Source: Cyanophora paradoxa CCMP329
Taxonomy: Eukaryota; Plantae; Glaucophyta
DNA length: 64,000 nt
Direction: 5' to 3'
NCBI GenBank assembly: GCA_004431415.1
Contig: QPMI01000191.1
Location: forward strand, 1 to 64,000
Part shown: positions 1-64,000 of the stretch, one piece after another
Layout: each line of letters starts with the position of its first letter
How positions within the stretch are numbered: the first letter of the stretch is position 1
Translations under genes and position numbers: made by a program
The notes under the pieces: model-generated
The model's input: the letters and a program-made list of their open reading frames with translations, nothing else
Databases searched by the model: none
What the model was told of the DNA's origin: nothing

Positions 1-529
1 GGCCATGTTGTCTGAGCTTAGTGTGTGCGATCAGCCTAGCGCTAGAAAATATTTAAAGGGCGCCCCACCTGACTTCAGCTGAGCGCTCGGGTGATTCAGG
101 TAAAACACGTGTTCAATTCGTCTCACTGGGGGGAAGGGCTTCGATCGCGGCTACGCGAATATTCGAGAGTCTAAATCTGGCGCTGGGCAGGCGACGGCGT
201 ACAGGGTGATCTCGTTTTGGCGGGATGAGCATGATTGCTGGAAGCAGTCGCCCTTGCGGCACTCCAGCGAGATGTGCGCAGCAGCCTGCAGTAGTTGAAG
301 CAGATCTCGCCGTTCTCGTCCAATCCTCTTCCATGCCTCGTACTCGAAGATGCCGAAGGTCAGGCAGCAGGTGAAGTATTGGGGGCGCACATTCTCTCGT
401 TGGCTTACGGTTAAGTGTGAGGAACCGAGGCCCGTGCCCCTCTTAAGGCCCCGGTCAGGTGAGCTTTCAGACGAAGTCAGAAAACACGCGTTCAATTTCA
501 GAGGGATACAGAGCATCAGATCAAAGGAA

Positions 530-960
530 ATCATCCTATCGTCAGGCTAAAGGGGTAGCCGCACTGCTGGTGCAGCTGATCGACCTTCATCTGGGGGGAG
601 CCATCTGCCTCCGCAAGACCCAGATGTTGCACTGATACCCCTCAAAGAATGTGTAGGCGAGGGAGCGGCCTGAGGAGAGATCGCGCGCAGAACAGGCCCA
701 TCGGGTACTTGAACATGCGTGCAGTTCAGGCGCCCGCGGAGAAGGTCACGATGTAGGCCGTCTGTCCGGTTTGGGTCTTGGCGCAGGAGACCAGGGTGAA
801 GGAGAAGCCATCGTCGGAGAGCTTCATGAGGAGGATCTTACCGGGCAGTCCTTGCAGTCGTCTACTTTGCCGTCCTTGAGAACTTCCACCTCGCGGTCAA
901 TGGGCTCGCCGATCACGCGCACGGTGTATTCTCGACGAAGAACTGGGCAACAAGGGCCAT
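530..960 (-). pseudogene. Frameshifted ORF, possibly with a SWIM-like Cys motif
   Basis: ATG at 960. Stitching frames gives MALVAQFFVE..YTVRVIGEPIDREVEVLKDGK..KILLMKLSDDGFSFTLVSCAKTQTGQTAYIVTFSAG..LNCT..MFKYPMGLFC, loosely like SWIM (YxV..CxC..GxxCxH). Needs several indels. Confidence 0.25.
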
Positions 961-1066
961 GTTGCTTGCTGGTTGCGTTGAGAGAGATTGAGAGTGTGAG
1001 GGGAACGCCGCGTGCCGCGTGCTTATAGAGGCCGTTCAGGTGAGGTTCAGGTGAGCGCTCACCTGA

Positions 1067-1190
1067 GGAGGGGGGGGGGAGAAGTGACGCGGACGCGAAA
1101 GATTCCGTCATGGGTTTTTCGTCATGGGCTGGAACTTGGACCTGGGACTCGGGCCCAAACTCTCCCGGTAAAAAAATAGATTCGAACTTG
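1067..1190 (+). repeat. Outer inverted repeat, left arm (pairs with 2476-2588)
   Basis: gattccgtcatgggtttttcgtcatgggctggaacttggac is, with one mismatch, the reverse complement of gtccaagttccagcccatgacggaaaacccatgacggaatc; similarity extends to the G-run/C-run ends. Confidence 0.85.
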
Positions 1191-1220
1191 GCGCCATTTT
1201 CTGATGCTAGTCTACCCACC

Positions 1221-1882
1221 ATGGAGCCGCCATCTCCCAGCTGGTCTCCCAGGGCGCCAAGCTCGACAAGGCCCTCAACATCTACCTTCAGCTGATCGAG
1301 CTGGCATGGCCCGAGCCAATGATTGCCCAGGCCTGCAAATCGCTCCACGTGGCGTTCGATGCGCCGTTCTCAGGTGACCGGATCAGATGACATCCTGGTC
1401 CAAGGAGGAGATAAAGGCAGACTTTGAGGCGCTTTTCTCATTTATGAGCAAGAAGTATGCCGAAATCGAAGCAGCCAAGGATGCCGAAGCCCAAGGCGGT
1501 GAAGATGCAGAAGCCCCAGAAGCCCCAGCCCAAGGCCCTGCCGCGACCAAGGCACCGAAGTTCAAGGCGCTGGGCCCCTGCAGAGGGCGAAGGCCAAGGC
1601 GGACCTGCGACCGCGTAGGCCCAAGGACATAGCCAAGGAGGCAAGCGGCCACAGGCCGGACTGGCCGGCGCCGGCGCCCTACGCTACCTCAAGCTGGACA
1701 AGAGCAACGATACCGGCTTCACCAGGAGGAGGTGGCCTGAGCCTCTCAGGTGGCTGGAGCCAAGGGAGATCAAGGCCGGAGGCGGTATCGAGCTAGCGCT
1801 AGCGCTGGGAGGCGGTGGTGGTGCAGACTTGGAGGAGCAGGCCTTGCTAGATACCATCAACTTGGGCAAGGTAGAGCTGTGA
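1221..1882 (+). pseudogene. Frameshifted hypothetical ORF of the element
   Basis: ATG 1221 preceded by ccattttctg. Coding-like pieces KLDKALNIYLQLIELAW, WSKEEIKADFEALFSFMSKKYAEIEAAK and DLEEQALLDTINLGKVEL* lie in different frames. Confidence 0.45.
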
Positions 1883-2382
1883 TATCTAGCTAGTGCTTGC
1901 TAGCGCTTGCTTAATTAATTAACCTGAAGTTACCTGACATTTACCTGAAAGGTTGCGGAGGTTGCGGACGCGTCACAATTCGTCATGGGTTTTCCGTCAT
2001 GGGCTGGAACTTGGACTCGGACTCGGCCGCAAAACTCGGCGTAAAAAAATACACGTGTTTTTGTCAAGTCTAACGTACCGACTCTGTACCCCTCTATTCG
2101 ACTTGAAGTAATTTCAAGTTGCTATGACATCATACTGAAGTTGCTATGACATTATCGTTATTCACAATCAATGAATACTTTAATGTAGTATAGAACGGTC
2201 ATAGGAGGGGTACGTCGTTCTTGTTCAAGTCTCGAACTTACCAGGAGAATTCCCGGCCGAGTCCCGAGTCCAAGTTCCAGCCCATGACGGAAAACCCATG
2301 ACGGAATTGTGACGCGTCCGCAACCTCCGCAACCTTTCAGGTAATTAATTAAGCAAGCGCTAGCGCTAGCTAGCTAGATATC
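1881..2382. repeat. Inner fold-back: arms 1881-2029 and 2254-2382 with an AT-rich ~220-bp loop
   Basis: gatatctagc..gcttgcttaattaatt..tacctgaaaggttgcggaggttgcggacgcgtcacaatt..cgtcatgggttttccgtcatgggctggaacttggactc versus its reverse complement at 2254-2382. Confidence 0.9.
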
Positions 2383-2475
2383 GATACCACCTACTTAGTA
2401 CTACTTAGTACTACTAGACACTAGGACACTAGACTCTGGGACACTAGGCATTTGGACATAGGGGTACCCCGCCGA

Positions 2476-2588
2476 GTTCAAGTCTCGAACTTACCAGGAG
2501 AATTCCGGCCGAGTCCGAGTCCAAGTTCCAGCCCATGACGGAAAACCCATGACGGAATCTTTTGCGTCGCGTCATTTCTCCCCCTCCT
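2476..2588 (-). repeat. Outer inverted repeat, right arm (also a direct repeat of 2224-2310)
   Basis: ttcaagtctcgaacttaccaggagaattcc..ggccgagtcc..gagtccaagttccagcccatgacggaaaacccatgacggaat occurs at both ~2224 and ~2477. Confidence 0.85.
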
Positions 2589-2640
2589 ACGTTCGCAATC
2601 TCCGGACGCCTCCCACAATTTTCCAAGGTACCCAGCAAGC

Positions 2641-2922
2641 ATGGACTTTACTGACTGCGCAGGTATCAAGCAGGAGCCTGAGGACCTTCTCACCGCCGCG
2701 CCTCGGCGCCCAAGCAGCGCCGCCCGTGGGCCCAAGTCCTCTGCTCCGAGCCCGAGATCCTGGCGGCTCCGGCGCGCGGGCCGGAGACCGTGGACCTGAC
2801 GCTGGAGGAGCCGGCGCGCGGCCCGCCGCGCCTGCTGATCCTTGCGCGGCGGCGGCCGCGCTCTACTACGCCGCCGGCGCCTGGGCCCGCAGCTCTCGGG
2901 CCTGGTCCGGAACCTTTTCTAA
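2641..2922 (+). CDS. Small hypothetical protein with C-terminal hydrophobic segment (frameshifted)
   Basis: MDFTDCAGIKQEPEDLL..ETVDLTLEEPARGPPRLLILA/AAAALYYAAGAW; upstream aattttccaag motif. Confidence 0.4.
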
Positions 2923-2932
2923 GTCTTGCCCA

Positions 2933-3273
2933 ATGGAGGCCCTGCTAGATCTCATGCCTTTGCGCTGCCCATCTTCTTCCTGGTGGGCCTCAGCCGCATG
3001 GAGCGCGAGGCGCGCCAGCCCGAGCGCGTCGAGCGCGGCCTCACCCCCGCAGAGCAGCGCAACCTCACCGAGTGGGACCTGGCGCTCATGGCCGGCCGCA
3101 TGCTCGACGGCAACCGGCTCGAGCCGGGCCACCGCCTCAAGCTAGAGGACGGCGGCACGGCCCTCTGGGACGGCGAGGCCTGGAAGCACGATTCGACGGG
3201 CGAGCCGATGAAGCTGCTCGCCTCCGGCAACAAGTACTGGCGCGGCGACTCGATGGAGTTCCGGCGCCCGTGA
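2933..3273 (+). CDS. Small hypothetical protein with N-terminal membrane anchor (one frameshift)
   Basis: MEALLDL/AFALPIFFLVGLSRMERE..KYWRGDSMEFRRP*; strongly GC3-biased codons; upstream cttttctaag. Confidence 0.55.
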
Positions 3274-3309
3274 TTGCTAGTGATTTTCTAGCCCTTCTAC
3301 TAGTAGAGA

Positions 3310-3591
3310 ATGCCCGACCCTCGCCCGACCCCGCCGCAGGTGCCGAGAGCGCGGGCAGCTCGGACGAGTACTCCGAGCTCACGGATCCCGACCCGACGAG
3401 CCGGCGACGCCTTCGCGACGGAGAACGAGCGCTCCCTCATGCGCGTCTACGAGGCGCTGCGCGAGGCGATCTACTGGGAGGATCCCCGCCTGGGAACCCT
3501 GATGAACTTTGCCAAGTTCGCCGAGTTCATGTTCGCTATGACCGTGCCCTTCACCCGAGTCGTGCTCTGGGATAGGAACAGGAACTGGTAA
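3310..3591 (+). CDS. Small helical hypothetical protein, virus-like
   Basis: Acidic N-terminal part (SSDEYSELTDPD in an alternate frame) then FATENERSLMRVYEALREAIYWEDPRLGTLMNFAKFAEFMF; upstream gattttctag. Confidence 0.55.
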   Translation: MPDPRPTPPQVPRARAARTSTPSSRIPTRRAGDAFATENERSLMRVYEALREAIYWEDPRLGTLMNFAKFAEFMFAMTVPFTRVVLWDRNRNW

Positions 3592-3618
3592 AGGCATTGA
3601 ATACAACAGTACAGAGCC

Positions 3619-3989
3619 CTACGAGCTAGAGCTGCTATCGCCCGAGTCCAGGCGCGCCTTCTTGGCCTTGGAGCGGCGGAGGCGGAGACGTACTGCAGGC
3701 GCAGGTTGCGCACTAGGAGCTCGCCGGCCGTGGTGCCGGCAGCCCGGGAACCGAGTCCGTGGGCAGCAGCTGTCCCTCGCGTATCGCCTTGTACGTCTTG
3801 CGCTTGTTGAATGCAACCTTCTCCGTATCCTCCGCGACCGGGACTTCCAGCGCCAGCGTGCGCTTGGCCTTCTTGACGGAGACTGCGTTCGCACGCTCCA
3901 GCTTCACTCCGGGCTCCAGGGGGTAGGGGCGACTGCGTTCGCCACCGGGTTCTCAGCGAAGGAAACACGGGGGAAGAGCCGCCGCGCAT
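3619..3989 (-). CDS. Small basic hypothetical protein (frameshifted)
   Basis: VKLERANAVSVKKAKRTLALEVPVAEDTEKVAFNKRKTYKAIREG..RLRLRRSKAKKARL; upstream attttctaaacgcta. Confidence 0.45.
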
Positions 3990-4005
3990 GGTTCGCTCGG
4001 TTTAC

Positions 4006-4332
4006 CTAGCGTTTAGAAAATAGCGCGCGAGCCTCGAGCACCAGGAGACCCGCCACAACCGCTGCGGCGATGACAACGGCCACCTTGAGCCAGTGCCAGA
4101 AGCGCTCGGCCCCGTCCGTCAGCGCGCGGCCCGCCTTGCCCGGTGCGGTGAGCGCGGAGCCCAGGGCGCCCGCCGCAATGTCGGCCCACGCGCCTCCGTC
4201 GCCGCGCAGGACGTTCTCTCGGTTCTTCGTCTCCACCGTGGCGCCAATCGCCGCGTTGATCTCGCCGAACTGCAGGCGCGGCTGGCCCTTGGGGCCGAAG
4301 GTCTTCGTGAGCAGCGCATCGAGCCAGCTCAT
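4006..4332 (-). CDS. 108-aa protein with C-terminal transmembrane helix
   Basis: Intact ORF MSWLDALLTKTFG..FWHWLKVAVVIAAAVVAGLLVLEARALFSKR; upstream gtttttcgaa. Confidence 0.65.
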   Translation of the reverse strand: MSWLDALLTKTFGPKGQPRLQFGEINAAIGATVETKNRENVLRGDGGAWADIAAGALGSALTAPGKAGRALTDGAERFWHWLKVAVVIAAAVVAGLLVLEARALFSKR

Positions 4333-4369
4333 CCTTGGCTAGCTTCCAACCGGGGTTTCGAAAAACTAT

Positions 4370-4846
4370 CTAAATGACCAGGCCGCGCAGGTACCAGACC
4401 ATCAGGAGCGAGCCGCCCAGCGCCACCAGCAGCGGCAGGTGCCCGTCCACGGCGCGCCGCATGCGGTTGTCGCACAGCTCCTGGCAGCTCAGCCGGTTGG
4501 CCTCGTCGAAGTAGGCGCTCACGGCGTAGGGGCGGCCGGCCGGCGGTGCAGCCCCCGGCCCAGGCACGGGTAGGCCTCCGCCTGGCGCCGCGCGGCCAGC
4601 GCCGCCGTCGCCGCGTGCGCCGCCTCCCTCTGCCCCGGCGCGATCGCCACGAGGGGCAGCGCCCCCACGCTCCTGCCCTTGCCCGCCCCTTGATCGTTTT
4701 CAGCGACGGCGGCGCGGGATCCGCCGCCCTCACCCTGGGCCCTCCGCCGCCGCCCCACCCTTAGCCCTCGCCGCCTCGCCGATCTTGCTGCATCGCGAAT
4801 CCGATTTGAACACGGTGCACAGCAGCTTCTCTACCGCGCTCGACAT
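4370..4846 (-). CDS. Hypothetical Cys-containing protein with C-terminal TM helix (frameshifted)
   Basis: MSSAVEKLLCTVFKSDSRCSKIG..YFDEANRLSCQELCDNRMRRAVDGHLPLLVALGGSLLMVWYLRGLVI*; upstream aattttcttc. Confidence 0.5.
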
Positions 4847-4940
4847 CTTCGAACGTGTAACGAGAATGAAGAAAATTTAAAAGGGAACGCCAACGGACTC
4901 GGAACTCGGAAAAGGGGGAGGGAGAATGAACTTTGAAAAG

Positions 4941-5126
4941 TTAGCGCCCGCGGGCGCATGCCGGCCGCCGCCTGCGAGGCGCAGCCGGGGGCGTAGAGGC
5001 TCTTGGCGGCGTAGCCAAAGCCCACGCCGATGACCGCCGAGGCCGTGGGGTGCCGCCGAGGAGCCAGGTGAGGGTCGCGGCGAGGGCTCCTAGCGAGTAG
5101 TGGGCAGGATAAGCTTCGAAGGCCAT
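4941..5126 (-). CDS. Tiny two-TM hypothetical protein (frameshifted; 3' end approximate)
   Basis: MAFEAYPAHYSLGALAATLTWLLGG/HPTASAVIGVGFGYAAKSLY; upstream tatttttctc. Confidence 0.45.
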   Translation of the reverse strand: MAFEAYPAHYSLGALAATLTWLLGGTPRPRRSSAWALATPPRASTPPAAPRRRRPACARGR

Positions 5127-5172
5127 CGCGGGACCGAATTGAGGGAGGGTTGAGAAAAATACCGCCTCGGCC

Positions 5173-6500
5173 TCAGTGGTGCAGGTGCCGGAAGCGCGCG
5201 TTGTCCTCGGCCTCCTCGCGCGCCGCCTGCTCCTCCGCCGCGTCGATCTTTGCCCGCGAGGCCTCGCGCGCCGCCCGCCTTGCGTACGAGGTGGGCACCG
5301 GCGCCCGCCGGTAGCTGTAGCCGAGGCCCTTCGCCAGCTCCACGGTCCCGTCCTCGAACGCCCGCCAGCTCTCCACGGCCTCCGCCGCGCTCATCCGCTC
5401 CGCGCGGAAGCCCGCCTCCAGCTCGGCGCGGAAGGCGGTGGCCTCCTGCAGGCGCTGGCCCAGAGGGCCTGGCGCCGCTCCTCCGCCTCGCGCGCCTGGC
5501 GCGCCGCCAGCGCCCGCCGCTCGGCCTCCTGCTGGGCCCCGAAGCCCTGGATCGCGGTGAGGACGGCGCCGGGGCCGGGGAGGGGCTGGGGCCGTCGGCG
5601 CTCGCGGAGGAGGCCGAGCTCCCGTAGCCGCTCGGGCCCGCGCCGCCGTTCGTCGGGGTACCCTGCCCTTGGATCAGGAGGGGGCGGGGGAGGGGGGTAC
5701 GGGAGGGAAGGCGGGGGGTACGCGGGCCGGACCTGGCGCGGCAGCATCTCGTCGATGCGCTGCTGGCCGGGGCGCTGCTGGGGGCCGTGGCGGGGGGCTG
5801 GGGCGGGAGGAAGGCCGGCGCCGAGTTGCGGGTGCGCTTGCCCTTGCCCTTGGTGTGGGGCTGGACGAGGAAGGGCCCGACGTCGGGCGCCGGGTCCTTG
5901 AACTGGGCGACGGGGATCGCGATCGCCTCCAGCGCCGGCTGGCTCTCGCCGAGGGAGAGCGGGCCTTGGGGACGATGCCGCGGATGTAGGTCTGCCAGAC
6001 GCCGCCGAGCTTGTAGGAGTAGGGGCGGCACCAGGAGCCGAAGCCGGCGAGGGTCTCGTCCAGCCGGCCGTTCTCGATGTCGGCGCCGACGGCGGCGGAG
6101 GTGTCCGGGCCCTCCGTGCGCGCGATGTACTCGACGATGCCCGCGACGCTCGTCATCCAGCCCTCCGTCTCCGAGCCGACGAGGAAGGTGGTGGGGTCGA
6201 CGACGCAGTGGGTGATGATGAAGCGGGTGAGGGGACAGGAGGCCGTCTCCTGCCAGAAGCCGAGGCGCTTCTCCCGCAGCCACACCGGCTCGAAGGCCTG
6301 GATGCAGGAGGCCTGGCGGCCACCTGCGGCGCGGGCGACGTTAGCGCGTACGACGTCGGGACGGGCGGGAAGGTGCGCGGCTTCGAATCCAGCGGCTCCC
6401 CGCGAAGCTGCCTGCGGCCCAGTGAGCGTGCTGCGAGCGGGAGGTGGGAGGGATTGGGCGGGCGGGCCTGCGTCCAGCGCTGAAACGTAGCTCCACTGAT
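5173..6500 (-). CDS. Larger hypothetical protein: globular N-domain, Pro-rich linker, coiled-coil C-terminus (multiple frameshifts; start uncertain)
   Basis: QAFEPVWLREKRLGFWQETASCPLTRFIITHCVVDP..YSYKLGGVWQTYIRGIVPK; PPPSLPYPPPPPPP; AVESWRAFEDGTVELAKGLGYSY..ARFRHLHH*. Confidence 0.5.
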
Positions 6501-7161
6501 GCTATCCGCGATGCGCGTAGCCCGCGACTGGCTGCGGACAAGGGAGGGCTTAGCTAGGACAAGAACGGGTGTGGGGCGCGGGGCTGGAGGCGCGGGGAGG
6601 CGAGCCGGAGCCGCCGAATCGATGCGCGGGCTTGAGAACGAGATCTAGAAGCGTGCGCAAGTCGCCGCGAACGTCGGCTCGAGTTGCGGAAGGCGCGGCG
6701 GCCAATCTCGGCACCTGCTCAGAGACCAAATGTCAGCGGACGCGGCGAATCGAGCGCGAGGTTGCGGGACATGTTCTAGGTGCTAAATGCAAGGGATAGA
6801 GCGGCAAGAGAGCGAGCTGGCACCTGCGGGATGCGGCGGAGTGCTCCGGCTCGGGCGCCATCGAGCTTTCGAAGGTCCGCGGCCGGCGCGAGCGACCCTG
6901 CGCGTGGCGGCGTGAGTGCGGCGTCGAGAGAGCTTTCCAGCGCCCAAAATCTGAGGTCCGGAGCTAGCCGTGGTGCGGAGAAAGAGGTTGCGAAGTGAGG
7001 CGCACCTCCGAATCGAAAGGAGCGAGGCGGCGGCTCTCCGGGCTGAGCGGAATGCAAGCTAGTGCCTCTGGCAAGTGCTGCAAGGAGCGCTGGCCCGGGC
7101 GCTGCGAGATGCGCTGCCCGGGCGCTTTTTTTCGGGTTGGGGTACTGTGTTTTGAGTCGAA

Positions 7162-7307
7162 ACACGTGGAGCAACCGCGTGAGCCCAAAACTTTCTGAGC
7201 TTAGGAGCAAAGGCGGTCGAGCGCTCGGCCGCGCAAGCTAGCTCCGGCGCGCTCTGCCTTCTCTCTACACGTGTCGCATTCGCGTGCGCTCAAAACTTTC
7301 TAAGCTT
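7162..7307 (+). repeat. Diverged ~41-bp direct repeat (7162-7202, 7267-7307) in the divergent intergenic region
   Basis: acacgtg..cgcgtg..caaaactttctgagctt versus acacgtg..cgcgtg..caaaactttctaagctt. Confidence 0.6.
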
Positions 7308-7464
7308 CGGTCAAGCAAGGGCTAGCGCTTCCGAAGTTCTACGCGCGCGCCTCCCCGTCCGCCGGGCCGACGGTCTGCGCGTCACATCGTCCGCTGCGCC
7401 AAGAAGGAGAGATCAAGACGGTGTCAACCGGGTCTAGTTGAGCGCTTAAGGTCGGACCAAAGCC

Positions 7465-7514
7465 TGTCCCGACCCTCCCAGATCTTTAAATTAATATCTC
7501 AGAAGGTCGAGACA
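7465..7514 (+). repeat. AT-centred palindromic element, copy upstream of the helicase
   Basis: tgtcccgaccctcccagat-ctttaaattaat-atctcagaaggtcgagaca. Confidence 0.9.
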
Positions 7515-7604
7515 GCAGTCCAGACGTCGACTATAGCTAGCCAACAGACGTCGACTAGCCTAGTAGATCTAGAATTTTCCAAGCCTAGCTATAGAGAGAC
7601 GACC

Positions 7605-10600
7605 ATGGCAACCGGACGCGTGTCTCTCGACGTCGACGCCTTCCTGGCCCGTATGCCCGGGCCCGGGGTACAGCAGATAGATCTGAGCGAGCAGGAGTGC
7701 AGCTTTTTCGTTCGATTCCCTCTCGTCGAAGTCCAGAAGGCCTGCAGCCCGACCCTGGGGACGGCTTTCTGCGTCTTCCACCCGCCCTGCATCACCCCCA
7801 GCCACTTCTCGGGTGCCGAGGATGAGACGAGCACCGCGGCAGCCTGCGCCTTTGCAACCAAGTTCGGAGGCTTCACTTTCTCTCGCCCCTTGGATAATGG
7901 ATTCAAGGCTGCCTACGTCCTACAGAGCCCGGAGGCTTGCGATCTCATGGCATGGTTCTTTGGGAGCTCGAGCGGCCTGGAGCTCGGTGTGGATGGCACG
8001 GGGGGCTACGTTCTGCGGGGGCCGGCGCCCGGGCCGCGAGCGGAGCTCCTCCCCACTCCATCCAGAAGCTCGGCGCCCCGCGCTAAGCCCATCCCGGAGC
8101 CGGGCGCTCTCCTGGATTCGAGCCCAAGCCTGCCGGCCTTGGAGCGGCTCCTGGACCGCCTGCGCAAGAACAAGGCGGTGAGGGACGAGATCTGGAAGGC
8201 GGGGGCAGAGCTGCGCGCGGACCTTGGCCTGCACGACGCCCGCCGCGTTCAGCACCTTGGAGTCGAGCCCGACGGGTCCATCACCCTCGTCCTGGGCGGG
8301 AGTCAGCCGGGGGCGCCGGCGGCTCGAATCTCCATCCAGGCGCACGGTATTGAAGTCGAGCTCGAGGGGAGGGGACCGGAGGGGAGTCGGGCAGCGTGGC
8401 ACAGACCCGCTATGTGACCGATCCCTCGCAGCCTGTCGCCTTCGACATTGCCCTCCCTCCCTCCTGATCGCGCTCGAGTCGACGGGCCTGGAGGCTTGCG
8501 TCAATGCAGTGGATGAACGCCACCTCTCGTGCAAGATCCTTACCTCCGCATTCGGGGCGCTGGAGCAGAACCCGAGATCCGCTCAGCCGCAGGTCGACGT
8601 CATCTGCTCGGGACTCAACACGGGGAAGACGCAGGCGCTGATCGATGCGTACCTGGACCCGGCCCTCGCAGGCGGCTGGCGAGTGATCCTCGTGACTTGC
8701 CGCCGGGCCTTCTCCCGCGACCTCAAGCGTCGCATTGATGCTGCGGAGTTGTCAAAGGACGCCGTGCTTTACATGGACATCAAGAAGCCACCGGAGAGCT
8801 CAAAGGGATCGCATGGCAAGTGGGGCTTCCGCCATGAGGAGTGCAGGTGCGTCGTCATCACATGGGACTCGCTGCACAAGGTGCTCGAGGACTGGGAGGG
8901 CTGGTCGACGGCGCCGCTACTGGTCGTGCTGGACGAGCTCTCCTCCCTCACGAAGCACCTCACCTCGAGCGGCACCCTCGAGCCCACCGGCCTGCACCTA
9001 GGTATGCGGTCAGTGCCTCGAAACGCGCGCTGCGTGGGCCTATGGCGCGGCGTGATGAAGGCATCGCGCATCGTGGCGATGGACGGCTTCGTTCGGTCGG
9101 TCGATCTCGCGTACCTGGCAGAGTCGGCGCAGGAGGTCGGGGCGCGCCTGGGGCTCCTGTACAACTCGCATCGCACCTGCGACTGGAAGATGCGCGTGTC
9201 AGACAGCCCGGCGCACGTCGAGGCGGACATCATGGTGCAGTGCCGACCTGGGCGCTCGCGGGCCATGATCATCGCGGAGACGCCGGCCAAGGCGATCGAG
9301 CTGCAGGAGAAGATTGCGAAGCAGGCGCTGGAGCAGCTCAGCCTGGGCGGCGCTCAGTACGTGACTCAGCTCGAGGCAGGGCCCGAGGACGGCAGCGGCG
9401 CACCGTTCACGATCGGGCTCATCGTTGGGCAGGCCAAGGAGAAGAGCGTGCGCTTCACGAACGACGGCCCAGTGCGCATCGTGTCGATCGATGTGTCTGA
9501 GGAGGGCGCGTACAAGGCCTGCGACGTGCTCATCGCAACTTCCGCGCTCGGGGCAGGCGTGGACTTTTCGGACGCGCACTTTGACAAGGTCTACGGCGTG
9601 TTCCAGGCGGAGCCCGCGCAGCTGGAGGCGGACGACATCGTGCAGCTGCTGTTTCGAGTCAGAAGGCTGCGCAAACGCAGCACGCCCGACGGGGAGCACC
9701 TGCTCGTCGCCGTGCGCAAGAACCGGACGCCCTCGGTTGCGGTCGGCGCGGCGGCTGCGCACTGGCGTGAGAGCGACGACGACGAGAGCTCGGACGACAT
9801 GCAGCGCTACCTGGACCTGAAGGCTAGCCACCGCGGGAGCCGCCGCGCCGGCATGCCCACTCGGCGCCTCGCAGTGGCAGCGCGCCTGCGGCTGATGTCG
9901 ACCTGCGCGCTGATGAACGTGCAAGTCACGGAGGATCAAAACCCGAGCGGACCGAAGCAGGAGAAGGAGCAGCGGCTGCGCGAGATCAGGAGCGTGCTGG
10001 AGGCGGGCGCGCTGGAGCCCGTCGATCTGTGGAGCACGGTGCTGGCCTGGAGGCAGTCCCGCGAGTCTCTCGCTAAGCTGGACATCGAGAAGGTTGCTTC
10101 GCTTGCTCGCACGTCGATCGCCGCGTTCCTGGCCAAGGATCCGAGCGAGCTGACCGAAGGAGACGTCGCCTGGATGTGGGATTCGTTCTACTCCATCCCG
10201 CTCACTGCCGTGGTCACGCTGGTGCTGAAGCATGGCGCGGACGTTGCCGAGATCGTGCCTACTGCTGAGCGCCTCAAGGTATCGAAGGTCGTCGCGCTGT
10301 TCAAGAAACTCTTCGGCTGGCGGGGTATGGAAAGCTCGCGGGGCGTGCTCTGTGGTCGGACGAAGCCTACGCGGCCCTGGCGTCGCCGGAGGGTCGGGAG
10401 GCGTACGCGGCTCTGCAGAGTCTGGACGAGCGCGCGCCCCGCTTCGATGCAGCGGACGGTGAGAAGAAGCGGCTCTCGCAGCAGTCTTGGCAAGTCATCA
10501 AGTACCTGCTGGAGAAGTACCTCGGAGTGAGACGCGCTTTCTCCGACGCGGACGGAGGGCAAATGGGCAGCCGAAAGCGACGCTACATCACGTGGGAGGA

Positions 10601-10724
10601 AGACATGCTCGACGACGCAGTAGAGCGCCAGGCTAAGCAGGCAAGGGCAGGCATGGCGCCAAGCTTCCCAGAGGTTTACAACGTTTTCTCCGACTGCTAT
10701 GCTCTCATTCACAGGCGCGTGTGA
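7605..10724 (+). CDS. Replication origin-binding protein (UL9-like SF2 helicase) with N-terminal degenerate Prim-Pol-like domain; frameshifts near 8400-8460 and 10350
   Basis: Walker A SGLNTGKT, motif Ia VILVTCRRAF, ITWDSLHKV, Walker B VVLDELSS, IVAMDG, motif V LIATSALGAGVDF, motif VI QLLFRVR; C-terminal QVIKYLLEKYLGV..RKRRY. The N-terminal ORF has LGVDGTGGYVLRGP. Confidence 0.85.
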
Positions 10725-10825
10725 TTGTCGGATGTCACAGTGTGGACTTCGCGAACGGGATGCGCGTGCCAGTGTGTAAATACGAACGTGCGAATTCAAG
10801 TGACGTCATGCATATGATCAATGAA

Positions 10826-10875
10826 TGTCTCGACTTTTTGAGATATTAATTTAAAGATCTGGGAGGGTCGGGACA
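10826..10875 (-). repeat. AT-centred palindromic element, inverted copy downstream of the helicase
   Basis: Reverse complement tgtcccgaccctcccagatctttaaattaatatctcaaaaagtcgagaca, near-identical to 7465-7514; a half-site gtgtcccgacc lies at ~10914. Confidence 0.9.
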
Positions 10876-11153
10876 TTGCGAGGCGGACGAGAGTGAGGGC
10901 ATGCACTCTCTATGTGTCCCGACCTTTTCTGAACAACTCATGATTGCCGTATCATCGATCTGCATTTACTCACTTCGTTCTCTGTCGCTTGCACATGCGC
11001 GGTGTGGGATTACTAATTAGATCTAGTCTCCCTAGCCCTCTGCGGCCGCCTTCCTGCCCCCCTGCAAAGAGCAGCTCAACCAAATCCTGTGGGGTCTGAT
11101 TCATTGCAGACTCGCCTTCCCCGCCTGGGCCTGAGCTACACCAAGCTACGGTG

Positions 11154-11507
11154 AGTCCGACCAAGAGACGTGTCCGGACCCTCCCTACTTTCTTTATAGA
11201 TTATTGGAAAGGTCCGGACACTAGAGGAGGGAGGGCGTACATAAGTAGTCTGACCAAGAGACGTGTCCCGACCCTCCCAGATCTTTAAATTAATATCTGA
11301 GAGGGTCCGGACACTAGAGGAGGGCGTACATAAGTAGTCTGACCAAGAGACGTGTCCCGACCCTCCCAGATCTTTAAATTAATATCTGAGAGGGTCGAGA
11401 CACTAGAGGAGGGCGTACATAAGTAGTCTGACCAAGAGACGTGTCCCGACCCTCCCAGATCTTTAAATTAATATCTGAGAGGGTCGGGACACTAGAGGAG
11501 GGCGTAC
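11154..11507 (+). repeat. Tandem array of four ~89-bp units, each containing a 52-bp palindrome with an AT-rich centre
   Basis: Units start at 11154, 11247, 11336 and 11425. Arms gtgtcccgaccctcccagat / atctgagagggtcgggacac (19/20 complementary in unit 4) flank ctttaaattaat. Confidence 0.95.
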
Positions 11508-12156
11508 GACTTAAACTCGCGCAGCGCCGCCTGCTCCTCGCTGAGGTTCTCTGACTTCATTCGATCGCTGTAGGGCTCGGGCGGCGTACCCTCCTTGACG
11601 TGCATCCAAAACAGCTGTAAGCACCTCCTCATGAGCTTGATGTACCTCTCGTCCCGTCTGACGTACCACGTCTCAGAGTCTGCACGCGCAGAGGCGTGAA
11701 ACAGAAAAGTTCGGCCCAGTCGCGGCCCGTTATGTCCAACAGGCCCTGAAGTTGTGGCATGTAATAGGTAGGAACGCTATCGTAAAGTTCGCCCTTGTAA
11801 GGGCATTTCACCTCTAAAATCCTATCATTTCCTATCAGTCCGTCGGGGCTCCCGGCGAGGAACGGCATTTCTTTGTGTTCGTGCAGTCCAGTGTGTTGAA
11901 TGTCCACGTTATCGTTCAGTGCCTTGTAGATAGAGACCGCGAGGGGCTCGTAGTCGTGCCCGTAGGTTAGGGCAGGGTTGTCAAAGTTGTTTTCCTCCGC
12001 TATCCCGCTTAGCTCCGCCCACAGGCGGGCCCTGGATTTCCAGGGGTTTATGCCGCACGCAGCCGCAAAATTAGATGCAGTTAGTTTTTCACGGCGCGCC
12101 GCGTGCCACGCTGCGCTCCCCTGTTGCAAAGTCTCGCAATTTGTATCGGTATGCAT
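11492..12156 (-). CDS. YqaJ-like viral recombinase / lambda-exonuclease family nuclease (frameshift near 11680)
   Basis: QGSAAWHAARREKLTAS, YGHDYE, FLAGSPDGL, ILEVKCP, YYMPQLQGLL. The tail WYVRRDERYIKLMRRCLQLFW..EFKSYALL* continues in another frame. Confidence 0.9.
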
Positions 12157-12206
12157 AGCGTAGCCTCGCAGTAGCGTTTAGAATTTCTTGATGTGTGCAA
12201 TTGCAA

Positions 12207-12902
12207 ATGTCGGATGCAGAGGAAGCGCCCAGGGACGTGATCGCACAGTTCATAGATCAGGTCAAGGACCTTAGACGCTGGGTGGTAGAGCAGGCCTCGC
12301 GACCGAATCGACAGCGCCAACCCTGGCCGGTGCTAGAGCTGGCCCGGGCAGGGTGGCTAGACACGCATTACAACTCTGGCGGGGCCCTTTACGTTCGGAG
12401 CCACGACGAGGGCAGGATTATCGACGAGTTCAAGCGCATCTGGTTCGCCCTGGGCTCCAAGCTCAGCATACTCTCGACCCTCCCGGACCACATTCGCATG
12501 CAAATCCTCGAGTGGTACGCGAAGGCAAGGGACTCGCAATGGGACGACGTAAATTTGCGCGACCTCTCGCGCTTGCGCTCGGCTGTGACGGCGTATGTCA
12601 CAAACTATGATTATCACGTCAAAAAGCCCCAATTCGAAGTTGAGCCAATTCCGATGAATCTGGTACCCCTGGGATGGGAAGAGTACCCGAGTACTCGTGG
12701 AACAGGGGCCTCAACCCCCCGCGCCAGGCCCTGCCAGCCCGCCCGCCCACCGATAAACGCCCCCGCCCCGCGTGACGTCAGACGGGACATACGCGAATGG
12801 GAGGAGTGGAGCAACGACCCGAAGAACTGGCTACCCGGGGAGGCGGAGATGCGGAAGCGCGCGAGGCTGATGCCCGGCGACAGGTACCCCGACCGCGAGT
12901 AG
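12207..12902 (+). CDS. Hypothetical protein, paralogue A
   Basis: Open 231-aa frame from ATG 12207; aligns by eye with the next gene. Confidence 0.7.
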   Translation: MSDAEEAPRDVIAQFIDQVKDLRRWVVEQASRPNRQRQPWPVLELARAGWLDTHYNSGGALYVRSHDEGRIIDEFKRIWFALGSKLSILSTLPDHIRMQILEWYAKARDSQWDDVNLRDLSRLRSAVTAYVTNYDYHVKKPQFEVEPIPMNLVPLGWEEYPSTRGTGASTPRARPCQPARPPINAPAPRDVRRDIREWEEWSNDPKNWLPGEAEMRKRARLMPGDRYPDRE

Positions 12903-12936
12903 GGGTACAGGTATAAATTCTCACCGAGCCGCGAGC

Positions 12937-13674
12937 ATGGCGCGAACACGCGAGTCCGACGTGCTGTACAACAACGGCGACCTGGACGGGGAGATTCGAC
13001 AGCGGAACGTGGACTTGGAGGATGCGAACGCAGTGCTGGAGGGGAGGCGCACGTCCTCAGGGGCGGCTCGCCGGCGGAGAACTTCATGGAGCGCGTGCTC
13101 TACCTTGTGCGCTGGATTAGAGACGAATTCCACGACGAGCGAGAGCTCCCGGACAGGGAGATGATCAGGGCCGCGGGCTTGATGGGTATGACAGAGAACC
13201 CGAGATCGTACCTGAGGCGCGAACGCAGGGATCTGAACGGCGATTGGGCCGACCTGCAAGCGCTGTGGACGGCCTTTGCGAACCGCAAGAGCCAGATCCT
13301 TGCCCTGCCCGCGCAGGTACAGCAGCGTATCATTGATTTCGTAGCCCCCTGGCGCGACGAGTCCCTCCAGCAGCCATTCATGCAACCACGCTTCCTCTCC
13401 GGGCTCAGGAGCGCGTTCTTCCACTTGGCCGTGAGCAGCGACCGGTATTTCACACCGCAGAGGATCGTTCACGGCGAATTCGGCATACCCCCGAGTGGCT
13501 GAATTTTGCCACCGTACCCCTTCCCCACCCCGCCTCGAAGGCCCCCCCTCCCCTACCCCCGAGCAGCGTGAGTCACTCAAGCGTCAGAGGGAGGTACGCG
13601 AATGGATGGACGACACCAGCCACTGGGTACAGGGCGAGGCCGAATTACGCAAGTTCGGAAGGTTCGGGCAGTAA
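12937..13674 (+). CDS. Hypothetical protein, paralogue B (frameshifts near 13045 and 13490-13560)
   Basis: MARTRESDVLYNNG..ENFMERVLYLVRW..LSGLRSAF..REVREWMDDTSHWVQGEAELRKFGRFGQ*. Confidence 0.65.
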
Positions 13675-14332
13675 CAGCGGGGGGTACAGCATTCAGTTAG
13701 AGCCTGAGCATCGTTAGAGGCCGGGAGGCCCCCCGAGGGGTACACCGGCTGTTACTCCCCGCGTCGGTTAGTGCTAGCCCCCCTGTTAGTGCAGCGTGTA
13801 CCTGATCGCAATATAACACCCAAACCTCCGCGACGCGTGACTCATGCAACCTCCGAGGGTTAACAATGCATTGACAGCGAAGGGGCAAGCTCGAGAGCTC
13901 AACGCTTCACAAAGGCCCACTTATATAGTGAGTATTATCCGACGATCGACAATATTAATTGACGAATAGGCTCTGATCATGATAAGAGTGTCCCAAGTTA
14001 CCAAGTAGCTGCCTAAAAGTTTGAACTAAAGTCTCTGACAGCTGCGGCACTAGGCTGCTTACATCCTCCTGCACTGCGCATGATGCATACGTCCAAATTG
14101 CCTTGCTACTAGCGGCTAAGCGTGAAAATCCCCCGGGGCCCATTTAAAGTACAGATCATTAGTGCCGCTCTGAGAGCTCTGACTTTTGAAACACTGCGGT
14201 GAGCAAATATCAACGAAAGGCCAGAAAAAAGACCCGTCTGCCAGAAAGGAGGCCTACGGGGCGCGGGCTGCTTCAAAAAAGAAGAGGAGGGAGGAAGAGG
14301 ATGAGGGAGGGGCGCAGGTGGGCGCGGGGCGC

Positions 14333-17300
14333 TCAGACGTCCACGCGGTCGAGGCTGCTGGGGGCCATCGACTCGGGGCGCCGCGCGGGGACGTAGACAC
14401 CCTCCTGGGAGCGGCGGGCGGGGATGTACCCCTCCTGGGAGCGGCGCGAGGGGGCGGGGTCGCGGTCGGGGATCGAGTCGAACTCGACGGCCGCGCCGAC
14501 GGCGACGGAGCGCTGGTGCACGTGGGCGCCCCCGTGCCCCGAGCCCGACGGCGGGCTCGCCGGCGGGATCGCCTGCGCCGGCCCCGCGGTGAGCCCGGGG
14601 CAGGCAGGAGGGGCCGGGGCGGGGCGGGGCGCGGGGGCCCCACCTGGGCGACGAGCTCGCGCATGTTGCGGATGCTGTCGCCGGCGAGGGGCGTGCCGTC
14701 GACGAAGGGCGTGCCCCGCAGCTTGCTGATCGACCCGTCCGGGTCCCGCACCGACCAGTCCTCCTCCGGCCGCGCGTGCTCTGCCGCCCCCGCCCGAGCC
14801 TCGCAAGGGGCGCCCGCGAGGGAGGGTTCGCGCGGGGCGGGAGGGGGCACCGTGGCCGGCGACGGCCGTCGGCAGCGCGTTGACGTGCTGCGCCCGCACC
14901 GACCACTGCGCCCCAGGCGGCAGCGTCGGAGGCGAGGGGGGTTAGGGCGGGCGCGGGAGGCGAGCGCCCGGCGCGCACGTCATCCAGCTCTGCGCGCGGC
15001 GACGCGTGAGTCGAGGGCGCGGGGCCCGGCGGGGCGGGGCGGGGCGGGGCGGGCGCGCCGGTCTTCTTCTCGTGGTGCCCGTAGTACCCCCGCGTGCCGA
15101 AGTAGATGATGGTGACCTGGGGGCGGGGGTTGGGAGGGGGCAGGGGGGGGCAGCGGGGGGGGCGGGGCGGGGCGGGGGCACGTAGGCGGCGAGCCAGCCG
15201 AGGACGATGGCGAGGGCGGCGAAGGCGGCGATGGCCGACGCGTTCAGCGGCGCCGGCAGCGAGTAGTTCATGATCGCCACCTGCCGCCCCCGCCCCCGTC
15301 GCCCCGAGCTCCTCCCAGGGGCGGGGCGCGGCGCGGGGGCTCCGAGGGGGCGGGGGCGGACGATGTAGATGACGAAGATCTCGAGGAGGTTGAGGAGCAT
15401 GCCGACGCCGGGGACGACGCCGTGGCGCCACCAGTTGAAGTGCGGCTTCCCCGCGAAGTTCACCTGCCCGCCCCCCGTGAGGCCCGCCCCGCCGCGCCCC
15501 GCCCCCGGCCCGCCGCGGGCACCATGCAGGTGAAGCAGATGCCGGCGTAGAGGAGGAACCTGCCGCCCCGCCCCGGCCCCTCGGCCCCGCCCCGCACCGC
15601 CCCGCGGGGCCCCGCGAGCGCTGCAACGCACGTCCCCACGTTGGAGGCCATCGTCACCGCCGTGATCGCGATCGTGTTGTTGTACGCGTCCTGCTCCCCG
15701 GCACCGTCGGCGGGGGCCCGAGGCGGGGCCGGCGCGGGGAGGGGCAGCGCACCTTGTTCGCCACGCACGCGATCCCGAGCACGCAGTTGATGACTGAGGC
15801 GCCGGCGTCAGGGGCCGGGCGGGGGGAGGCCGGGGGAGGCCGGGGGCGGGGCGGGGGGGCGCACAGAAGGAGAAGAGGAGGCCGACCCAGGGGGTGCGCC
15901 ACGTGGGGTGCAGGCGGCACATGAAGGACGGGAACTGCCGCTCCGTCGCCTGCAAGCGGGCGCCGCGCACGCCCGGGTCGGACCCGGCATGGCAGGGCGG
16001 GGGTGGAAGGGGCGGGGGGCGGGCAGGGGCGGGCCATGAAGAGGGAGACGCGGACGGCGGCGTTGGAGGCGGCGAGGGTGGTGCCGAAGATGGAGAGGAG
16101 GACGGTGACGGCCTGGATGCACATCAGCGCGTACCCGTTCAGCCCGAAGTAGTTCCCCGCCACGATCGTCAGGTCCTGCCACCGCCCCGGCCCGAGGCTC
16201 AGCGCCGGGGCGGGTCGGGTGGGGCGGGCGGGCGGGGCGGGGGAACGGGGGCGGGGCACCCCGATGGGGGCCATGGAGCCGGCGGAGCGGAAGGAGGCCG
16301 GCATCGCCGCCGAGGCCGAGACGTACTCGAAGGGGTACGAGAGCAGCGCCTGCAGCGCGAGCGAGAGCACGCAGCCGACCGCCACGTTGCGCTCCGGCTT
16401 CTTCGTCTCGCCGCCTGGTGCCCCGGTGAGCGGGGGGCGGGGAGCGGGGCCTCGGGGGGCGGGCGCGCCGAGCTGCGTGGAGGAGTCGAAGCCGACGAGG
16501 ATGAGGATGGCGATGGAGGACTGGTAGACCATCCCCAGCCCGCTGTTCACCTGCCGGCCAACCTCGAACCCCGGAGCGAGCCGGGCGGGCGCTCGGGGCG
16601 CCGGCTCTGCGCGGGCACCTTGAAGATGTCCGAGGTCTTCTCGAAGAGCCAGGTGTCGCCGGCGGGGATGAGCGCCGTCGCCACCGTCGTCGGGTTCGCC
16701 GCCACCTCGGGCGGCCCCGCCGCGTTCCGGTCCCGGAAGGCCGCCCAGAGCACCCCGTACCTGCCCCAGCCGAGGCCGCCTCGGCTGCGGTCCCGAGGCG
16801 GGGCGGGGCGGGGCGGGGGGGCGGACAGGAAGATGGCGGCCGACTGCATGATGACCACGCAGATGTTGAAGTTCGTCCTGCGCCGCCCGGCGGCCCCGGC
16901 CCGAGTGAGCGGGGCGCCGGCGGGGCGGCGCGGGGGGAGGCGCGCACGAGAAGTTTATGCCCTTCATCGCGATGCCGGCCACGATGGCGGCGCACATGAT
17001 GGCGATCCCCGCCGCCGCGCCCGGCGAGAGCGGGTTCGTCGGGTCCCGCCCCGGCGACGTGTTGATCTGCGCCCCCGGTTCGAGTCGGTTCAGGTTGCGC
17101 TACTGTCGGTCAGTTGGGACGGGGTCTGCCGCGCACGAGGTAGACGATGACCTGCAGCGGGGAACGGCGGCCGGGTGAGCGGGGCCGGCGGGTGTGGCGG
17201 GGCGGAGGGCGGCGGCCGCTCACTTGGCTCATGAGGGCAGTTGTGACGCCTGCGGGCGAGGGGCGTGAGCGGGCGGCGGGGCGCAGCGCCGGCGCGAGCC

Positions 17301-18445
17301 CCCGGGGGATTCTGGTCACCGGGGTACACCCAGCTGCGGGGGCGGCTGCGGTCAGGCGGGGTACGGCGGGCCCGGGAGGGGAACCGAGGCTGCACGCACT
17401 AGAAGAGGTGGATCTGGCCGTGGGGAAAGAAGGGGGAAGGGGGCGTCAGCGGGTGCGGGGGAGGCGAGGGCGGCTGCAGCGCTCTCCCGCAGCTCCCGGG
17501 CGCACCGAGAAGCCCATGTACCACTTCATGAGGCTCGACCACTGGCCCGCCCCGTGCAGTCAGCGGGCGCGGGGAGGGGAAGCGCAGGGCCCGCACCGGC
17601 CGGAACACGCGGTAGCGGCAGTGCTTGAACGCGCGCTCCGCAAAGTAGTACGCGCCCCCGGCCCCGGCCTCGGGGTACACGTGCGCCCTGGGGACACGCC
17701 GGTGCGGGGTCAAGGCCGGGCCGGGGCGGGGCGGGGGCGGGGCGGGGGCGGGGCGGGGGGGCGGGGGCGGACAGCTCGGCGAAGGGGAAGGCGGTCATGA
17801 AGGCGACCCAGACGGCGAAGATGATCCCCACGAACGTGTCCTTCGCGAACGAGTTCCCCTGGTTGTCGATGCACGCCAGGTTCCTGCCCCGCCCGCCCGG
17901 GGCCCCCGCCGTCGGCCCCCGCCCCCGCGCCCCGCCCCGCCCCCGCGCCCGGGCCCCACGCACAGCGCGTAGGTCGTCCACAGGAAGGCCCCCGGCGCAA
18001 TGAGCGCCATCTGCGGTCGGGCGCTTGAGCGGGCGGCACGGTCCCGGCACGGGGCGCGAGGTCCGGCCTTGACACGGAGGAGCTCACCGAATTGATCGTA
18101 ACCCCGGCGAGCCCTAGCAGCGGCGCTGGAAGCGGCGGCGCGGCTGCGCGCTTGCCTGCGCGAGATTGTCAAATGGAGGCCTCTCCGCGGAGTTGCTGCC
18201 CGAGATCGCGCGGCGCGCAATGCGCCGGGGCGCTAGCGCCCCTTCTTAAGGGAGGAACCCGCGCTGTAGCCTTTATAATCGCTATGTGTCCTATCGCCGT
18301 ATCGACAGCGCCCCCCGCTCCTGGCGGGACCGCTCCTCATGCAATTTTGCAAAACGCGCTCACTCTCGCCGGGGTCCAGCGTGAAGACATGGTCTCCCCC
18401 GCCCGCTGGCCGGACCGAATTGCCTGGATCGTTGTGCTGCCCCAT
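14333..18445 (-). CDS. APC-superfamily amino acid permease, multi-exon
   Basis: Exons LLGLAGVTINS|MALIAPGAFLWTTY, YPEAGAGGAYYFAERAF, AILILVGFDSSTQLG|ETKKPERNV, FGTTLAASNAAVRVS, FPSFMCRLHPTWRTPW; long hydrophilic C-terminal tail. Confidence 0.85.
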
Positions 18446-19027
18446 CAGCTGCGCTGTGCGTGGCGACGCAGCAGTTTTGCGTGATTCGCTGCGCAGCCTG
18501 CGCGGGGGCTCCCGCTAATCGCCACCGGGGTCTAAACAAGCTGCTATGCTTGGCGCACGGCCGGCTGGCGTGCCGTTCCGCCTTGCTAAAGGATGCGACT
18601 CTTGGAAGAAGGGGGAGTACGCTGTTTCAGGAGCCGAGTTTTCAGATCCCGCGCGCGCAGCCGCGCGCGCTGGGATCGAGCCGGAGCGGGCGCATTGTTC
18701 CCGTCTCCGCAAATGCGCGCCCACAGCCATCGCAGATCAAGCGCCAGCGCGAGCTATAGCGCGCGCACAGCTAGCAGCTATAGCGGAGCCTTGCTATAGC
18801 TATATAGCGCTAGCTGCAGCGCTAGCGGAAGCTCGAGCGCAAATTAAAAAGAGCGGGATCCCGCGGCCGGAGTCGTGAACGGATCTTCCGAGCGCAAAGA
18901 GCGTTAGCTATAGCATGCGCACGTGCATATGTACACGCGAGAACCGCGCACGGCGCGGAGCGCAAGCTAAGCGCATCCTTAGTCGACCCGGACTCGACTC
19001 CCGCCGTATACGTATATATACTGAGTA

Positions 19028-19253
19028 CGTAGCGATAGGCCGGAGCATGATGTTTTGCGCCGCGGTACCGGTCGGCGCTGTCGAGCCTCGGAGGGCTGAG
19101 GCTTCGGGGGCTCCGAAGGCGGGGCTCCAGTCAGTGAAACGCTCTGTATTTGTGCCTTCGCCAAGACCGCCGCAGCTGCCTGTTGCGCCTGCTGCGGGGT
19201 CGCTCCTCCTTGTCATGCCTGCCTTCCGCGGCTTGCCAAGTTGAGCATGCTGG
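19028..19253 (-). pseudogene. Duplicated fragment of the gene at 26525-27458 (source 27037-27244)
   Basis: Near-identical stretch cgtagcgataggccggagcatgatgttttgcgccgcgg..ttgagcatgctgg with small insertions. Confidence 0.85.
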
Positions 19254-19523
19254 GGGGTTTATTATAGACCTTCGATTCGTACAGAGGAAGAAGAACAGAG
19301 AAAGTACTTTAAGAATAGAGCTCATTAGAAAAGCGTTATGTCTGTAAATGGGTTGCACTGCGAAAGAACTGTGATGAATCTCTGCGCCCAACAAAGAGGG
19401 CTGTACAGCGGGTCTAGCACTGCGGCGACACGCTCGGGCGGCAAAAAAGGCGCCGCGGAGCACACGGAGGGAGTTATTCTGAGGCAGAAAAAGGGGCGCG
19501 AGTGGGAGGAGCGGGGCCCCGGG

Positions 19524-21083
19524 TCAGAGGGCGTCGAGGGGGAAGGGGCGGTGGTCGGCGGGGAGGGACGAGGCGTCGGAGGCGGGGGAGGGGAGGTCGG
19601 AGAGGGGCCCCTCGGAGGAGTAGGCCGGGGAGGCGGCGGAGAGCTCGTCGATGATGTCGAGGGCCCCCACGTCGAGCTCCGTGAACGAGAGCGCCTCCAC
19701 CTCCTCCGGCCCCGGCACCCCCGAGCAGCACCCCAGCTCCCCGCACTCCCCCGCCACCTCGCCCGTCGCCGGCGGCAACGGCGCCGGGGAGCCCGACGGG
19801 GCGGTCGGGGCCGGGTCGGGGGCCGGGACCGGGGCCGGGGCCGGGGCGGGTGCGAGCGGGATGGCGGGAATGTTGATGTGCAGCGGGAGGACGAGCGGCG
19901 CCGGCTGCGGCGGCGGCCCGGCTCGCCCCGCTGGAGCCGTCGGCACGGCCGGGCGGTACGGGCCTGGGGCCGCGGGTGCCGTGAAGGCGTGCCCGGCCGC
20001 CTGGAAGCGCTGCGCCGCGATGCCGCCGCGCGCCGGCGCCGCCGCGGCCGCGCGGGGCGCCGCGGCCGGGGCGCCCTGCGCCCTCGCCCTGCCGCGGCGC
20101 TGCGCCGGCTGGGGTGGCTGGCGCGCAACCGCCGGCGGTTGGTGCCGCAGAGCGTGCGGTTGCGGCGGGTAGTGGGGCGGGGCGGGGCGCGCGTGTCCGT
20201 TGGGGCCGTTGGCAGGGAGAGCGGCGAGGACGTTGGAGAGGAGGGGCGAGAGGAGCGGGGAGAGCGAGGAGAGCGAGGAGGCGAGCTGCTGGAGGTACGG
20301 CAGCTGCCCGTTGAGCTGCGAGAGGAGCGCCAGCGCCGGGTTGGGCGGCGGCGGCGCGGGCGCGAGGGCGGCGTAGGACGGGTTCGCGGCCGTTGCTGCT
20401 GCCGCGCGCTCGATTGCCTCGGGAGATTGCGCTTTCATCCACTGGATGCCCACGCGCAGCGCCCGCCGCGCCTCATCAGCTGCGCAAACGGTTGGCGTCA
20501 GTTAGCCGGAAAGGGATCCGAGGGGCGCGCGGGGTCGTCCGATTTCGCGCGTTAGGAGCGCTCGCAATCATCGGAGTTCAACGGGAGACTTGAAAACGCG
20601 AACCATGCGGGTAGGTTCCGAGTCGCACGGTGCGCTCCGAAGCGCCCGTCACGTAAGCTACAGCGTCCCAGGCGCCTGGAGTGAGCACGGATCCGACGAT
20701 ACATCCCCAGACGTTGTCGGCTGAGGCGTTGGAGCCGGATGCCGTTGCCTGGGGAGGCGGTTGCATATCTGTCGCGCGTGAGAAATCGTCGGTTATGTCG
20801 TTTTCCGTGAAGGCTCGCGCGCACCGGGCGTCGGAAAAGGCTCGGAAGACTCATTGGAGAGGCGAGGCCGCTTGTGCGGGTGCGCGTCGGCACAAGACTC
20901 CGAAACGGTTGCCCTTGATGACGGATGTTGGCACGCTGGCAAAGGCTGTGCAGGTCCGGGAGTCGCTATCGTTGAATCCGAATCGAGAAAGCTGAAGTCG
21001 AGGTCTCGCGGGAGGTCGACGGTTGCCCAGCTGCAAGCCTCAACTGTTGCATCGTGGGCGTGTTCACTTCCGCCGGAGCTCAT
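19524..21083 (-). CDS. AP2-like DNA-binding domain transcription factor with Pro/Ala-rich and acidic C-terminus
   Basis: Spliced WDAVAYVTGASERTVRLGTYPH|ADEARRALRVGIQW resembles AP2 (WxA..LGxF..AAxA); NLS-like HKRPRL. Confidence 0.6.
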
Positions 21084-21426
21084 CGCAGGCGGGTGTTGCT
21101 GTATCGGTGAGTACGTCCCGCGCGAGACGGCTTCAGCGAACCGAGTAACCGCCAAGTGACTTGTGAGCGCGACGGGCTGAGCGGTCCGAAATACGGTACC
21201 CCCGAGGCCCTTCGTTCGCCAGTGAAGGACCGCGCGTTGAGCGCTCGAGCCTCAAGGCCTAGGCCCGCCGCAACGGCACAATCGCAGCAACGGCACCGCC
21301 GCATCAACGCACAGCTAACTAGCAGCACTGGTTCCAATTTGCTGCGTAACCGACGCGCCAGACATCCAGATCGAATTTGAACTCTACGCGTGACTCGGCG
21401 CGGGGTCGCTGACTGCGCATGCGCCT

Positions 21427-23981
21427 CTACTTGCCGCCGTGGCGGTTGGGGGAGCCGTTAAGGGCGGCCTGCAGGTCGTCGTAATCTGGCTGCGGCTCGC
21501 CCTCCTTGCGCTCCAAGATGTACCGCGGCAGCTCCTCCATTCTTAGCCGGAAGAAGCGCCCCGGCACGTCCGCGGCGTAGCTCCAGAAGTTGTACCTGCG
21601 CCGCCACGCCGCGTCGGGTCGGGTGGCGGGCGCGCCGCGTCGGGACGGGCGTGGGGGGCGGGGGCGGGGGCCGGGCCTGTGGAGCCAGCAGTCGAGGGGG
21701 ACGGTCCAGGCGCCGCCGGCCTCGGGGACGTCCTTGGGCCAGGAGGGCATCACGCCGCCGCACAGGAAGCGCGTCGTCACGTAGGTGGCGAGGATGAGAG
21801 GGACGGAGCGGAAGCGGAAGGCGTTGCGGAGGCCGCCCGCCGGCCCGAGGGCGAGGCGGAGGCAGGGGACGGCGGCGTGCTGCCGGAGCTCGGCGACGAG
21901 CTCGTCGTACGCGCGCCCGGGGCTCGCCGGCGGGGCGGCGTCCACGGCCGGCTCGAGGTACTTGGCCCGCAGCTCGGGCTCCTCAACCATCGCCCAGGGG
22001 CGCAGCTCGAGGACGGAGTGGAGGACGCCGACGTCGGCGTAGTGGTCCAGATCGCACCACGGCAGCTCGTGCAGCCGGAAGAGCTCGTACGCCGGGTGGC
22101 CCACGCTGCGCCCCCGGCCCCCGGCCCCGCTCGCCAGCGGCGCCGCCAGGCGGGCCGGGCCGGGCCGGGGCGCGGCTCGGACCAGGTGATGTGGGGGACG
22201 ACGAGGGCGCGCCCGAGGCTGAGGGAGAGGATCGCGGCGAGGCGCAGCTCCTGCGCGCTGCTCAGGGGCGGCGGCACGTGAGGGGCGGGGCGCGCGCGTG
22301 GAGCTGGTCCTGGATCGAGTCCCCGGGGGCCAGCTCCACGGTCTGCGCGGCGTCAGGGGCGCGGCGGTCGCCCGCCGGGGCCGGTGTGCGCCGCGAACCA
22401 TGTACCTGCGGGGCGCTCAGGGGGCGGCGCGGAGCGGGGCGCGCAGGGCACAGGCTGCGCGCTTCCTGTTCTGGCCGTAGAAGAGGGGGTCGTCCTTGGT
22501 CATCCAGAACCAGGCGCCGGCGGGGTTCGGCGTGTGCGCGCGCTGCACCTGCGGGGCGGTGAGGGGGCGCCCCCTGGGGGGCCCTGCGGGGCGGGGGCGG
22601 GGGCGGGCCTTGAAGTCGATGCCGACGAAGTTGTTGTGGGCGGCGACGATGCCGGGGGAGTCGTGGAGGTGGGGGAGCCAGAACCAGAGGCCCCCGTTCT
22701 GGAAGCGGTCGAGGTCCAGCACGCAGACGGTGACTGCGGGGGGTGAGGGGGCTCGGGGGCGGGCGGGGCGGGGCGGGCACTGTTGAGTCGCATGGCGTCG
22801 CGCTTGAGGAGCTCGTTGAGCTGCCGCTGGTCCCACACCGCCGGCGCGTACGTCTCCAGCAGCCCCGTGAAGAGCTCCTCCGCCCCGCGCGACGCCCGCG
22901 CGAAGAACACCCCGATCTGCCCGGCCCCGGCGTCGGCGTGCGCGCGGCGGGCGGAGCCGGGCCGGGGCGCCCTCGGGGGGCGCACGTTGAGGTCCTCGCG
23001 GTCGACGTCCTCGTGGAAGTACGCGTCCTGCCGCCCCCGCCTCACCCCACGCCCCCCGCGGCCGCCGCGCTGGCGGGGCGCACGCTCTGCCACGAGAGGT
23101 CGCATCGCGGCTGGATGTGCGGCAGCGGGTCCGAGAAAAGCCTGCCGCCGCCTCGGCGTGTGGCGCGGGGCGGCGCGGGGAGGTCGGGTCGCAGCGCACA
23201 CGGAGTCGGCCTCCAGGAGGAAGAAGTCGAAACCTGCGGGGCTTCAGCGCGCGCGAACCAGGGCCGGCTGCACGCCAGCGCGGGGGGCCGGCGGCGCGCC
23301 GAGGTGCAGGACCGCCCACACGATCCAGAACTTGCCGACCTTCGTCCGCACGATCTGCGCCCCGCGCGGCGTGGGCGGGCGCGCAGTGGGCGACGCGGCT
23401 CGGGCGGTGGCGGGGGGAGGGACCTCGGGGATGAGGAGGCTCTCGATGCCCTTGGGAACGGCCGCCTTGACGTTCTCGTCGAGGGCGAAGAAGACGAGAT
23501 GCCGCAGCACGTTCACGTTCGAGAGTGACATCATCGAGTTCGCCAGCAGCCGCGTGTAAAAGCTGCCGAGGTGCGCCGCTCAGGGTGGCGGGCCGTCGCC
23601 GCGCGGGGGACGCGGACCTGTTCGAGTAAGTTACATAGACGGTGCGGGTTCCAGGGATCGCCGCCCGGTTGAGAGAATTGTTAAGCTTGTTAAGAAAGTC
23701 CGTCTGCGAGGCGCGGGGCGGGTTAGCGGGCGCCGGGCGGCGGCAGCAAAGCAGCGCACCGTAACAACATACTTGGACGTGCCGATCCGCACGGACTCCA
23801 GAGCGGCATCGCGGTGCAGGAGCCGATCTAGCTCCGGATGCTCCTCGTACAGGATCTGCCCGCTTGCAGCGACGAGGAGCGAGAGGGAGACGGCGGCGAG
23901 TGCAAGCCGGCTCCAGAGTGCGTCGCGGCCAGCGGGCCGGACTTCGATGCCGGCTCGAGGCGAAGATGCTGCTCTTCTCAT
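21427..23981 (-). CDS. Nucleotide-diphospho-sugar transferase (GT77-like) with extra C-terminal domain
   Basis: N-terminal anchor; LVFFALD, KFWIVWAVLHLG|FDFFLLEADS, DLN|IGVFFARAS, WDQRQLN, LDLDRFQNG, AAHNNFVG; then AAILSLSLGRALVVP. Confidence 0.8.
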
Positions 23982-25109
23982 CGTGAGAGCTTCGTGCTCG
24001 CGCTCGCTCAGCACGCGGCGATGGTTCGCATTGTTTCAAGTTTTTGCGCTGCCAAGATCCTGCGCCGGCTATCCGTGTCGACTTATGTGCAGAGCTAACC
24101 GCGTATCTTGATGCCGGCTGGCTGGGAGCGCTTTTGTCTTCTCCGTGAGCCGAACCCGTCTTTACATGGTGAAGCTCTACCCCCCCGACGTCGACACTCA
24201 CGCTATCTACTAGTATACGTACTAGTACTAGGCTAGCTGGTCCGAGCTCACCGTCTCGAGCTCAATGTCTCACGAGGTCCGACGGTCCTCGCGCGGTCGA
24301 CGTCGACGTCCTCGCAGAAGCTTAAGTAATACGTACGTATACACGCCGTGACGCGTCCTTCCTCCCGGCCCCTCTAGCTAATCCGCTATAGCTAAGGCCT
24401 CAGATCTCTAGCTATAGCTGGAAGCCGGCCGCCGGCCGCATGCGCACGCGCACGCGCACCGGCCCGGCGGCGCTCCGCGGCGCGCCGGGCTGGGCGCGCG
24501 CGCTGGCCGCCAGCTGCAGGCAGGCATGCGCATATGCATGCCAGGATGCGCACGCGAGGAGGTCTATACAGCGGAAGGGGCCCAAAAAGCTGAGAAAGAG
24601 AGACGAACTCCTTGTAGCCAGGGGGACCTTGCATGGACTAGGCAGGGAGACTAGGAGACGAAGGAGAGGAGGCTGGCGCTGCATTAATAGCTTATGTTAG
24701 CGAAGCCCCATGGCCTAGCTGGGCGCTGAAGGCGCCCGGGTCGGTTGGTTAATCTCCCCTGAACCCAGTCGGCGGCGGGTGGGGCTCCTAGGGCTCCAGC
24801 GACGCCCGGGCATCGCATCGCGGCTGAATCATGATCGCCAGCGCCGTCTGTTGTCTGCCGAGTCGCTCGCGGCCGCACGTCTCCTCGACTCGCGGCGCTC
24901 GAGATGCGCGCTGCCCGCACATTGTACGCGCATGCTGCTTTGCGTCGTCGTGGTGCGAGCTTGGGAGTATTATGTGGATGAAAAAGCTGCGTTCCTACCG
25001 AACTACGGGGCGGGCTGCTCGATCAAAGGGGCCCATTCAATGCTTCTCCGCCGGCTTCCCGCCCTTCAATGCACCGAAGAGTTCCGCGCTGCGATAGCGG
25101 GAACGGAGT

Positions 25110-25828
25110 TCAGCAAAGCGCGCGGGGGCGTGAGACGCTGTCGCCGTACCGGAACTGCGCGGCAGGACAGCGTCAGCGAAGCGCAGTATAAGCAGGTACG
25201 ACGGGCGAATCGGCCGCACCTTCTGTGCCTCGATCTGGGCTTCAGAGAGACCCAACCTGCACCAGACGATATATCAGCACGTTCCAGGAAGGTCGTTTGG
25301 CAGCGGCATGCGTTCTTGCGTACCGCCGGCCTTCGGCCTCGCGCCTGGCGACCTCCTCATCCACTCGGCGCAGCCGCATCTGCTCCTCCCGCCACAGGTA
25401 CCTGTGCCCCGCAGGTCAGGCCGCCGTGCAGCCGCGAACGTCGGGCCCAAGAGAGAGACGCACTCCTCGTACTGGCACTTCTCATACGCGTGGCGCTCAT
25501 CGGTGCACTTCCAGGGCATCCACAACGTTGCCTCGCGGCATTTGTTGAGGGGAACGAGGAGGTGTGCGCAGTAGTCCCGGAAAGCGATTTCGACCCTCGC
25601 ATCAACCATCTCCTGGTGCGAGATCTTCATCGCTGCGCGCCGTATATCAGCAGCCGGCTGAGCGCGAGGAGACGAAAGAAGACCCAGGCCGGCCGAATGC
25701 TAGCCGAAAGAGCGCGCCCGCCGACAGGCGTTCGGCGAGATTCCAGGGCAAACCAACGCATCGACTAGTCCCTGCCGACCAAAGCCAACACGAATCCGCT
25801 CACCCCGGGGCTCTGCGGCGTGCGCCAT
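25110..25828 (-). CDS. NDUFB7: NADH:ubiquinone oxidoreductase B18 subunit
   Basis: EMVDARVEIAFRDYCAHLLVPLNKCREATLWMPWKCTDERHAYEKCQYEE (twin CX9C). Confidence 0.93.
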
Positions 25829-25982
25829 CCTTTTTTTCTGCAAGCAGGGTACGTCGACGTCGAGCGTGAATCCGGTATCCGGTGTCAAGAAGCGGCCGGG
25901 CGGCAAAGCGTCGTCGCAGTGAAGCAGCGTGCCTCGTGGATCTCTTGGCTCGAGCTTCAGCGTAGCGCGCGGCCGAGGCGCA

Positions 25983-26523
25983 ATGCTGCGGTACATCAAG
26001 AAGGTCCAGACAGTCGGCTACCCGCTTGGCGGGAAGCGGATCGCTTCGCTGCGGTAAGCTGCGCACGATGCGGTGGCGCGGCCGCATCTGCTGAGGAATC
26101 GACGCCGGGCGCAGTGAGCTCCAGCAGAGGATAGCGGGCAAGAAAGCGTACCTGTCCAACCCCGTGTGCGAAATAGTGCACGAGGCTCGCTTTGACGGTG
26201 GCCCGTCTATCGCGAAGTTCACCTTCGGTGCGACAACCTTGCCCCTGTGCGACCGCACCCGCTGATCTCCGGCGCTCCAGTCGACAACACGGTGCTGGAG
26301 GTCGACATGTCATTCAAGAAGATTGAAGAGGTGCGCTGTTGTCGTGCCGCGGGCTGCCCTGCTTGCCGCTTGCCGCCCGGCGCCATCCGACCGTGCGCAG
26401 GTCATGGCAACATTGAAAGATCGTAACGAGCAGTTCGAAGAGAAAGAGGAGAACGAGGAGGATGATGAGGTTATCATTGTGAACACGATCGCAGAGATGG
26501 AGGCGTACGAGGACAAGGGCTGA
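25983..26523 (+). CDS. MRPL53: Mitochondrial ribosomal protein mL53 (absent as a unit from the ORF track; 4 exons)
   Basis: Spliced MLRYIKKVQTVGYPLGGKRIASLRELQQRIAGKKAYLSNPVCEIVHEARFDGGPSIAKFTFVDNTVLEVDMSFKKIEEVMATLKDR.., matching the mL53 pattern (K..SNPxC..VTF). Confidence 0.7.
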
Positions 26524-26524
26524 T

Positions 26525-27458
26525 TTATTTAGAATACTTGTTGCGGCTGCTGTTTTCCCGCTTCAAGCCATTCGAATTCCGCATATTTTCTGTGACACGG
26601 TCATAAGCCTTTGATATGATATCGTCAGATAGCTCCAGACCGTCGGACGCTTTCCCATGGCCATACCCTATCTTAGATCGGTGCCGTAGGCTCCCCTCCA
26701 GGGCCCCCAGCGCTGCCTTCCGACCCGGCCGCGCCCGCTCGCGCATGCCTTCGCCCTCAGCCATCCTGCAGGGAATCGCAATCTGATCTGAGGCTGCCTA
26801 GCGTGCACACGAACGCCTATTCCACATCTGAAATGGCTTGGACAACTAAAGCATATTTCTTATCTTGGTGAGGGCGTATTCGTCCGACAGAGTGTGCTTC
26901 CCATTCGGGTGTCGGACCTGTTCGGCGGATGAGCATTGGGGGCAGCAGCGGGTCCGGGCCAGAGCTGACGAACCACGTTGTACTGAATGACGCGCCTCCT
27001 CGAAGCGCCTACGTCAAGGAACACGTTCTTGACTCCCGTAGCGATAGGCCGGAGCATGATGTTTTGCGCCGCGGTCGGCGCTGTCGAGGGCTGAGGCTTC
27101 GGGGGCTCCGGAGGCGGGGCTCCAGATAGCGAGACGCTCTGTATTTGTGCCTTCGCCAAGACCGCCGCAGCTGCCTGTTGCGCCTGCTGCGGGGTCGCTC
27201 CTCCTTTTAATGCCTGCTGTTCCGCGGCTTGAGCATGCTGGAGGGCGACCTGCCTCGCTTGTTGCTGGATCTGCTGCTGCTGCTGCTGAACCTGCTGCTG
27301 GTACTTCGCGGGATCGACGCCAGGCGGCACCTGTACGTTCGGACTCTGCGTGAAGACATCAGCTCCACGAACGGAAGGCGACGCCCGGTGGAATTTCGCA
27401 CCAGGGGCTGGTTCTCCTTTTGCTTGCCCTTCTTTGCTTTGCTATGCTTGCCTCCCAT
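26525..27458 (-). CDS. Putatively N-myristoylated Gln-rich hypothetical protein
   Basis: MGGKHSKAKKGK (MGxxxS plus basic patch); Q-rich exon; consistent phases across the last two GT-AG introns to ..SRNKYSK*. Confidence 0.6.
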
Positions 27459-27812
27459 CACTTTGCGAGGGCTCGGAGTACCGGGAGCCTCTCAGTCGGG
27501 TATGGACTTCGTCTACGAGCGATCTAATCAAGGAACGCGCTGCTCTACCAGAGTCGGCGGAACGCGCCGATAGCCGAAAGCCGAGAAAACGGAACCTGGA
27601 TGACGGAAATTCGCGTACCCGGGTGACAGGTGATCTGGTGCAGCGCGCGAATGCAGCGGCAGCTTGGCGCGTACGTGGTTCCGAGTGCATCATCTGGGAC
27701 AAGTCCCGAGAGCTACCGCGTCGCCGTCAGCCCCGCCTTGGTCTGCAGCTTCGATCCGGCGCGGGGGCTCCGCGGCGATTGCGCCGACTGCAGGAGGCCA
27801 GCTGAGGGCACG

Positions 27813-30800
27813 ATGTTTCGCGGGAGTTGCAGATTGCACGTCGCCCTCGCACGCCCAGCATGGCCTCGATTCGCGCTCGCGGACCCGCGCGCTGGTCACC
27901 CGGCGCACGCCGCGGCGATCGCCGGCCGCAGCTCGTTTCTCGGGGAAAGGCGCGGCCTCCCGGCGGGCCTATCTCCCTCCCGCCTCGTCGCCTGGCCGCT
28001 GCAGCGCGAGCTGGGAATGAGGCTGGTGCGGACGCGGGTGCTCGAGGCACGGCAGACGCGAGCGGCGGCGTCCCCTGGCAAGGAAGCTTCGGCCGAGAAG
28101 CGGGCTGGCGGCGGGAAGGCGCTGGTGATTGTCGAGTCGCCGACGAAAGCGAAGACGATCAGCAAGTTTCTGCCCAAGGGCCGCTACGTCGTGCAGGCGT
28201 GCTACGGGCACATCCGGGACCTACCGAAGACGGCGAAGGACGTGCCGGCGGAGGCGAAGGGGACGGCGTGGGGGACGCTGGGGGTGAACGTGGAGGCCGA
28301 CTTCGAGCCGCTCTACATCGTGCCGGCGGAGAAGAAGAAGGTGCTGGGGGAGCTGAGGCGGGAGCTGAAGGAGGCGGACGAGCTGATCCTGGCGACGGAC
28401 GAGGACCGCGAGGGGGAGGCCATCTCCTGGCACCTCTGCGACGTCCTCCGCCCCGCCGTCCCCGTCAAGCGCATGGTCCCCGCCCGCCCCGCCCCGCCCC
28501 GCCCCGCCCGGCGCCGAGCGCGGGCAGGTCTTCCACGAGATCACGGAGCGGGCGATCAAGGAGGCCCTGGGGGCCTTCCGCGACATCGACATGAACCTCG
28601 TCCACGCCCAGGCCCGCCCCCGCCCCGCCCCGCCCCGCCCTCCCGCCCCCCGAGCCGGGCCCCCGCGCGCAGGAGGCGCGCCGGATCATCGATCGGCTGG
28701 CGGGGTACACGGTGTCGCCGGTGCTGTGGCGCAAGATCGCGCCGGGGCTCTCGGCGGGGCGCGTGCAGTCGGTCGCCCTGAAGCTGCTCGTCGACCGCGA
28801 GGCGCAGCGCCTCGCCTTCCGCTCCGCCGAGTTCTGGGACCTCGCCGCCGCCCTCGCCCCCGCCCCCGGCCCCGGCCCCGGCCCCGCCCCGCCGCCCGCC
28901 CCAGGCCCTTCCCCGCCGTCCTCACCCACCTCGACGGCCGCCGGTGCCCTCCCCCGCCCGCCCCGCCCCGTTGGCGGCTCAGGCGGGGGGCGGGCAGGCT
29001 GGTGAGCGGGAAGGACTTCAGCTCGGAGGGGAAGCTGGAGAAGGCGGCGGCGCAGGCGGGGGCGGTGCTGCTCGACGAGGCGGGGGCGCGGGCGCTCGCC
29101 GCGGAGCTCGCCGCGGCCGGCAACGAGTGGCGGGTGCAGGAGGTGGCGCAGCGGGACGGGCGGCGCGGCCCCGCGGCGCCCTTCGTCACCTCGACGCTCC
29201 AGCAGGAGGCGAACAGGAAGCTCGGCCTGTCCGCCAAGGAGACCATGCGGACCGCGCAGGTACCGGCGGCCCTCGCCCCCGGGTCGCGCCGCTGGCAGCT
29301 CGCGCTCTGACGCCCCCCCCCCAGGAGCTGTACGAGAGCGGGCTGATCACGTACATGCGGACGGACAGCCCCTCGCTCTCCCCGGAGGCCCTCGAGGCCG
29401 CCCGCGCCTCCGCCCGCGCCCTCTACGGCCCCGCCTGCCTCCCGCGGGCGGCCCGCACCTACGCGGCGCGCAAGGCGAAGGGCGCCCAGGAGGCGCACGA
29501 GGCGATTCGGCCGGCGGTGGGGCCGGCGGGGACCTTCGCCTCGCCGAGGGAGACGGGCCTGCAGGGGCGCCCCCTCGCCCTCTACGAGCTCGTCTGGATG
29601 CGCACCGTCGCCTCCCAGGCGCGCCCCCCGCCCTCCCGCAGCCCCGCCCCGCGCCCCCCGCGCTCACCGCGGGGCCGGCAGATGATCGACGCGCGCTTCA
29701 AGTTCACGACGGTGACGGTGGCGGCCGGCCCGGCGGGGCGGGCGCCGGCGCGGGCGACCTTCCGCGCCTCGGGCAAGGTCATCGAGGAGGCCGGCTTCCT
29801 GCGGGCGTACGCCGAGGGCAGGGAGGAGGAGGGCGAGGAGGCGGACGGGGAGAGCCTGCTGCCCCCGCTCGCCCCGGGCGACCGCCTCGCCCCCAGCGAG
29901 CTCGCCCCCAAGGTCCACCGCACCCAGCCGCCCCCGCGCTTCTCCGAGGTGCCCCGCCCCGCCCGCCGCGCCGGCTCCGCCCTCGCGCGCGGGCTGGATG
30001 CGAGGGCGTGGGGCGGGGCAGGCGCGGCTGGTGGAGGAGCTGGAGAAGCAGGGCGTGGGGCGCCCCTCGACGTACGCCTCGATCATCGACACCGTGCTCG
30101 AGCGTGGCTACGCTGTGCGCGAGGCGGGCGGGCGCGCGCTGGCCCCGACCCTCGTCGCCTTCGCCGTCTCGGGGCTCCTCTCGCGCCACTTCGGGGACCT
30201 CGTCGACCCCGGTGCCCGCCCCAGCCCCAGCCCGCCCGCATCGCCCGCGCCCGCCCCGGGCCCGCTGACGGGGCGCGGCGGCGCCCCGCAGCGTTCACCT
30301 CTGAGATGGAGTCGCACCTCGACGAGATCGCCGCCGGGCAGCGGCCCCACGCTGCCTACCTCCACGACTACTTCCTGTCCGCCCCCCCGCCCCCCCGCAG
30401 GCCCTGTCCCGCGCTGAGCGGGGCGGGCAGCGGGGAGCGGGGCCTGAAGCGGATGGTGGAGGAGGCGGAGCCCGGAATCGACACGCTGACGGCGCGGCGG
30501 CTGGACCTGCTGCTCCCCGCCCTGCGCGACTCGGGCTTCCAGGTCCTCGTCAACAAGTACGGGCCCTACCTGCAGACCGACGTCGGCGGCAAGCGGGTCG
30601 TGGCCTCGCTGCCGGCCGTCCTCTCCCCCGCGGAGCTCACCCCGGAGATCGTCCAGCGCGCCCTCGAGAACGCCGCCCAGGGCCCGCAGCCGATCGGGAC
30701 GGACCCCGCCTCGCGCCTCCCCGTCTACATCCTCGTCGGGCAGTACGGCCCCTACGTGCAGCTCGGCACCGCCGACGACGCCGAGAAGCCGCGGCGGGCC

Positions 30801-31644
30801 AGCGTGCCCCGCGGCATGTCCGTCGAGGCCGTCGACCTCCCCACCGCCCTCCGCCTCCTCTCCCTGCCCCGCTCCCTCGGGGCGCACCCGGGGACGGGCA
30901 AGGAGGTCGTCGCCAACACGGGGCCCTTCGGGCCGTACCTCTCGCACGACGGCCTCTCGTGCCCGCTCCCCGCGGGGGACTCGCCGTACGAGGTGGGCAT
31001 GGAGCGCGCCCTGGAGCTCCTCGCCGCCCTCCAGAAGCGCATCGCCCTCGAGTTCCCCCACCCCGACGACGCCGCCCCCGTCCGCGTCATGACCTCCCGG
31101 CCCGCCCCCGCCCCCGCCCCGCCCCTGCGCTCCCTCTCGCTGACGGCGCGCAGGCTCGGGGTGACGCTGCGGCACAACAAGACGGTGGTGAAGCTGCCGC
31201 GGGGCACCGACGTGGCGTCCATCGGGCGCGAGGAGGCCCTCGCCGCCATCGCCCAGGCCGAGGGCGCCAAGCCGTGCGCCCCCTCGCCCCCGCCCCCAGC
31301 TCTGAAGGCGTCCCCTCACGGCGCTCCGCAGAAGCGGCTCGCGCAGGGGCAAGGCCGCGCAGGCCGCACCGGAGGCGGCGACAGCCACCCCTGCAGCGCG
31401 CGGCCGCACGAAAGCTGCGGGGTCGGCTGCAGCCGCCCCGAGAAAGGCCCGCTCGACGACCACCCGCAAGGCCGCCGCCGCCGCGGGGGACGGCGAGGCG
31501 GCACCCAAGGCGCCCAGGGCAGCCAGGAGCGCATCGGAGCCGGCTGCGGCTGCAGGGGCGCGGCGGCGGCGCAGCACCACTGCAGCGGATGCGGAGCCCA
31601 CCCGGGAACTGCCGCCCTCCCCCGCCCGCGGCCGCTTCCTGTAG
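27813..31644 (+). CDS. topA: Bacterial-type DNA topoisomerase I (type IA), organelle-targeted
   Basis: [46 protein letters not shown], catalytic [31 protein letters not shown]; C-terminal GxYGPY repeats; N-terminal transit-like extension. Confidence 0.95.
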
Positions 31645-31909
31645 CCGCCAGCTGTGAATTCGAATAACTCCACATCTGATGATCGGGCAGAATTGCGGAA
31701 TTTGATCGCCGAGTCGGTCTCTCCGCTGCTAACCACAGCTGCAGCTTGCGTAGCGCTGCGCATGCAGATCTAGACTTGATCATGAAAGGAAATTGAACTT
31801 GATCATCAAATGCGCAAGGCTCCAAGGCCCCCGTTCGAATCCTCTCGCGGTCTCTTTCAGGCCGCGCCTTCCGGGCGGAAGCTGCGCGTGCGGGAGCATC
31901 GAAGCAGCC

Positions 31910-34086
31910 ATGGCGTCGCTCTTCGAAAGCATCCAGGTAAAATCGCGTGTGTGTTTGCGCCGACCTCCTCGTTGCTCTCTGAGGCGCGCGGTACGCACAA
32001 CGGCGCAGCAAGTCGCGAGTGGCTTCGGCAAGCAGGACATGGTGATGATCCGCCGAGCTCGCCGCCGCGCAGCGGCGTAGCTCATCGCGCCCGCGCAGGA
32101 CCTGCCCATCGACATCAACCTGAACAAGATGCTAGGTGCGGCCGTCTGCCGAGCAGGCAGCGTCGATGCCAACACGATGCGCGGCAGATTGGCTCGTCGA
32201 CCGGCGGAAGGTTTCGGCAAAGTGGCAGCAGTCGATTAAAGTGGCGCAGGCGAAGGCCGCGGCGGCGCTGCAGATGCTTCCTAAGGAGCTGAACGTGCAC
32301 CCCGAGGGCGCCCGTGCGTGGGCTCTTCGCGCGCTGCAGGCCGCGAGCTGAGACGGGGCGCGGCGCAGCGCTCACCTACGTGGACTGCGCGCGCATCCAG
32401 GCGACGCTGAAGGCGCTGCCGTCAGCGCAGCAGCCGGCGTGGAGGACGATGCGGGCGTGGGCGGACGTGCTGCGCACCTACGAGAAGGAGGGCCTGCACC
32501 TCGCGGAGGGCACCTCGATCCTCGTGCAGAACGTCTCCTACGAGATCCCCTTCGTGAAGAAGACGATCGCCAAGTGCGCCAAGGAGCTCGAGGAGCTCGA
32601 CAGGCGCGAGGTCGACCTCAACAAGGCCGCCGCCCTCGCCGACAAGAAGTTCAAGGAGCTCTGCGACAAGCTCCGCATCGCCGTGCGCGCCGCCAGGCCC
32701 GCCGCCGCGCGCGGCCCCGCCGCCCACGCTGGGGCGCAGGGCGAGAAGCCGCGGGCGGAGCTGGTGGCGTGCGTGGCGGAGCTGCCCGGGATCTGCGAGG
32801 CGACGGCGCGGGCGATTGCGGGGCAGCCGATCCGCGAGGCGCGCGCCCTGTACGACGGCTTCGTCAACACCGTCGTCCTCGAGCAGGCGCCGCCGCACCC
32901 CGGCCCGCCCCCGGCCGGCAGCGCTGACGCGGCGCGCAGGCGGCGGGCAAGCGGGGGGCGTCGCTGCCGACGCTGGGGCACATCGCGGACCACCTGGAGG
33001 AGGTCGTCCAGGCCTCCGCCTCGGCCGGTCTCCCGTGCGCCGGCCTCCGCGCCCCCGGAGCTCATCTGACGCCCAGCAGCGCCTCCGAGGCCTCCGCGTC
33101 GGGTCCGAGCATCGACTGGGGAGACGGCGGCGGCGGCGGCGGCGGCGGCGGGGCGAACATCGATTGGGGCATCGAGACGACGGGCGGGAGCGGGGGCGGC
33201 GGCGGCGCCACCATCGACTGGGGCATCACCAGCGAGGGCGGCGAGGGCGGCAGCGGCGGCGGGGCGGGGCCGAGCATCGACTGGGGCATCACCAGCGACG
33301 GCGGCGCGGGGGAGGCGCCCAAGGAGATCGGCATCGACTGGGGCGAGGGGGCGGGCGGGGCGGAGGCCCCCGCGGCGCCCGCTGCGGCGGGGCCGGCGGG
33401 GAAGAAGTCGCTTGACGCGGCCGAGTTCCGCGCGGCGGCCATCGACGAGCTCCTCGAGGTGCCGGCCCCGCCGGGTCCCGCCCCGCGCGCTCTGAGCGGC
33501 GCCCGCAGCTCCAGGCGTTCCTGCGGCAGCGGAGCGCGGAGCTGGAGGGGAAGGGGGACGCGGCGACGCAGGCGGCGGCGGAGCAGCTGCAGATGCACCT
33601 GCTGAACCGGGCGTCGAGCATCGCGCCGGCGGTGCTGCAGCACGACCACGCGCCGTCCGTCGCCGCGTACCGCGCCGCCGTCGACGCCGCGCTTGCCGCC
33701 ATCGACGGCGCCCACGCCCGCCACGTCCTCCTCGTCCGCGGCTCCTCCAAGTGCCCCCGCGCCCCCGGCCCCGGCCCGCCCCGCCCGTCACGGCGTCCCT
33801 CACGCGCGCGGGGCGCCGCAGGTACGTCGACCGGCTGGTGGCGAGCGTCGAGCAGGCCAAGGCGCAGGGCGGCAAGCTGCGGGCGATGGCGGCCGGGCTC
33901 TCGCAGAAGCGCGGCGAGGTGCAGGCGCGCAACCGGGCCGCGCAGCCGCAGCTCGAGGCGCTTCTGGGGGCGACGCGGCAGCTCAAGGGCGCCCTCGAGC
34001 AGCAGATCTCCGCCATGTACCACGGGCGCGTCGTCCACATCATCGGCGAGATCAACACCCTCCTCGCCGCAGCCCCCCCCTCGTGA
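31910..34086 (+). CDS. CDK5RAP3: CDK5 regulatory subunit-associated protein 3 (C53)
   Basis: DLPIDINLNKMLDWLVDRR, YEKEGLHLAE..LVQNVSYEIP, IDWG repeats, YVDRLV, ISAMYHGRVVHIIGEIN. Confidence 0.93.
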
Positions 34087-34221
34087 CTCCAAGCAAGCCA
34101 AGGCACTTGACTTTGTGTTTACAGGGAAAGGGGGTCGCCGGGGAGTGAGAGTGGGAGGGTGCCCCCAAGGGCATGGACGGGGGGCGCGAGGGGCGGGGCG
34201 GGGCGGGGCGGGGCGGGGGGC

Positions 34222-36963
34222 TCAGTTGTAGGCGACGATCTCGCGGCAGATGAGTTCCATGTCGGAGATGTAGTTGACGCGCTCGGCGGCGATCACGCCG
34301 CACTTGACCCGCGACTCGTCTTGCCACATCTCGCTCTTCGCCCGGATCTGCCCCGCCGAGTGAGGCCTGCGCGCGGCGAGCGCTCGGCGCCGGAGCGGTG
34401 CCGGCCGGACCTTCATGGTGAGGCGCTTGAAGAGGCAGTCCTGGATGAGCTGCGCGTACTGCACGGGGTTCTGCCGCCGCGTGAGGTGTCCGCCTTCGCT
34501 CGGGCGGGGCGGCGGCTGGCGCACCGCCTCCTTGATCTCGTTGAGCTCGCCGGCGGAGATGCCGAAGATCAGGTTGCCCTCCGTGTCGTACGCACTGATC
34601 ATCTGCGCCGCCGTGTGGTCCGCCGCGCCCATGTTCAGGATGTACCTGCCCAGGCGTTGGCGATGGACCGCCGAGCGGCCGGAGGGGCTGGCGGAGCGAA
34701 GGGGGTTGGGCACCTGTAGATCGGCGCGTCGAACCAGTTGTTGCACTTCTCGCAGCGCCAGCGGCCCTGGGACTGGTCGAAGATGAGCTTCTTCTTGCAG
34801 TCACCGTTCTGCAGGGCGGGCCCCTGGTGAGCCTCGAAGCGAACAGAGCGGGGGAGGCAGGGATGCCGCACGTTGCCCGGGCACGACGGGTAGTAGTGGT
34901 TGCTGTCGGGGCGGATGCTGGCGATGTAGGCGCGCGCCACGAAGACATCCGGCTGCGGTGCGGTTAGATGCGGGGCGCGAAGCCGGCGGCGGGGCGGGGC
35001 GGGACGCGCCTTCTCCTTGAGGCCGAGGCCTTCGTCGGCGACAGCGGAGAGGGGCTTGCGGGGGTCCGTGGGGCGGATCGCCGAGCCGCCGCCGCCGCCC
35101 TGCGCCGCCGACAGGGACGCGACCGCGCCGGCGCCGCCGTTCTGGTCCCACCAGCTCCGCAGCTCGAACGCCTCGGGCCGGTCCGGATCGAACTCCACCT
35201 GCGAGTCGTTGAGGGTCGACAGCGACTTGCCTGAGCACGCCGGCGGCGTCAGGCGCTGCTCGAGTAGGGAGGCGGGGCGCCGCTGGGCAGGACCGTTGTA
35301 GTCAGAGATCTTGCAGCTCTTGACGGCGATGACCGGCTGGCGGCCCTGCAGCTCGTCCCACTCGGGCATCTTGGCCCGCTCCCCCCAGAACGTCAGCGTG
35401 ATCGCGCGCCTGCCGGACCCCTCGCTCAGCGCCGCCTCGGGAAAAGGGATCCGGGGGCGCGAGCGTGCCCCGACTGGTCCGCGATCTCGATGTCGCGCTT
35501 GATGAGGTCCTTCCCGTCCTTCCGCGACTTGAGCTCCTGAAGCTGCCGCACGTCCTTCACCACGGCCAGCACATCTGCGCGCTCCCGTCGGCCCGTGCGC
35601 TTCAGGAGCTGGGCCCCCGGGCGCGAACGCACCGACGAGTTTGTTGGCCTCGATATTCTCGATGTTGGCGATCGGCACGAACTTGTAGTTGATGCGAGGG
35701 ATGGAGTCCGCAGAGCCGTCGGAGACCTGATGAGGGGTAAGGAAGGGGCGAAAAGAGGGCGCAGCGAGCGGGGCAGAGCGGCGGGGTGCACCAGCTCGAT
35801 CAGGGAGTTCTGGTCGAGGGTCATCTCGTACTCGCAGTTCGTGCGGTTAAAGCGCTTGTCTGCAACCTTGATCTGGCCCTTCTGGATAGAGTAGACCTGC
35901 GCAAGGCCTAAGCAGCCGCGCGGAACAGCCGCGCCGCGCGAACGCCGACCTTGTTCACTTCGATGACATCATACCACTTCTTGACGCCTTCTGTGAAGAA
36001 TGTGGCGCGCATTTCGCCGCCCTGAACGACCAGATAGGCTCAGAAGGAGAAAGGATCGGAGAAAAAGAAGAAGGAAGGAAAGAACCTGGTCGTCGAGCAT
36101 CTCGATATTGAACATTTGGCCGGAGCCGCGCTGATTGTTCCAGTTTCGGATTGCGCTCTTGTTCGTGATACGGACGCGGATGTTCCAGCGCGCGTTGTAC
36201 GGCGAAAGCGCTGAAATCGGCGTGAAGTTGCCAGACGGCATACCGGAGCTCTGAGCGATCGGGCGGCTTGGGTTCGCCCTGCGCAAGCGATCAGGGCAAT
36301 GCAGGCAACAAAAAAGGCGAAAAGCTTGCACCCGCCATACGGTGCCGTGCTCCGCTGAGTCGGCGCGGGGGCTTGCGGCTGTGTGCGTGGAGGCTGCGCC
36401 GCAGCGGGACGCTGCTGCTGTTGCTGTTGCGGAGCGGCACCCGAGCCCGCACTGGATACGTCCTTCTCGAACGTCGCGGGATTGCCGATCTTATGGTCAC
36501 ACCTGCCGACGGGCGTGTAGCGAAGGACGATGATTACGCTGCCGAGGCACTCAGCAACGTCATGAAGCAGTCAGAGAAGCGACGTACCGGCGGTTCTGGA
36601 TCAGGTTTGCGACGTGCTCCTCTAGAACGAGGACATCGTAAAGTCGGAGCGTCTCGTCGAGCACGTTTTGGTTCAGCTGCGTCGCCAACATGCCCTGCGA
36701 GCAGTGCACGCCATCGGATATCACGATCCTGCGGGGCAGCGCCGCGCGGCGCATCATCAACTCAGTTGAACATGCACTTTCGCGCTGGCGCCATCCGAGG
36801 GGCGCTTGGCCTTGAAGTTGAAACATGCGCACCGATAACGTTCAAGAGCGTTACTCGTCGGTGCGACCTTCTTGATGTCGACGACCTGCAAGGTCGGCCG
36901 CAAGGTTGTGTCTCCGACGCCGACGATCTGATTGATTGCACCCGCGCTGAGCTGGTAGGCCAT
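34222..36963 (-). CDS. RPA1: Replication protein A 70 kDa subunit
   Basis: LSAGAI..PTLQV; PISALSPYNARWNIRVRITNKSAIRNWNN; GKSLS; YYPSCP..CKKK..WRCEKC zinc finger. Confidence 0.95.
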
Positions 36964-37447
36964 GGCGGAACGCAACGATTCGCCCCGGGACGCTCAGTGG
37001 GCGGGAAATCGGAAGCGCTGGGTTTAAAACCGAAACGTCTGTACCCCAGTCTGGGGGGTTCCTGGGTACAGAAGATACTAGGGTGAGCAACGCTAGGCCA
37101 CAAGATAGGTCCGACGCCGCCGACAGCGGTTCGCTGATCGCTCATCGAGCAGGCTTTACGGTCGCGGTGTGGGTCGCCTCATCTTTGGCAGCCCGAAGAC
37201 GCTCGATTGCTCGATTCAGCCCAACAGAGTCGCTCTTCAATCACTTGGAGCGTCCGTTGTAGCCGGTGCGCAAACGTGCGAGCGCGGCCCGGGTGCTGCG
37301 CCTCGGATCCGGCGCGACCCTGTGGCCCGGGGCCCGCGCGAGCCTGTGCCCCAGTGCAGCCCCACACACGAGCGCTTGCTAGCATTCAAGCACTTGTTCT
37401 TATAGCTTAAATGGCGCAGGTGTCAAGGCCGCGCAACGCCCGCGCTC

Positions 37448-38099
37448 ATGCCGACGGCCCGTCAAATAGCGAACGCGGGCTTCCTCGTCCACGCCTGCAT
37501 CTCCCTGTACAACGCGGGCTCTTGCTTCTCGCGGACCCTGTTGCAGAAGTGCGCCAGGCTGCTTGCTCTATGGTTACCTGATCGGCGACTCACTGATGCA
37601 TCAGGGAAGGGCCCTCCTTCGATGTTTTCCTAATTTTTGGTTGGCACCTCGCGCGCTTCCTGGCGCCCCACGTCTGCTGAACGCCGTCCTTCAGGCTTTT
37701 TCCTGCTAGGGCTCACCGGGACGGGGTTCGCCGCCTGGTGGGAGGAGGACGTGCGCGCTTCAAAAACCTTTCTCGCCCTCGCCGGCTCGCTGAGGGCGCC
37801 GGGCGGGGCCAGAACGACAAGACGAAGGACGTGTCGTCGACGCTGTGCATCGTGTACCACGCGGGAGCCCTCGTCATTGGCGTCATCGTACTCGGGGAGG
37901 ACCTGTACTGGAAGGCGCCTGCGCCTCGCCGCGCTGCGCCGCGCCGGGCATGACCTCTGCGCGCCAGATCCCGGTGAACATCAAGCTGTGGGAGTGGGAG
38001 CTAGCCATCCACTTCGCGCAGCTCGTGTGGATCCTCGTCTGGCGGCGCAACTTCCGCCTCGCCCCGCCCGCCACCCCCAAGGGCGACAAGAAGCAATAG
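37448..38099 (+). CDS. Small multi-pass membrane protein of unknown function
   Basis: Five short exons with about four hydrophobic segments, ending PKGDKKQ*. Confidence 0.6.
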
Positions 38100-39397
38100 T
38101 GCCCCCGCTTACTCTCACTCGTTGGATTCTATTCTTTAAAGAGACGTCGGTTAACGCAGCTCGTTCGTGCCACGGCCCCGCTTCCGCGAGAGGTAGTCCG
38201 CGGAACCGGCCAAGGCGCCCACTCCCGCAGGCTCAGCATTCAAGGGTTCATAACTATGCATTCTGCACACAATCTGATGAGAGGCCTAGGGCCGGGTAAC
38301 TGCTGAATAGCACGAGGAAGAAGCTGCGGGTAAAAAAACGAAGGGGAGAACAGCGTGCAAAAAAAGCTTCCTCAGTTGCAAGGGGAGAACAGCGAGAAAA
38401 AAAAGCGAAATGATCTAATGACAGTATGAGAAGCGAAATGAAGGTGTGCCGCTGAGCGGCTTGGGGGAAGGTGTGCCGCTGAAGCTAGCCTCCAGAAGCG
38501 TGCGGCAACAGCGACAGTCGCGGCTCGGCCCCAGATTGAACAGATCACTCAGCTCTGATTCCCCCAGATGCGCCCAGGGATGGGAGCAGCCGAAGAGCCA
38601 GAAGGGGGAAAGCCGGCCGAGCGCCTGAACTCCTTCGCGGCTCTGGAGGGGGGGCACGCGCGTGTGAGCCTAGCGCGAAGGGATGCATTCGCTAGCGGAT
38701 TCAAAGCCGCACTCCGCCGATGTCTGGCGCCCGTCGTGGATCTGCAGATGCGGCGTGAGCGGCCGTGGGCGGAGGCTTGTGCACGTGCAAGCCGAAAATT
38801 CGCACATCGTGAAACGAAGAATAAGGATTTCGGCCGGGAATGGCGTGGCCGAAGGTCGGCGGAGCTGCTTGAGTCAAGAGATAGTTTGGCCGCGTGTATC
38901 TACGCTCGGGCCGGGCCCCGGAGGGTCAGTGAAGAAGCGTGCCAGCCTGGCGGCGGAGCGTGGCCCCGGCCAGCGTGCGCTCAACCGAGGTGTGCACAAC
39001 TAAAACGACCTATAGCTAACGTCGGCCAAGTTCAATCTAGCGTCGCCGTCCTGGAAGTTGCCACACAGAACGCAGCTAGCAGACCGGTAGGGGCGGCAGA
39101 CAACGCTATGTGGAAACGTTGGCGATATGTGGAAACGAGCTAACGCGCGCTCACTTGTGCTGGTACTCGCTGGTGAAGGTAAGCTGGCTTGTGAGGGGCT
39201 GCAGGCCGTAGGGGATCTCGATGGGCGGGCCGGACATGTTAGTGATGCTGGTTATTTTTTTCACTGCGAGCTATCGGCGGAGAGGCGAGGGCTTCGCTAG
39301 ACCTGGCTCTCTCGAATCAGCTGCGTACCCCACACTCACCTTCGTACCCCCTGCATTCGTCGGCAGTGCGGTCGCACGGTCGCAGCGACGTTGCTCG

Positions 39398-42055
39398 ATG
39401 GAGGCAGCGCTCTCCCAAGCGCGCCCTGTGATGGATGCGCTCTCCCGGATCGCGGAGGTCGCGCGTCCGCACGTGCTGGAGGCCGACCGCCAACTCGAGC
39501 ACTCTCTGCGGCCGCACCAAGTCTTCTTGCTCGGCGCGGTCGTTGCGCTACTCATTCGATGGGTTCTAGCGACACTAGACGAGCTGCGTCATGCAGGTCT
39601 GCATCCGACTTTCGATCCAAGTGGTTGTTCAACGCTTCGGCCTGACCGCGCGCGCAGAGGTGAAAAAATCGTTCTTCAAGTTCATCAAGCGCTTGCCCAT
39701 CATGCGAAGCTACGCAGCTGCTGAGCTTGGCAAGATTGACGCCAAAATGCAACGTAAGTCGTTTTCGTTTCAGAATCGGCCCCCGCGGGCTCACCCCCCG
39801 CAGACATGATCCGTCAGAAGCTCCCTCAGGATGCCATCGTTGCGCTTCCTGCGCAGGGCCTTCCGAAAGAGGAGGCGAGTTTGTAGCTCGCTGCTCGTTG
39901 TACGAGTCTCTGATTCGCGCGCTAGGTTCTGGCTCGCATGCGCAAGGAGCTCGCCAACGAAGCTGGCTGGTACGCCCCGTTGATTAAATTAACCCTGGTA
40001 CGTCTTCGAGGCTCTGCGTTGATTAAATTAACACAGGAAAGAGGGCCTGGTGAGCGGCACGGTGTACCACGGAAGCGAGGAGCTCAAGTCGCTTCTGGAC
40101 GCCGCGCACTGCATGTTCTCGACGGCGAACCCGCTGCACCCGGACGGTAGCCTGCCCAGCTGTCTTCCGCTCGTCGCAGCCCAAGACACGCGACACAGTT
40201 TTCCCGGGCGTGCGCCGCTTCGAGTCGGAGTGCGTACGCATGGCCGTCACCTTGCTCAACGGCGACGAGGAGGCTTGCGGGATCATGACAGCGAGCGGTG
40301 CGCGCGGCGCGCCGGGTCTCCGGCCGCGGGCGCGAGCGGAAGAGCGCGCGAGACGGCCGCGTCGCGCAGGAACGGAGTCGATTCTTCTTGCGATCAAAGC
40401 GGCGCGCGACTGGGCGCGCGAGACGAAAGGGATCACAAAGCCCGAGATGTGCGGCGGCCCCTTCCCCGTTCTCCCGCCGCGCGCGAGCGACCGCGACGCA
40501 GCGTGGCGCCCGTCTCGGCGCACGCGGCGGTGGACAAGGCCGGGCACTACCTCGGTGCCTCCGGGGCGGTCCCGGGGGGGCCAGGGGGGCGGGGCCTGAC
40601 GAGCGGCAGGGATACGCGTGATCAAGGTACCCGTGGGGAAGGACTACCGCGCCGACCTGCGGGCCATGCGGCGCGCTATCACCCGCAACACGATCCTGGT
40701 ACGCCCCGCCCTCCCGCGGTCGCGAAAGCGGAGCGAACGAAGGCAGGTGTACGCGTCGGCGCCGGGCTTCCCGCACGGCGTGATCGACAACGTGGAGGCG
40801 ATCGGCGCGATGGCGAAGCGCGCCGGCTGCTGCTTGCACGTCGACTGCTGCCTGGGCGGCTTCCTTCTGCCATTTGCCAGGAAGCTCGGGTGCGACCCTT
40901 GAAGCTCCCTTCTGGGCCGAGGCCGCCCGGGTCCCCTCACTCCGCGGCGCAGGTACCCCGTCCCGCCGTTCGATTACTTGGTTCCCGGCGTGACCTCCAT
41001 CTCCGCCGGTACCCCCCGCCCCCCGCTCTTGCCCTCGCCCTGCCCCGAGGGCCGGCGCAGACACGCACAAGTACGGCTTCGCCCAGAAAGGCACCTCCGT
41101 CCTCTCTTTCCGCACCCGGGTCAGTCGCTCCGCCTCCCCCGGCCCCCGCGCCTGGGCCCCTCAGGCGGCGGCGCAGGAGCTGCGGCGGTTCGTGTACTAC
41201 AGCGTGACGGACTGGCCGGGGGGCCTGTACGCGACGGCGGGGGTGCCGGGGAGCCGCCCCGGGGGGCCCATCGCCACCGTCTGGGCCGCCATGGTCCACC
41301 TCGGCGAGAAGGGTCCGCCCCGCCGCCGCCTCCCGCCCCGGCCCCCGCCCCTCGCGCCCCCTGACGGCCCGCCGAAGGCTACATGGAGGTGGCGGACAAG
41401 ATCATGAAGACGATGCAGGCCATCGTCAAGGGGTTCGCCCTCTCGAGCCCCCTCCCGGCCGGCGGCCTGACGGGGCGGGGCGGGGCGGGGCAGGATCGGG
41501 GAGATCGAGGGGCTGCGGCTGGTGGGGAACCCCGACGCGTGCGTCGTCGCCTTCACCAGCGACACGTGCGCCCCGGGCCCCGCCCCGCCCCGCCCCGCCC
41601 CGCCCGACCCGCCGGCGCGGCAGCCTCGACATCTTCGCGATCAACGACGTCCTCTCGAAGCGCGGCTGGCACCTCAACGCCCTCCACAAGCCGGCCTGGT
41701 CCGCCCGCCCTACTCCGCCCTCCCCGTGTGCTTCGCGGCCCTGGGCCGACGGGGCGGGGCGGGGCGGGCAGCCTGCACGTGTGCGTGACGCTGCCGACGA
41801 CGCTCTCGTACCAGCGCCTCCTCTCCGACCTCCGCGAGGCCGTCCGCGAGGCGCGCGCCCCCGGCCCCGCCCCGGCCCACAGCCTCCCCGCGCTGACGCG
41901 CGCGTGGGTGCGGGGGGCAGGTGGCGGGGGCGGGGGCGGGGGCCTCGAAGGAAGGGATGGCGCCGATCTACGGGATGGCGGCGTCGGTGCCCGACCGCGG
42001 CGCCATAAACGACGTCCTCGCCCGCTACCTCGACGCCCTCTACTTGACCCGCTGA
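39398..42055 (+). CDS. SGPL1: Sphingosine-1-phosphate lyase (PLP-dependent)
   Basis: VSGTVYHG, NPLHPD, GTESILLA, SAPGFPHGVID, LHVDCCLGGF, TSISA|DTHKYGF, DWPGGLYAT..GSRPG. Confidence 0.95.
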
Positions 42056-42351
42056 CCCCCCGCCCCCCGCTCCCCGCTCCCCGCGCACCGCCCGCGCCCC
42101 GCGTCCCCTCCCTCTGCTTCCTCTCCACTGTACTCCTTAAAGAGTCGACGACGAGTCGACGACTAGCGGGGAGGGGCGCTACCTGCGCCCCCCGTAGCTC
42201 GGCCTGTGCGTGAGGCGCGTGGGCGCCGAGGAGGCGATGCGCGGAGAGGGCGCCGCCCCAACCCCGCCCCGCGCCGTCGAGGAGCCGCCTGCCGGGGCGA
42301 TCGCTGCGCGGGGCCCGCACGCAGCTCGGTCTGGGCGCAGACGGGGCGGAG

Positions 42352-45300
42352 CTATAGCGGGGGCGGAGCGGGGGCACCGGCGCGGAAGCGGAGGAGCTCG
42401 GCGGTAGAGGGGCGGCCGGCCGCCTCCCGCCCCGCCGTCGCCGCCGCCAGCGCCCCCGCCAGCGCCACGCTCGGCTCCAGCTCCGGCCGCGCCGTGTACT
42501 CCACCGGCGCCCCCGCAGCTGCCCCCGCCCCGCCGTCAGAAGCCGCGGCTGGGCCGGCGTGGGCGTGGGCGCGCGGGGCGCACGAGGAGCTGCTGCTCGA
42601 GGGAGGCGGCGAGGGCCTCGGCGGCGATGCAGCGCTGCAGGGCCGCCTCGCGCTCGCCCCGCGCCCCCGCGAGCTCGCGCTGCGCGGCCGCCTCGCGCTG
42701 CACGGCGCCGGCCCGGTCCCGCTCGAGGTGCAGGGCGCGGTCGGAGAGGTCGGCCAGGGAGGCCTTCGCGACCTGCAGCGCGTGCCCCAGCTCCGCCCGC
42801 TCCCGCTCCGCCCGCCGCACCATCCCCGCCAGCTCCTCCAACAGCCCGCCCCTCCCCGCCGCCGCCGCCGCCGCCGTCGCCCGCAAGAGCGACGCCTCGA
42901 GCTCCGCGTGCCGGTCGCCCGGGCCCTTGTGCGGGGCGCCGCGGGAGGGCGGCTTGGAGGGGGCGGCGTGCTCCGGGGGCCTCCCCGCGGGGGCGGCCTC
43001 GACGAGGGCGGCGACGAGCGCCGCGCGGGCGTCACCGCCCGCTTCCCGTCCCGCGGCGTCCGGCCCGCGAGGGCGGCGCCGGCACCAGCGCCGCCCCCGG
43101 CCCGCCCCGTGCTCCGCTGGGGCGGCGCCGGCGGCTCCTCCTCGGGCGAGAGGGGCGTCGCCCGGCGGGCTCCCTCCGAGAGGGCGGCGGGGGAACATCG
43201 CCTCGCCGGCCGCCGCCGCCGGGGGCGTGGAGAGGGCGAGGGGCTTGAAGCCGGCGAGGCTCGCCCGCCCGTGCGCCCCGCCGAGGGGGCGGCCCCGCGG
43301 GGCTGGCGGCGCCGGGAGGCCGGCCTGCGTGGCGGCCGCGCCCTGCGAGGTCGCCGCGGCGGCGGCGACGGCGCGCGGGGAGAGGGAGGCGTGGAGGGCC
43401 CCGGGGCGAGGGCGGAGCGGGGGCCGGGGCGCTGGGAGGCCCGCGCGGCGGCGCGCTGGGAGGCGGCGCGGGCGAGGACGGCCTCGAAGCTCGCCGCGAG
43501 CTCGCGGAAGTGCCGCTTCAGCTCCTCGTACTTGCGGCTCACCACGCCGAGCTCCAGCCCCAGCGCCCCCGCCTCCCGCTCCCGCGCCCCCGCCTCCTTG
43601 CGCCGCGCCTCCGCCTGCTCCCGCGCCAGCCGCAGCTTCCCCTCCGTCGTGGACGCCCCGCGCTCGTAGTCGGAGCGCTCGCGGGCCCACTCGCCGCGCT
43701 CGCCCCGCAGGCGCAGCGCCTCGTTGCGGGCGAGCTGCAGCTCGGCGCCGGCGCGGGCGTCGCGCTCCTGGGCGGCGAGGGACTGGTCCTCGAGCCGGTG
43801 CTCGAGCTCGGCGACCTTCTTCCTGAGGGCGGCGACCTGCGCCTCGGCGGCCCGCAGCTGCACGCGCGCCGCCTCGCTCTCGTTCACCGCCTCCTGCTCC
43901 CGCGCCCGGCTCGCGGCGGCCTGCGACTCGAGGCGCCCCGCGACGCGCTCGGCGCGGTGGACGGCGGTCTGGAGCTCGGCGGCGTCCCCCGCGATGCGGG
44001 CCGTGTCCCGCTGCGCCGAGGCCGCCTCCTGCTGGGTCTTCACGACGCCGGCCTGGAGCGCGCGGATGACGCGCTCGCGCTCCGCCAGCTCCCGCTTCAG
44101 GTGCGCCACCTCCCGCTCCAGCGGCTTCGTCTCCCCCTCGTGCTCTGCCCCGCCCTCAGCCCCCCGCCCCGCCCCGCAGGGGAGGCGAGCGGACCGTGGG
44201 CGGCGCGGCGGGCGCGCTCCTCGGCGAGGTTGATGTCGCGCTCGGCGACCTCGCGGTCGCGGGCGGCGCGGGCGGCGCCCTCCGCGAGCCCCGCGTGCAG
44301 CGCCTCCAGCCGCGCGCACTCCGCCTCCAGCGCCTCCCCTTCGCCCGCGACTCTTGCTGCGCCCGCCCAGCCCCGCGCTCGCCCCCGGGGCGGGCGCGGC
44401 GGGCGGGGCGGGCGGGGGTGCGGACGAGGCTCTGGGCGAGGCGGAGGGCCTTGAAGTCGGCGGCGACGCGCTCGGAGTCGAGGCGGTCCGCCCGCAGCGC
44501 CGCCTCCCGCGCCGCCGCCTCCGCCGCCGCCACCGCATCCCCTCCCGCCCCCGCACCGCCGCCTCCAGCGCCCGCCCCTTCGCGTCCGCCACCGCCGCCT
44601 CCCGCCGCCCCGCCACGGCGGCCGAGGCGGCGGCCCCGGCGGCCGCCTCGGCGCGGGCGCGGCCCTCGCGCGCCCGCTCCTCGGAGACGGCGAGCGCCGC
44701 CATGTCGTCCTCCATCCGCCTCTGCGCCCCCGCCCCGTCAGCCCCACTCCCCCGGAGCCTGCGCGCGGGGGCGCGCCTGGAGGGTGGCAGCGTTGCGGAC
44801 GGCGTCGCGCAGCGCCGCGTTTTCCTCCCGCAGCGCCCGCGCCTCCTCCCGCAGCCGTTCCGCCTGGCCGCCCTCAGCGCCCCGAGGCGGCCCGGCGGGC
44901 GCCCCGCCCGCCTCACCTCGCGCCGGGCGTCGCCGGCCTCGCGCTCGAGGCGGGCGGCGGCCTCGCGGGCGGCGGCGGCCTCGCCGGCGGCGTGCGTGGA
45001 GCGGGCGCCCTCCTCCGCGAGCTTCGAGCGCGCCGACGACGACGCGTCCACCGCCGCCTGCGCCCCCGCGGCGCGCGCGCCGTCAGAGGGATGCGGCGGC
45101 CGGCGCGCGTGCCCCGCGCGCCTGGAGGGCGAGGTCGCGGCGCTGCATGGCCTCCATCCCCTCCCGCCACTGCCGCGTGAGCGCCTCGCGGGCCGCCAGC
45201 GCCGCCTTGAGCTCCCCCGCGAGCCGCTCGGCGGCCGCCTGCGCCGTCCTCGTCTCCTTCTGCTGCGCCTCGAGGTCCGCCAGCAGCTCCGACTTCTCCC

Positions 45301-46109
45301 GCCCCGCCTCCTGCAGCCGCCGCTGCAGCTCCTTCTCCCGCTCCCCGCCCGCCGCCCGCTCCCCCGCCGCCGCCTTCGCCTCCGCCTCCAGCTTCTCCTC
45401 CACCCGCCGGTGCGCCTTGATGTCCCGCGTGTACCCTGCCCCGCCCGCGCCTCAGTGCCCGCGCCCCGCCGCGCGCCGCGCCCCGCCCGCACCTGTCGAG
45501 ACCTCCTTCAGCATGTGCACGCTCTGCTGGAGCGCCACAATCTCCTCCCCCTGCCTCCTCGAGGCCTCCTCGGCTCTCTGCGCCTCGCGCGTGAGCGTGG
45601 CGCGCGCCACGCCCCGCGGGGCGGTCCCGGGCGCAGCGCACCGCCTTGGCGGCCGCGGCCTGCCGGAGGTCGGCGGCGAGGCGGTCCCGTTCCTGCGCCG
45701 TCCGCGCCAGCTCCGCCTCCGCCTTCGCCCGCTCCGCGTTGCTGCGCCGCCCGCTCGCTCGGCGGCGGCGCGGCGCGGCGCGGCGCGGCCTCCGCACCTC
45801 GCTTCCAGAGCTCGTTGCAGGCGAACCAGCTCCTTGTTGGCGTTGAAAAGAGAGACGCCGACATCCTCGCGCACTCGATCCTGCGCCTTGATCTCTGCAT
45901 GCTGCTCGCCTGCGCGAGCGTCGTCAGCAGCGGCGAGGCTGCAGCGGGGGCTGCTCCGCACTGATTTTCTGCTCCGCTGCCGCGAGCTGCCCTGTGAGGA
46001 ACGGCCGGAGGGCGTACTGAAGGCGCCTAGCGATGTCCTCGACCTCCTGCATGTCGTCGTCTAACACGCCGGGCCCTCGTAGCCCGCGGGCCGAGAGCAT
46101 GGTCGCCAT
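42352..46109 (-). CDS. CCDC40-like long coiled-coil (axonemal-ruler family) protein
   Basis: REDVGVSLFNANKELVRLQ, DIKAHRR and LEAQQKET..LTRQWREGMEAMQRRDLALQA follow the CCDC40/FAP172 pattern. Confidence 0.6.
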
Positions 46110-46520
46110 TCTCTAACCACGCCGTGACGGGCCACGGGCCCACTCCTAGCACGATGCTAGCAATCTAATTGCATCCTGCAAGGTACGAGGCCGTCTGGAG
46201 CGCCGTAGCTAAGCGCGGCAAGCGAGTCGACGATTCTCCTCCGGCGTGCGAAGATAAGTTGGGCCAAGCCGGCAGGACGATAACTACAAGAGCTAAGCGT
46301 ATGCGCCAGTCCTGCTTGCGCTGCGGCTGCTTTGGGATCCGGATGCGCGACGACTTCGTTCGCAACTAGATGGGGAAGGAATCGCCGAAGCGATTGCAGC
46401 TGGCTCGTACGTACGCGTGCTCCAAGGCCTGTGAACTTCGGAAGCTCTCAAATTGAAGCTCGTCGAAGTCCTAGGCCGTGAAAATCAATAATATTGAGCT
46501 CGCGCTAGCGCCAGCCGCAG

Positions 46521-47926
46521 CTATTCTGCGGCGGGGGCGGGGGCCGGGGCCGGCTTGGGGGCGGCCTTGGTGAAGAAGCTCTCCATCTTCTTCATCCCCC
46601 TCACGTCCGCCTGCGCACGCGCCCCCGCGGCCCGTCAGCAGGCCAGGCGGGCCGGAGGCTCGGGGATCCGAGGGCGGTCGCTCGCCTTCGCAAGCTTCTT
46701 GACGCCCGCGCTCTTCGAGGCCGTCGCGAGCTGGCTCTGCGGCAGGGGCCGTGGGCCCTCGTCGGGTCCCTGGGCCGGCGCTCCCCCGCTCACCTTCACC
46801 GCCTCCGCTTTGGCGGGGGCGCTGTCGCGGGCGACGGGGGCGGCCGCCTGCATGGCCTCCGCCGCCGCCTTCACCGCCGCCGCCTCGTCGACGCTGCGCT
46901 GGCGGTGAGCCTCTAACTCGTCCCCGTGCCCCGCGAGCGCGCACCCGAAGTGGGCGAGGAGCCGCTCGTGCAGCGAGCGCGGGAGGTACTCCGACAGCAG
47001 CCCGATCGAGTAGGCCCGCACTGGCCCCGCCGCCGCGTCAGCGTCCAGAGAGAGCTCTAGCTACCCCGGGGCGGAAGCTTGAGCGCAGCGCACCGGCGCT
47101 CTTCAGTGACTCGTTCTCCTCGTCCCCTGGGCGCGGCTTGTACATCTGCTGCTGAATCGCCTCGACCTGCGTCCAGGGTCAACGCGTGCGCCGCCGTCCT
47201 GCACGCTGCATCGGACCTTGCAGCACAGCCAAGACAGCAGGCGCTCCTGATTCAAGCTGAAGGCGACCTCGCCGCAGACATCTGAGCGCGCCCAGCAGTC
47301 AGGCGCCGCCGGGGACTGGAGACGAGTCTGCGCACCCCTGCGGTCGCAGATCGCGGTGATATCGAACTCGCTGGACTCCCTCAACAGCTCCACTAGCCTT
47401 CGTGCCGACGGCTCGTAGCGCTCACCGAGCGCGCTGGCCACATCGTCGAGGGAGCAGAAGACGCGGCGTTCTGACCGCTGCAGAACCGTGAGTGCTTCGC
47501 CCAATGATCCAAAGCTGTGATCAAAGCTGCTCCCACCTCGCCCTGGGACGCGGATTTCAATAGGAAGGGGAGGATCAAGAAGATTGGGTCGCAGGGCGTC
47601 CATAGGTGCAGCGAGCCGTCTGCGCGAAGGTCGTTTAGCATGCTGACGAGCGCATGGCGAGCTTCACGCGCCCGATATACAGCTCTCGTCGTCGAGCAGC
47701 CAAGAAGCGTGCTCCGTCGCACGAACCGCCTCCAGTACGCGGCCCCCGACCACGAGGTAGCTGTGCGGCGTGTCCGTCTTCGGATTCGGAAGGGACAGAA
47801 CCGCAGCGTCTTTCGGCTCATCCAGCACTGCTCGCGCTTAGCTAGAATCCCGGATAGCGAGTGGCAGCGCCGCGGCGGACCTCCCGCGGGAACGACGCAG
47901 ACGCGTCTGGAGGACTCCCCGGACAT
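46521..47926 (-). CDS. RNASEH2B: Ribonuclease H2 subunit B
   Basis: SWLLDD..DGSLHLWTPCDPIFLILPFL, ERLLSWLCCKV, LLSEYL; C-terminal PIP-like GMKKMESFF. Confidence 0.92.
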
Positions 47927-48277
47927 TTTGCCGCTTTGATACGCTCAAGGGGCTTCGCCGCCGGTGGAAGAGAGGGGATCGAATTCGAAACCGCGAAACC
48001 AAACCAATGCCAGTACCCCTCGCGTGTGGGTACAGCATCCTAAGCGCATTAACCAGCGAGGTCTGTTGGCTCCCAAGCCCCGAACGCGCGCCAGATCAGC
48101 TAGCTCGTCTATTGCATCGTATTATCGCATCGCCGACCGGCGGCCCGGCTCACGCCCAACTCGCTCCGCAGTGGCATCGGCGCTGGTATAAGGCCGTTGA
48201 TATCGGCAGTAAAAGGTGCGCTGATATCGAACGAGGTCGTTGGTAGCCTCCGGCCGCCGCGGGGTCGGGAGGTTGCG

Positions 48278-48952
48278 GATGGCCGGCGGCGGGCCGCGGG
48301 AAACGCATCTCGATCCGCCTAGCACAGGGAACGCGGCGTGCGGTGACCTGTTCCGTCGCGTGCCGCGGAGCTGGTCGCTTCGAAGGCATGATGGTCGCCG
48401 GCTAGGATGGGAGTTGGGGCCGCGCGAAGAGCGAGCGGCGGGGCCGCGGGCGGGCCCAGTGCTTTTCGAAGAACTCTTGCATAAGCGCCTCGCCGAGGGC
48501 GCAGCGCTCGCGGGTCGTCTGGCGGTGCACTGAGCTGACGCCCTCGCCGCGCAGTCCGGAGCCCAGCGCCTGGTCGATGCGAGCTGCCCCTCTCTGCTGA
48601 CGGTGCACGCGCTTCGACTGCGCATTTATCTGCGAAAGCAGAGCAGTGAAGGACTCTCCAGCGAGAGTTCCCCGCCGAGTGCAGGAGGGGCTGCGTGGAC
48701 CTTGTGGTCGCTGACGTCGCTCCGCAGACACTCGGGTATCGATCCGCATCGAGGGGACTCCGGGACTGGCGTCAGTTGGCGCATAACACAGAGGGCCGGG
48801 CACGATGGGTGCGGCCCCGCGTCGAGCGCTCCGGCGCCTCCGGCCTCTGATCGTGCCCCGCAGGAACCACATGGTGAGTCGCCGAGTCTGAAGGCGTTGC
48901 TACTGTTTGAAGCGGCGCCGGGGGCGCAATCCATCCCCTCTTCCAGCCCCCG

Positions 48953-48994
<42 letters not shown>

Positions 48995-49531
48995 TGAAAC
49001 TATGTCGCACTCGCCGCTAACGGCGGCCGCAGGAGCCATCAGTGCTACTGCCGCTACGGCCGGGGGACGCCGAACGACATGGGCAAAAGTGCGGCGCCTC
49101 CGCCCGGTCGCGGCCCGGCACGTGCCCCGCACCTGAGCGCCGGCGTGTCGCAGCGCTGAGCGGAATGGACTGCAAGCTGCGGTGCTGGGTCACGGGCCAG
49201 GTGAACTCCATCGTCTTTGCGCCCGTCCTTCCACGCGAGGCGCGGGGCCGAGGGGGCGGGGGCGGGCGGGGGCGCAGACGTTTGTGGGGGTCTCGCAGCT
49301 GGACGCGGCGGAGCAGACGGTCGCCGAGGGGGCCGACGGCGAGGCCCCCGACGCGATGCTCGAGCCCGACGGCAGCGCCATGGAGAGCGCGGCGCAGGTG
49401 CTTGCGCCCCTGCACCCCTCCCCGCGCCGGCGCCGGCCCACCGCCGGCGGGGCGGGCAGGAGTGGGGCGGCGACCCCGCGGACTTCGTCGCCGCGGACCA
49501 AGCGCTGCCGAGCTCCATGCAGATCGTTTAG
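48278..49531 (+). CDS. Hypothetical multi-exon protein (5' structure uncertain)
   Basis: 3' exons SHQCYCRYGRGTPNDMGK|TLSGMDCKLRCWVTGQVNSIVF|TFVGVSQLD..SMQIV* with host-type introns. Confidence 0.35.
48946..48994 (+). repeat. Poly-C homopolymer, probably intronic
   Basis: Run of more than 40 C. Confidence 0.9.
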
Positions 49532-49697
49532 GGCCCCAGGCTTGAGTTCGTATAATACGAGGTCGCTACGATAGGCATAGACAGGCTCTCTATTGTTCGT
49601 GCGTCCCGTCGCGCCCATGCACCTGCGCGGCGCCGCGTGCGCCTCTGCTCTCCTCTCGCTATCCATGTATTGTGTATTATGTATCTCCACCACGGCG

Positions 49698-51070
49698 CTA
49701 TCGCTTCCGCTTGGCGCCCTTTTTGGGCTTGAGCTGCATCTCGATCTCTGCCTGGCGGGCGGCGGCGGCGGCCTGGCGCTGGGCCTCCTCGGCCTGCCGC
49801 TTGGCGGCCTCGACCTGGACGCGGCGCTGCTGCTCGATCTCCTCGAGCAGCCGCTCCTGCTCCCGCTTCTTCCCCTCCCGCTTCTCCTCCGCCGCCCGCC
49901 GCCTCGCCACCTGCCGCCGGCGGGCCTCGGGCGGGGGCGCGCGCGGCGGGCGCCGCGGGGCGCACCTCCTCGTAAGAGTCGTAGCGGGGGCAGTGCTTGG
50001 AGGAGCGCGCGTGGCCGGCCTCCCCGCACGCCCCGCACCGCTGCCCCCGCACCTTCTTCTCCGACTCCGACCCAGCGGCCGCCCCCCGCCCGAGCCGGCG
50101 GGTCCCGCGCCCCGCCGGCCCCGCCCGGCGCCGGCGTCCCCGCCGCCTCCCACCGGGGCGGGCGGGGCGGGGCGTGTGCGCGCAGGGCGCGCGCTCGCGC
50201 TCGAGGAGGAGGCCCGGCGGGCCCGAGCTCGAGCGCGCCCCTGCCGCGGGGCGTCGGCGCGGGGGCGCCCAGTGGCGTGCGCGCCCCGCCGGCCCCCGCA
50301 CCGGCCGCCGTGCTCGCGTAAGGCGTGCGCTCGCGCTCGAAGAGGGGCGCTCCGCCCGAGCCGCCCGCTGCGGGGCCGGCGTGAGGTCCGGCAGCTCTCT
50401 GGGGAGAGCGGCCTGCGCGGCGGGCGGACCGGCCGGGCTGCCTCCGTAGGGCGCCCGCGGGCGGCCCGGGATGGCGGGCCTGCCCGGGCTGCAGGGCGCG
50501 GGAGGGTGGGCGGCGGGGCGGGCGGGGAGGGGCGCGGAGGGGCGCACCGAAGGGCGAGCTGCTCTCCGCCAGCACTTCGTCGTCGTCGGTGTCGCCGCCG
50601 TCGTCGCTGCCGGCGCCCCCGCCCCGCGAGCCCTGCCCCCGCCACTCGGAGGGCGCCGGGGCGGGCACGCCGCGCCGCGCTCGCCGCCGCGCACCGTGAA
50701 GGCGGGCGGGGCCGGGCGCAGGGCGGCCGGCGCTCCGGTAGTATTCCTCCTGCCGCCGCCGCTGGGCCTCCCGCAGCTGCTCCTCGAGGTCCCCGGGCCG
50801 CCGGGCCCCGCCCCGCCGAGCTCGCCGCGTGCCGGCGCGGGGCGGCGGGGCTGGACGGGCGGGGCGGCGTCGCCCCAGGCCTCTGCCTGGAGGCGCCGCG
50901 CGAGGGCCTCGTCCTCCGCCTCCTGCCCCCGCCACGCGCCCCCGCGGCCCCGCCGCCCCGCCGCCTCGGGCTCCTCCAGCACCACCAGATCCGCCTCGCC
51001 GCGCGCCGCCGCCGGGCCCGCCGCAAGCTCGAACTCGAGGGTCCTTCTCCGACAATGAGGACGTCGCGGT

Positions 51071-51106
<36 letters not shown>

Positions 51107-54100
51107 GGGCGGCGGCGGGGCGGGCGGGGGCGGGCGAGGGGCGCGGGGCGGGCCCGGGCTGCGGAGCGGGGGCCGAGCGCGACGAGGTCGTCGTCGTCGT
51201 CGTCGCTGAGGAGCACCTCGGGCGGGGCGCGGGGGGCGGGGAGCTCGAGGGCGGGCCGGCTGCGGGGCGGGCGGGGGCGGGAGGGCGGCGGGGCGTGCCC
51301 GCCCCCTCCGCCTCCCCCTCGTCCGAGTCCGGGAGGGAGAGGACCTCAGCGAGGGCCCGCTCCCTCTCCTCCTCCTCCCCGTCCCCGTCCTCTCCGCTCA
51401 GCGCCTCCCTGCGCCCCCGCGCTCGACACGCCCCGCCAGCGGGAGGGCACGGGGGGAGGGGCAGGCGCACAGCTCGTCGAAGCCGCTCAGGTCGATCACG
51501 GGAGGGGCCGCCCCGGGCGGCGGCCTTCCCGAACGGCGTCGGATGGGCGCGGAGCACTGCATCGGGGCGAGGGCGAGGGAGGCGGACACGGGGGGCCGCG
51601 GGGGCGGCTCGTCGGGCTGCGTGTCCAGCACGATGGGCTCCGGGGCCGCCGGCGGGTCCGCGCCCCGGCGACCCTCGCCCACCTGCGCGCGCCCCGTCGG
51701 CCGGCGGCGGCGGGCGGGGCGGGAGGGCGGGGGGCGCGGCACCGCTCGATGGCCTCTTGGGCGGCCTCCTGGGACTCGGCTCGCCAGACGTGCACCCCGC
51801 GCTCCACCTGCCCGCGCGGGGGCCCCAGGGCTCGGCGAACTCCCGGGCGCCCGAGCCGGCGCTCCCGGCCCCGAGCGGACCTGGAAGCAGAGCTGCCACT
51901 CGTGGGAGACGGCCACGGGGAGCGTGACCTCCCTCACGCGCCGCAGCTCGGCGCGCAGCTCGTCGGCCATGGCCCGTTGCCGCGCCGCGTCGGGCGTCGG
52001 GGCGCCGGCGCGGCGCGCCCACGCGAACCAGGCGTCGACGTAGGCGCGGAGGAGGCGCGAGAGCTCCGCGGAGGCCTCCCGGTTGTACTTCTCCAGCCCC
52101 TTCAGCAGCAGCAGGCCCCCCGCCGGCGGCAGCAGCCTCAGCGTCTCCTCGCGCCCCGCCAGGATCGCCTCCACGAAATCTTTGGCCCAGACGGCCCGCA
52201 CATCCCGCCGCCGCGCCCGCTCGCCGGCCCAGGGCGCAGCCTCCGCGGCGGCGGCGGCGGGGCCGCGGCGGGAGCGGCCGACGCGGTTGACCTCGTCGAG
52301 GGTGGGCCCGGGGGCGGGGGCGGGGGCGGGGGCGCGGCGGGCGGCGAGGCGGGCCATGCGGGCGATCCAGCGGCTGCTCTGGAAGAGGCTCGGCGAGAAG
52401 ACGACGTGGAGCGCGTCCTGCCGGCCCCCTCAGCTCGAGCCGCCCGCGCAGAGGGGCGTGCGGGCGGGGCGCGGGGGCGGGCCTCGAAGGCGGTCTTGGC
52501 GAGGGCCTCGCGGGCCTCCTCGAGGGTGACGGCGAGGCCGGGCCGGGCGAGGGCGTGCCGGCTCCCCTCCACGAGGTACACCAGCGCCGCCAGCCCGCTC
52601 GCCTTCATCCGCCGCTTCTGCCTCTCGAAGCGCCCGTCCCGCAGCGAGTTGGCGAGGTCGAGCCAGGTCTTGCGCTCGACGCAGAGGGGCAGCGGGCGGG
52701 CCTCGGGGGCGGCCTCGGCGCCCGGGGGGAGGGCGACGTAGTCCCCGACCTTGAGGTCCGCCTTGGCGAGGCGCAACCCCTCCAGCCCCATCAGCTCCCT
52801 CACCTGCGCGGCCCTCAGAGGCCAAGGCGCGGGAGCGGAGCTAGGAGGCGCCCGGAGGGCGGGCGCGCGCCTTGTCGAAGGAGGGCTCGTTGGCGTCCAT
52901 GAGGAGAAGGGGCGTCGCGGCGGGGTCGTCGGGAGCCGGCGGGAGGGGCGCCAGGCCGCCGTACTCGGCGCTGCGGGCGGCCTCGAGGGCCTCCTCGAAG
53001 GCGGCGAGGGCCTGCGCGATCGACCGCCCCGCCGGCTTCAGGCTGTACGTCGCCGGCGCCGTGTTCTCCTTCTCCACCAGCCCTGCCCCCCGCGTCGGGG
53101 GAGGCGAGGGAAGGGGCAGGAGAGGGGAGAGGGGGCGCGCCCTTCTCGATGAGGCCCTCGATGCCGTCGAAGGCGCCGTGGGAGGTCGCGCCCCCGCCCG
53201 AGTCCGCCAGGTCGCTCTCCGTGTACCCCTGGCCCCGCGCCTTCAGCGCCTGCGCGCAGCGTGAGGCCGCGGCGCGGGGCGCGGCGGGGCGGGGCGGGGC
53301 GGGGCGGGGCGGGCGGGGGCGCCTCCTCGTCGAGGCTGTAGCGGGCGGCGGAGGCGGCCCTGAAGAGGGCGACGAGGAGGGCGTAGGGCCCCGAGCGCGC
53401 CCTCGGCGGTACCTCAGCTCCCCCGCCCCGCCCCCTCCCTTCGCCCTCCCCGCCGGGAGCCCGAAGACCTCAGCCCGCGCCGCCACGCGCCGCCGCCTGC
53501 GCCCGGCCCGGCCCCGCCCCGCTCAGAGGGCGAGGGCGGGGCGGAAAGAAGGGCGGGCGGCTCACTTGGCGGAGGGAGGGGTCGCGAGGCCGGCGTCCGC
53601 CGCGGCCAGGCGGGGGGCCGCCGGGGAGACGGTCGCGAGGGCCGAGCTCGAGGCCCGGGACGGGGTGCCCTTGCCGCGCCGCCGAGCGCCGCCCGCCGCG
53701 GCCCCCCGGGCGCGGTCGTCCGCGGGGCAGAACTCCTCGATGAAGCGAGAGAGCTGCGCCCCGGGTGAGGCCCGGCCGCCGCGGCGGCGTGCCGCAGGGG
53801 AGGCGGGGGACGGCGCACGGGCTCGCGCTCGCCGGGGCGCGGGGCGGAGGCGATCTCGTGGAAGCGCTCGAAGCCGGGGCGGAGCTGCCCGAAGAGCCAG
53901 CTCCGCAGGCCCCGCTTCTGCCGCTCCTTCGCCAGCGCCTTCGCCTCCGCCTCAAATGCTTCGAAGCTGGGGAAGTACCGCGGCTGGCCCGGCCGGCTTC
54001 GGGGCGGGAGGGGCCGGGCCGGTGAGAAGGCCGTGGGGCGAACAGCTGCAGGTTCGGTGAGGAGCGGCACCTATTTCTCGAGTTGAACAAGATTGAGAGG

Positions 54101-54555
54101 AGGAGCGCGCCGGAAATCTCCCTCGACTGCCAATCCCGCTCGCCCTTCTTGTCGCCCCGTCCAAACGCGTCCACCTTCTCGTGCTTCGCCCGGTCGACAG
54201 CCTGCACAGCGGTGGTCGCAAGGGGGTCCGGCGGCGACGCGAGGGTGGGTACGGCGAATCCGGAGGCGCGAACCATCGACGCGCACGCCGCTAGATGGGG
54301 GTTCGAGCATGTCTCGATGATGTCGCCGTCTTTCAGTGAGTAGTAGCCCAGCGAGCGGTCGTCCTCGAGCGGCACGTATTCGCCGCCGGCGCCGTCGTGC
54401 CGCCACACGAAGAGCTCCTTTACCTTCCCGCCGAGCTTCTGCTTCAGGGTCCCAACGTTGAGCGACACGTCGACGACGCGCGTCTGCGGGTCCACGCCGC
54501 GTTTGTAGCTTTTGCCGCGGATTTTCAGCTCTAGGGTCCAGGTGATGTCAGCCAT
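49698..54555 (-). CDS. MUS81-like ERCC4 structure-specific endonuclease with N-terminal ubiquitin-like domain, winged helix, SIM cluster and Zn knuckle
   Basis: LLMDANE..GDYV..VERKTWLDLANSLRDGRFERQKRRMK..VYLVEG; MUS81-type WH (YRRGSGPYALLVAL..LIEKGLV..YSLKPAG); LEDDRSLGYYSLKDGDII; CGACGEAGHARSSKHCP. Confidence 0.8.
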
Positions 54556-54777
54556 AAGGACAAGCTTTCTAACTGTGCGAGCGGCCGATACCGCGGCGAT
54601 GCGCGTTTATCCGGATGCGCGTTCACTTCCGCCGATTGATGAACGTGCGGCGAATATCGCTCATTCACAGTGCTAGCTATAGTGGCCGATGAAATGTGCT
54701 AACGACCAATACGCGCTTCTTCTGCTGCCTAAACGGTTCGCGGCCGGGCCGTCGGAGACGAGGCGCAGACTCTGAGA

Positions 54778-54931
54778 AAGGCTGCAGCTGCTGCGCTGCT
54801 GCGACGGAAGGGCTGCAGCTGCTGCGCTGCGCTTGCCGATCGACCGCGTACCCGCCGAGCCGATCGACCGCGTACCCGCCTGCAGGCTGCTGGCAGCCTG
54901 CTGCCAGCCTGCTGGCAGCCTGTTGCCAGCC
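54778..54931 (+). repeat. Three consecutive different short tandem duplications
   Basis: ggctgcagctgctgcgctgc x2; gccgatcgaccgcgtacccgcc x2; ctgctggcagcctgytgccagcc x2. Confidence 0.8.
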
Positions 54932-54948
54932 GCTGCGACCCATGCCTG

Positions 54949-55606
54949 ATGAAGGGCGTGAAAGCGGCGGACAGCTCAAGCGCGACGGCACAGCGCATCG
55001 CTGAGCTGAAGGAGGTGCGGGCCGCATCGCGCGCGTACCGCGTCAGCTGCAGTGTTGAACCCATCGCAGCGTTTGGCTCGCACAGTTGAGCAAATCAAGA
55101 ACACTGAGGAGATCGTCGGCGCCTCCGTCAATGCGCGTGTGCAAGCGTTGGAAGAGACGCGCCAGAGGCTGAGCCTATCTCGAGCGACGCTGCGAAAGAA
55201 AGAGGAGCTCCTGACGTACCTGCAGGTACCGGCGCTGCGCGCACGGTTACTCTAAATCACCGTGCGCATGCGCGTGTGATTGCTGACCCACGCGCGCGTG
55301 CCGCCGAACCAGGAGCGGGAGGCGGCGCTGCAGACGGAGTCGAAGTCGCGGGCGGGGCAGATGGAGCAGCTGCGGCAGGAGCTGTTTGCCGCGGAGGCGG
55401 CCGTGCGAGAGCAGCGGGCGGCGAGCGGCGAGCGAGACGAAGAGCTCCGGATGGCGCAGGCGCGCATGGCCCGCAACGAGGCCGCCCTTGCGAGGCTTCG
55501 AGCGCAGCACGCGGCGCTCCAGGCGCAGGCGCTGGCGCAGACCTCCGGCCTGGCGGCCAGCGGAGACGAGGGCGCCGATGCAGCCACAGCCAAGGCCGCC
55601 ACGTAG
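54949..55606 (+). CDS. Small coiled-coil hypothetical protein (start uncertain)
   Basis: AQRIAELKE|..RLARTVEQIK..LLTYLQ|EREAALQ..AKAAT*. Confidence 0.5.
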
Positions 55607-56057
55607 CGAACATTGGCGCCTTGGCCCGATTTCTTCTGCAAAGGGCGCCCCTGCAGATCTAGAGATGTGCATGTGCAGCCGCGTCGCCTCTCGTGCCGAT
55701 TTTCAAAGCGTGCAGCCTCGTCGCCGCTGGCAGCATGCAGCTCGGGCCTCTGTCAGCTGCAGGGGATAGGAGCCTCTGCGTAGCAATGCGCGTCTGCAGC
55801 CGCTGAGCCATGGTCAAGCCAGCCGGCACTTGTCGTTCCGCAAAGCCTGATCGGTTCCCGATGTCGACCGTAGGGATGTCGACAGTCGTATTGTTGAGCC
55901 GTATGTACAATCACACTCTGCCCTCGCCGAGTCGGGATCGAAAGCCGTGGCCAGTGGATCCGGAGAGAGGGATGGGAGACGGGACGGGCGCTCGCAGAGA
56001 GAGGCAGGGGAGCGGGCGGGAAGGAGCCCGGGGGGCCTCGGAGGCGGCGGGGAGGGG

Positions 56058-57003
56058 TCAAGAGAGGAACTTGGCGGCGCGGGCGGGGTCCGGGTCACTC
56101 AGGCGGCACTCGTCGCGCCTCCCGAAGAAGCTGTAGCGGTTGCTCGCCACCTGCGGGCGCGTTGAGCCCAGTGCTCGGGTTCCAGAGCTGCGGGGAGAGG
56201 CGGCGGCGGCGGCGGCGGAGGCGGCTCGCCTGGTCGTAGAGGAGGTCGCGGACGAAGGGGGGCACGCCGAGGCCGAGCAGGGCGAGGAGGGGGAGCGGGT
56301 TCTGCAGGCGCCGCCCTATCCGCAGCACCGCCTCGCTCTTGGTGAAGGCCCGGCCCTCCGAGATCAGCACGATCGTCGAGATGTCGTCCGGGTCCCGGCC
56401 GGCGGCCCGCAGCAGGGAGCGGCCCTGCGCGAGAATGCGTGAGTGGCGAGCGCTTGCGATAAGCATTGCGCATTAATATTGGCCCGTGGCTCGTGAGGGA
56501 ACGCACTTTCTCGCTCTGGAGCGCGGCGAACCTGAAAGCGTCGCCGCTCTCGAACCAAAGCACGAACTCGACCCCTCCGTTGCACCTACGTATACAGCGT
56601 GGAGGCCCCTTAATGAGCATGTGCACGTGCAAGCGCAGCGTTCAGCTCAGGATCGCCGCGCGAGCGCGCACAGGCCACAGACGCCGTCGTAAAGAATCAC
56701 GGGCTTCGTCTCGCGTCGGAGTACCTCCGGATCCATGGCGCTTGCGCGGGCTCGACAGCTCTCGATGCCCGCTCCGGCTGCGGTGCTCGCTGACGCCGCT
56801 GGGGTCTCCGGTCGCAGACTGGCACTACATCCGAACACGGTGGACGAAGTGAATCGGACGCTGGCAGGCTCCGCCTGAGCTGACGTGTGCTCCAGTCGCC
56901 GGGCCGGTCGCCTTCCGGCTTCACAGGCGACCGAATGAAGCGTTAGTGTAGAGCGCGTGCCGTTGCCGGCGCGCGCCTGCGGCGAGGCGCAGCCGATGAA
57001 CAT
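56058..57003 (-). CDS. DCC1-like thiol-disulfide oxidoreductase (DUF393), probably plastid-targeted
   Basis: PVILYDGVCGLC|NGGVEFV, FRFAALQSEKG, TKSEAVLRI, VRDLLYDQ|VASNRYSFFG; Ser/Ala/Arg-rich N-terminal extension. Confidence 0.92.
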
Positions 57004-57160
57004 TGGACTACGCGTACCCCGCGGACCGCTTTCAGCTTGCTTTGTCCAGACTTCCCCGGCCTCCGGCGGCGTCAAGCAGCTTTGGGGGTAGCTAGCGGAG
57101 TGTTTAAAGACTGACAGATCCGTAACCGCAAGCAGCTCGGCGGCTTGTCGGCGAACCGCG

Positions 57161-59009
57161 ATGTCGGCGGCCTCTTCGTCGATGGATCTCTCAGCGAATT
57201 CGCCGCTAGATGCAAGCGCGATCGCTTTTCTCGGCGACCTTGAGCGATCGCTGAAAGAGAACTACGACCCCGACGTGAGCCGCCTAGCAATCGTCGCCGG
57301 CGCTTCCTCTCACTGCGCCGGCAGGATGTCGTGGTCGCTTTCCATGTCGACTACACGCGGCTCGGTGCGCGCTTGCCCGCGCCGCTGCGAGGGCCCGCCC
57401 GGACCGCGCCAGACCCGCAAGCTCGCAGGCCTCCAGCGGGGCGTGCTGATCTCAATCACCGGCGCGCCGGACTGCCTCGGCGCGTGGGACGTCAAGAAGT
57501 CGCTCCCCATCAACCAGCACGGCGGCCTCTTCATCCGTGCGCGCCCGCGCTCCCTCCCGCCCACGGGCCCGCCCCGCATACCGCGGAGGCGAGCGGGGCG
57601 CGGCAGACCTCTCCAAGTCGCAAATGCCGCTGGAGTTCAAGTTCATCATCCGCAAGGACATCTCCGCCACGGAGCACAGGATCCTCGTGCGCGCCCCCGC
57701 CCCCGAGCCCCGCCCCGCTAGCTGTGCCCCGCTGACGCCCCCCGCAGTGGCAGAAGGGTGCCGGCGTGCCGGCCAGACGCGCCGTGCGCCGCTGAGCGCC
57801 TGCGCGCGCGCAGGGGCGAACTTCTCCATCGGCGAGCTCCTCCCCGACCGCAAGACGCTCAACGTGCAGTTCTTCCTCGGGGAGGGTCCGCCCGCCCCCC
57901 GCCCCCACCTCCCGCCGCCCCCGCCCCGCGCGCGGGGAGCTGAGCGCCGCCCCCGGGGGCAGTGACGGACTGGGAGAAGAAGCCGCTGAACGCGGGCAAC
58001 TACGAGTGGGCGGTGTACCAGCCCTTCCTCACCACGCAGTCCTCCTGCGAGGTCGTCATCGGTGCGCCCGCCGCCGGCAGCGGCGAGCAGCCGGGGGGGC
58101 CGCCGGGCGCGAGGTGACGCGGGGCGCCGGCAGAGACGGACCACATGTACCTGGACGCGAAGTCACGGTCGCGGACGCTGCTGCGGCGCTCGGCGGGGAT
58201 CATCGGCGACGTCCGCGACGCCGCCGAGCACATCCAGGGCCTCAACATGGAGAAGCTCTACCGCCGCCTCCTCCAGCTCCACGCCGAGGTCCGCCCCGCC
58301 ACTCCGCCCCGCTCCGCCCCGGAGGCAGCGAGCTCCGCCCCCCGCCCCCGCTGCGCCTCACGGGGCCGGGCGGGCGGGCGGCCGGGCAGGTGTCGATCCT
58401 GCGGGACTCGATGACGATGGCGGACCCGGAGCCGCCCTCGCTGGCCCGCCACCACGCCGCCATCGCCTCCGCCTCCTTCTCCACCCCCGCCCCGCCCCGC
58501 CCCGCCCCCGGCACCCTCCCCCACTCCGCCTCCGCCGCCCCCTCCCTCGGCCGCGGCGCCGCCCCCTCGTCCCCGAGCGGCGGCGCGGCGCTGCCGCCGC
58601 TCTCGGGGGCGGTGGCGGGGCGCGTCTCGACGCCGACGGGGCGGGTGTCGACGCCGACGTCGCCGCGGGGCCCCGACGAGGAGGAGCTGCGGGCGGAGGG
58701 CGTGGCGTCGCTCTCGCACGAGATCGGGGCGCTGCGGGCGCGCGAGGTGGCCCTCGTGACGGAGCAGTCGGAGCGGCTGGAGCGGCTGAAGAAGCTCCCC
58801 GACGGCCTCTCCAAGACCGTCGAGCGCCAGAAGAAGGAGGGCCTCGAGGCCGAGCTCAAGCGTATCCGCTCCACCCTCGCCGTCCGCGCCTTTTCCCCTA
58901 CCCCCCTCCCCCCTCTCCCTCCCTGTCCCCCCAATCTCCGACGCTCCGCTCGCAGGCGAAGGAGCGGACGCTGGCGGACATGCAGCAGCGCCTCCACAGC
59001 GCTTCCTGA
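57161..59009 (+). CDS. CBM20 (starch-binding)-like domain protein with C-terminal coiled coil
   Basis: VAFHVDYT..ISITGAPDCLGAWDVKKSLP..LEFKFII. Confidence 0.65.
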
Positions 59010-59690
59010 GGGGCCCCGTGCCGGCCGCCCGGGCGGCTCCGACCTCCCGCGCCCCTCCGCCACCCCCCGGGCTGTGCCGGCGCGTGGTCGCCGCACTTCC
59101 CTAGGCCCGTGCCCCGCCTAGCGGGCCGCCGTGGCGTGACCCCCCCGGAGCGCCCTCTTTCCTGGGGCCTCCGGAGCACCTCCTCCCTCGGCTGGAGGTT
59201 GGCTTTCTGTCGGCTGCATGTTGATTGCATCTCTTGAACATGGACGAGCCCCCCGGGCCTCGGAACCCTGAACCCTGGGCCCTTCGGAGCTAAGCTAAGC
59301 TCTTCGCTGACGGGCTGCTGCAGTCGGGGGCCCGGGGCCAGCTTGGCACGCGCAGGGGCTCGCGGCGCTGCGCCGGCAGGCCGCAGGGCGGCAGGCGGAC
59401 CAGTCGGGTACGCGTTCAATCGGCTCGTCTTGAGGTTGCAGTCGTCCCAGGCGACAGCCAAATCGTTCTGCAGTCATCCCATCGTGCATCTGAGCGCGTG
59501 CAAGCATACATGTGCGAGGATGCCAAGGATGCCAAGAACTGGCGCGGCAACCGATACGTATACACAGCCCGAGCAGCTAGCGAGCGCAAAGCTTCGTGCG
59601 TGCCAATTCTAATACAATCTCTCCTATAAGTCCCCAGGGCTGAGTACTCCGTCCCCAGCTGCCGCTAGATCTAGCGGCAGCTCTAGGGCG

Positions 59691-61153
59691 ATGCGGCAGG
59701 TCGACGAATCGATGCGCCTCCCTAGCGTACACCCGGACCTTCGGGCGCTTGAATAGATGCAGCTGGGCGCTTCCCTCGACGCGCACTGCCTTTGTCACAC
59801 TACCCACACAAAAAGGACCCCCCCCCAGGATTGAAGCTACAGCGCAGAGTAGTTTACCCAAGTTAGTCCCCAACTGTGTGGGCCCAACACCCTTCTGCGC
59901 TTCCAAACTGGCTGGAAGACCGGCGCCGGGCGGCTCGGGAAGTGGCGGCCTTGTCGTCTCAAAGAGCACCGTGTACGTCGCGAATCTCGACTACAATCTC
60001 ACAAACAACGAGTAAGATAGACGAGCGCGTGCTTGGCTTTGCTCGGCGCGCGCTCACTCGTGCACAGCATCCATCAACTTTTTAGCCCGCATGGCAAGAT
60101 CGCAAAGCGCGCGCGCTTCCTGCGTACGTATTGATTGCTTTCTGATCCTACGTTCGCTCGCTTGCTCGTAGGGTCACCGTCGTGCGGGACAAGGAAACCC
60201 GCGCGAGCAAGGGGCTGGCGTTCATCCTGTTTAAGACCATCGAGGATGCCCAGGCGTGCGTGGCGGCTATGAACGGTAGCCAAGTCAGCGGCAGGACGAT
60301 CAAGGTGCGAGCGAGCAGCCTCTCCGCTGCGGTGCGGCGCTCGCTGAGCTAAGCGCATGCATGCGCAGTGCAGCATCGCGCGAGACAACGGCCGGGCTTC
60401 GGAGTTCATCAAGCGGAAAGAGTACAAGGACAAGTCGCGCTGTTTCGAATGCGGGGTCCGCTCGCCGAATTTTTGGAGGCTGCACGCGCGTCTCCTCGGC
60501 CCATGACCGCCGAACGCAGAGCGAGGGACACCTGTCGTTCGAGTGCCCGCGCAACCAGCTCGGCGACCGGCCACGGCCCACGGCGGACAAGACCCGCGAG
60601 AAGAAGCGCAGGCGGCGGGAGCGGGAGGACGCGGCCAAGCAACCCAGGCGGGCAGACGCCGACAAAGGCAGCAGCGGCGAGGGCGAGGGGGGAAGCGCGA
60701 GGTTCGCCTGCGAGCGCCATCTTTGGCGGATTTCTGCTAAGATTGTCAAGCAGCGAGGACGACGAGATCGGTCTGGCAACGTTGGCTGCGGGCGCCCCGG
60801 CCCCTCGCGGCCCGCCAGCGGGCGCCCCGCCCCCTCGCGGCCCGCCTGGCAGGCCCAGGCCCGCGCCTGCGAGGTCAGCGACCTCGCCGCGCGCGCCTCC
60901 CGCGCGCCCTCATCCCGGACTCCGCAGGGCGCCCGCCGGCCCCGCAGCGGGGTGGGGCGGGCCCAGGGCGGCGGCCGGGGCCGGGGAGGAGGGGTACGGG
61001 GAGGCCGAGGATGCAGCGGAGGAGAGCTGGGCTGGGCCGCGGCCGCTGCCGGCGGCGGCCCCCGGAGCGGGGCGGGGGGCGCGCAACCCGCTCGCGGAGC
61101 CGCACGCCGTTCGCGCGGGCTACTTCTCCGACGAGGACGGCGACGGCGACTGA
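59691..61153 (+). CDS. ZCRB1: U11/U12 snRNP 31 kDa protein (RRM + CCHC); start uncertain
   Basis: [76 protein letters not shown]; YFSDE tail. Confidence 0.92.
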
Positions 61154-61328
61154 CAGACGCTGCTCTTAGCCCCTCCTCCCATCCGCCACCCGGGCCGCCG
61201 CTGCCCCCGCGACCCGGGCAGCCCCGCCCCGGCCGCCCGAGCCGCCCTGCCCCGCCCCGAGGCGCTCCCCTCGGGATACGCGAAACGAAAAGTGATTGTT
61301 AGGTCCTGCCTAGGAAATAGAGGTGGGG

Positions 61329-63046
61329 CTATATATCCTTGCCGGTCTTGGAGAGGAGCGGGGCGGGCCTGGAGGGCCCGTTCTCGCGGTCCGAGTCGGG
61401 CTCGGGGGAGCCCTTCTCGAGGTCCTGGGGGGTGTCCTCGCGGGGCTTGGCGGCGGCGCGCTGGGCGAGCTTCTGCTTCTCGAGGCTGTAGAGGACGCCG
61501 CCGCCGAGGCCGATGACGATGGAGAGGACGTTGGTGAGGGTCACGGGCGTGTCGAAGAGCAGGATGCCGAGGCCGGCGAGGGGGATCTTGTTCAGCGAGC
61601 CCGTGATGCTGTACGTCGTCGGGCTCGTCTTCTTCATGCACCAGAAGGAGGAGAGGGAGAGGGCGAAGCCGATCGACCCGCTGATGAAGACGACGACGAG
61701 GAAGCCCGTGTTGCTCAGCAGCGGCTCTCGGAAGACGCCCGGCGCCTCGTCGAACAGGAAGACGAGCACCGTGATGAGGGGGATCGAGATCAGGCTGCGC
61801 GCCGCCGCCCCCCCCGCGTCGGGCGAGGGCCTCCGCGCCGGCGGGCGGGCGTGCGGGGCGGCTCACTTGTTGTAGAACATCATGCCGAACTCGCCTGCGC
61901 ACGGGGGCCGCGGGCGATAAGCTGAGAAGGACCGGGCCCTGGCGGGGGCGGGCACCGAGCTGCGTCTTGCGCATTGCCGTGCGCATGTAGAGCTGCCGGA
62001 GGCGGTTGGTCATGGAGGAGAAAGGAGAGGAAAGAAAAGACGGGGCGGCACGCACCACGTACGCGGCGGTCGCGGCGCAGTTCCCAAGCATCCAGAAGTA
62101 GCCCAGCTGCGTCCCGGAAATCGGCGCAGAGGACAGAAAGAGGAGGGCCCGCGCACCGCACTGAACTGGCTGTCGGTGTACGCGCCGACTACGGCGCTGA
62201 TGATCTGGAGGAATGCGTTCAAACAGAGCAGCGGGTAAAGACGCGCCGTCCTCGCGAACCATGAGGACGAGGGAGAGGATGATGCCCGAAGACACGGTCT
62301 GGCCATACAGAACACGGTCCCCGAAGCAGATCGGGATGTTGGTCTGTGCGGATCGGTCAGTGCAGCCCAGGTTTCGCGAAGGAGAGCGGGCACACCAAGT
62401 TCTGCGGCGCGAGGGCGCACATCAAATAAGCAACCGAACCGATAACCGATTAAGAGCGCGGTGCAAAACGTACCTTGAAGACTGTCATCATGGGCACGGA
62501 GAGGTATCGCAAGCTGAGGGCCGAGTTAGCGGGGCCATGCCCGCGAGGGAGGCGCGCGGACCTATAAGTGCCCGTGAGCAGCATAGCAACGAAGAACTGC
62601 GTATGCGCATCGTCAGATCGCGAGTCTGCGCCAAGTGGGGGCGACGGATGCCGCACAAAGTTGACGGGAAGCCATCGCCGCGCGGTGCCTGCATCGAAGT
62701 CCGCGTACGTTATGATGCCCGCCTGCTTAGCTATGGAGACCAGGAGGACGGCTATCGCGTTCTGCGGAGGAGGAGCGAAATCAGTCGCGCGCGCGCGCGG
62801 CCACACGGGGAGCCCGTAGGACCTGAATGAAGAGGAGGGCGAAGTGGAAATGGAAGGAGTAGATCGAGAGCACGACCTTGTTGACGTAGACCATGCTGCA
62901 AAGAGCGGTTTGGCGAGAGCAGCGCGGCTGGGGAGAGGGACGAACCACATCGAGCAGAAGGAGTAGAGGAAGCACGAAAGGATCGCATTCCTCTGCGCGT
63001 GCGCGTCGTTGTGGGCCGCGCCCTTGGCATAGCCGTCCGACCCCAT
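61329..63046 (-). CDS. GDP-mannose transporter (GONST/VRG4 family nucleotide-sugar transporter)
   Basis: SMVYVNKVVLS, WLPVNF, SVPMMTVFKNL, MMFYNN, TSPTTYSITGSLNKIP (G[A/S]LNK motif). Confidence 0.93.
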
Positions 63047-63223
63047 CTGCAGCGCGCCGCGAGATGCGGCTTCTGCGGCCGGTGCTGCCCTCCTCCTCTT
63101 GCGACGGCGCTGACCGATTCTGAAGCCTGCCGCCTTTTACTCAAACCAGCCGACCTGGGTACGAGCTGCAAAACCACCGAGCCTTCTGCTGCGTGCGGGG
63201 CGTAGCTTTCTTCAAGGCCAAGC

Positions 63224-63811
63224 TTGTTTTTAGCTACGATCTCACCGCTTCACTCCTGTCTCCCTTTTCACGCCCTGGCCCACACTCGCCGCTTAGCTCC
63301 GCTGCCTGCCGCAGCGCTGTCTGGAGTCCATGATGTCCAGGTGCGTCAAATACCCAGCGGCCCCCAGTCTGACCTTCAGCTGATACGCGCGGTTCAGCTC
63401 GAAGAAGACTGGCTCCGTTTGGCCAGCGCTGGTGCGGCGCTCGCCGCGGCGTGCCGCGCCCTCCAGTTGCGTTGCGACGCGACAGCAACGCAGAGCATGC
63501 CTCCTCCGCCCGCCAAAGAGGAGTTCGGACTCGACGGGCCGTCCCCGGTCCTCGTTCCGCTCGTCAGGTGCCAACGGCCGCCCTTCGCTCCGCGTGTGCG
63601 TGCAGTCCTGAGCGTTCGTGCAGCATCAGTCAGGGCGAACGGGCCCTCTGCTCCATGGAGATGCCGGAGACTCCGAGCCACCACATCCCCACCTTGAAGG
63701 CGCGCCCCTTGAGGCCTCCGAGGCTCGGGGCCCGCCTCATCTCCCTGCGCCGCTCTCCTGATGCGAGAGCAGCCCAAGTACAAGGCAGAGTTCAAGCCCA
63801 GCGGACAGTGA
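63224..63811 (+). CDS. Small hypothetical multi-exon protein (start not found)
   Basis: VHDVQ|LEEDWLRLASAG..|SMPPPPAKEEF..|..MPETPSHHIPTLK|PKYKAEFKPSGQ*. Confidence 0.3.
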
Positions 63812-64000
63812 GGCTTCCAATTGAACACAGCTCCTCCAAGTAGGCCCTGCTGCTTGAACCCGCCTCCCCTCCGCCGCAACCGACTGTTTGCTTGCTGAAC
63901 TCGAGCTCAGATATTCGGGCTTTCAACAGCGCACGCTGTGTATCGGAGAAATGACTTCCTCGGCAAAAACGAGACCGCGGGCTTTTGCAGAGCCTTGCGC

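Follow-up and report, generated by a model that had tools for sequence, protein, structure and literature searches.

How did a UL9-like helicase gene, of a type best known from herpesvirus replication initiation, come to lie among AT-centred palindromes in a contig of the alga Cyanophora paradoxa CCMP329, and to what does it belong? We analysed positions 1 to 64,000 of contig QPMI01000191.1 (assembly GCA_004431415.1; below, the window, 64,000 nucleotides). A first-pass annotation made from the sequence alone had proposed an initiator with its cognate origins and a recombination nuclease, in an unclassified element. Literature searches found no published description of the element, the features of which are listed in Table 1.

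Table 1. Coordinates of the element and its features in the window
Feature	Position	Strand	Remark
Right-hand part of multicopy element	1..13927		left end beyond left edge of window
Second repeat family, four ~90-bp copies	1089..2587
Small-gene train; hydrophobic stretches in several members (by eye)	3620..5125	-	downstream of SF3 stump
3' stump (~355-400 codons) of ~1,500-aa SF3 protein	5173..6315	-
UL9-like cassette, ~4.7 kb	6315..11040		right joint approximate
Predicted 822-nt intron, CTAAC branch point	6324..7145	-	used by 5 annotated gene models
Palindrome 1, 50 bp	7465..7514	+	90 bp upstream of helicase ATG
Spliced antisense RNA over helicase gene	7472..10868	-	11 GT-AG introns of 49-117 nt, no long frame
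UL9-like SF2 helicase, 1,040 aa	7605..10724	+	~270-aa N-terminal region, helicase core, helical C-terminal region
Palindrome 2, 50 bp	10826..10875	-	inverted relative to palindrome 1
GT-AG intron of + strand RNA	11151..11573	+	joint in one RNA-type run; a loose end in the second agrees
Array, 3.9 x 89-bp units with palindromes 3-6	11154..11507	+	outside cassette
Palindromes 3-6	11171-11220, 11264-11313, 11353-11402, 11442-11491
YqaJ / lambda-exonuclease-family gene	11492..12156	-	shared backbone
Two backbone genes, family unrecognised	12207..13502 (12207-12902 and ~12938-13502)	+

Extent and copy number of the element

The stretch is a mobile element, as first annotated, and a multicopy one, rather than a group of host genes: in all four DNA runs its read depth is 20-71x that of host single-copy contigs, falling to host level between the bins 13,341-14,007 and 14,008-14,674. 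Contigs of host depth start at 13,891-13,898, at the right end of the element, and one run shows a different flank after 13,928. The right end, the only one within view, lies at ~13,920-13,927 and is followed by differing flanks. The initial bounds of 7465..12156 were too narrow, as the element spans position 1 to ~13,927 and continues leftward, which gives a length of at least 13.9 kb with the left part outside the window; Polinton-like insertions in protist genomes measure 15-30 kb. Its copies number in the tens, are almost identical, lie on many contigs and end sharply at a common point, and its genes are compact, without host-type intron signatures. All six palindromes fall within 7.4-11.5 kb of the 64-kb window, inside the high-depth element, which argues against a host MITE or satellite.

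The UL9-like helicase

The initial assignment of the helicase to the UL9-type SF2 group held up: its motifs are intact, it matches the Pfam family Herpes_ori_bp (PF02399; E = 6.7 × 10−9), and the best PDB matches of its family profile, which took in one outside homologue, were all herpes origin-binding proteins (OBP), aligned over both RecA domains (E ~ 3 × 10−14). The three frame breaks in the gene are assembly errors, since an extra base is present at each of positions 8365, 8454 and 10321 in 4 of the 4 runs compared; with N at these positions the gene is a single open frame of 1,040 codons, and a pseudogene is ruled out. The closest structural match was HSV-1 OBP (Z = 15.2, rmsd 8.9, 301 aligned, VIA), extending past the helicase core (model 97-797 to chain 41-747), with a poor fold model (pLDDT 43) and 9hgj ranking 49th in PDB by Foldseek.

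The RVKNL origin-recognition motif had no match in the window's three helicase pieces or in 4 variant proteins. The N-terminal region is conserved at 34-37% in the most distant helicase variant; it had no Atlas match, and its model (pLDDT 48) gave no clear structural match (best Z = 5.4). Both AEP motifs, hhDhD and SxH, occur in P0032 and are not conserved across the algal helicase variants, and a profile comparison with the primase-UL9 type aligned the helicase part alone. C. paradoxa carries four helicase variants. All 12 clusters of relatives are C. paradoxa models, as are 5 of 6 matches among 1.84 billion representatives; the sole outside homologue is P0032, a primase-UL9 fusion of giant-virus type (E = 8 × 10−4), and the viral_contigs database held no relatives.

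Two occupants of one replicase slot

The SF3 stump is 77-94% identical to the C-terminal part of P0085, P0091 and P0097, and the cassette occupies the place that the 5' ~1,160 codons of the SF3 gene hold in sister copies. A short-read loose end at 6314 continues, by eye, as the SF3 gene, which maps the left joint to about a codon; on the right side, different sequence is attached ahead of 11,047 and of 11,109, and from ~11,090 a second family appears. We identified 44 gene models with the stump region, of which 21 were SF3-type and 23 were stumps; about half of the annotated copies carry the UL9-like gene. None of the 21 SF3-type models is near a listed UL9 gene, whereas 17 of the 23 stump models are within 1-5 gene numbers of one and the other 6 have none listed (Fisher p = 1.6 × 10−7, for copies that are not independent and co-location taken from gene numbers of error-rich models instead of DNA; stump P0095, which keeps 11 extra SF3 codons, was classed by hand). 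Copies of either type have YqaJ, ORF 12207 and the small-gene train as neighbours. Between these shared neighbours a single slot has two alternative occupants, an SF3 gene or a UL9-like gene unrelated to it; by sequence, one predicted helicase gene stands in for another, a replacement that the first-pass annotation had missed.

The SF3 protein carries Walker A followed by motif B at +43, motif C at +89 and an arginine finger at +106, a spacing that we take to match that of D5. It aligned with nearly the whole Pfam profiles DUF5906 (E = 0.0099) and RNA_helicase (E = 0.014), below curated cut-offs, and with nothing significant in NCBIfam, PHROGs or PDB; the family had no relatives in viral_contigs, nor P0094 any in phage records. 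These features weakly indicate that the resident ~1,500-aa protein is a predicted D5-like SF3 helicase, the typical replicase of Polinton-like viruses. A weak VirD4-like Atlas signal (0.90) had raised the possibility that the stump was a packaging ATPase, which was dropped, the stump being the tail of the SF3 protein.

The nuclease gene was correctly placed in the lambda-exonuclease family (Pfam YqaJ, E = 9.7 × 10−29), but its grouping with UL9 and the palindromes into one module did not survive: YqaJ belongs to the backbone and also lies beside the SF3-type gene, and the four-copy array is outside the cassette. Among 14 YqaJ records, 9 are beside UL9, 2 beside the SF3-type gene and 3 unplaced; the window copy is frameshifted near 11,680 and other copies are not. 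Scans with YqaJ gave 160 loci (26-42% identity), and no relative of the 12 element pieces or of the helicase profile was present at any of them.

Because the SF3 stump persists in UL9 copies, the swap very probably ran from SF3 to UL9. Three UL9 variants, 44-73% identical to one another, have three different joints (for variants B and C the joints are taken from gene models, in which they could instead be splice sites), so that the replacement probably happened more than once, or else the joint moved afterwards.

Type of element

The mobile character initially ascribed to the element stands, but its status as unclassified is less likely than membership in the Polinton-like viruses, because the C. 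paradoxa genome holds 366 Polinton-like capsid-gene hits (PMC10120064, Table S1); the capsid genes of this element would lie left of the window. In agreement with the first pass, which saw no capsid or integrase, no genes for a double jelly-roll major capsid, penton, A32-like or other packaging ATPase, or integrase were recognised in 1-13,927, nor were HUH endonuclease, VLTF2/3 or Mriya48 in the window. The lack of a recognised virion gene in 13.9 kb would also fit a transposon that is driven by the helicase and lacks a capsid, or a piece of an endogenous giant virus, as would the giant-virus type of P0032 and the giant-virus insertions reported in C. paradoxa (PMC12344493, in part). We consider this unlikely, given the copy number and sharp shared end of the element, its compact genes without host-type intron signatures, the D5-like replicase and the small-virus capsid genes in the genome. 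Most likely the element is an endogenous virus of the Polinton-like kind, captured in the course of exchanging its replicase; that the UL9-like cassette overwrote the SF3 gene and acts as a substitute initiator, with the palindromes as its predicted origins, is the explanation that we favour as probable.

Palindromes and predicted origins

All six 50-bp AT-centred palindromes first reported are present, including the opposed pair that brackets the helicase gene (96% complementary) and the four tandem copies in the 89-bp array. In the outer arms, each 13 bp long, 9-13 positions are paired; the centre is 83-92% AT, and folding z-scores are -2.4 to -7.6. The palindrome at 11171 has diverged to 64% identity with palindrome 1, a seventh, half-site copy lies at 10915-10930 near palindrome 2, and in part of the copies palindrome 1 is a tandem pair (all four DNA runs join 7516 to 7453 through 22 intervening letters). 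Palindrome relatives were absent from viral_contigs and genome_contigs. A role as hairpin terminators is disfavoured because one copy is 5' of the gene and the sequence is conserved beyond shape alone.

Next to the helicase start codon, the palindromes have an oriS-like anatomy and are predicted origins. The helicase could bind the inverted 13-bp arms and melt the AT-rich centre, as UL9 does at oriS, and, being without intact primase motifs, then rely on a host or helper-virus polymerase and primase; to this course of events we give slightly less than even confidence. YqaJ may resect ends for recombination-dependent copying.

Each cassette joint lies beyond the nearer flanking palindrome, by ~1,150 bp on one side and ~170 bp on the other; the palindromes are therefore not cassette end markers and may belong to the backbone. 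The swap could be real and the palindromes backbone sites (a promoter/enhancer or an SF3 origin) picked up by the cassette, with the UL9-like protein acting as a non-specific replicative helicase. Baculovirus hr regions, which have origin and enhancer roles, consist of tandem ~70-90-bp units at several places, each with an imperfect palindrome; the 89-bp unit resembles these enhancers, which favours such backbone sites, although the C. paradoxa palindrome is longer, has a non-palindromic AT centre and is clustered at one gene rather than genome-wide. The same reading gains from the lack of RVKNL, from the presence, in either arrangement, of a palindrome immediately 5' of the replicase slot, and from the position of the array outside the cassette, where it appears common to copies with other left-hand sequence. 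The second repeat family provides another origin candidate, with inverted arms (1881-2029 and 2254-2382) from two of its copies around 224 bp at 38% GC, and in mriyaviruses an SF2 helicase is the functional equivalent of an SF3 one, with no origin binding known (PMC11253617, in part). Against this, two palindromes closely bracket the UL9 gene inside the cassette, their arm-AT-arm layout is that of oriS (PMC12543377, in part), and a compensated variant of the 50-bp palindrome (about six pairs altered on both sides, in 3 runs, by eye from two loose ends) coexists with diverged helicase variants. We regard backbone sites as possible, if somewhat unlikely.

The inverted pair might otherwise be a recombination switch that flips the helicase between OFF (antisense) and ON under a backbone promoter. 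The near-perfect complementarity of the two bracketing copies is compatible with such a switch, as are the antisense sense of the RNA seen (below) and an opposite-strand joint (1891/2355) at the second inverted-repeat pair in 4 of 4 DNA runs. However, at least 7 annotated copies have the window's orientation and no clean flip was seen, though a flip would not be visible either way because contigs break at the palindromes. A 24-bp spacer is also long for a tyrosine-recombinase site, and we hold the switch to be very improbable.

Antisense RNA and splice signals

The splice joints of the antisense RNA occur only in two RNA-type runs (their RNA nature is guessed, and the contigs are unstranded with rare forms dropped), 7 of the 11 in both studies and none in two DNA runs; 9 of the 11 introns are also used by annotated gene models. 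This RNA explains the chimeric gene models at UL9 loci in the C. paradoxa genome. A protein-coding gene antisense to the helicase is ruled out, the longest ATG frame in the spliced RNA being 119 aa. At the introns checked, no unspliced sense contig was seen; this does not indicate that the gene is silent. The intron at 11151..11573 removes the whole palindrome array, and its RNA continues antisense to YqaJ.

The antisense RNA suggests a way in which a latent element could be kept quiet. It may be the backbone's minus-strand transcript, from YqaJ read-through or the old SF3 promoter, crossing the inverted cassette; it would be spliced by the host, probably rejoined to downstream genes, and could keep the helicase low in the latent state.

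On the helicase sense strand, host-like splice donors are depleted (13 vs. 20.7 ± 3.0; 3 of 1,000 shuffles as low), as expected of an unspliced gene expressed in the nucleus. On the antisense strand, GTNCGC donors (16 vs. 8.0) and SYGCAG acceptors (16 vs. 7.6) exceeded all 1,000 synonymous shuffles each, for motifs picked after the introns were seen, whereas a host-derived donor set was not enriched (28 vs. 24.7; 205 of 1,000). The acceptor of the predicted 822-nt intron is 10 nt from the left joint of the cassette, against a background of 0.36 branch point/acceptor-type motifs per kb per strand in the element.

These signals bear on whether the cassette is a selfish sub-element, an initiator that brings its own origins, enters the replicase slot by homing, destroys the SF3 gene and is removed from the backbone transcript by splicing. 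Homing of this kind would fit the finding of three variants, each with a different joint, in a single slot; it would also fit the branch point and acceptor beside the joint, used by 5 gene models, and the roughly twofold excess of antisense donors and acceptors; repeat-flanked mobile helicases have been proposed as drivers of replicon turnover (PMC11296320, in part). The post hoc choice of motifs and the unenriched host-derived donors weigh against it, and splicing cannot restore the SF3 gene, since its 5' part is lost. In the sequence available, the cassette was seen in this slot alone. We consider a homing, spliced-out cassette doubtful. A fuller form, in which selfish primase-less UL9-like initiator cassettes with co-evolving palindromic origins repeatedly seized the replicase slot and evolved antisense splice signals that lead to silencing in latency, is in our view improbable, if slightly less so.

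Comparison with known systems

Polinton-like viruses (10.64898/2026.06.19.733378; PMC12220804; PMC11296320; each in part) share with the C. paradoxa element a multicopy integrated state in protists, a predicted D5-like SF3 replicase, exchange of the replicase between copies on one backbone and a repeat-flanked helicase. Their replicases, in these parts, are of pPolB, SF1, SF3 and one primase-SF2 (ResIII) type, whereas the incoming gene here encodes a UL9-like SF2 helicase, the swap is sub-genic and leaves a stump, and both states occur within one genome; the 13.9 kb of our element in the window also differs in having no recognised capsid genes. Mriyaviricetes SF2_hel, mimivirus R8, ASFV pF1055L and the Ariadnavirus primase-UL9 (PMC11253617; 10.64898/2026.08.29.747986; both in part) likewise combine a UL9-related SF2 core with an N-terminal extension. 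According to the same partial sources, the primase-UL9 fusions are, as here, mutually exclusive with SF3 helicases and accompanied by a genomic PD-(D/E)xK or YqaJ nuclease, but have an intact AEP primase domain, and mriyaviruses have an HUH nuclease and no integration genes (PMC11253617, in part). With HSV-1 UL9 and oriS (PMC12543377, in part) the C. paradoxa system shares helicase motifs, the best structural match and inverted arms around an AT-rich spacer; it differs in the missing RVKNL, in the extra ~270-aa N-terminal region, in 13-bp arms that are unrelated in sequence and stand in tandem arrays, and in that no ICP8, polymerase or primase partner was seen in the window.

Turnover of Polinton-like replication modules has so far been inferred mostly from comparison of distant genomes. 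C. paradoxa, a single culturable alga, has both replicase states side by side in tens of copies, and the mechanism of turnover is directly testable because both states, a mapped joint, the stump of the old gene and four helicase variants are found in one genome. Binding of the palindromes by the helicase would mean that origin recognition of the UL9 type exists beyond the herpesviruses and without RVKNL, which would bear on the origin of UL9. If selfish cassettes did take over the slot, a herpes-style initiator-origin pair would exist outside herpesviruses, and a replicon hijack could be followed at several stages in one culturable genome.

Other backbone features

Gene order in the small-gene train is kept in an SF3-type copy (P0106, a chimeric model), with no Pfam family for the members scanned, and Rfam and ARAGORN gave no matches. 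In other copies, both SF3-type and UL9-type genes are found at a distance of 1-3 genes from the gene at 12207-12902, which, from its sequence, is probably paralogous to its neighbour at ~12938-13502 (25% identity over 67 aa, E = 1 × 10−4). In some copy, a 3.4-kb unit with palindromes is joined head-to-tail (joint 12740 to 9372; model P0022).

Extent and nature of the multicopy element

In four DNA runs, contig depth over the helicase gene was 20-71 times the value for neighbouring single-copy contigs, a rough ratio that reflects summed contig depth and is not a real count of copies. Depth is already high at position 1 and falls near 13,900-13,930, and beyond 13,928 a different flank was found in one run; the window therefore begins inside a multicopy element and includes its right end, after which come host genes with short GC-rich introns. 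The observation made in the first-pass annotation at 7465..12156 is real, and the element is larger than that interval. Compared with short-read contigs, the element (1-14000) contains many single-base gaps, so that annotated models at element loci are broken or chimeric. The shared end (13900-13960) reads CCCACTTATATA in two different flanks, and its TA-rich hexamer accordingly either belongs to the end itself or is a target that the element prefers. A probable amino-acid permease, read by eye as a host gene, lies at ~14.3-17 kb.

The element is likely viral. Its size and copy number speak for a Polinton-like virus, as do its compact genes and its D5-like replicase, and we consider this the probable identity. 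No capsid, ATPase or integrase gene was recognised in the 13.9 kb of element seen, in agreement with the first-pass annotation, which had found no recognisable capsid or integrase. The C. paradoxa assembly is reported to yield 366 Polinton-like capsid hits (PMC10120064), and giant-virus insertions and repeat methylation (PMC12344493) and adintovirus-like contigs (PMC8502044) have also been noted in this alga.

Features of the element and host genes beyond its right end
Feature	Coordinates	Description
Second repeat family	1089-2587	four copies of ~90 bp; two direct CCCATGACG boxes
Small gene, 108 aa	4006-4332	amphipathic-looking N-terminus, hydrophobic C-terminus (by eye)
50-bp imperfect palindrome 1	7465-7514	one of six copies
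50-bp imperfect palindrome 2	10826-10875	inverted, 96% complementary to first copy
89-bp array	11154-11507	contains four of six 50-bp palindromes
Host genes	27630-31667 and 34635-35678	bacterial-type topoisomerase IA and replication protein A subunit

Two repeats of the second family lie ~50-130 bp ahead of gene starts and are likely promoters; the other two are arranged as inverted arms with 224 AT-rich bp between them and show an opposite-strand joint in all four DNA runs.

A UL9-like helicase

The helicase gene is fragmented in the assembly: all four runs show an extra base at each of three sites, and with N inserted there, 7605-10724 becomes a single frame of 1,040 codons. The UL9-type helicase proposed earlier was confirmed by a match to Pfam Herpes_ori_bp (E = 6.7 × 10−9) and by the family profile, whose top PDB matches were herpes origin-binding proteins, spanning both RecA domains. 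A weak structure model (pLDDT 43) had HSV-1 OBP as its best VIA match (Z 15.2, next 13.2; rmsd 8.9), extending past the helicase core; in a Foldseek search with the same model HSV-1 OBP ranked only 49th among PDB matches, and the best viral matches were to giant-virus and herpesvirus proteins of UL9 type. The RVKNL motif, which reads oriS in HSV-1 (PMC12543377), is absent from the window copy and the variant proteins checked. The variants conserve the ~270-aa N-terminal region but share no primase motifs in it, and a fold model of this region had no clear structural match. The protein at best works as UL9 does; it is neither a herpes family member nor an intact primase-UL9 fusion.

Each of the 12 helicase clusters found consists of EukProt Cyanophora paradoxa models (49-100% identity, on many contigs), and four UL9 variants share 43-73% identity pairwise. 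Among 1.84 billion representatives searched, five of six matches were from C. paradoxa, the sixth being a 1,091-aa primase-UL9 fusion (E = 8 × 10−4).

Probable replacement of part of an SF3 gene by the UL9 cassette

The frame 5902-6351 (−), used as the query for the family of the SF3 gene whose 3' stump remains in the window, retrieved 44 C. paradoxa models. A Walker A motif is present in 16 of these, mostly proteins of 1,000-1,765 aa, and is followed by an apparent Walker B at +43, motif C at +89 and arginine finger at +106, a spacing that we take to be that of D5. The Walker A stretch matched two SF3 profiles over almost their full length, both below the cut-off (DUF5906, E = 0.0099; RNA_helicase, E = 0.014), and nothing significant in NCBIfam, PHROGs or PDB. 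Together with five models retaining SF3 sequence upstream of the joint, these 16 make up 21 SF3-type models, and the remaining 23 keep just the final ~355-400 residues, as in the window copy. A listed UL9 gene was nearby in 0 of 21 SF3-type vs. 17 of 23 stump models (1-5 gene numbers away; p = 1.6 × 10−7), where copies are not independent, accessions are those listed (up to four per sequence) and one protein model, P0095, was assigned to its class by hand.

In short reads, the loose end at 6314 is, as read by eye, the continuation of the SF3 gene, and at the right joint different sequence joins ahead of 11,047 and 11,109. Three of the four UL9 variants have a stump model, giving three different joints: that of the window, one ~70 codons downstream and one ~11 codons upstream (the last two known from gene models alone). 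ORF 12207 and the train of small genes flank SF3-type and UL9-type copies alike. The split of the models, the loose end, the right-hand joins and these common flanking genes make it well supported that a ~4.7-kb cassette stands where the SF3 gene would have its 5' ~1,160 codons. As the stump persists in UL9 copies, SF3 is probably the older of the two states.

The nuclease included in the originally proposed replicon module is indeed present, as the gene convergent with the helicase matches YqaJ (E = 9.7 × 10−29); it is not, however, specific to UL9, since 2 of 14 YqaJ records lie near an SF3-type gene (9 adjoin UL9 and 3 are unplaced). The window copy is frameshifted near 11,680, and other copies lack the frameshift. 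YqaJ proteins (11492-12156) that are >90% alike are paired with helicases just ~65% alike, and also with the SF3 type. Two environmental YqaJ relatives (67% and 53%) have the same C-terminal tail, hinting that related elements may exist in other hosts. Another contig has a helicase model fused to a 46%-identical paralogue of the small gene at 4006-4332, whose product is possibly a virion membrane protein.

Palindromes as predicted origins

The six 50-bp palindromes of the first-pass annotation, two bracketing the helicase gene and four in the array, were all recovered. In their outer arms 9-13 of 13 positions pair, the centre is 83-92% AT, and folding z-scores range from −2.4 to −7.6. We tentatively predict that they are origins read by the UL9-like protein. 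The palindromes have oriS-like anatomy, and palindrome 1 sits 90 bp 5' of the helicase start codon; palindrome copy number varies, with an additional upstream unit in some element copies, and a variant palindrome of equal length, read by eye, has about six pairs altered on both sides. A 3.4-kb unit holding palindromes is also joined head-to-tail (12740 to 9372) in one RNA-type run; a loose end from a DNA run fits this joint, as does a chimeric gene model. These observations favour an origin role. Two others speak against a role specific to UL9 and for a rather unlikely reading of the palindromes as backbone sites: the array is not part of the cassette and is apparently common to copies with different left-hand sequence, and the cassette joints are well outside the bracketing pair. 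The predicted pairing of initiator and origins is plausible. On several contigs, two helicase or YqaJ models occur in succession.

Spliced antisense RNA over the helicase gene

In two runs from two studies, which we guessed to be RNA, we found 11 joints (49-117 nt) over the helicase gene, of which 7 occur in both studies, vs. none in two DNA runs. Read on the minus strand, all 11 have GT-AG ends and host-like signals, and 9 are used as introns by annotated models; the spliced antisense RNA contains no ATG-started frame above 119 aa. A predicted branch point and acceptor lie 10 nt from the left joint of the cassette, where five annotated models splice onto the stump (6324-7145), and a plus-strand intron takes out the entire palindrome array. 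The simplest reading is that backbone transcription runs through the inverted cassette and the host splices short introns, of which C. paradoxa is reported to have 9.2 per gene (PMC6704402).

Selection on the antisense splice sites is possible. Host-like donors are scarce on the sense strand (13 vs. 20.7 in synonymous shuffles; 3 of 1,000 as low), and GTNCGC (16 vs. 8.0) and SYGCAG (16 vs. 7.6), two motifs picked after the fact, are abundant on the antisense strand (0 of 1,000 shuffles each); the host-derived donor set was not enriched on the antisense strand (205 of 1,000 synonymous shuffles). At 10342-10809, contig depth reached 33,641 and 13,372 in one RNA-type run, vs. ~120-440 over the remaining helicase gene, reflecting either a short abundant RNA over the helicase C-terminal part or an artefact.

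Comparison with known replicase exchanges

Our literature search found no description of the C. paradoxa element, and the supplements of one study (10.64898/2026.06.19.733378) may include such elements. What sets this element apart is a swap at the sub-genic level, of which one genome holds both states and several joints, as well as the bracketing palindromes, the spliced antisense RNA and the primase-less UL9-like gene. A primase-SF2 replicase type is reported from cryptophyte elements (PMC12220804), and repeat-flanked mobile helicases have been proposed to drive turnover (PMC11296320). In Polinton-like viruses, replicase changes among pPolB, SF1 and SF3 are described as common (10.64898/2026.06.19.733378), whereas the C. 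paradoxa element has probably acquired a UL9-like gene instead. UL9-like helicases alternate with SF3 in mriyaviruses (PMC11253617) and also occur in Ariadnaviruses (10.64898/2026.08.29.747986), in both cases with an intact primase, which the C. paradoxa helicase lacks.
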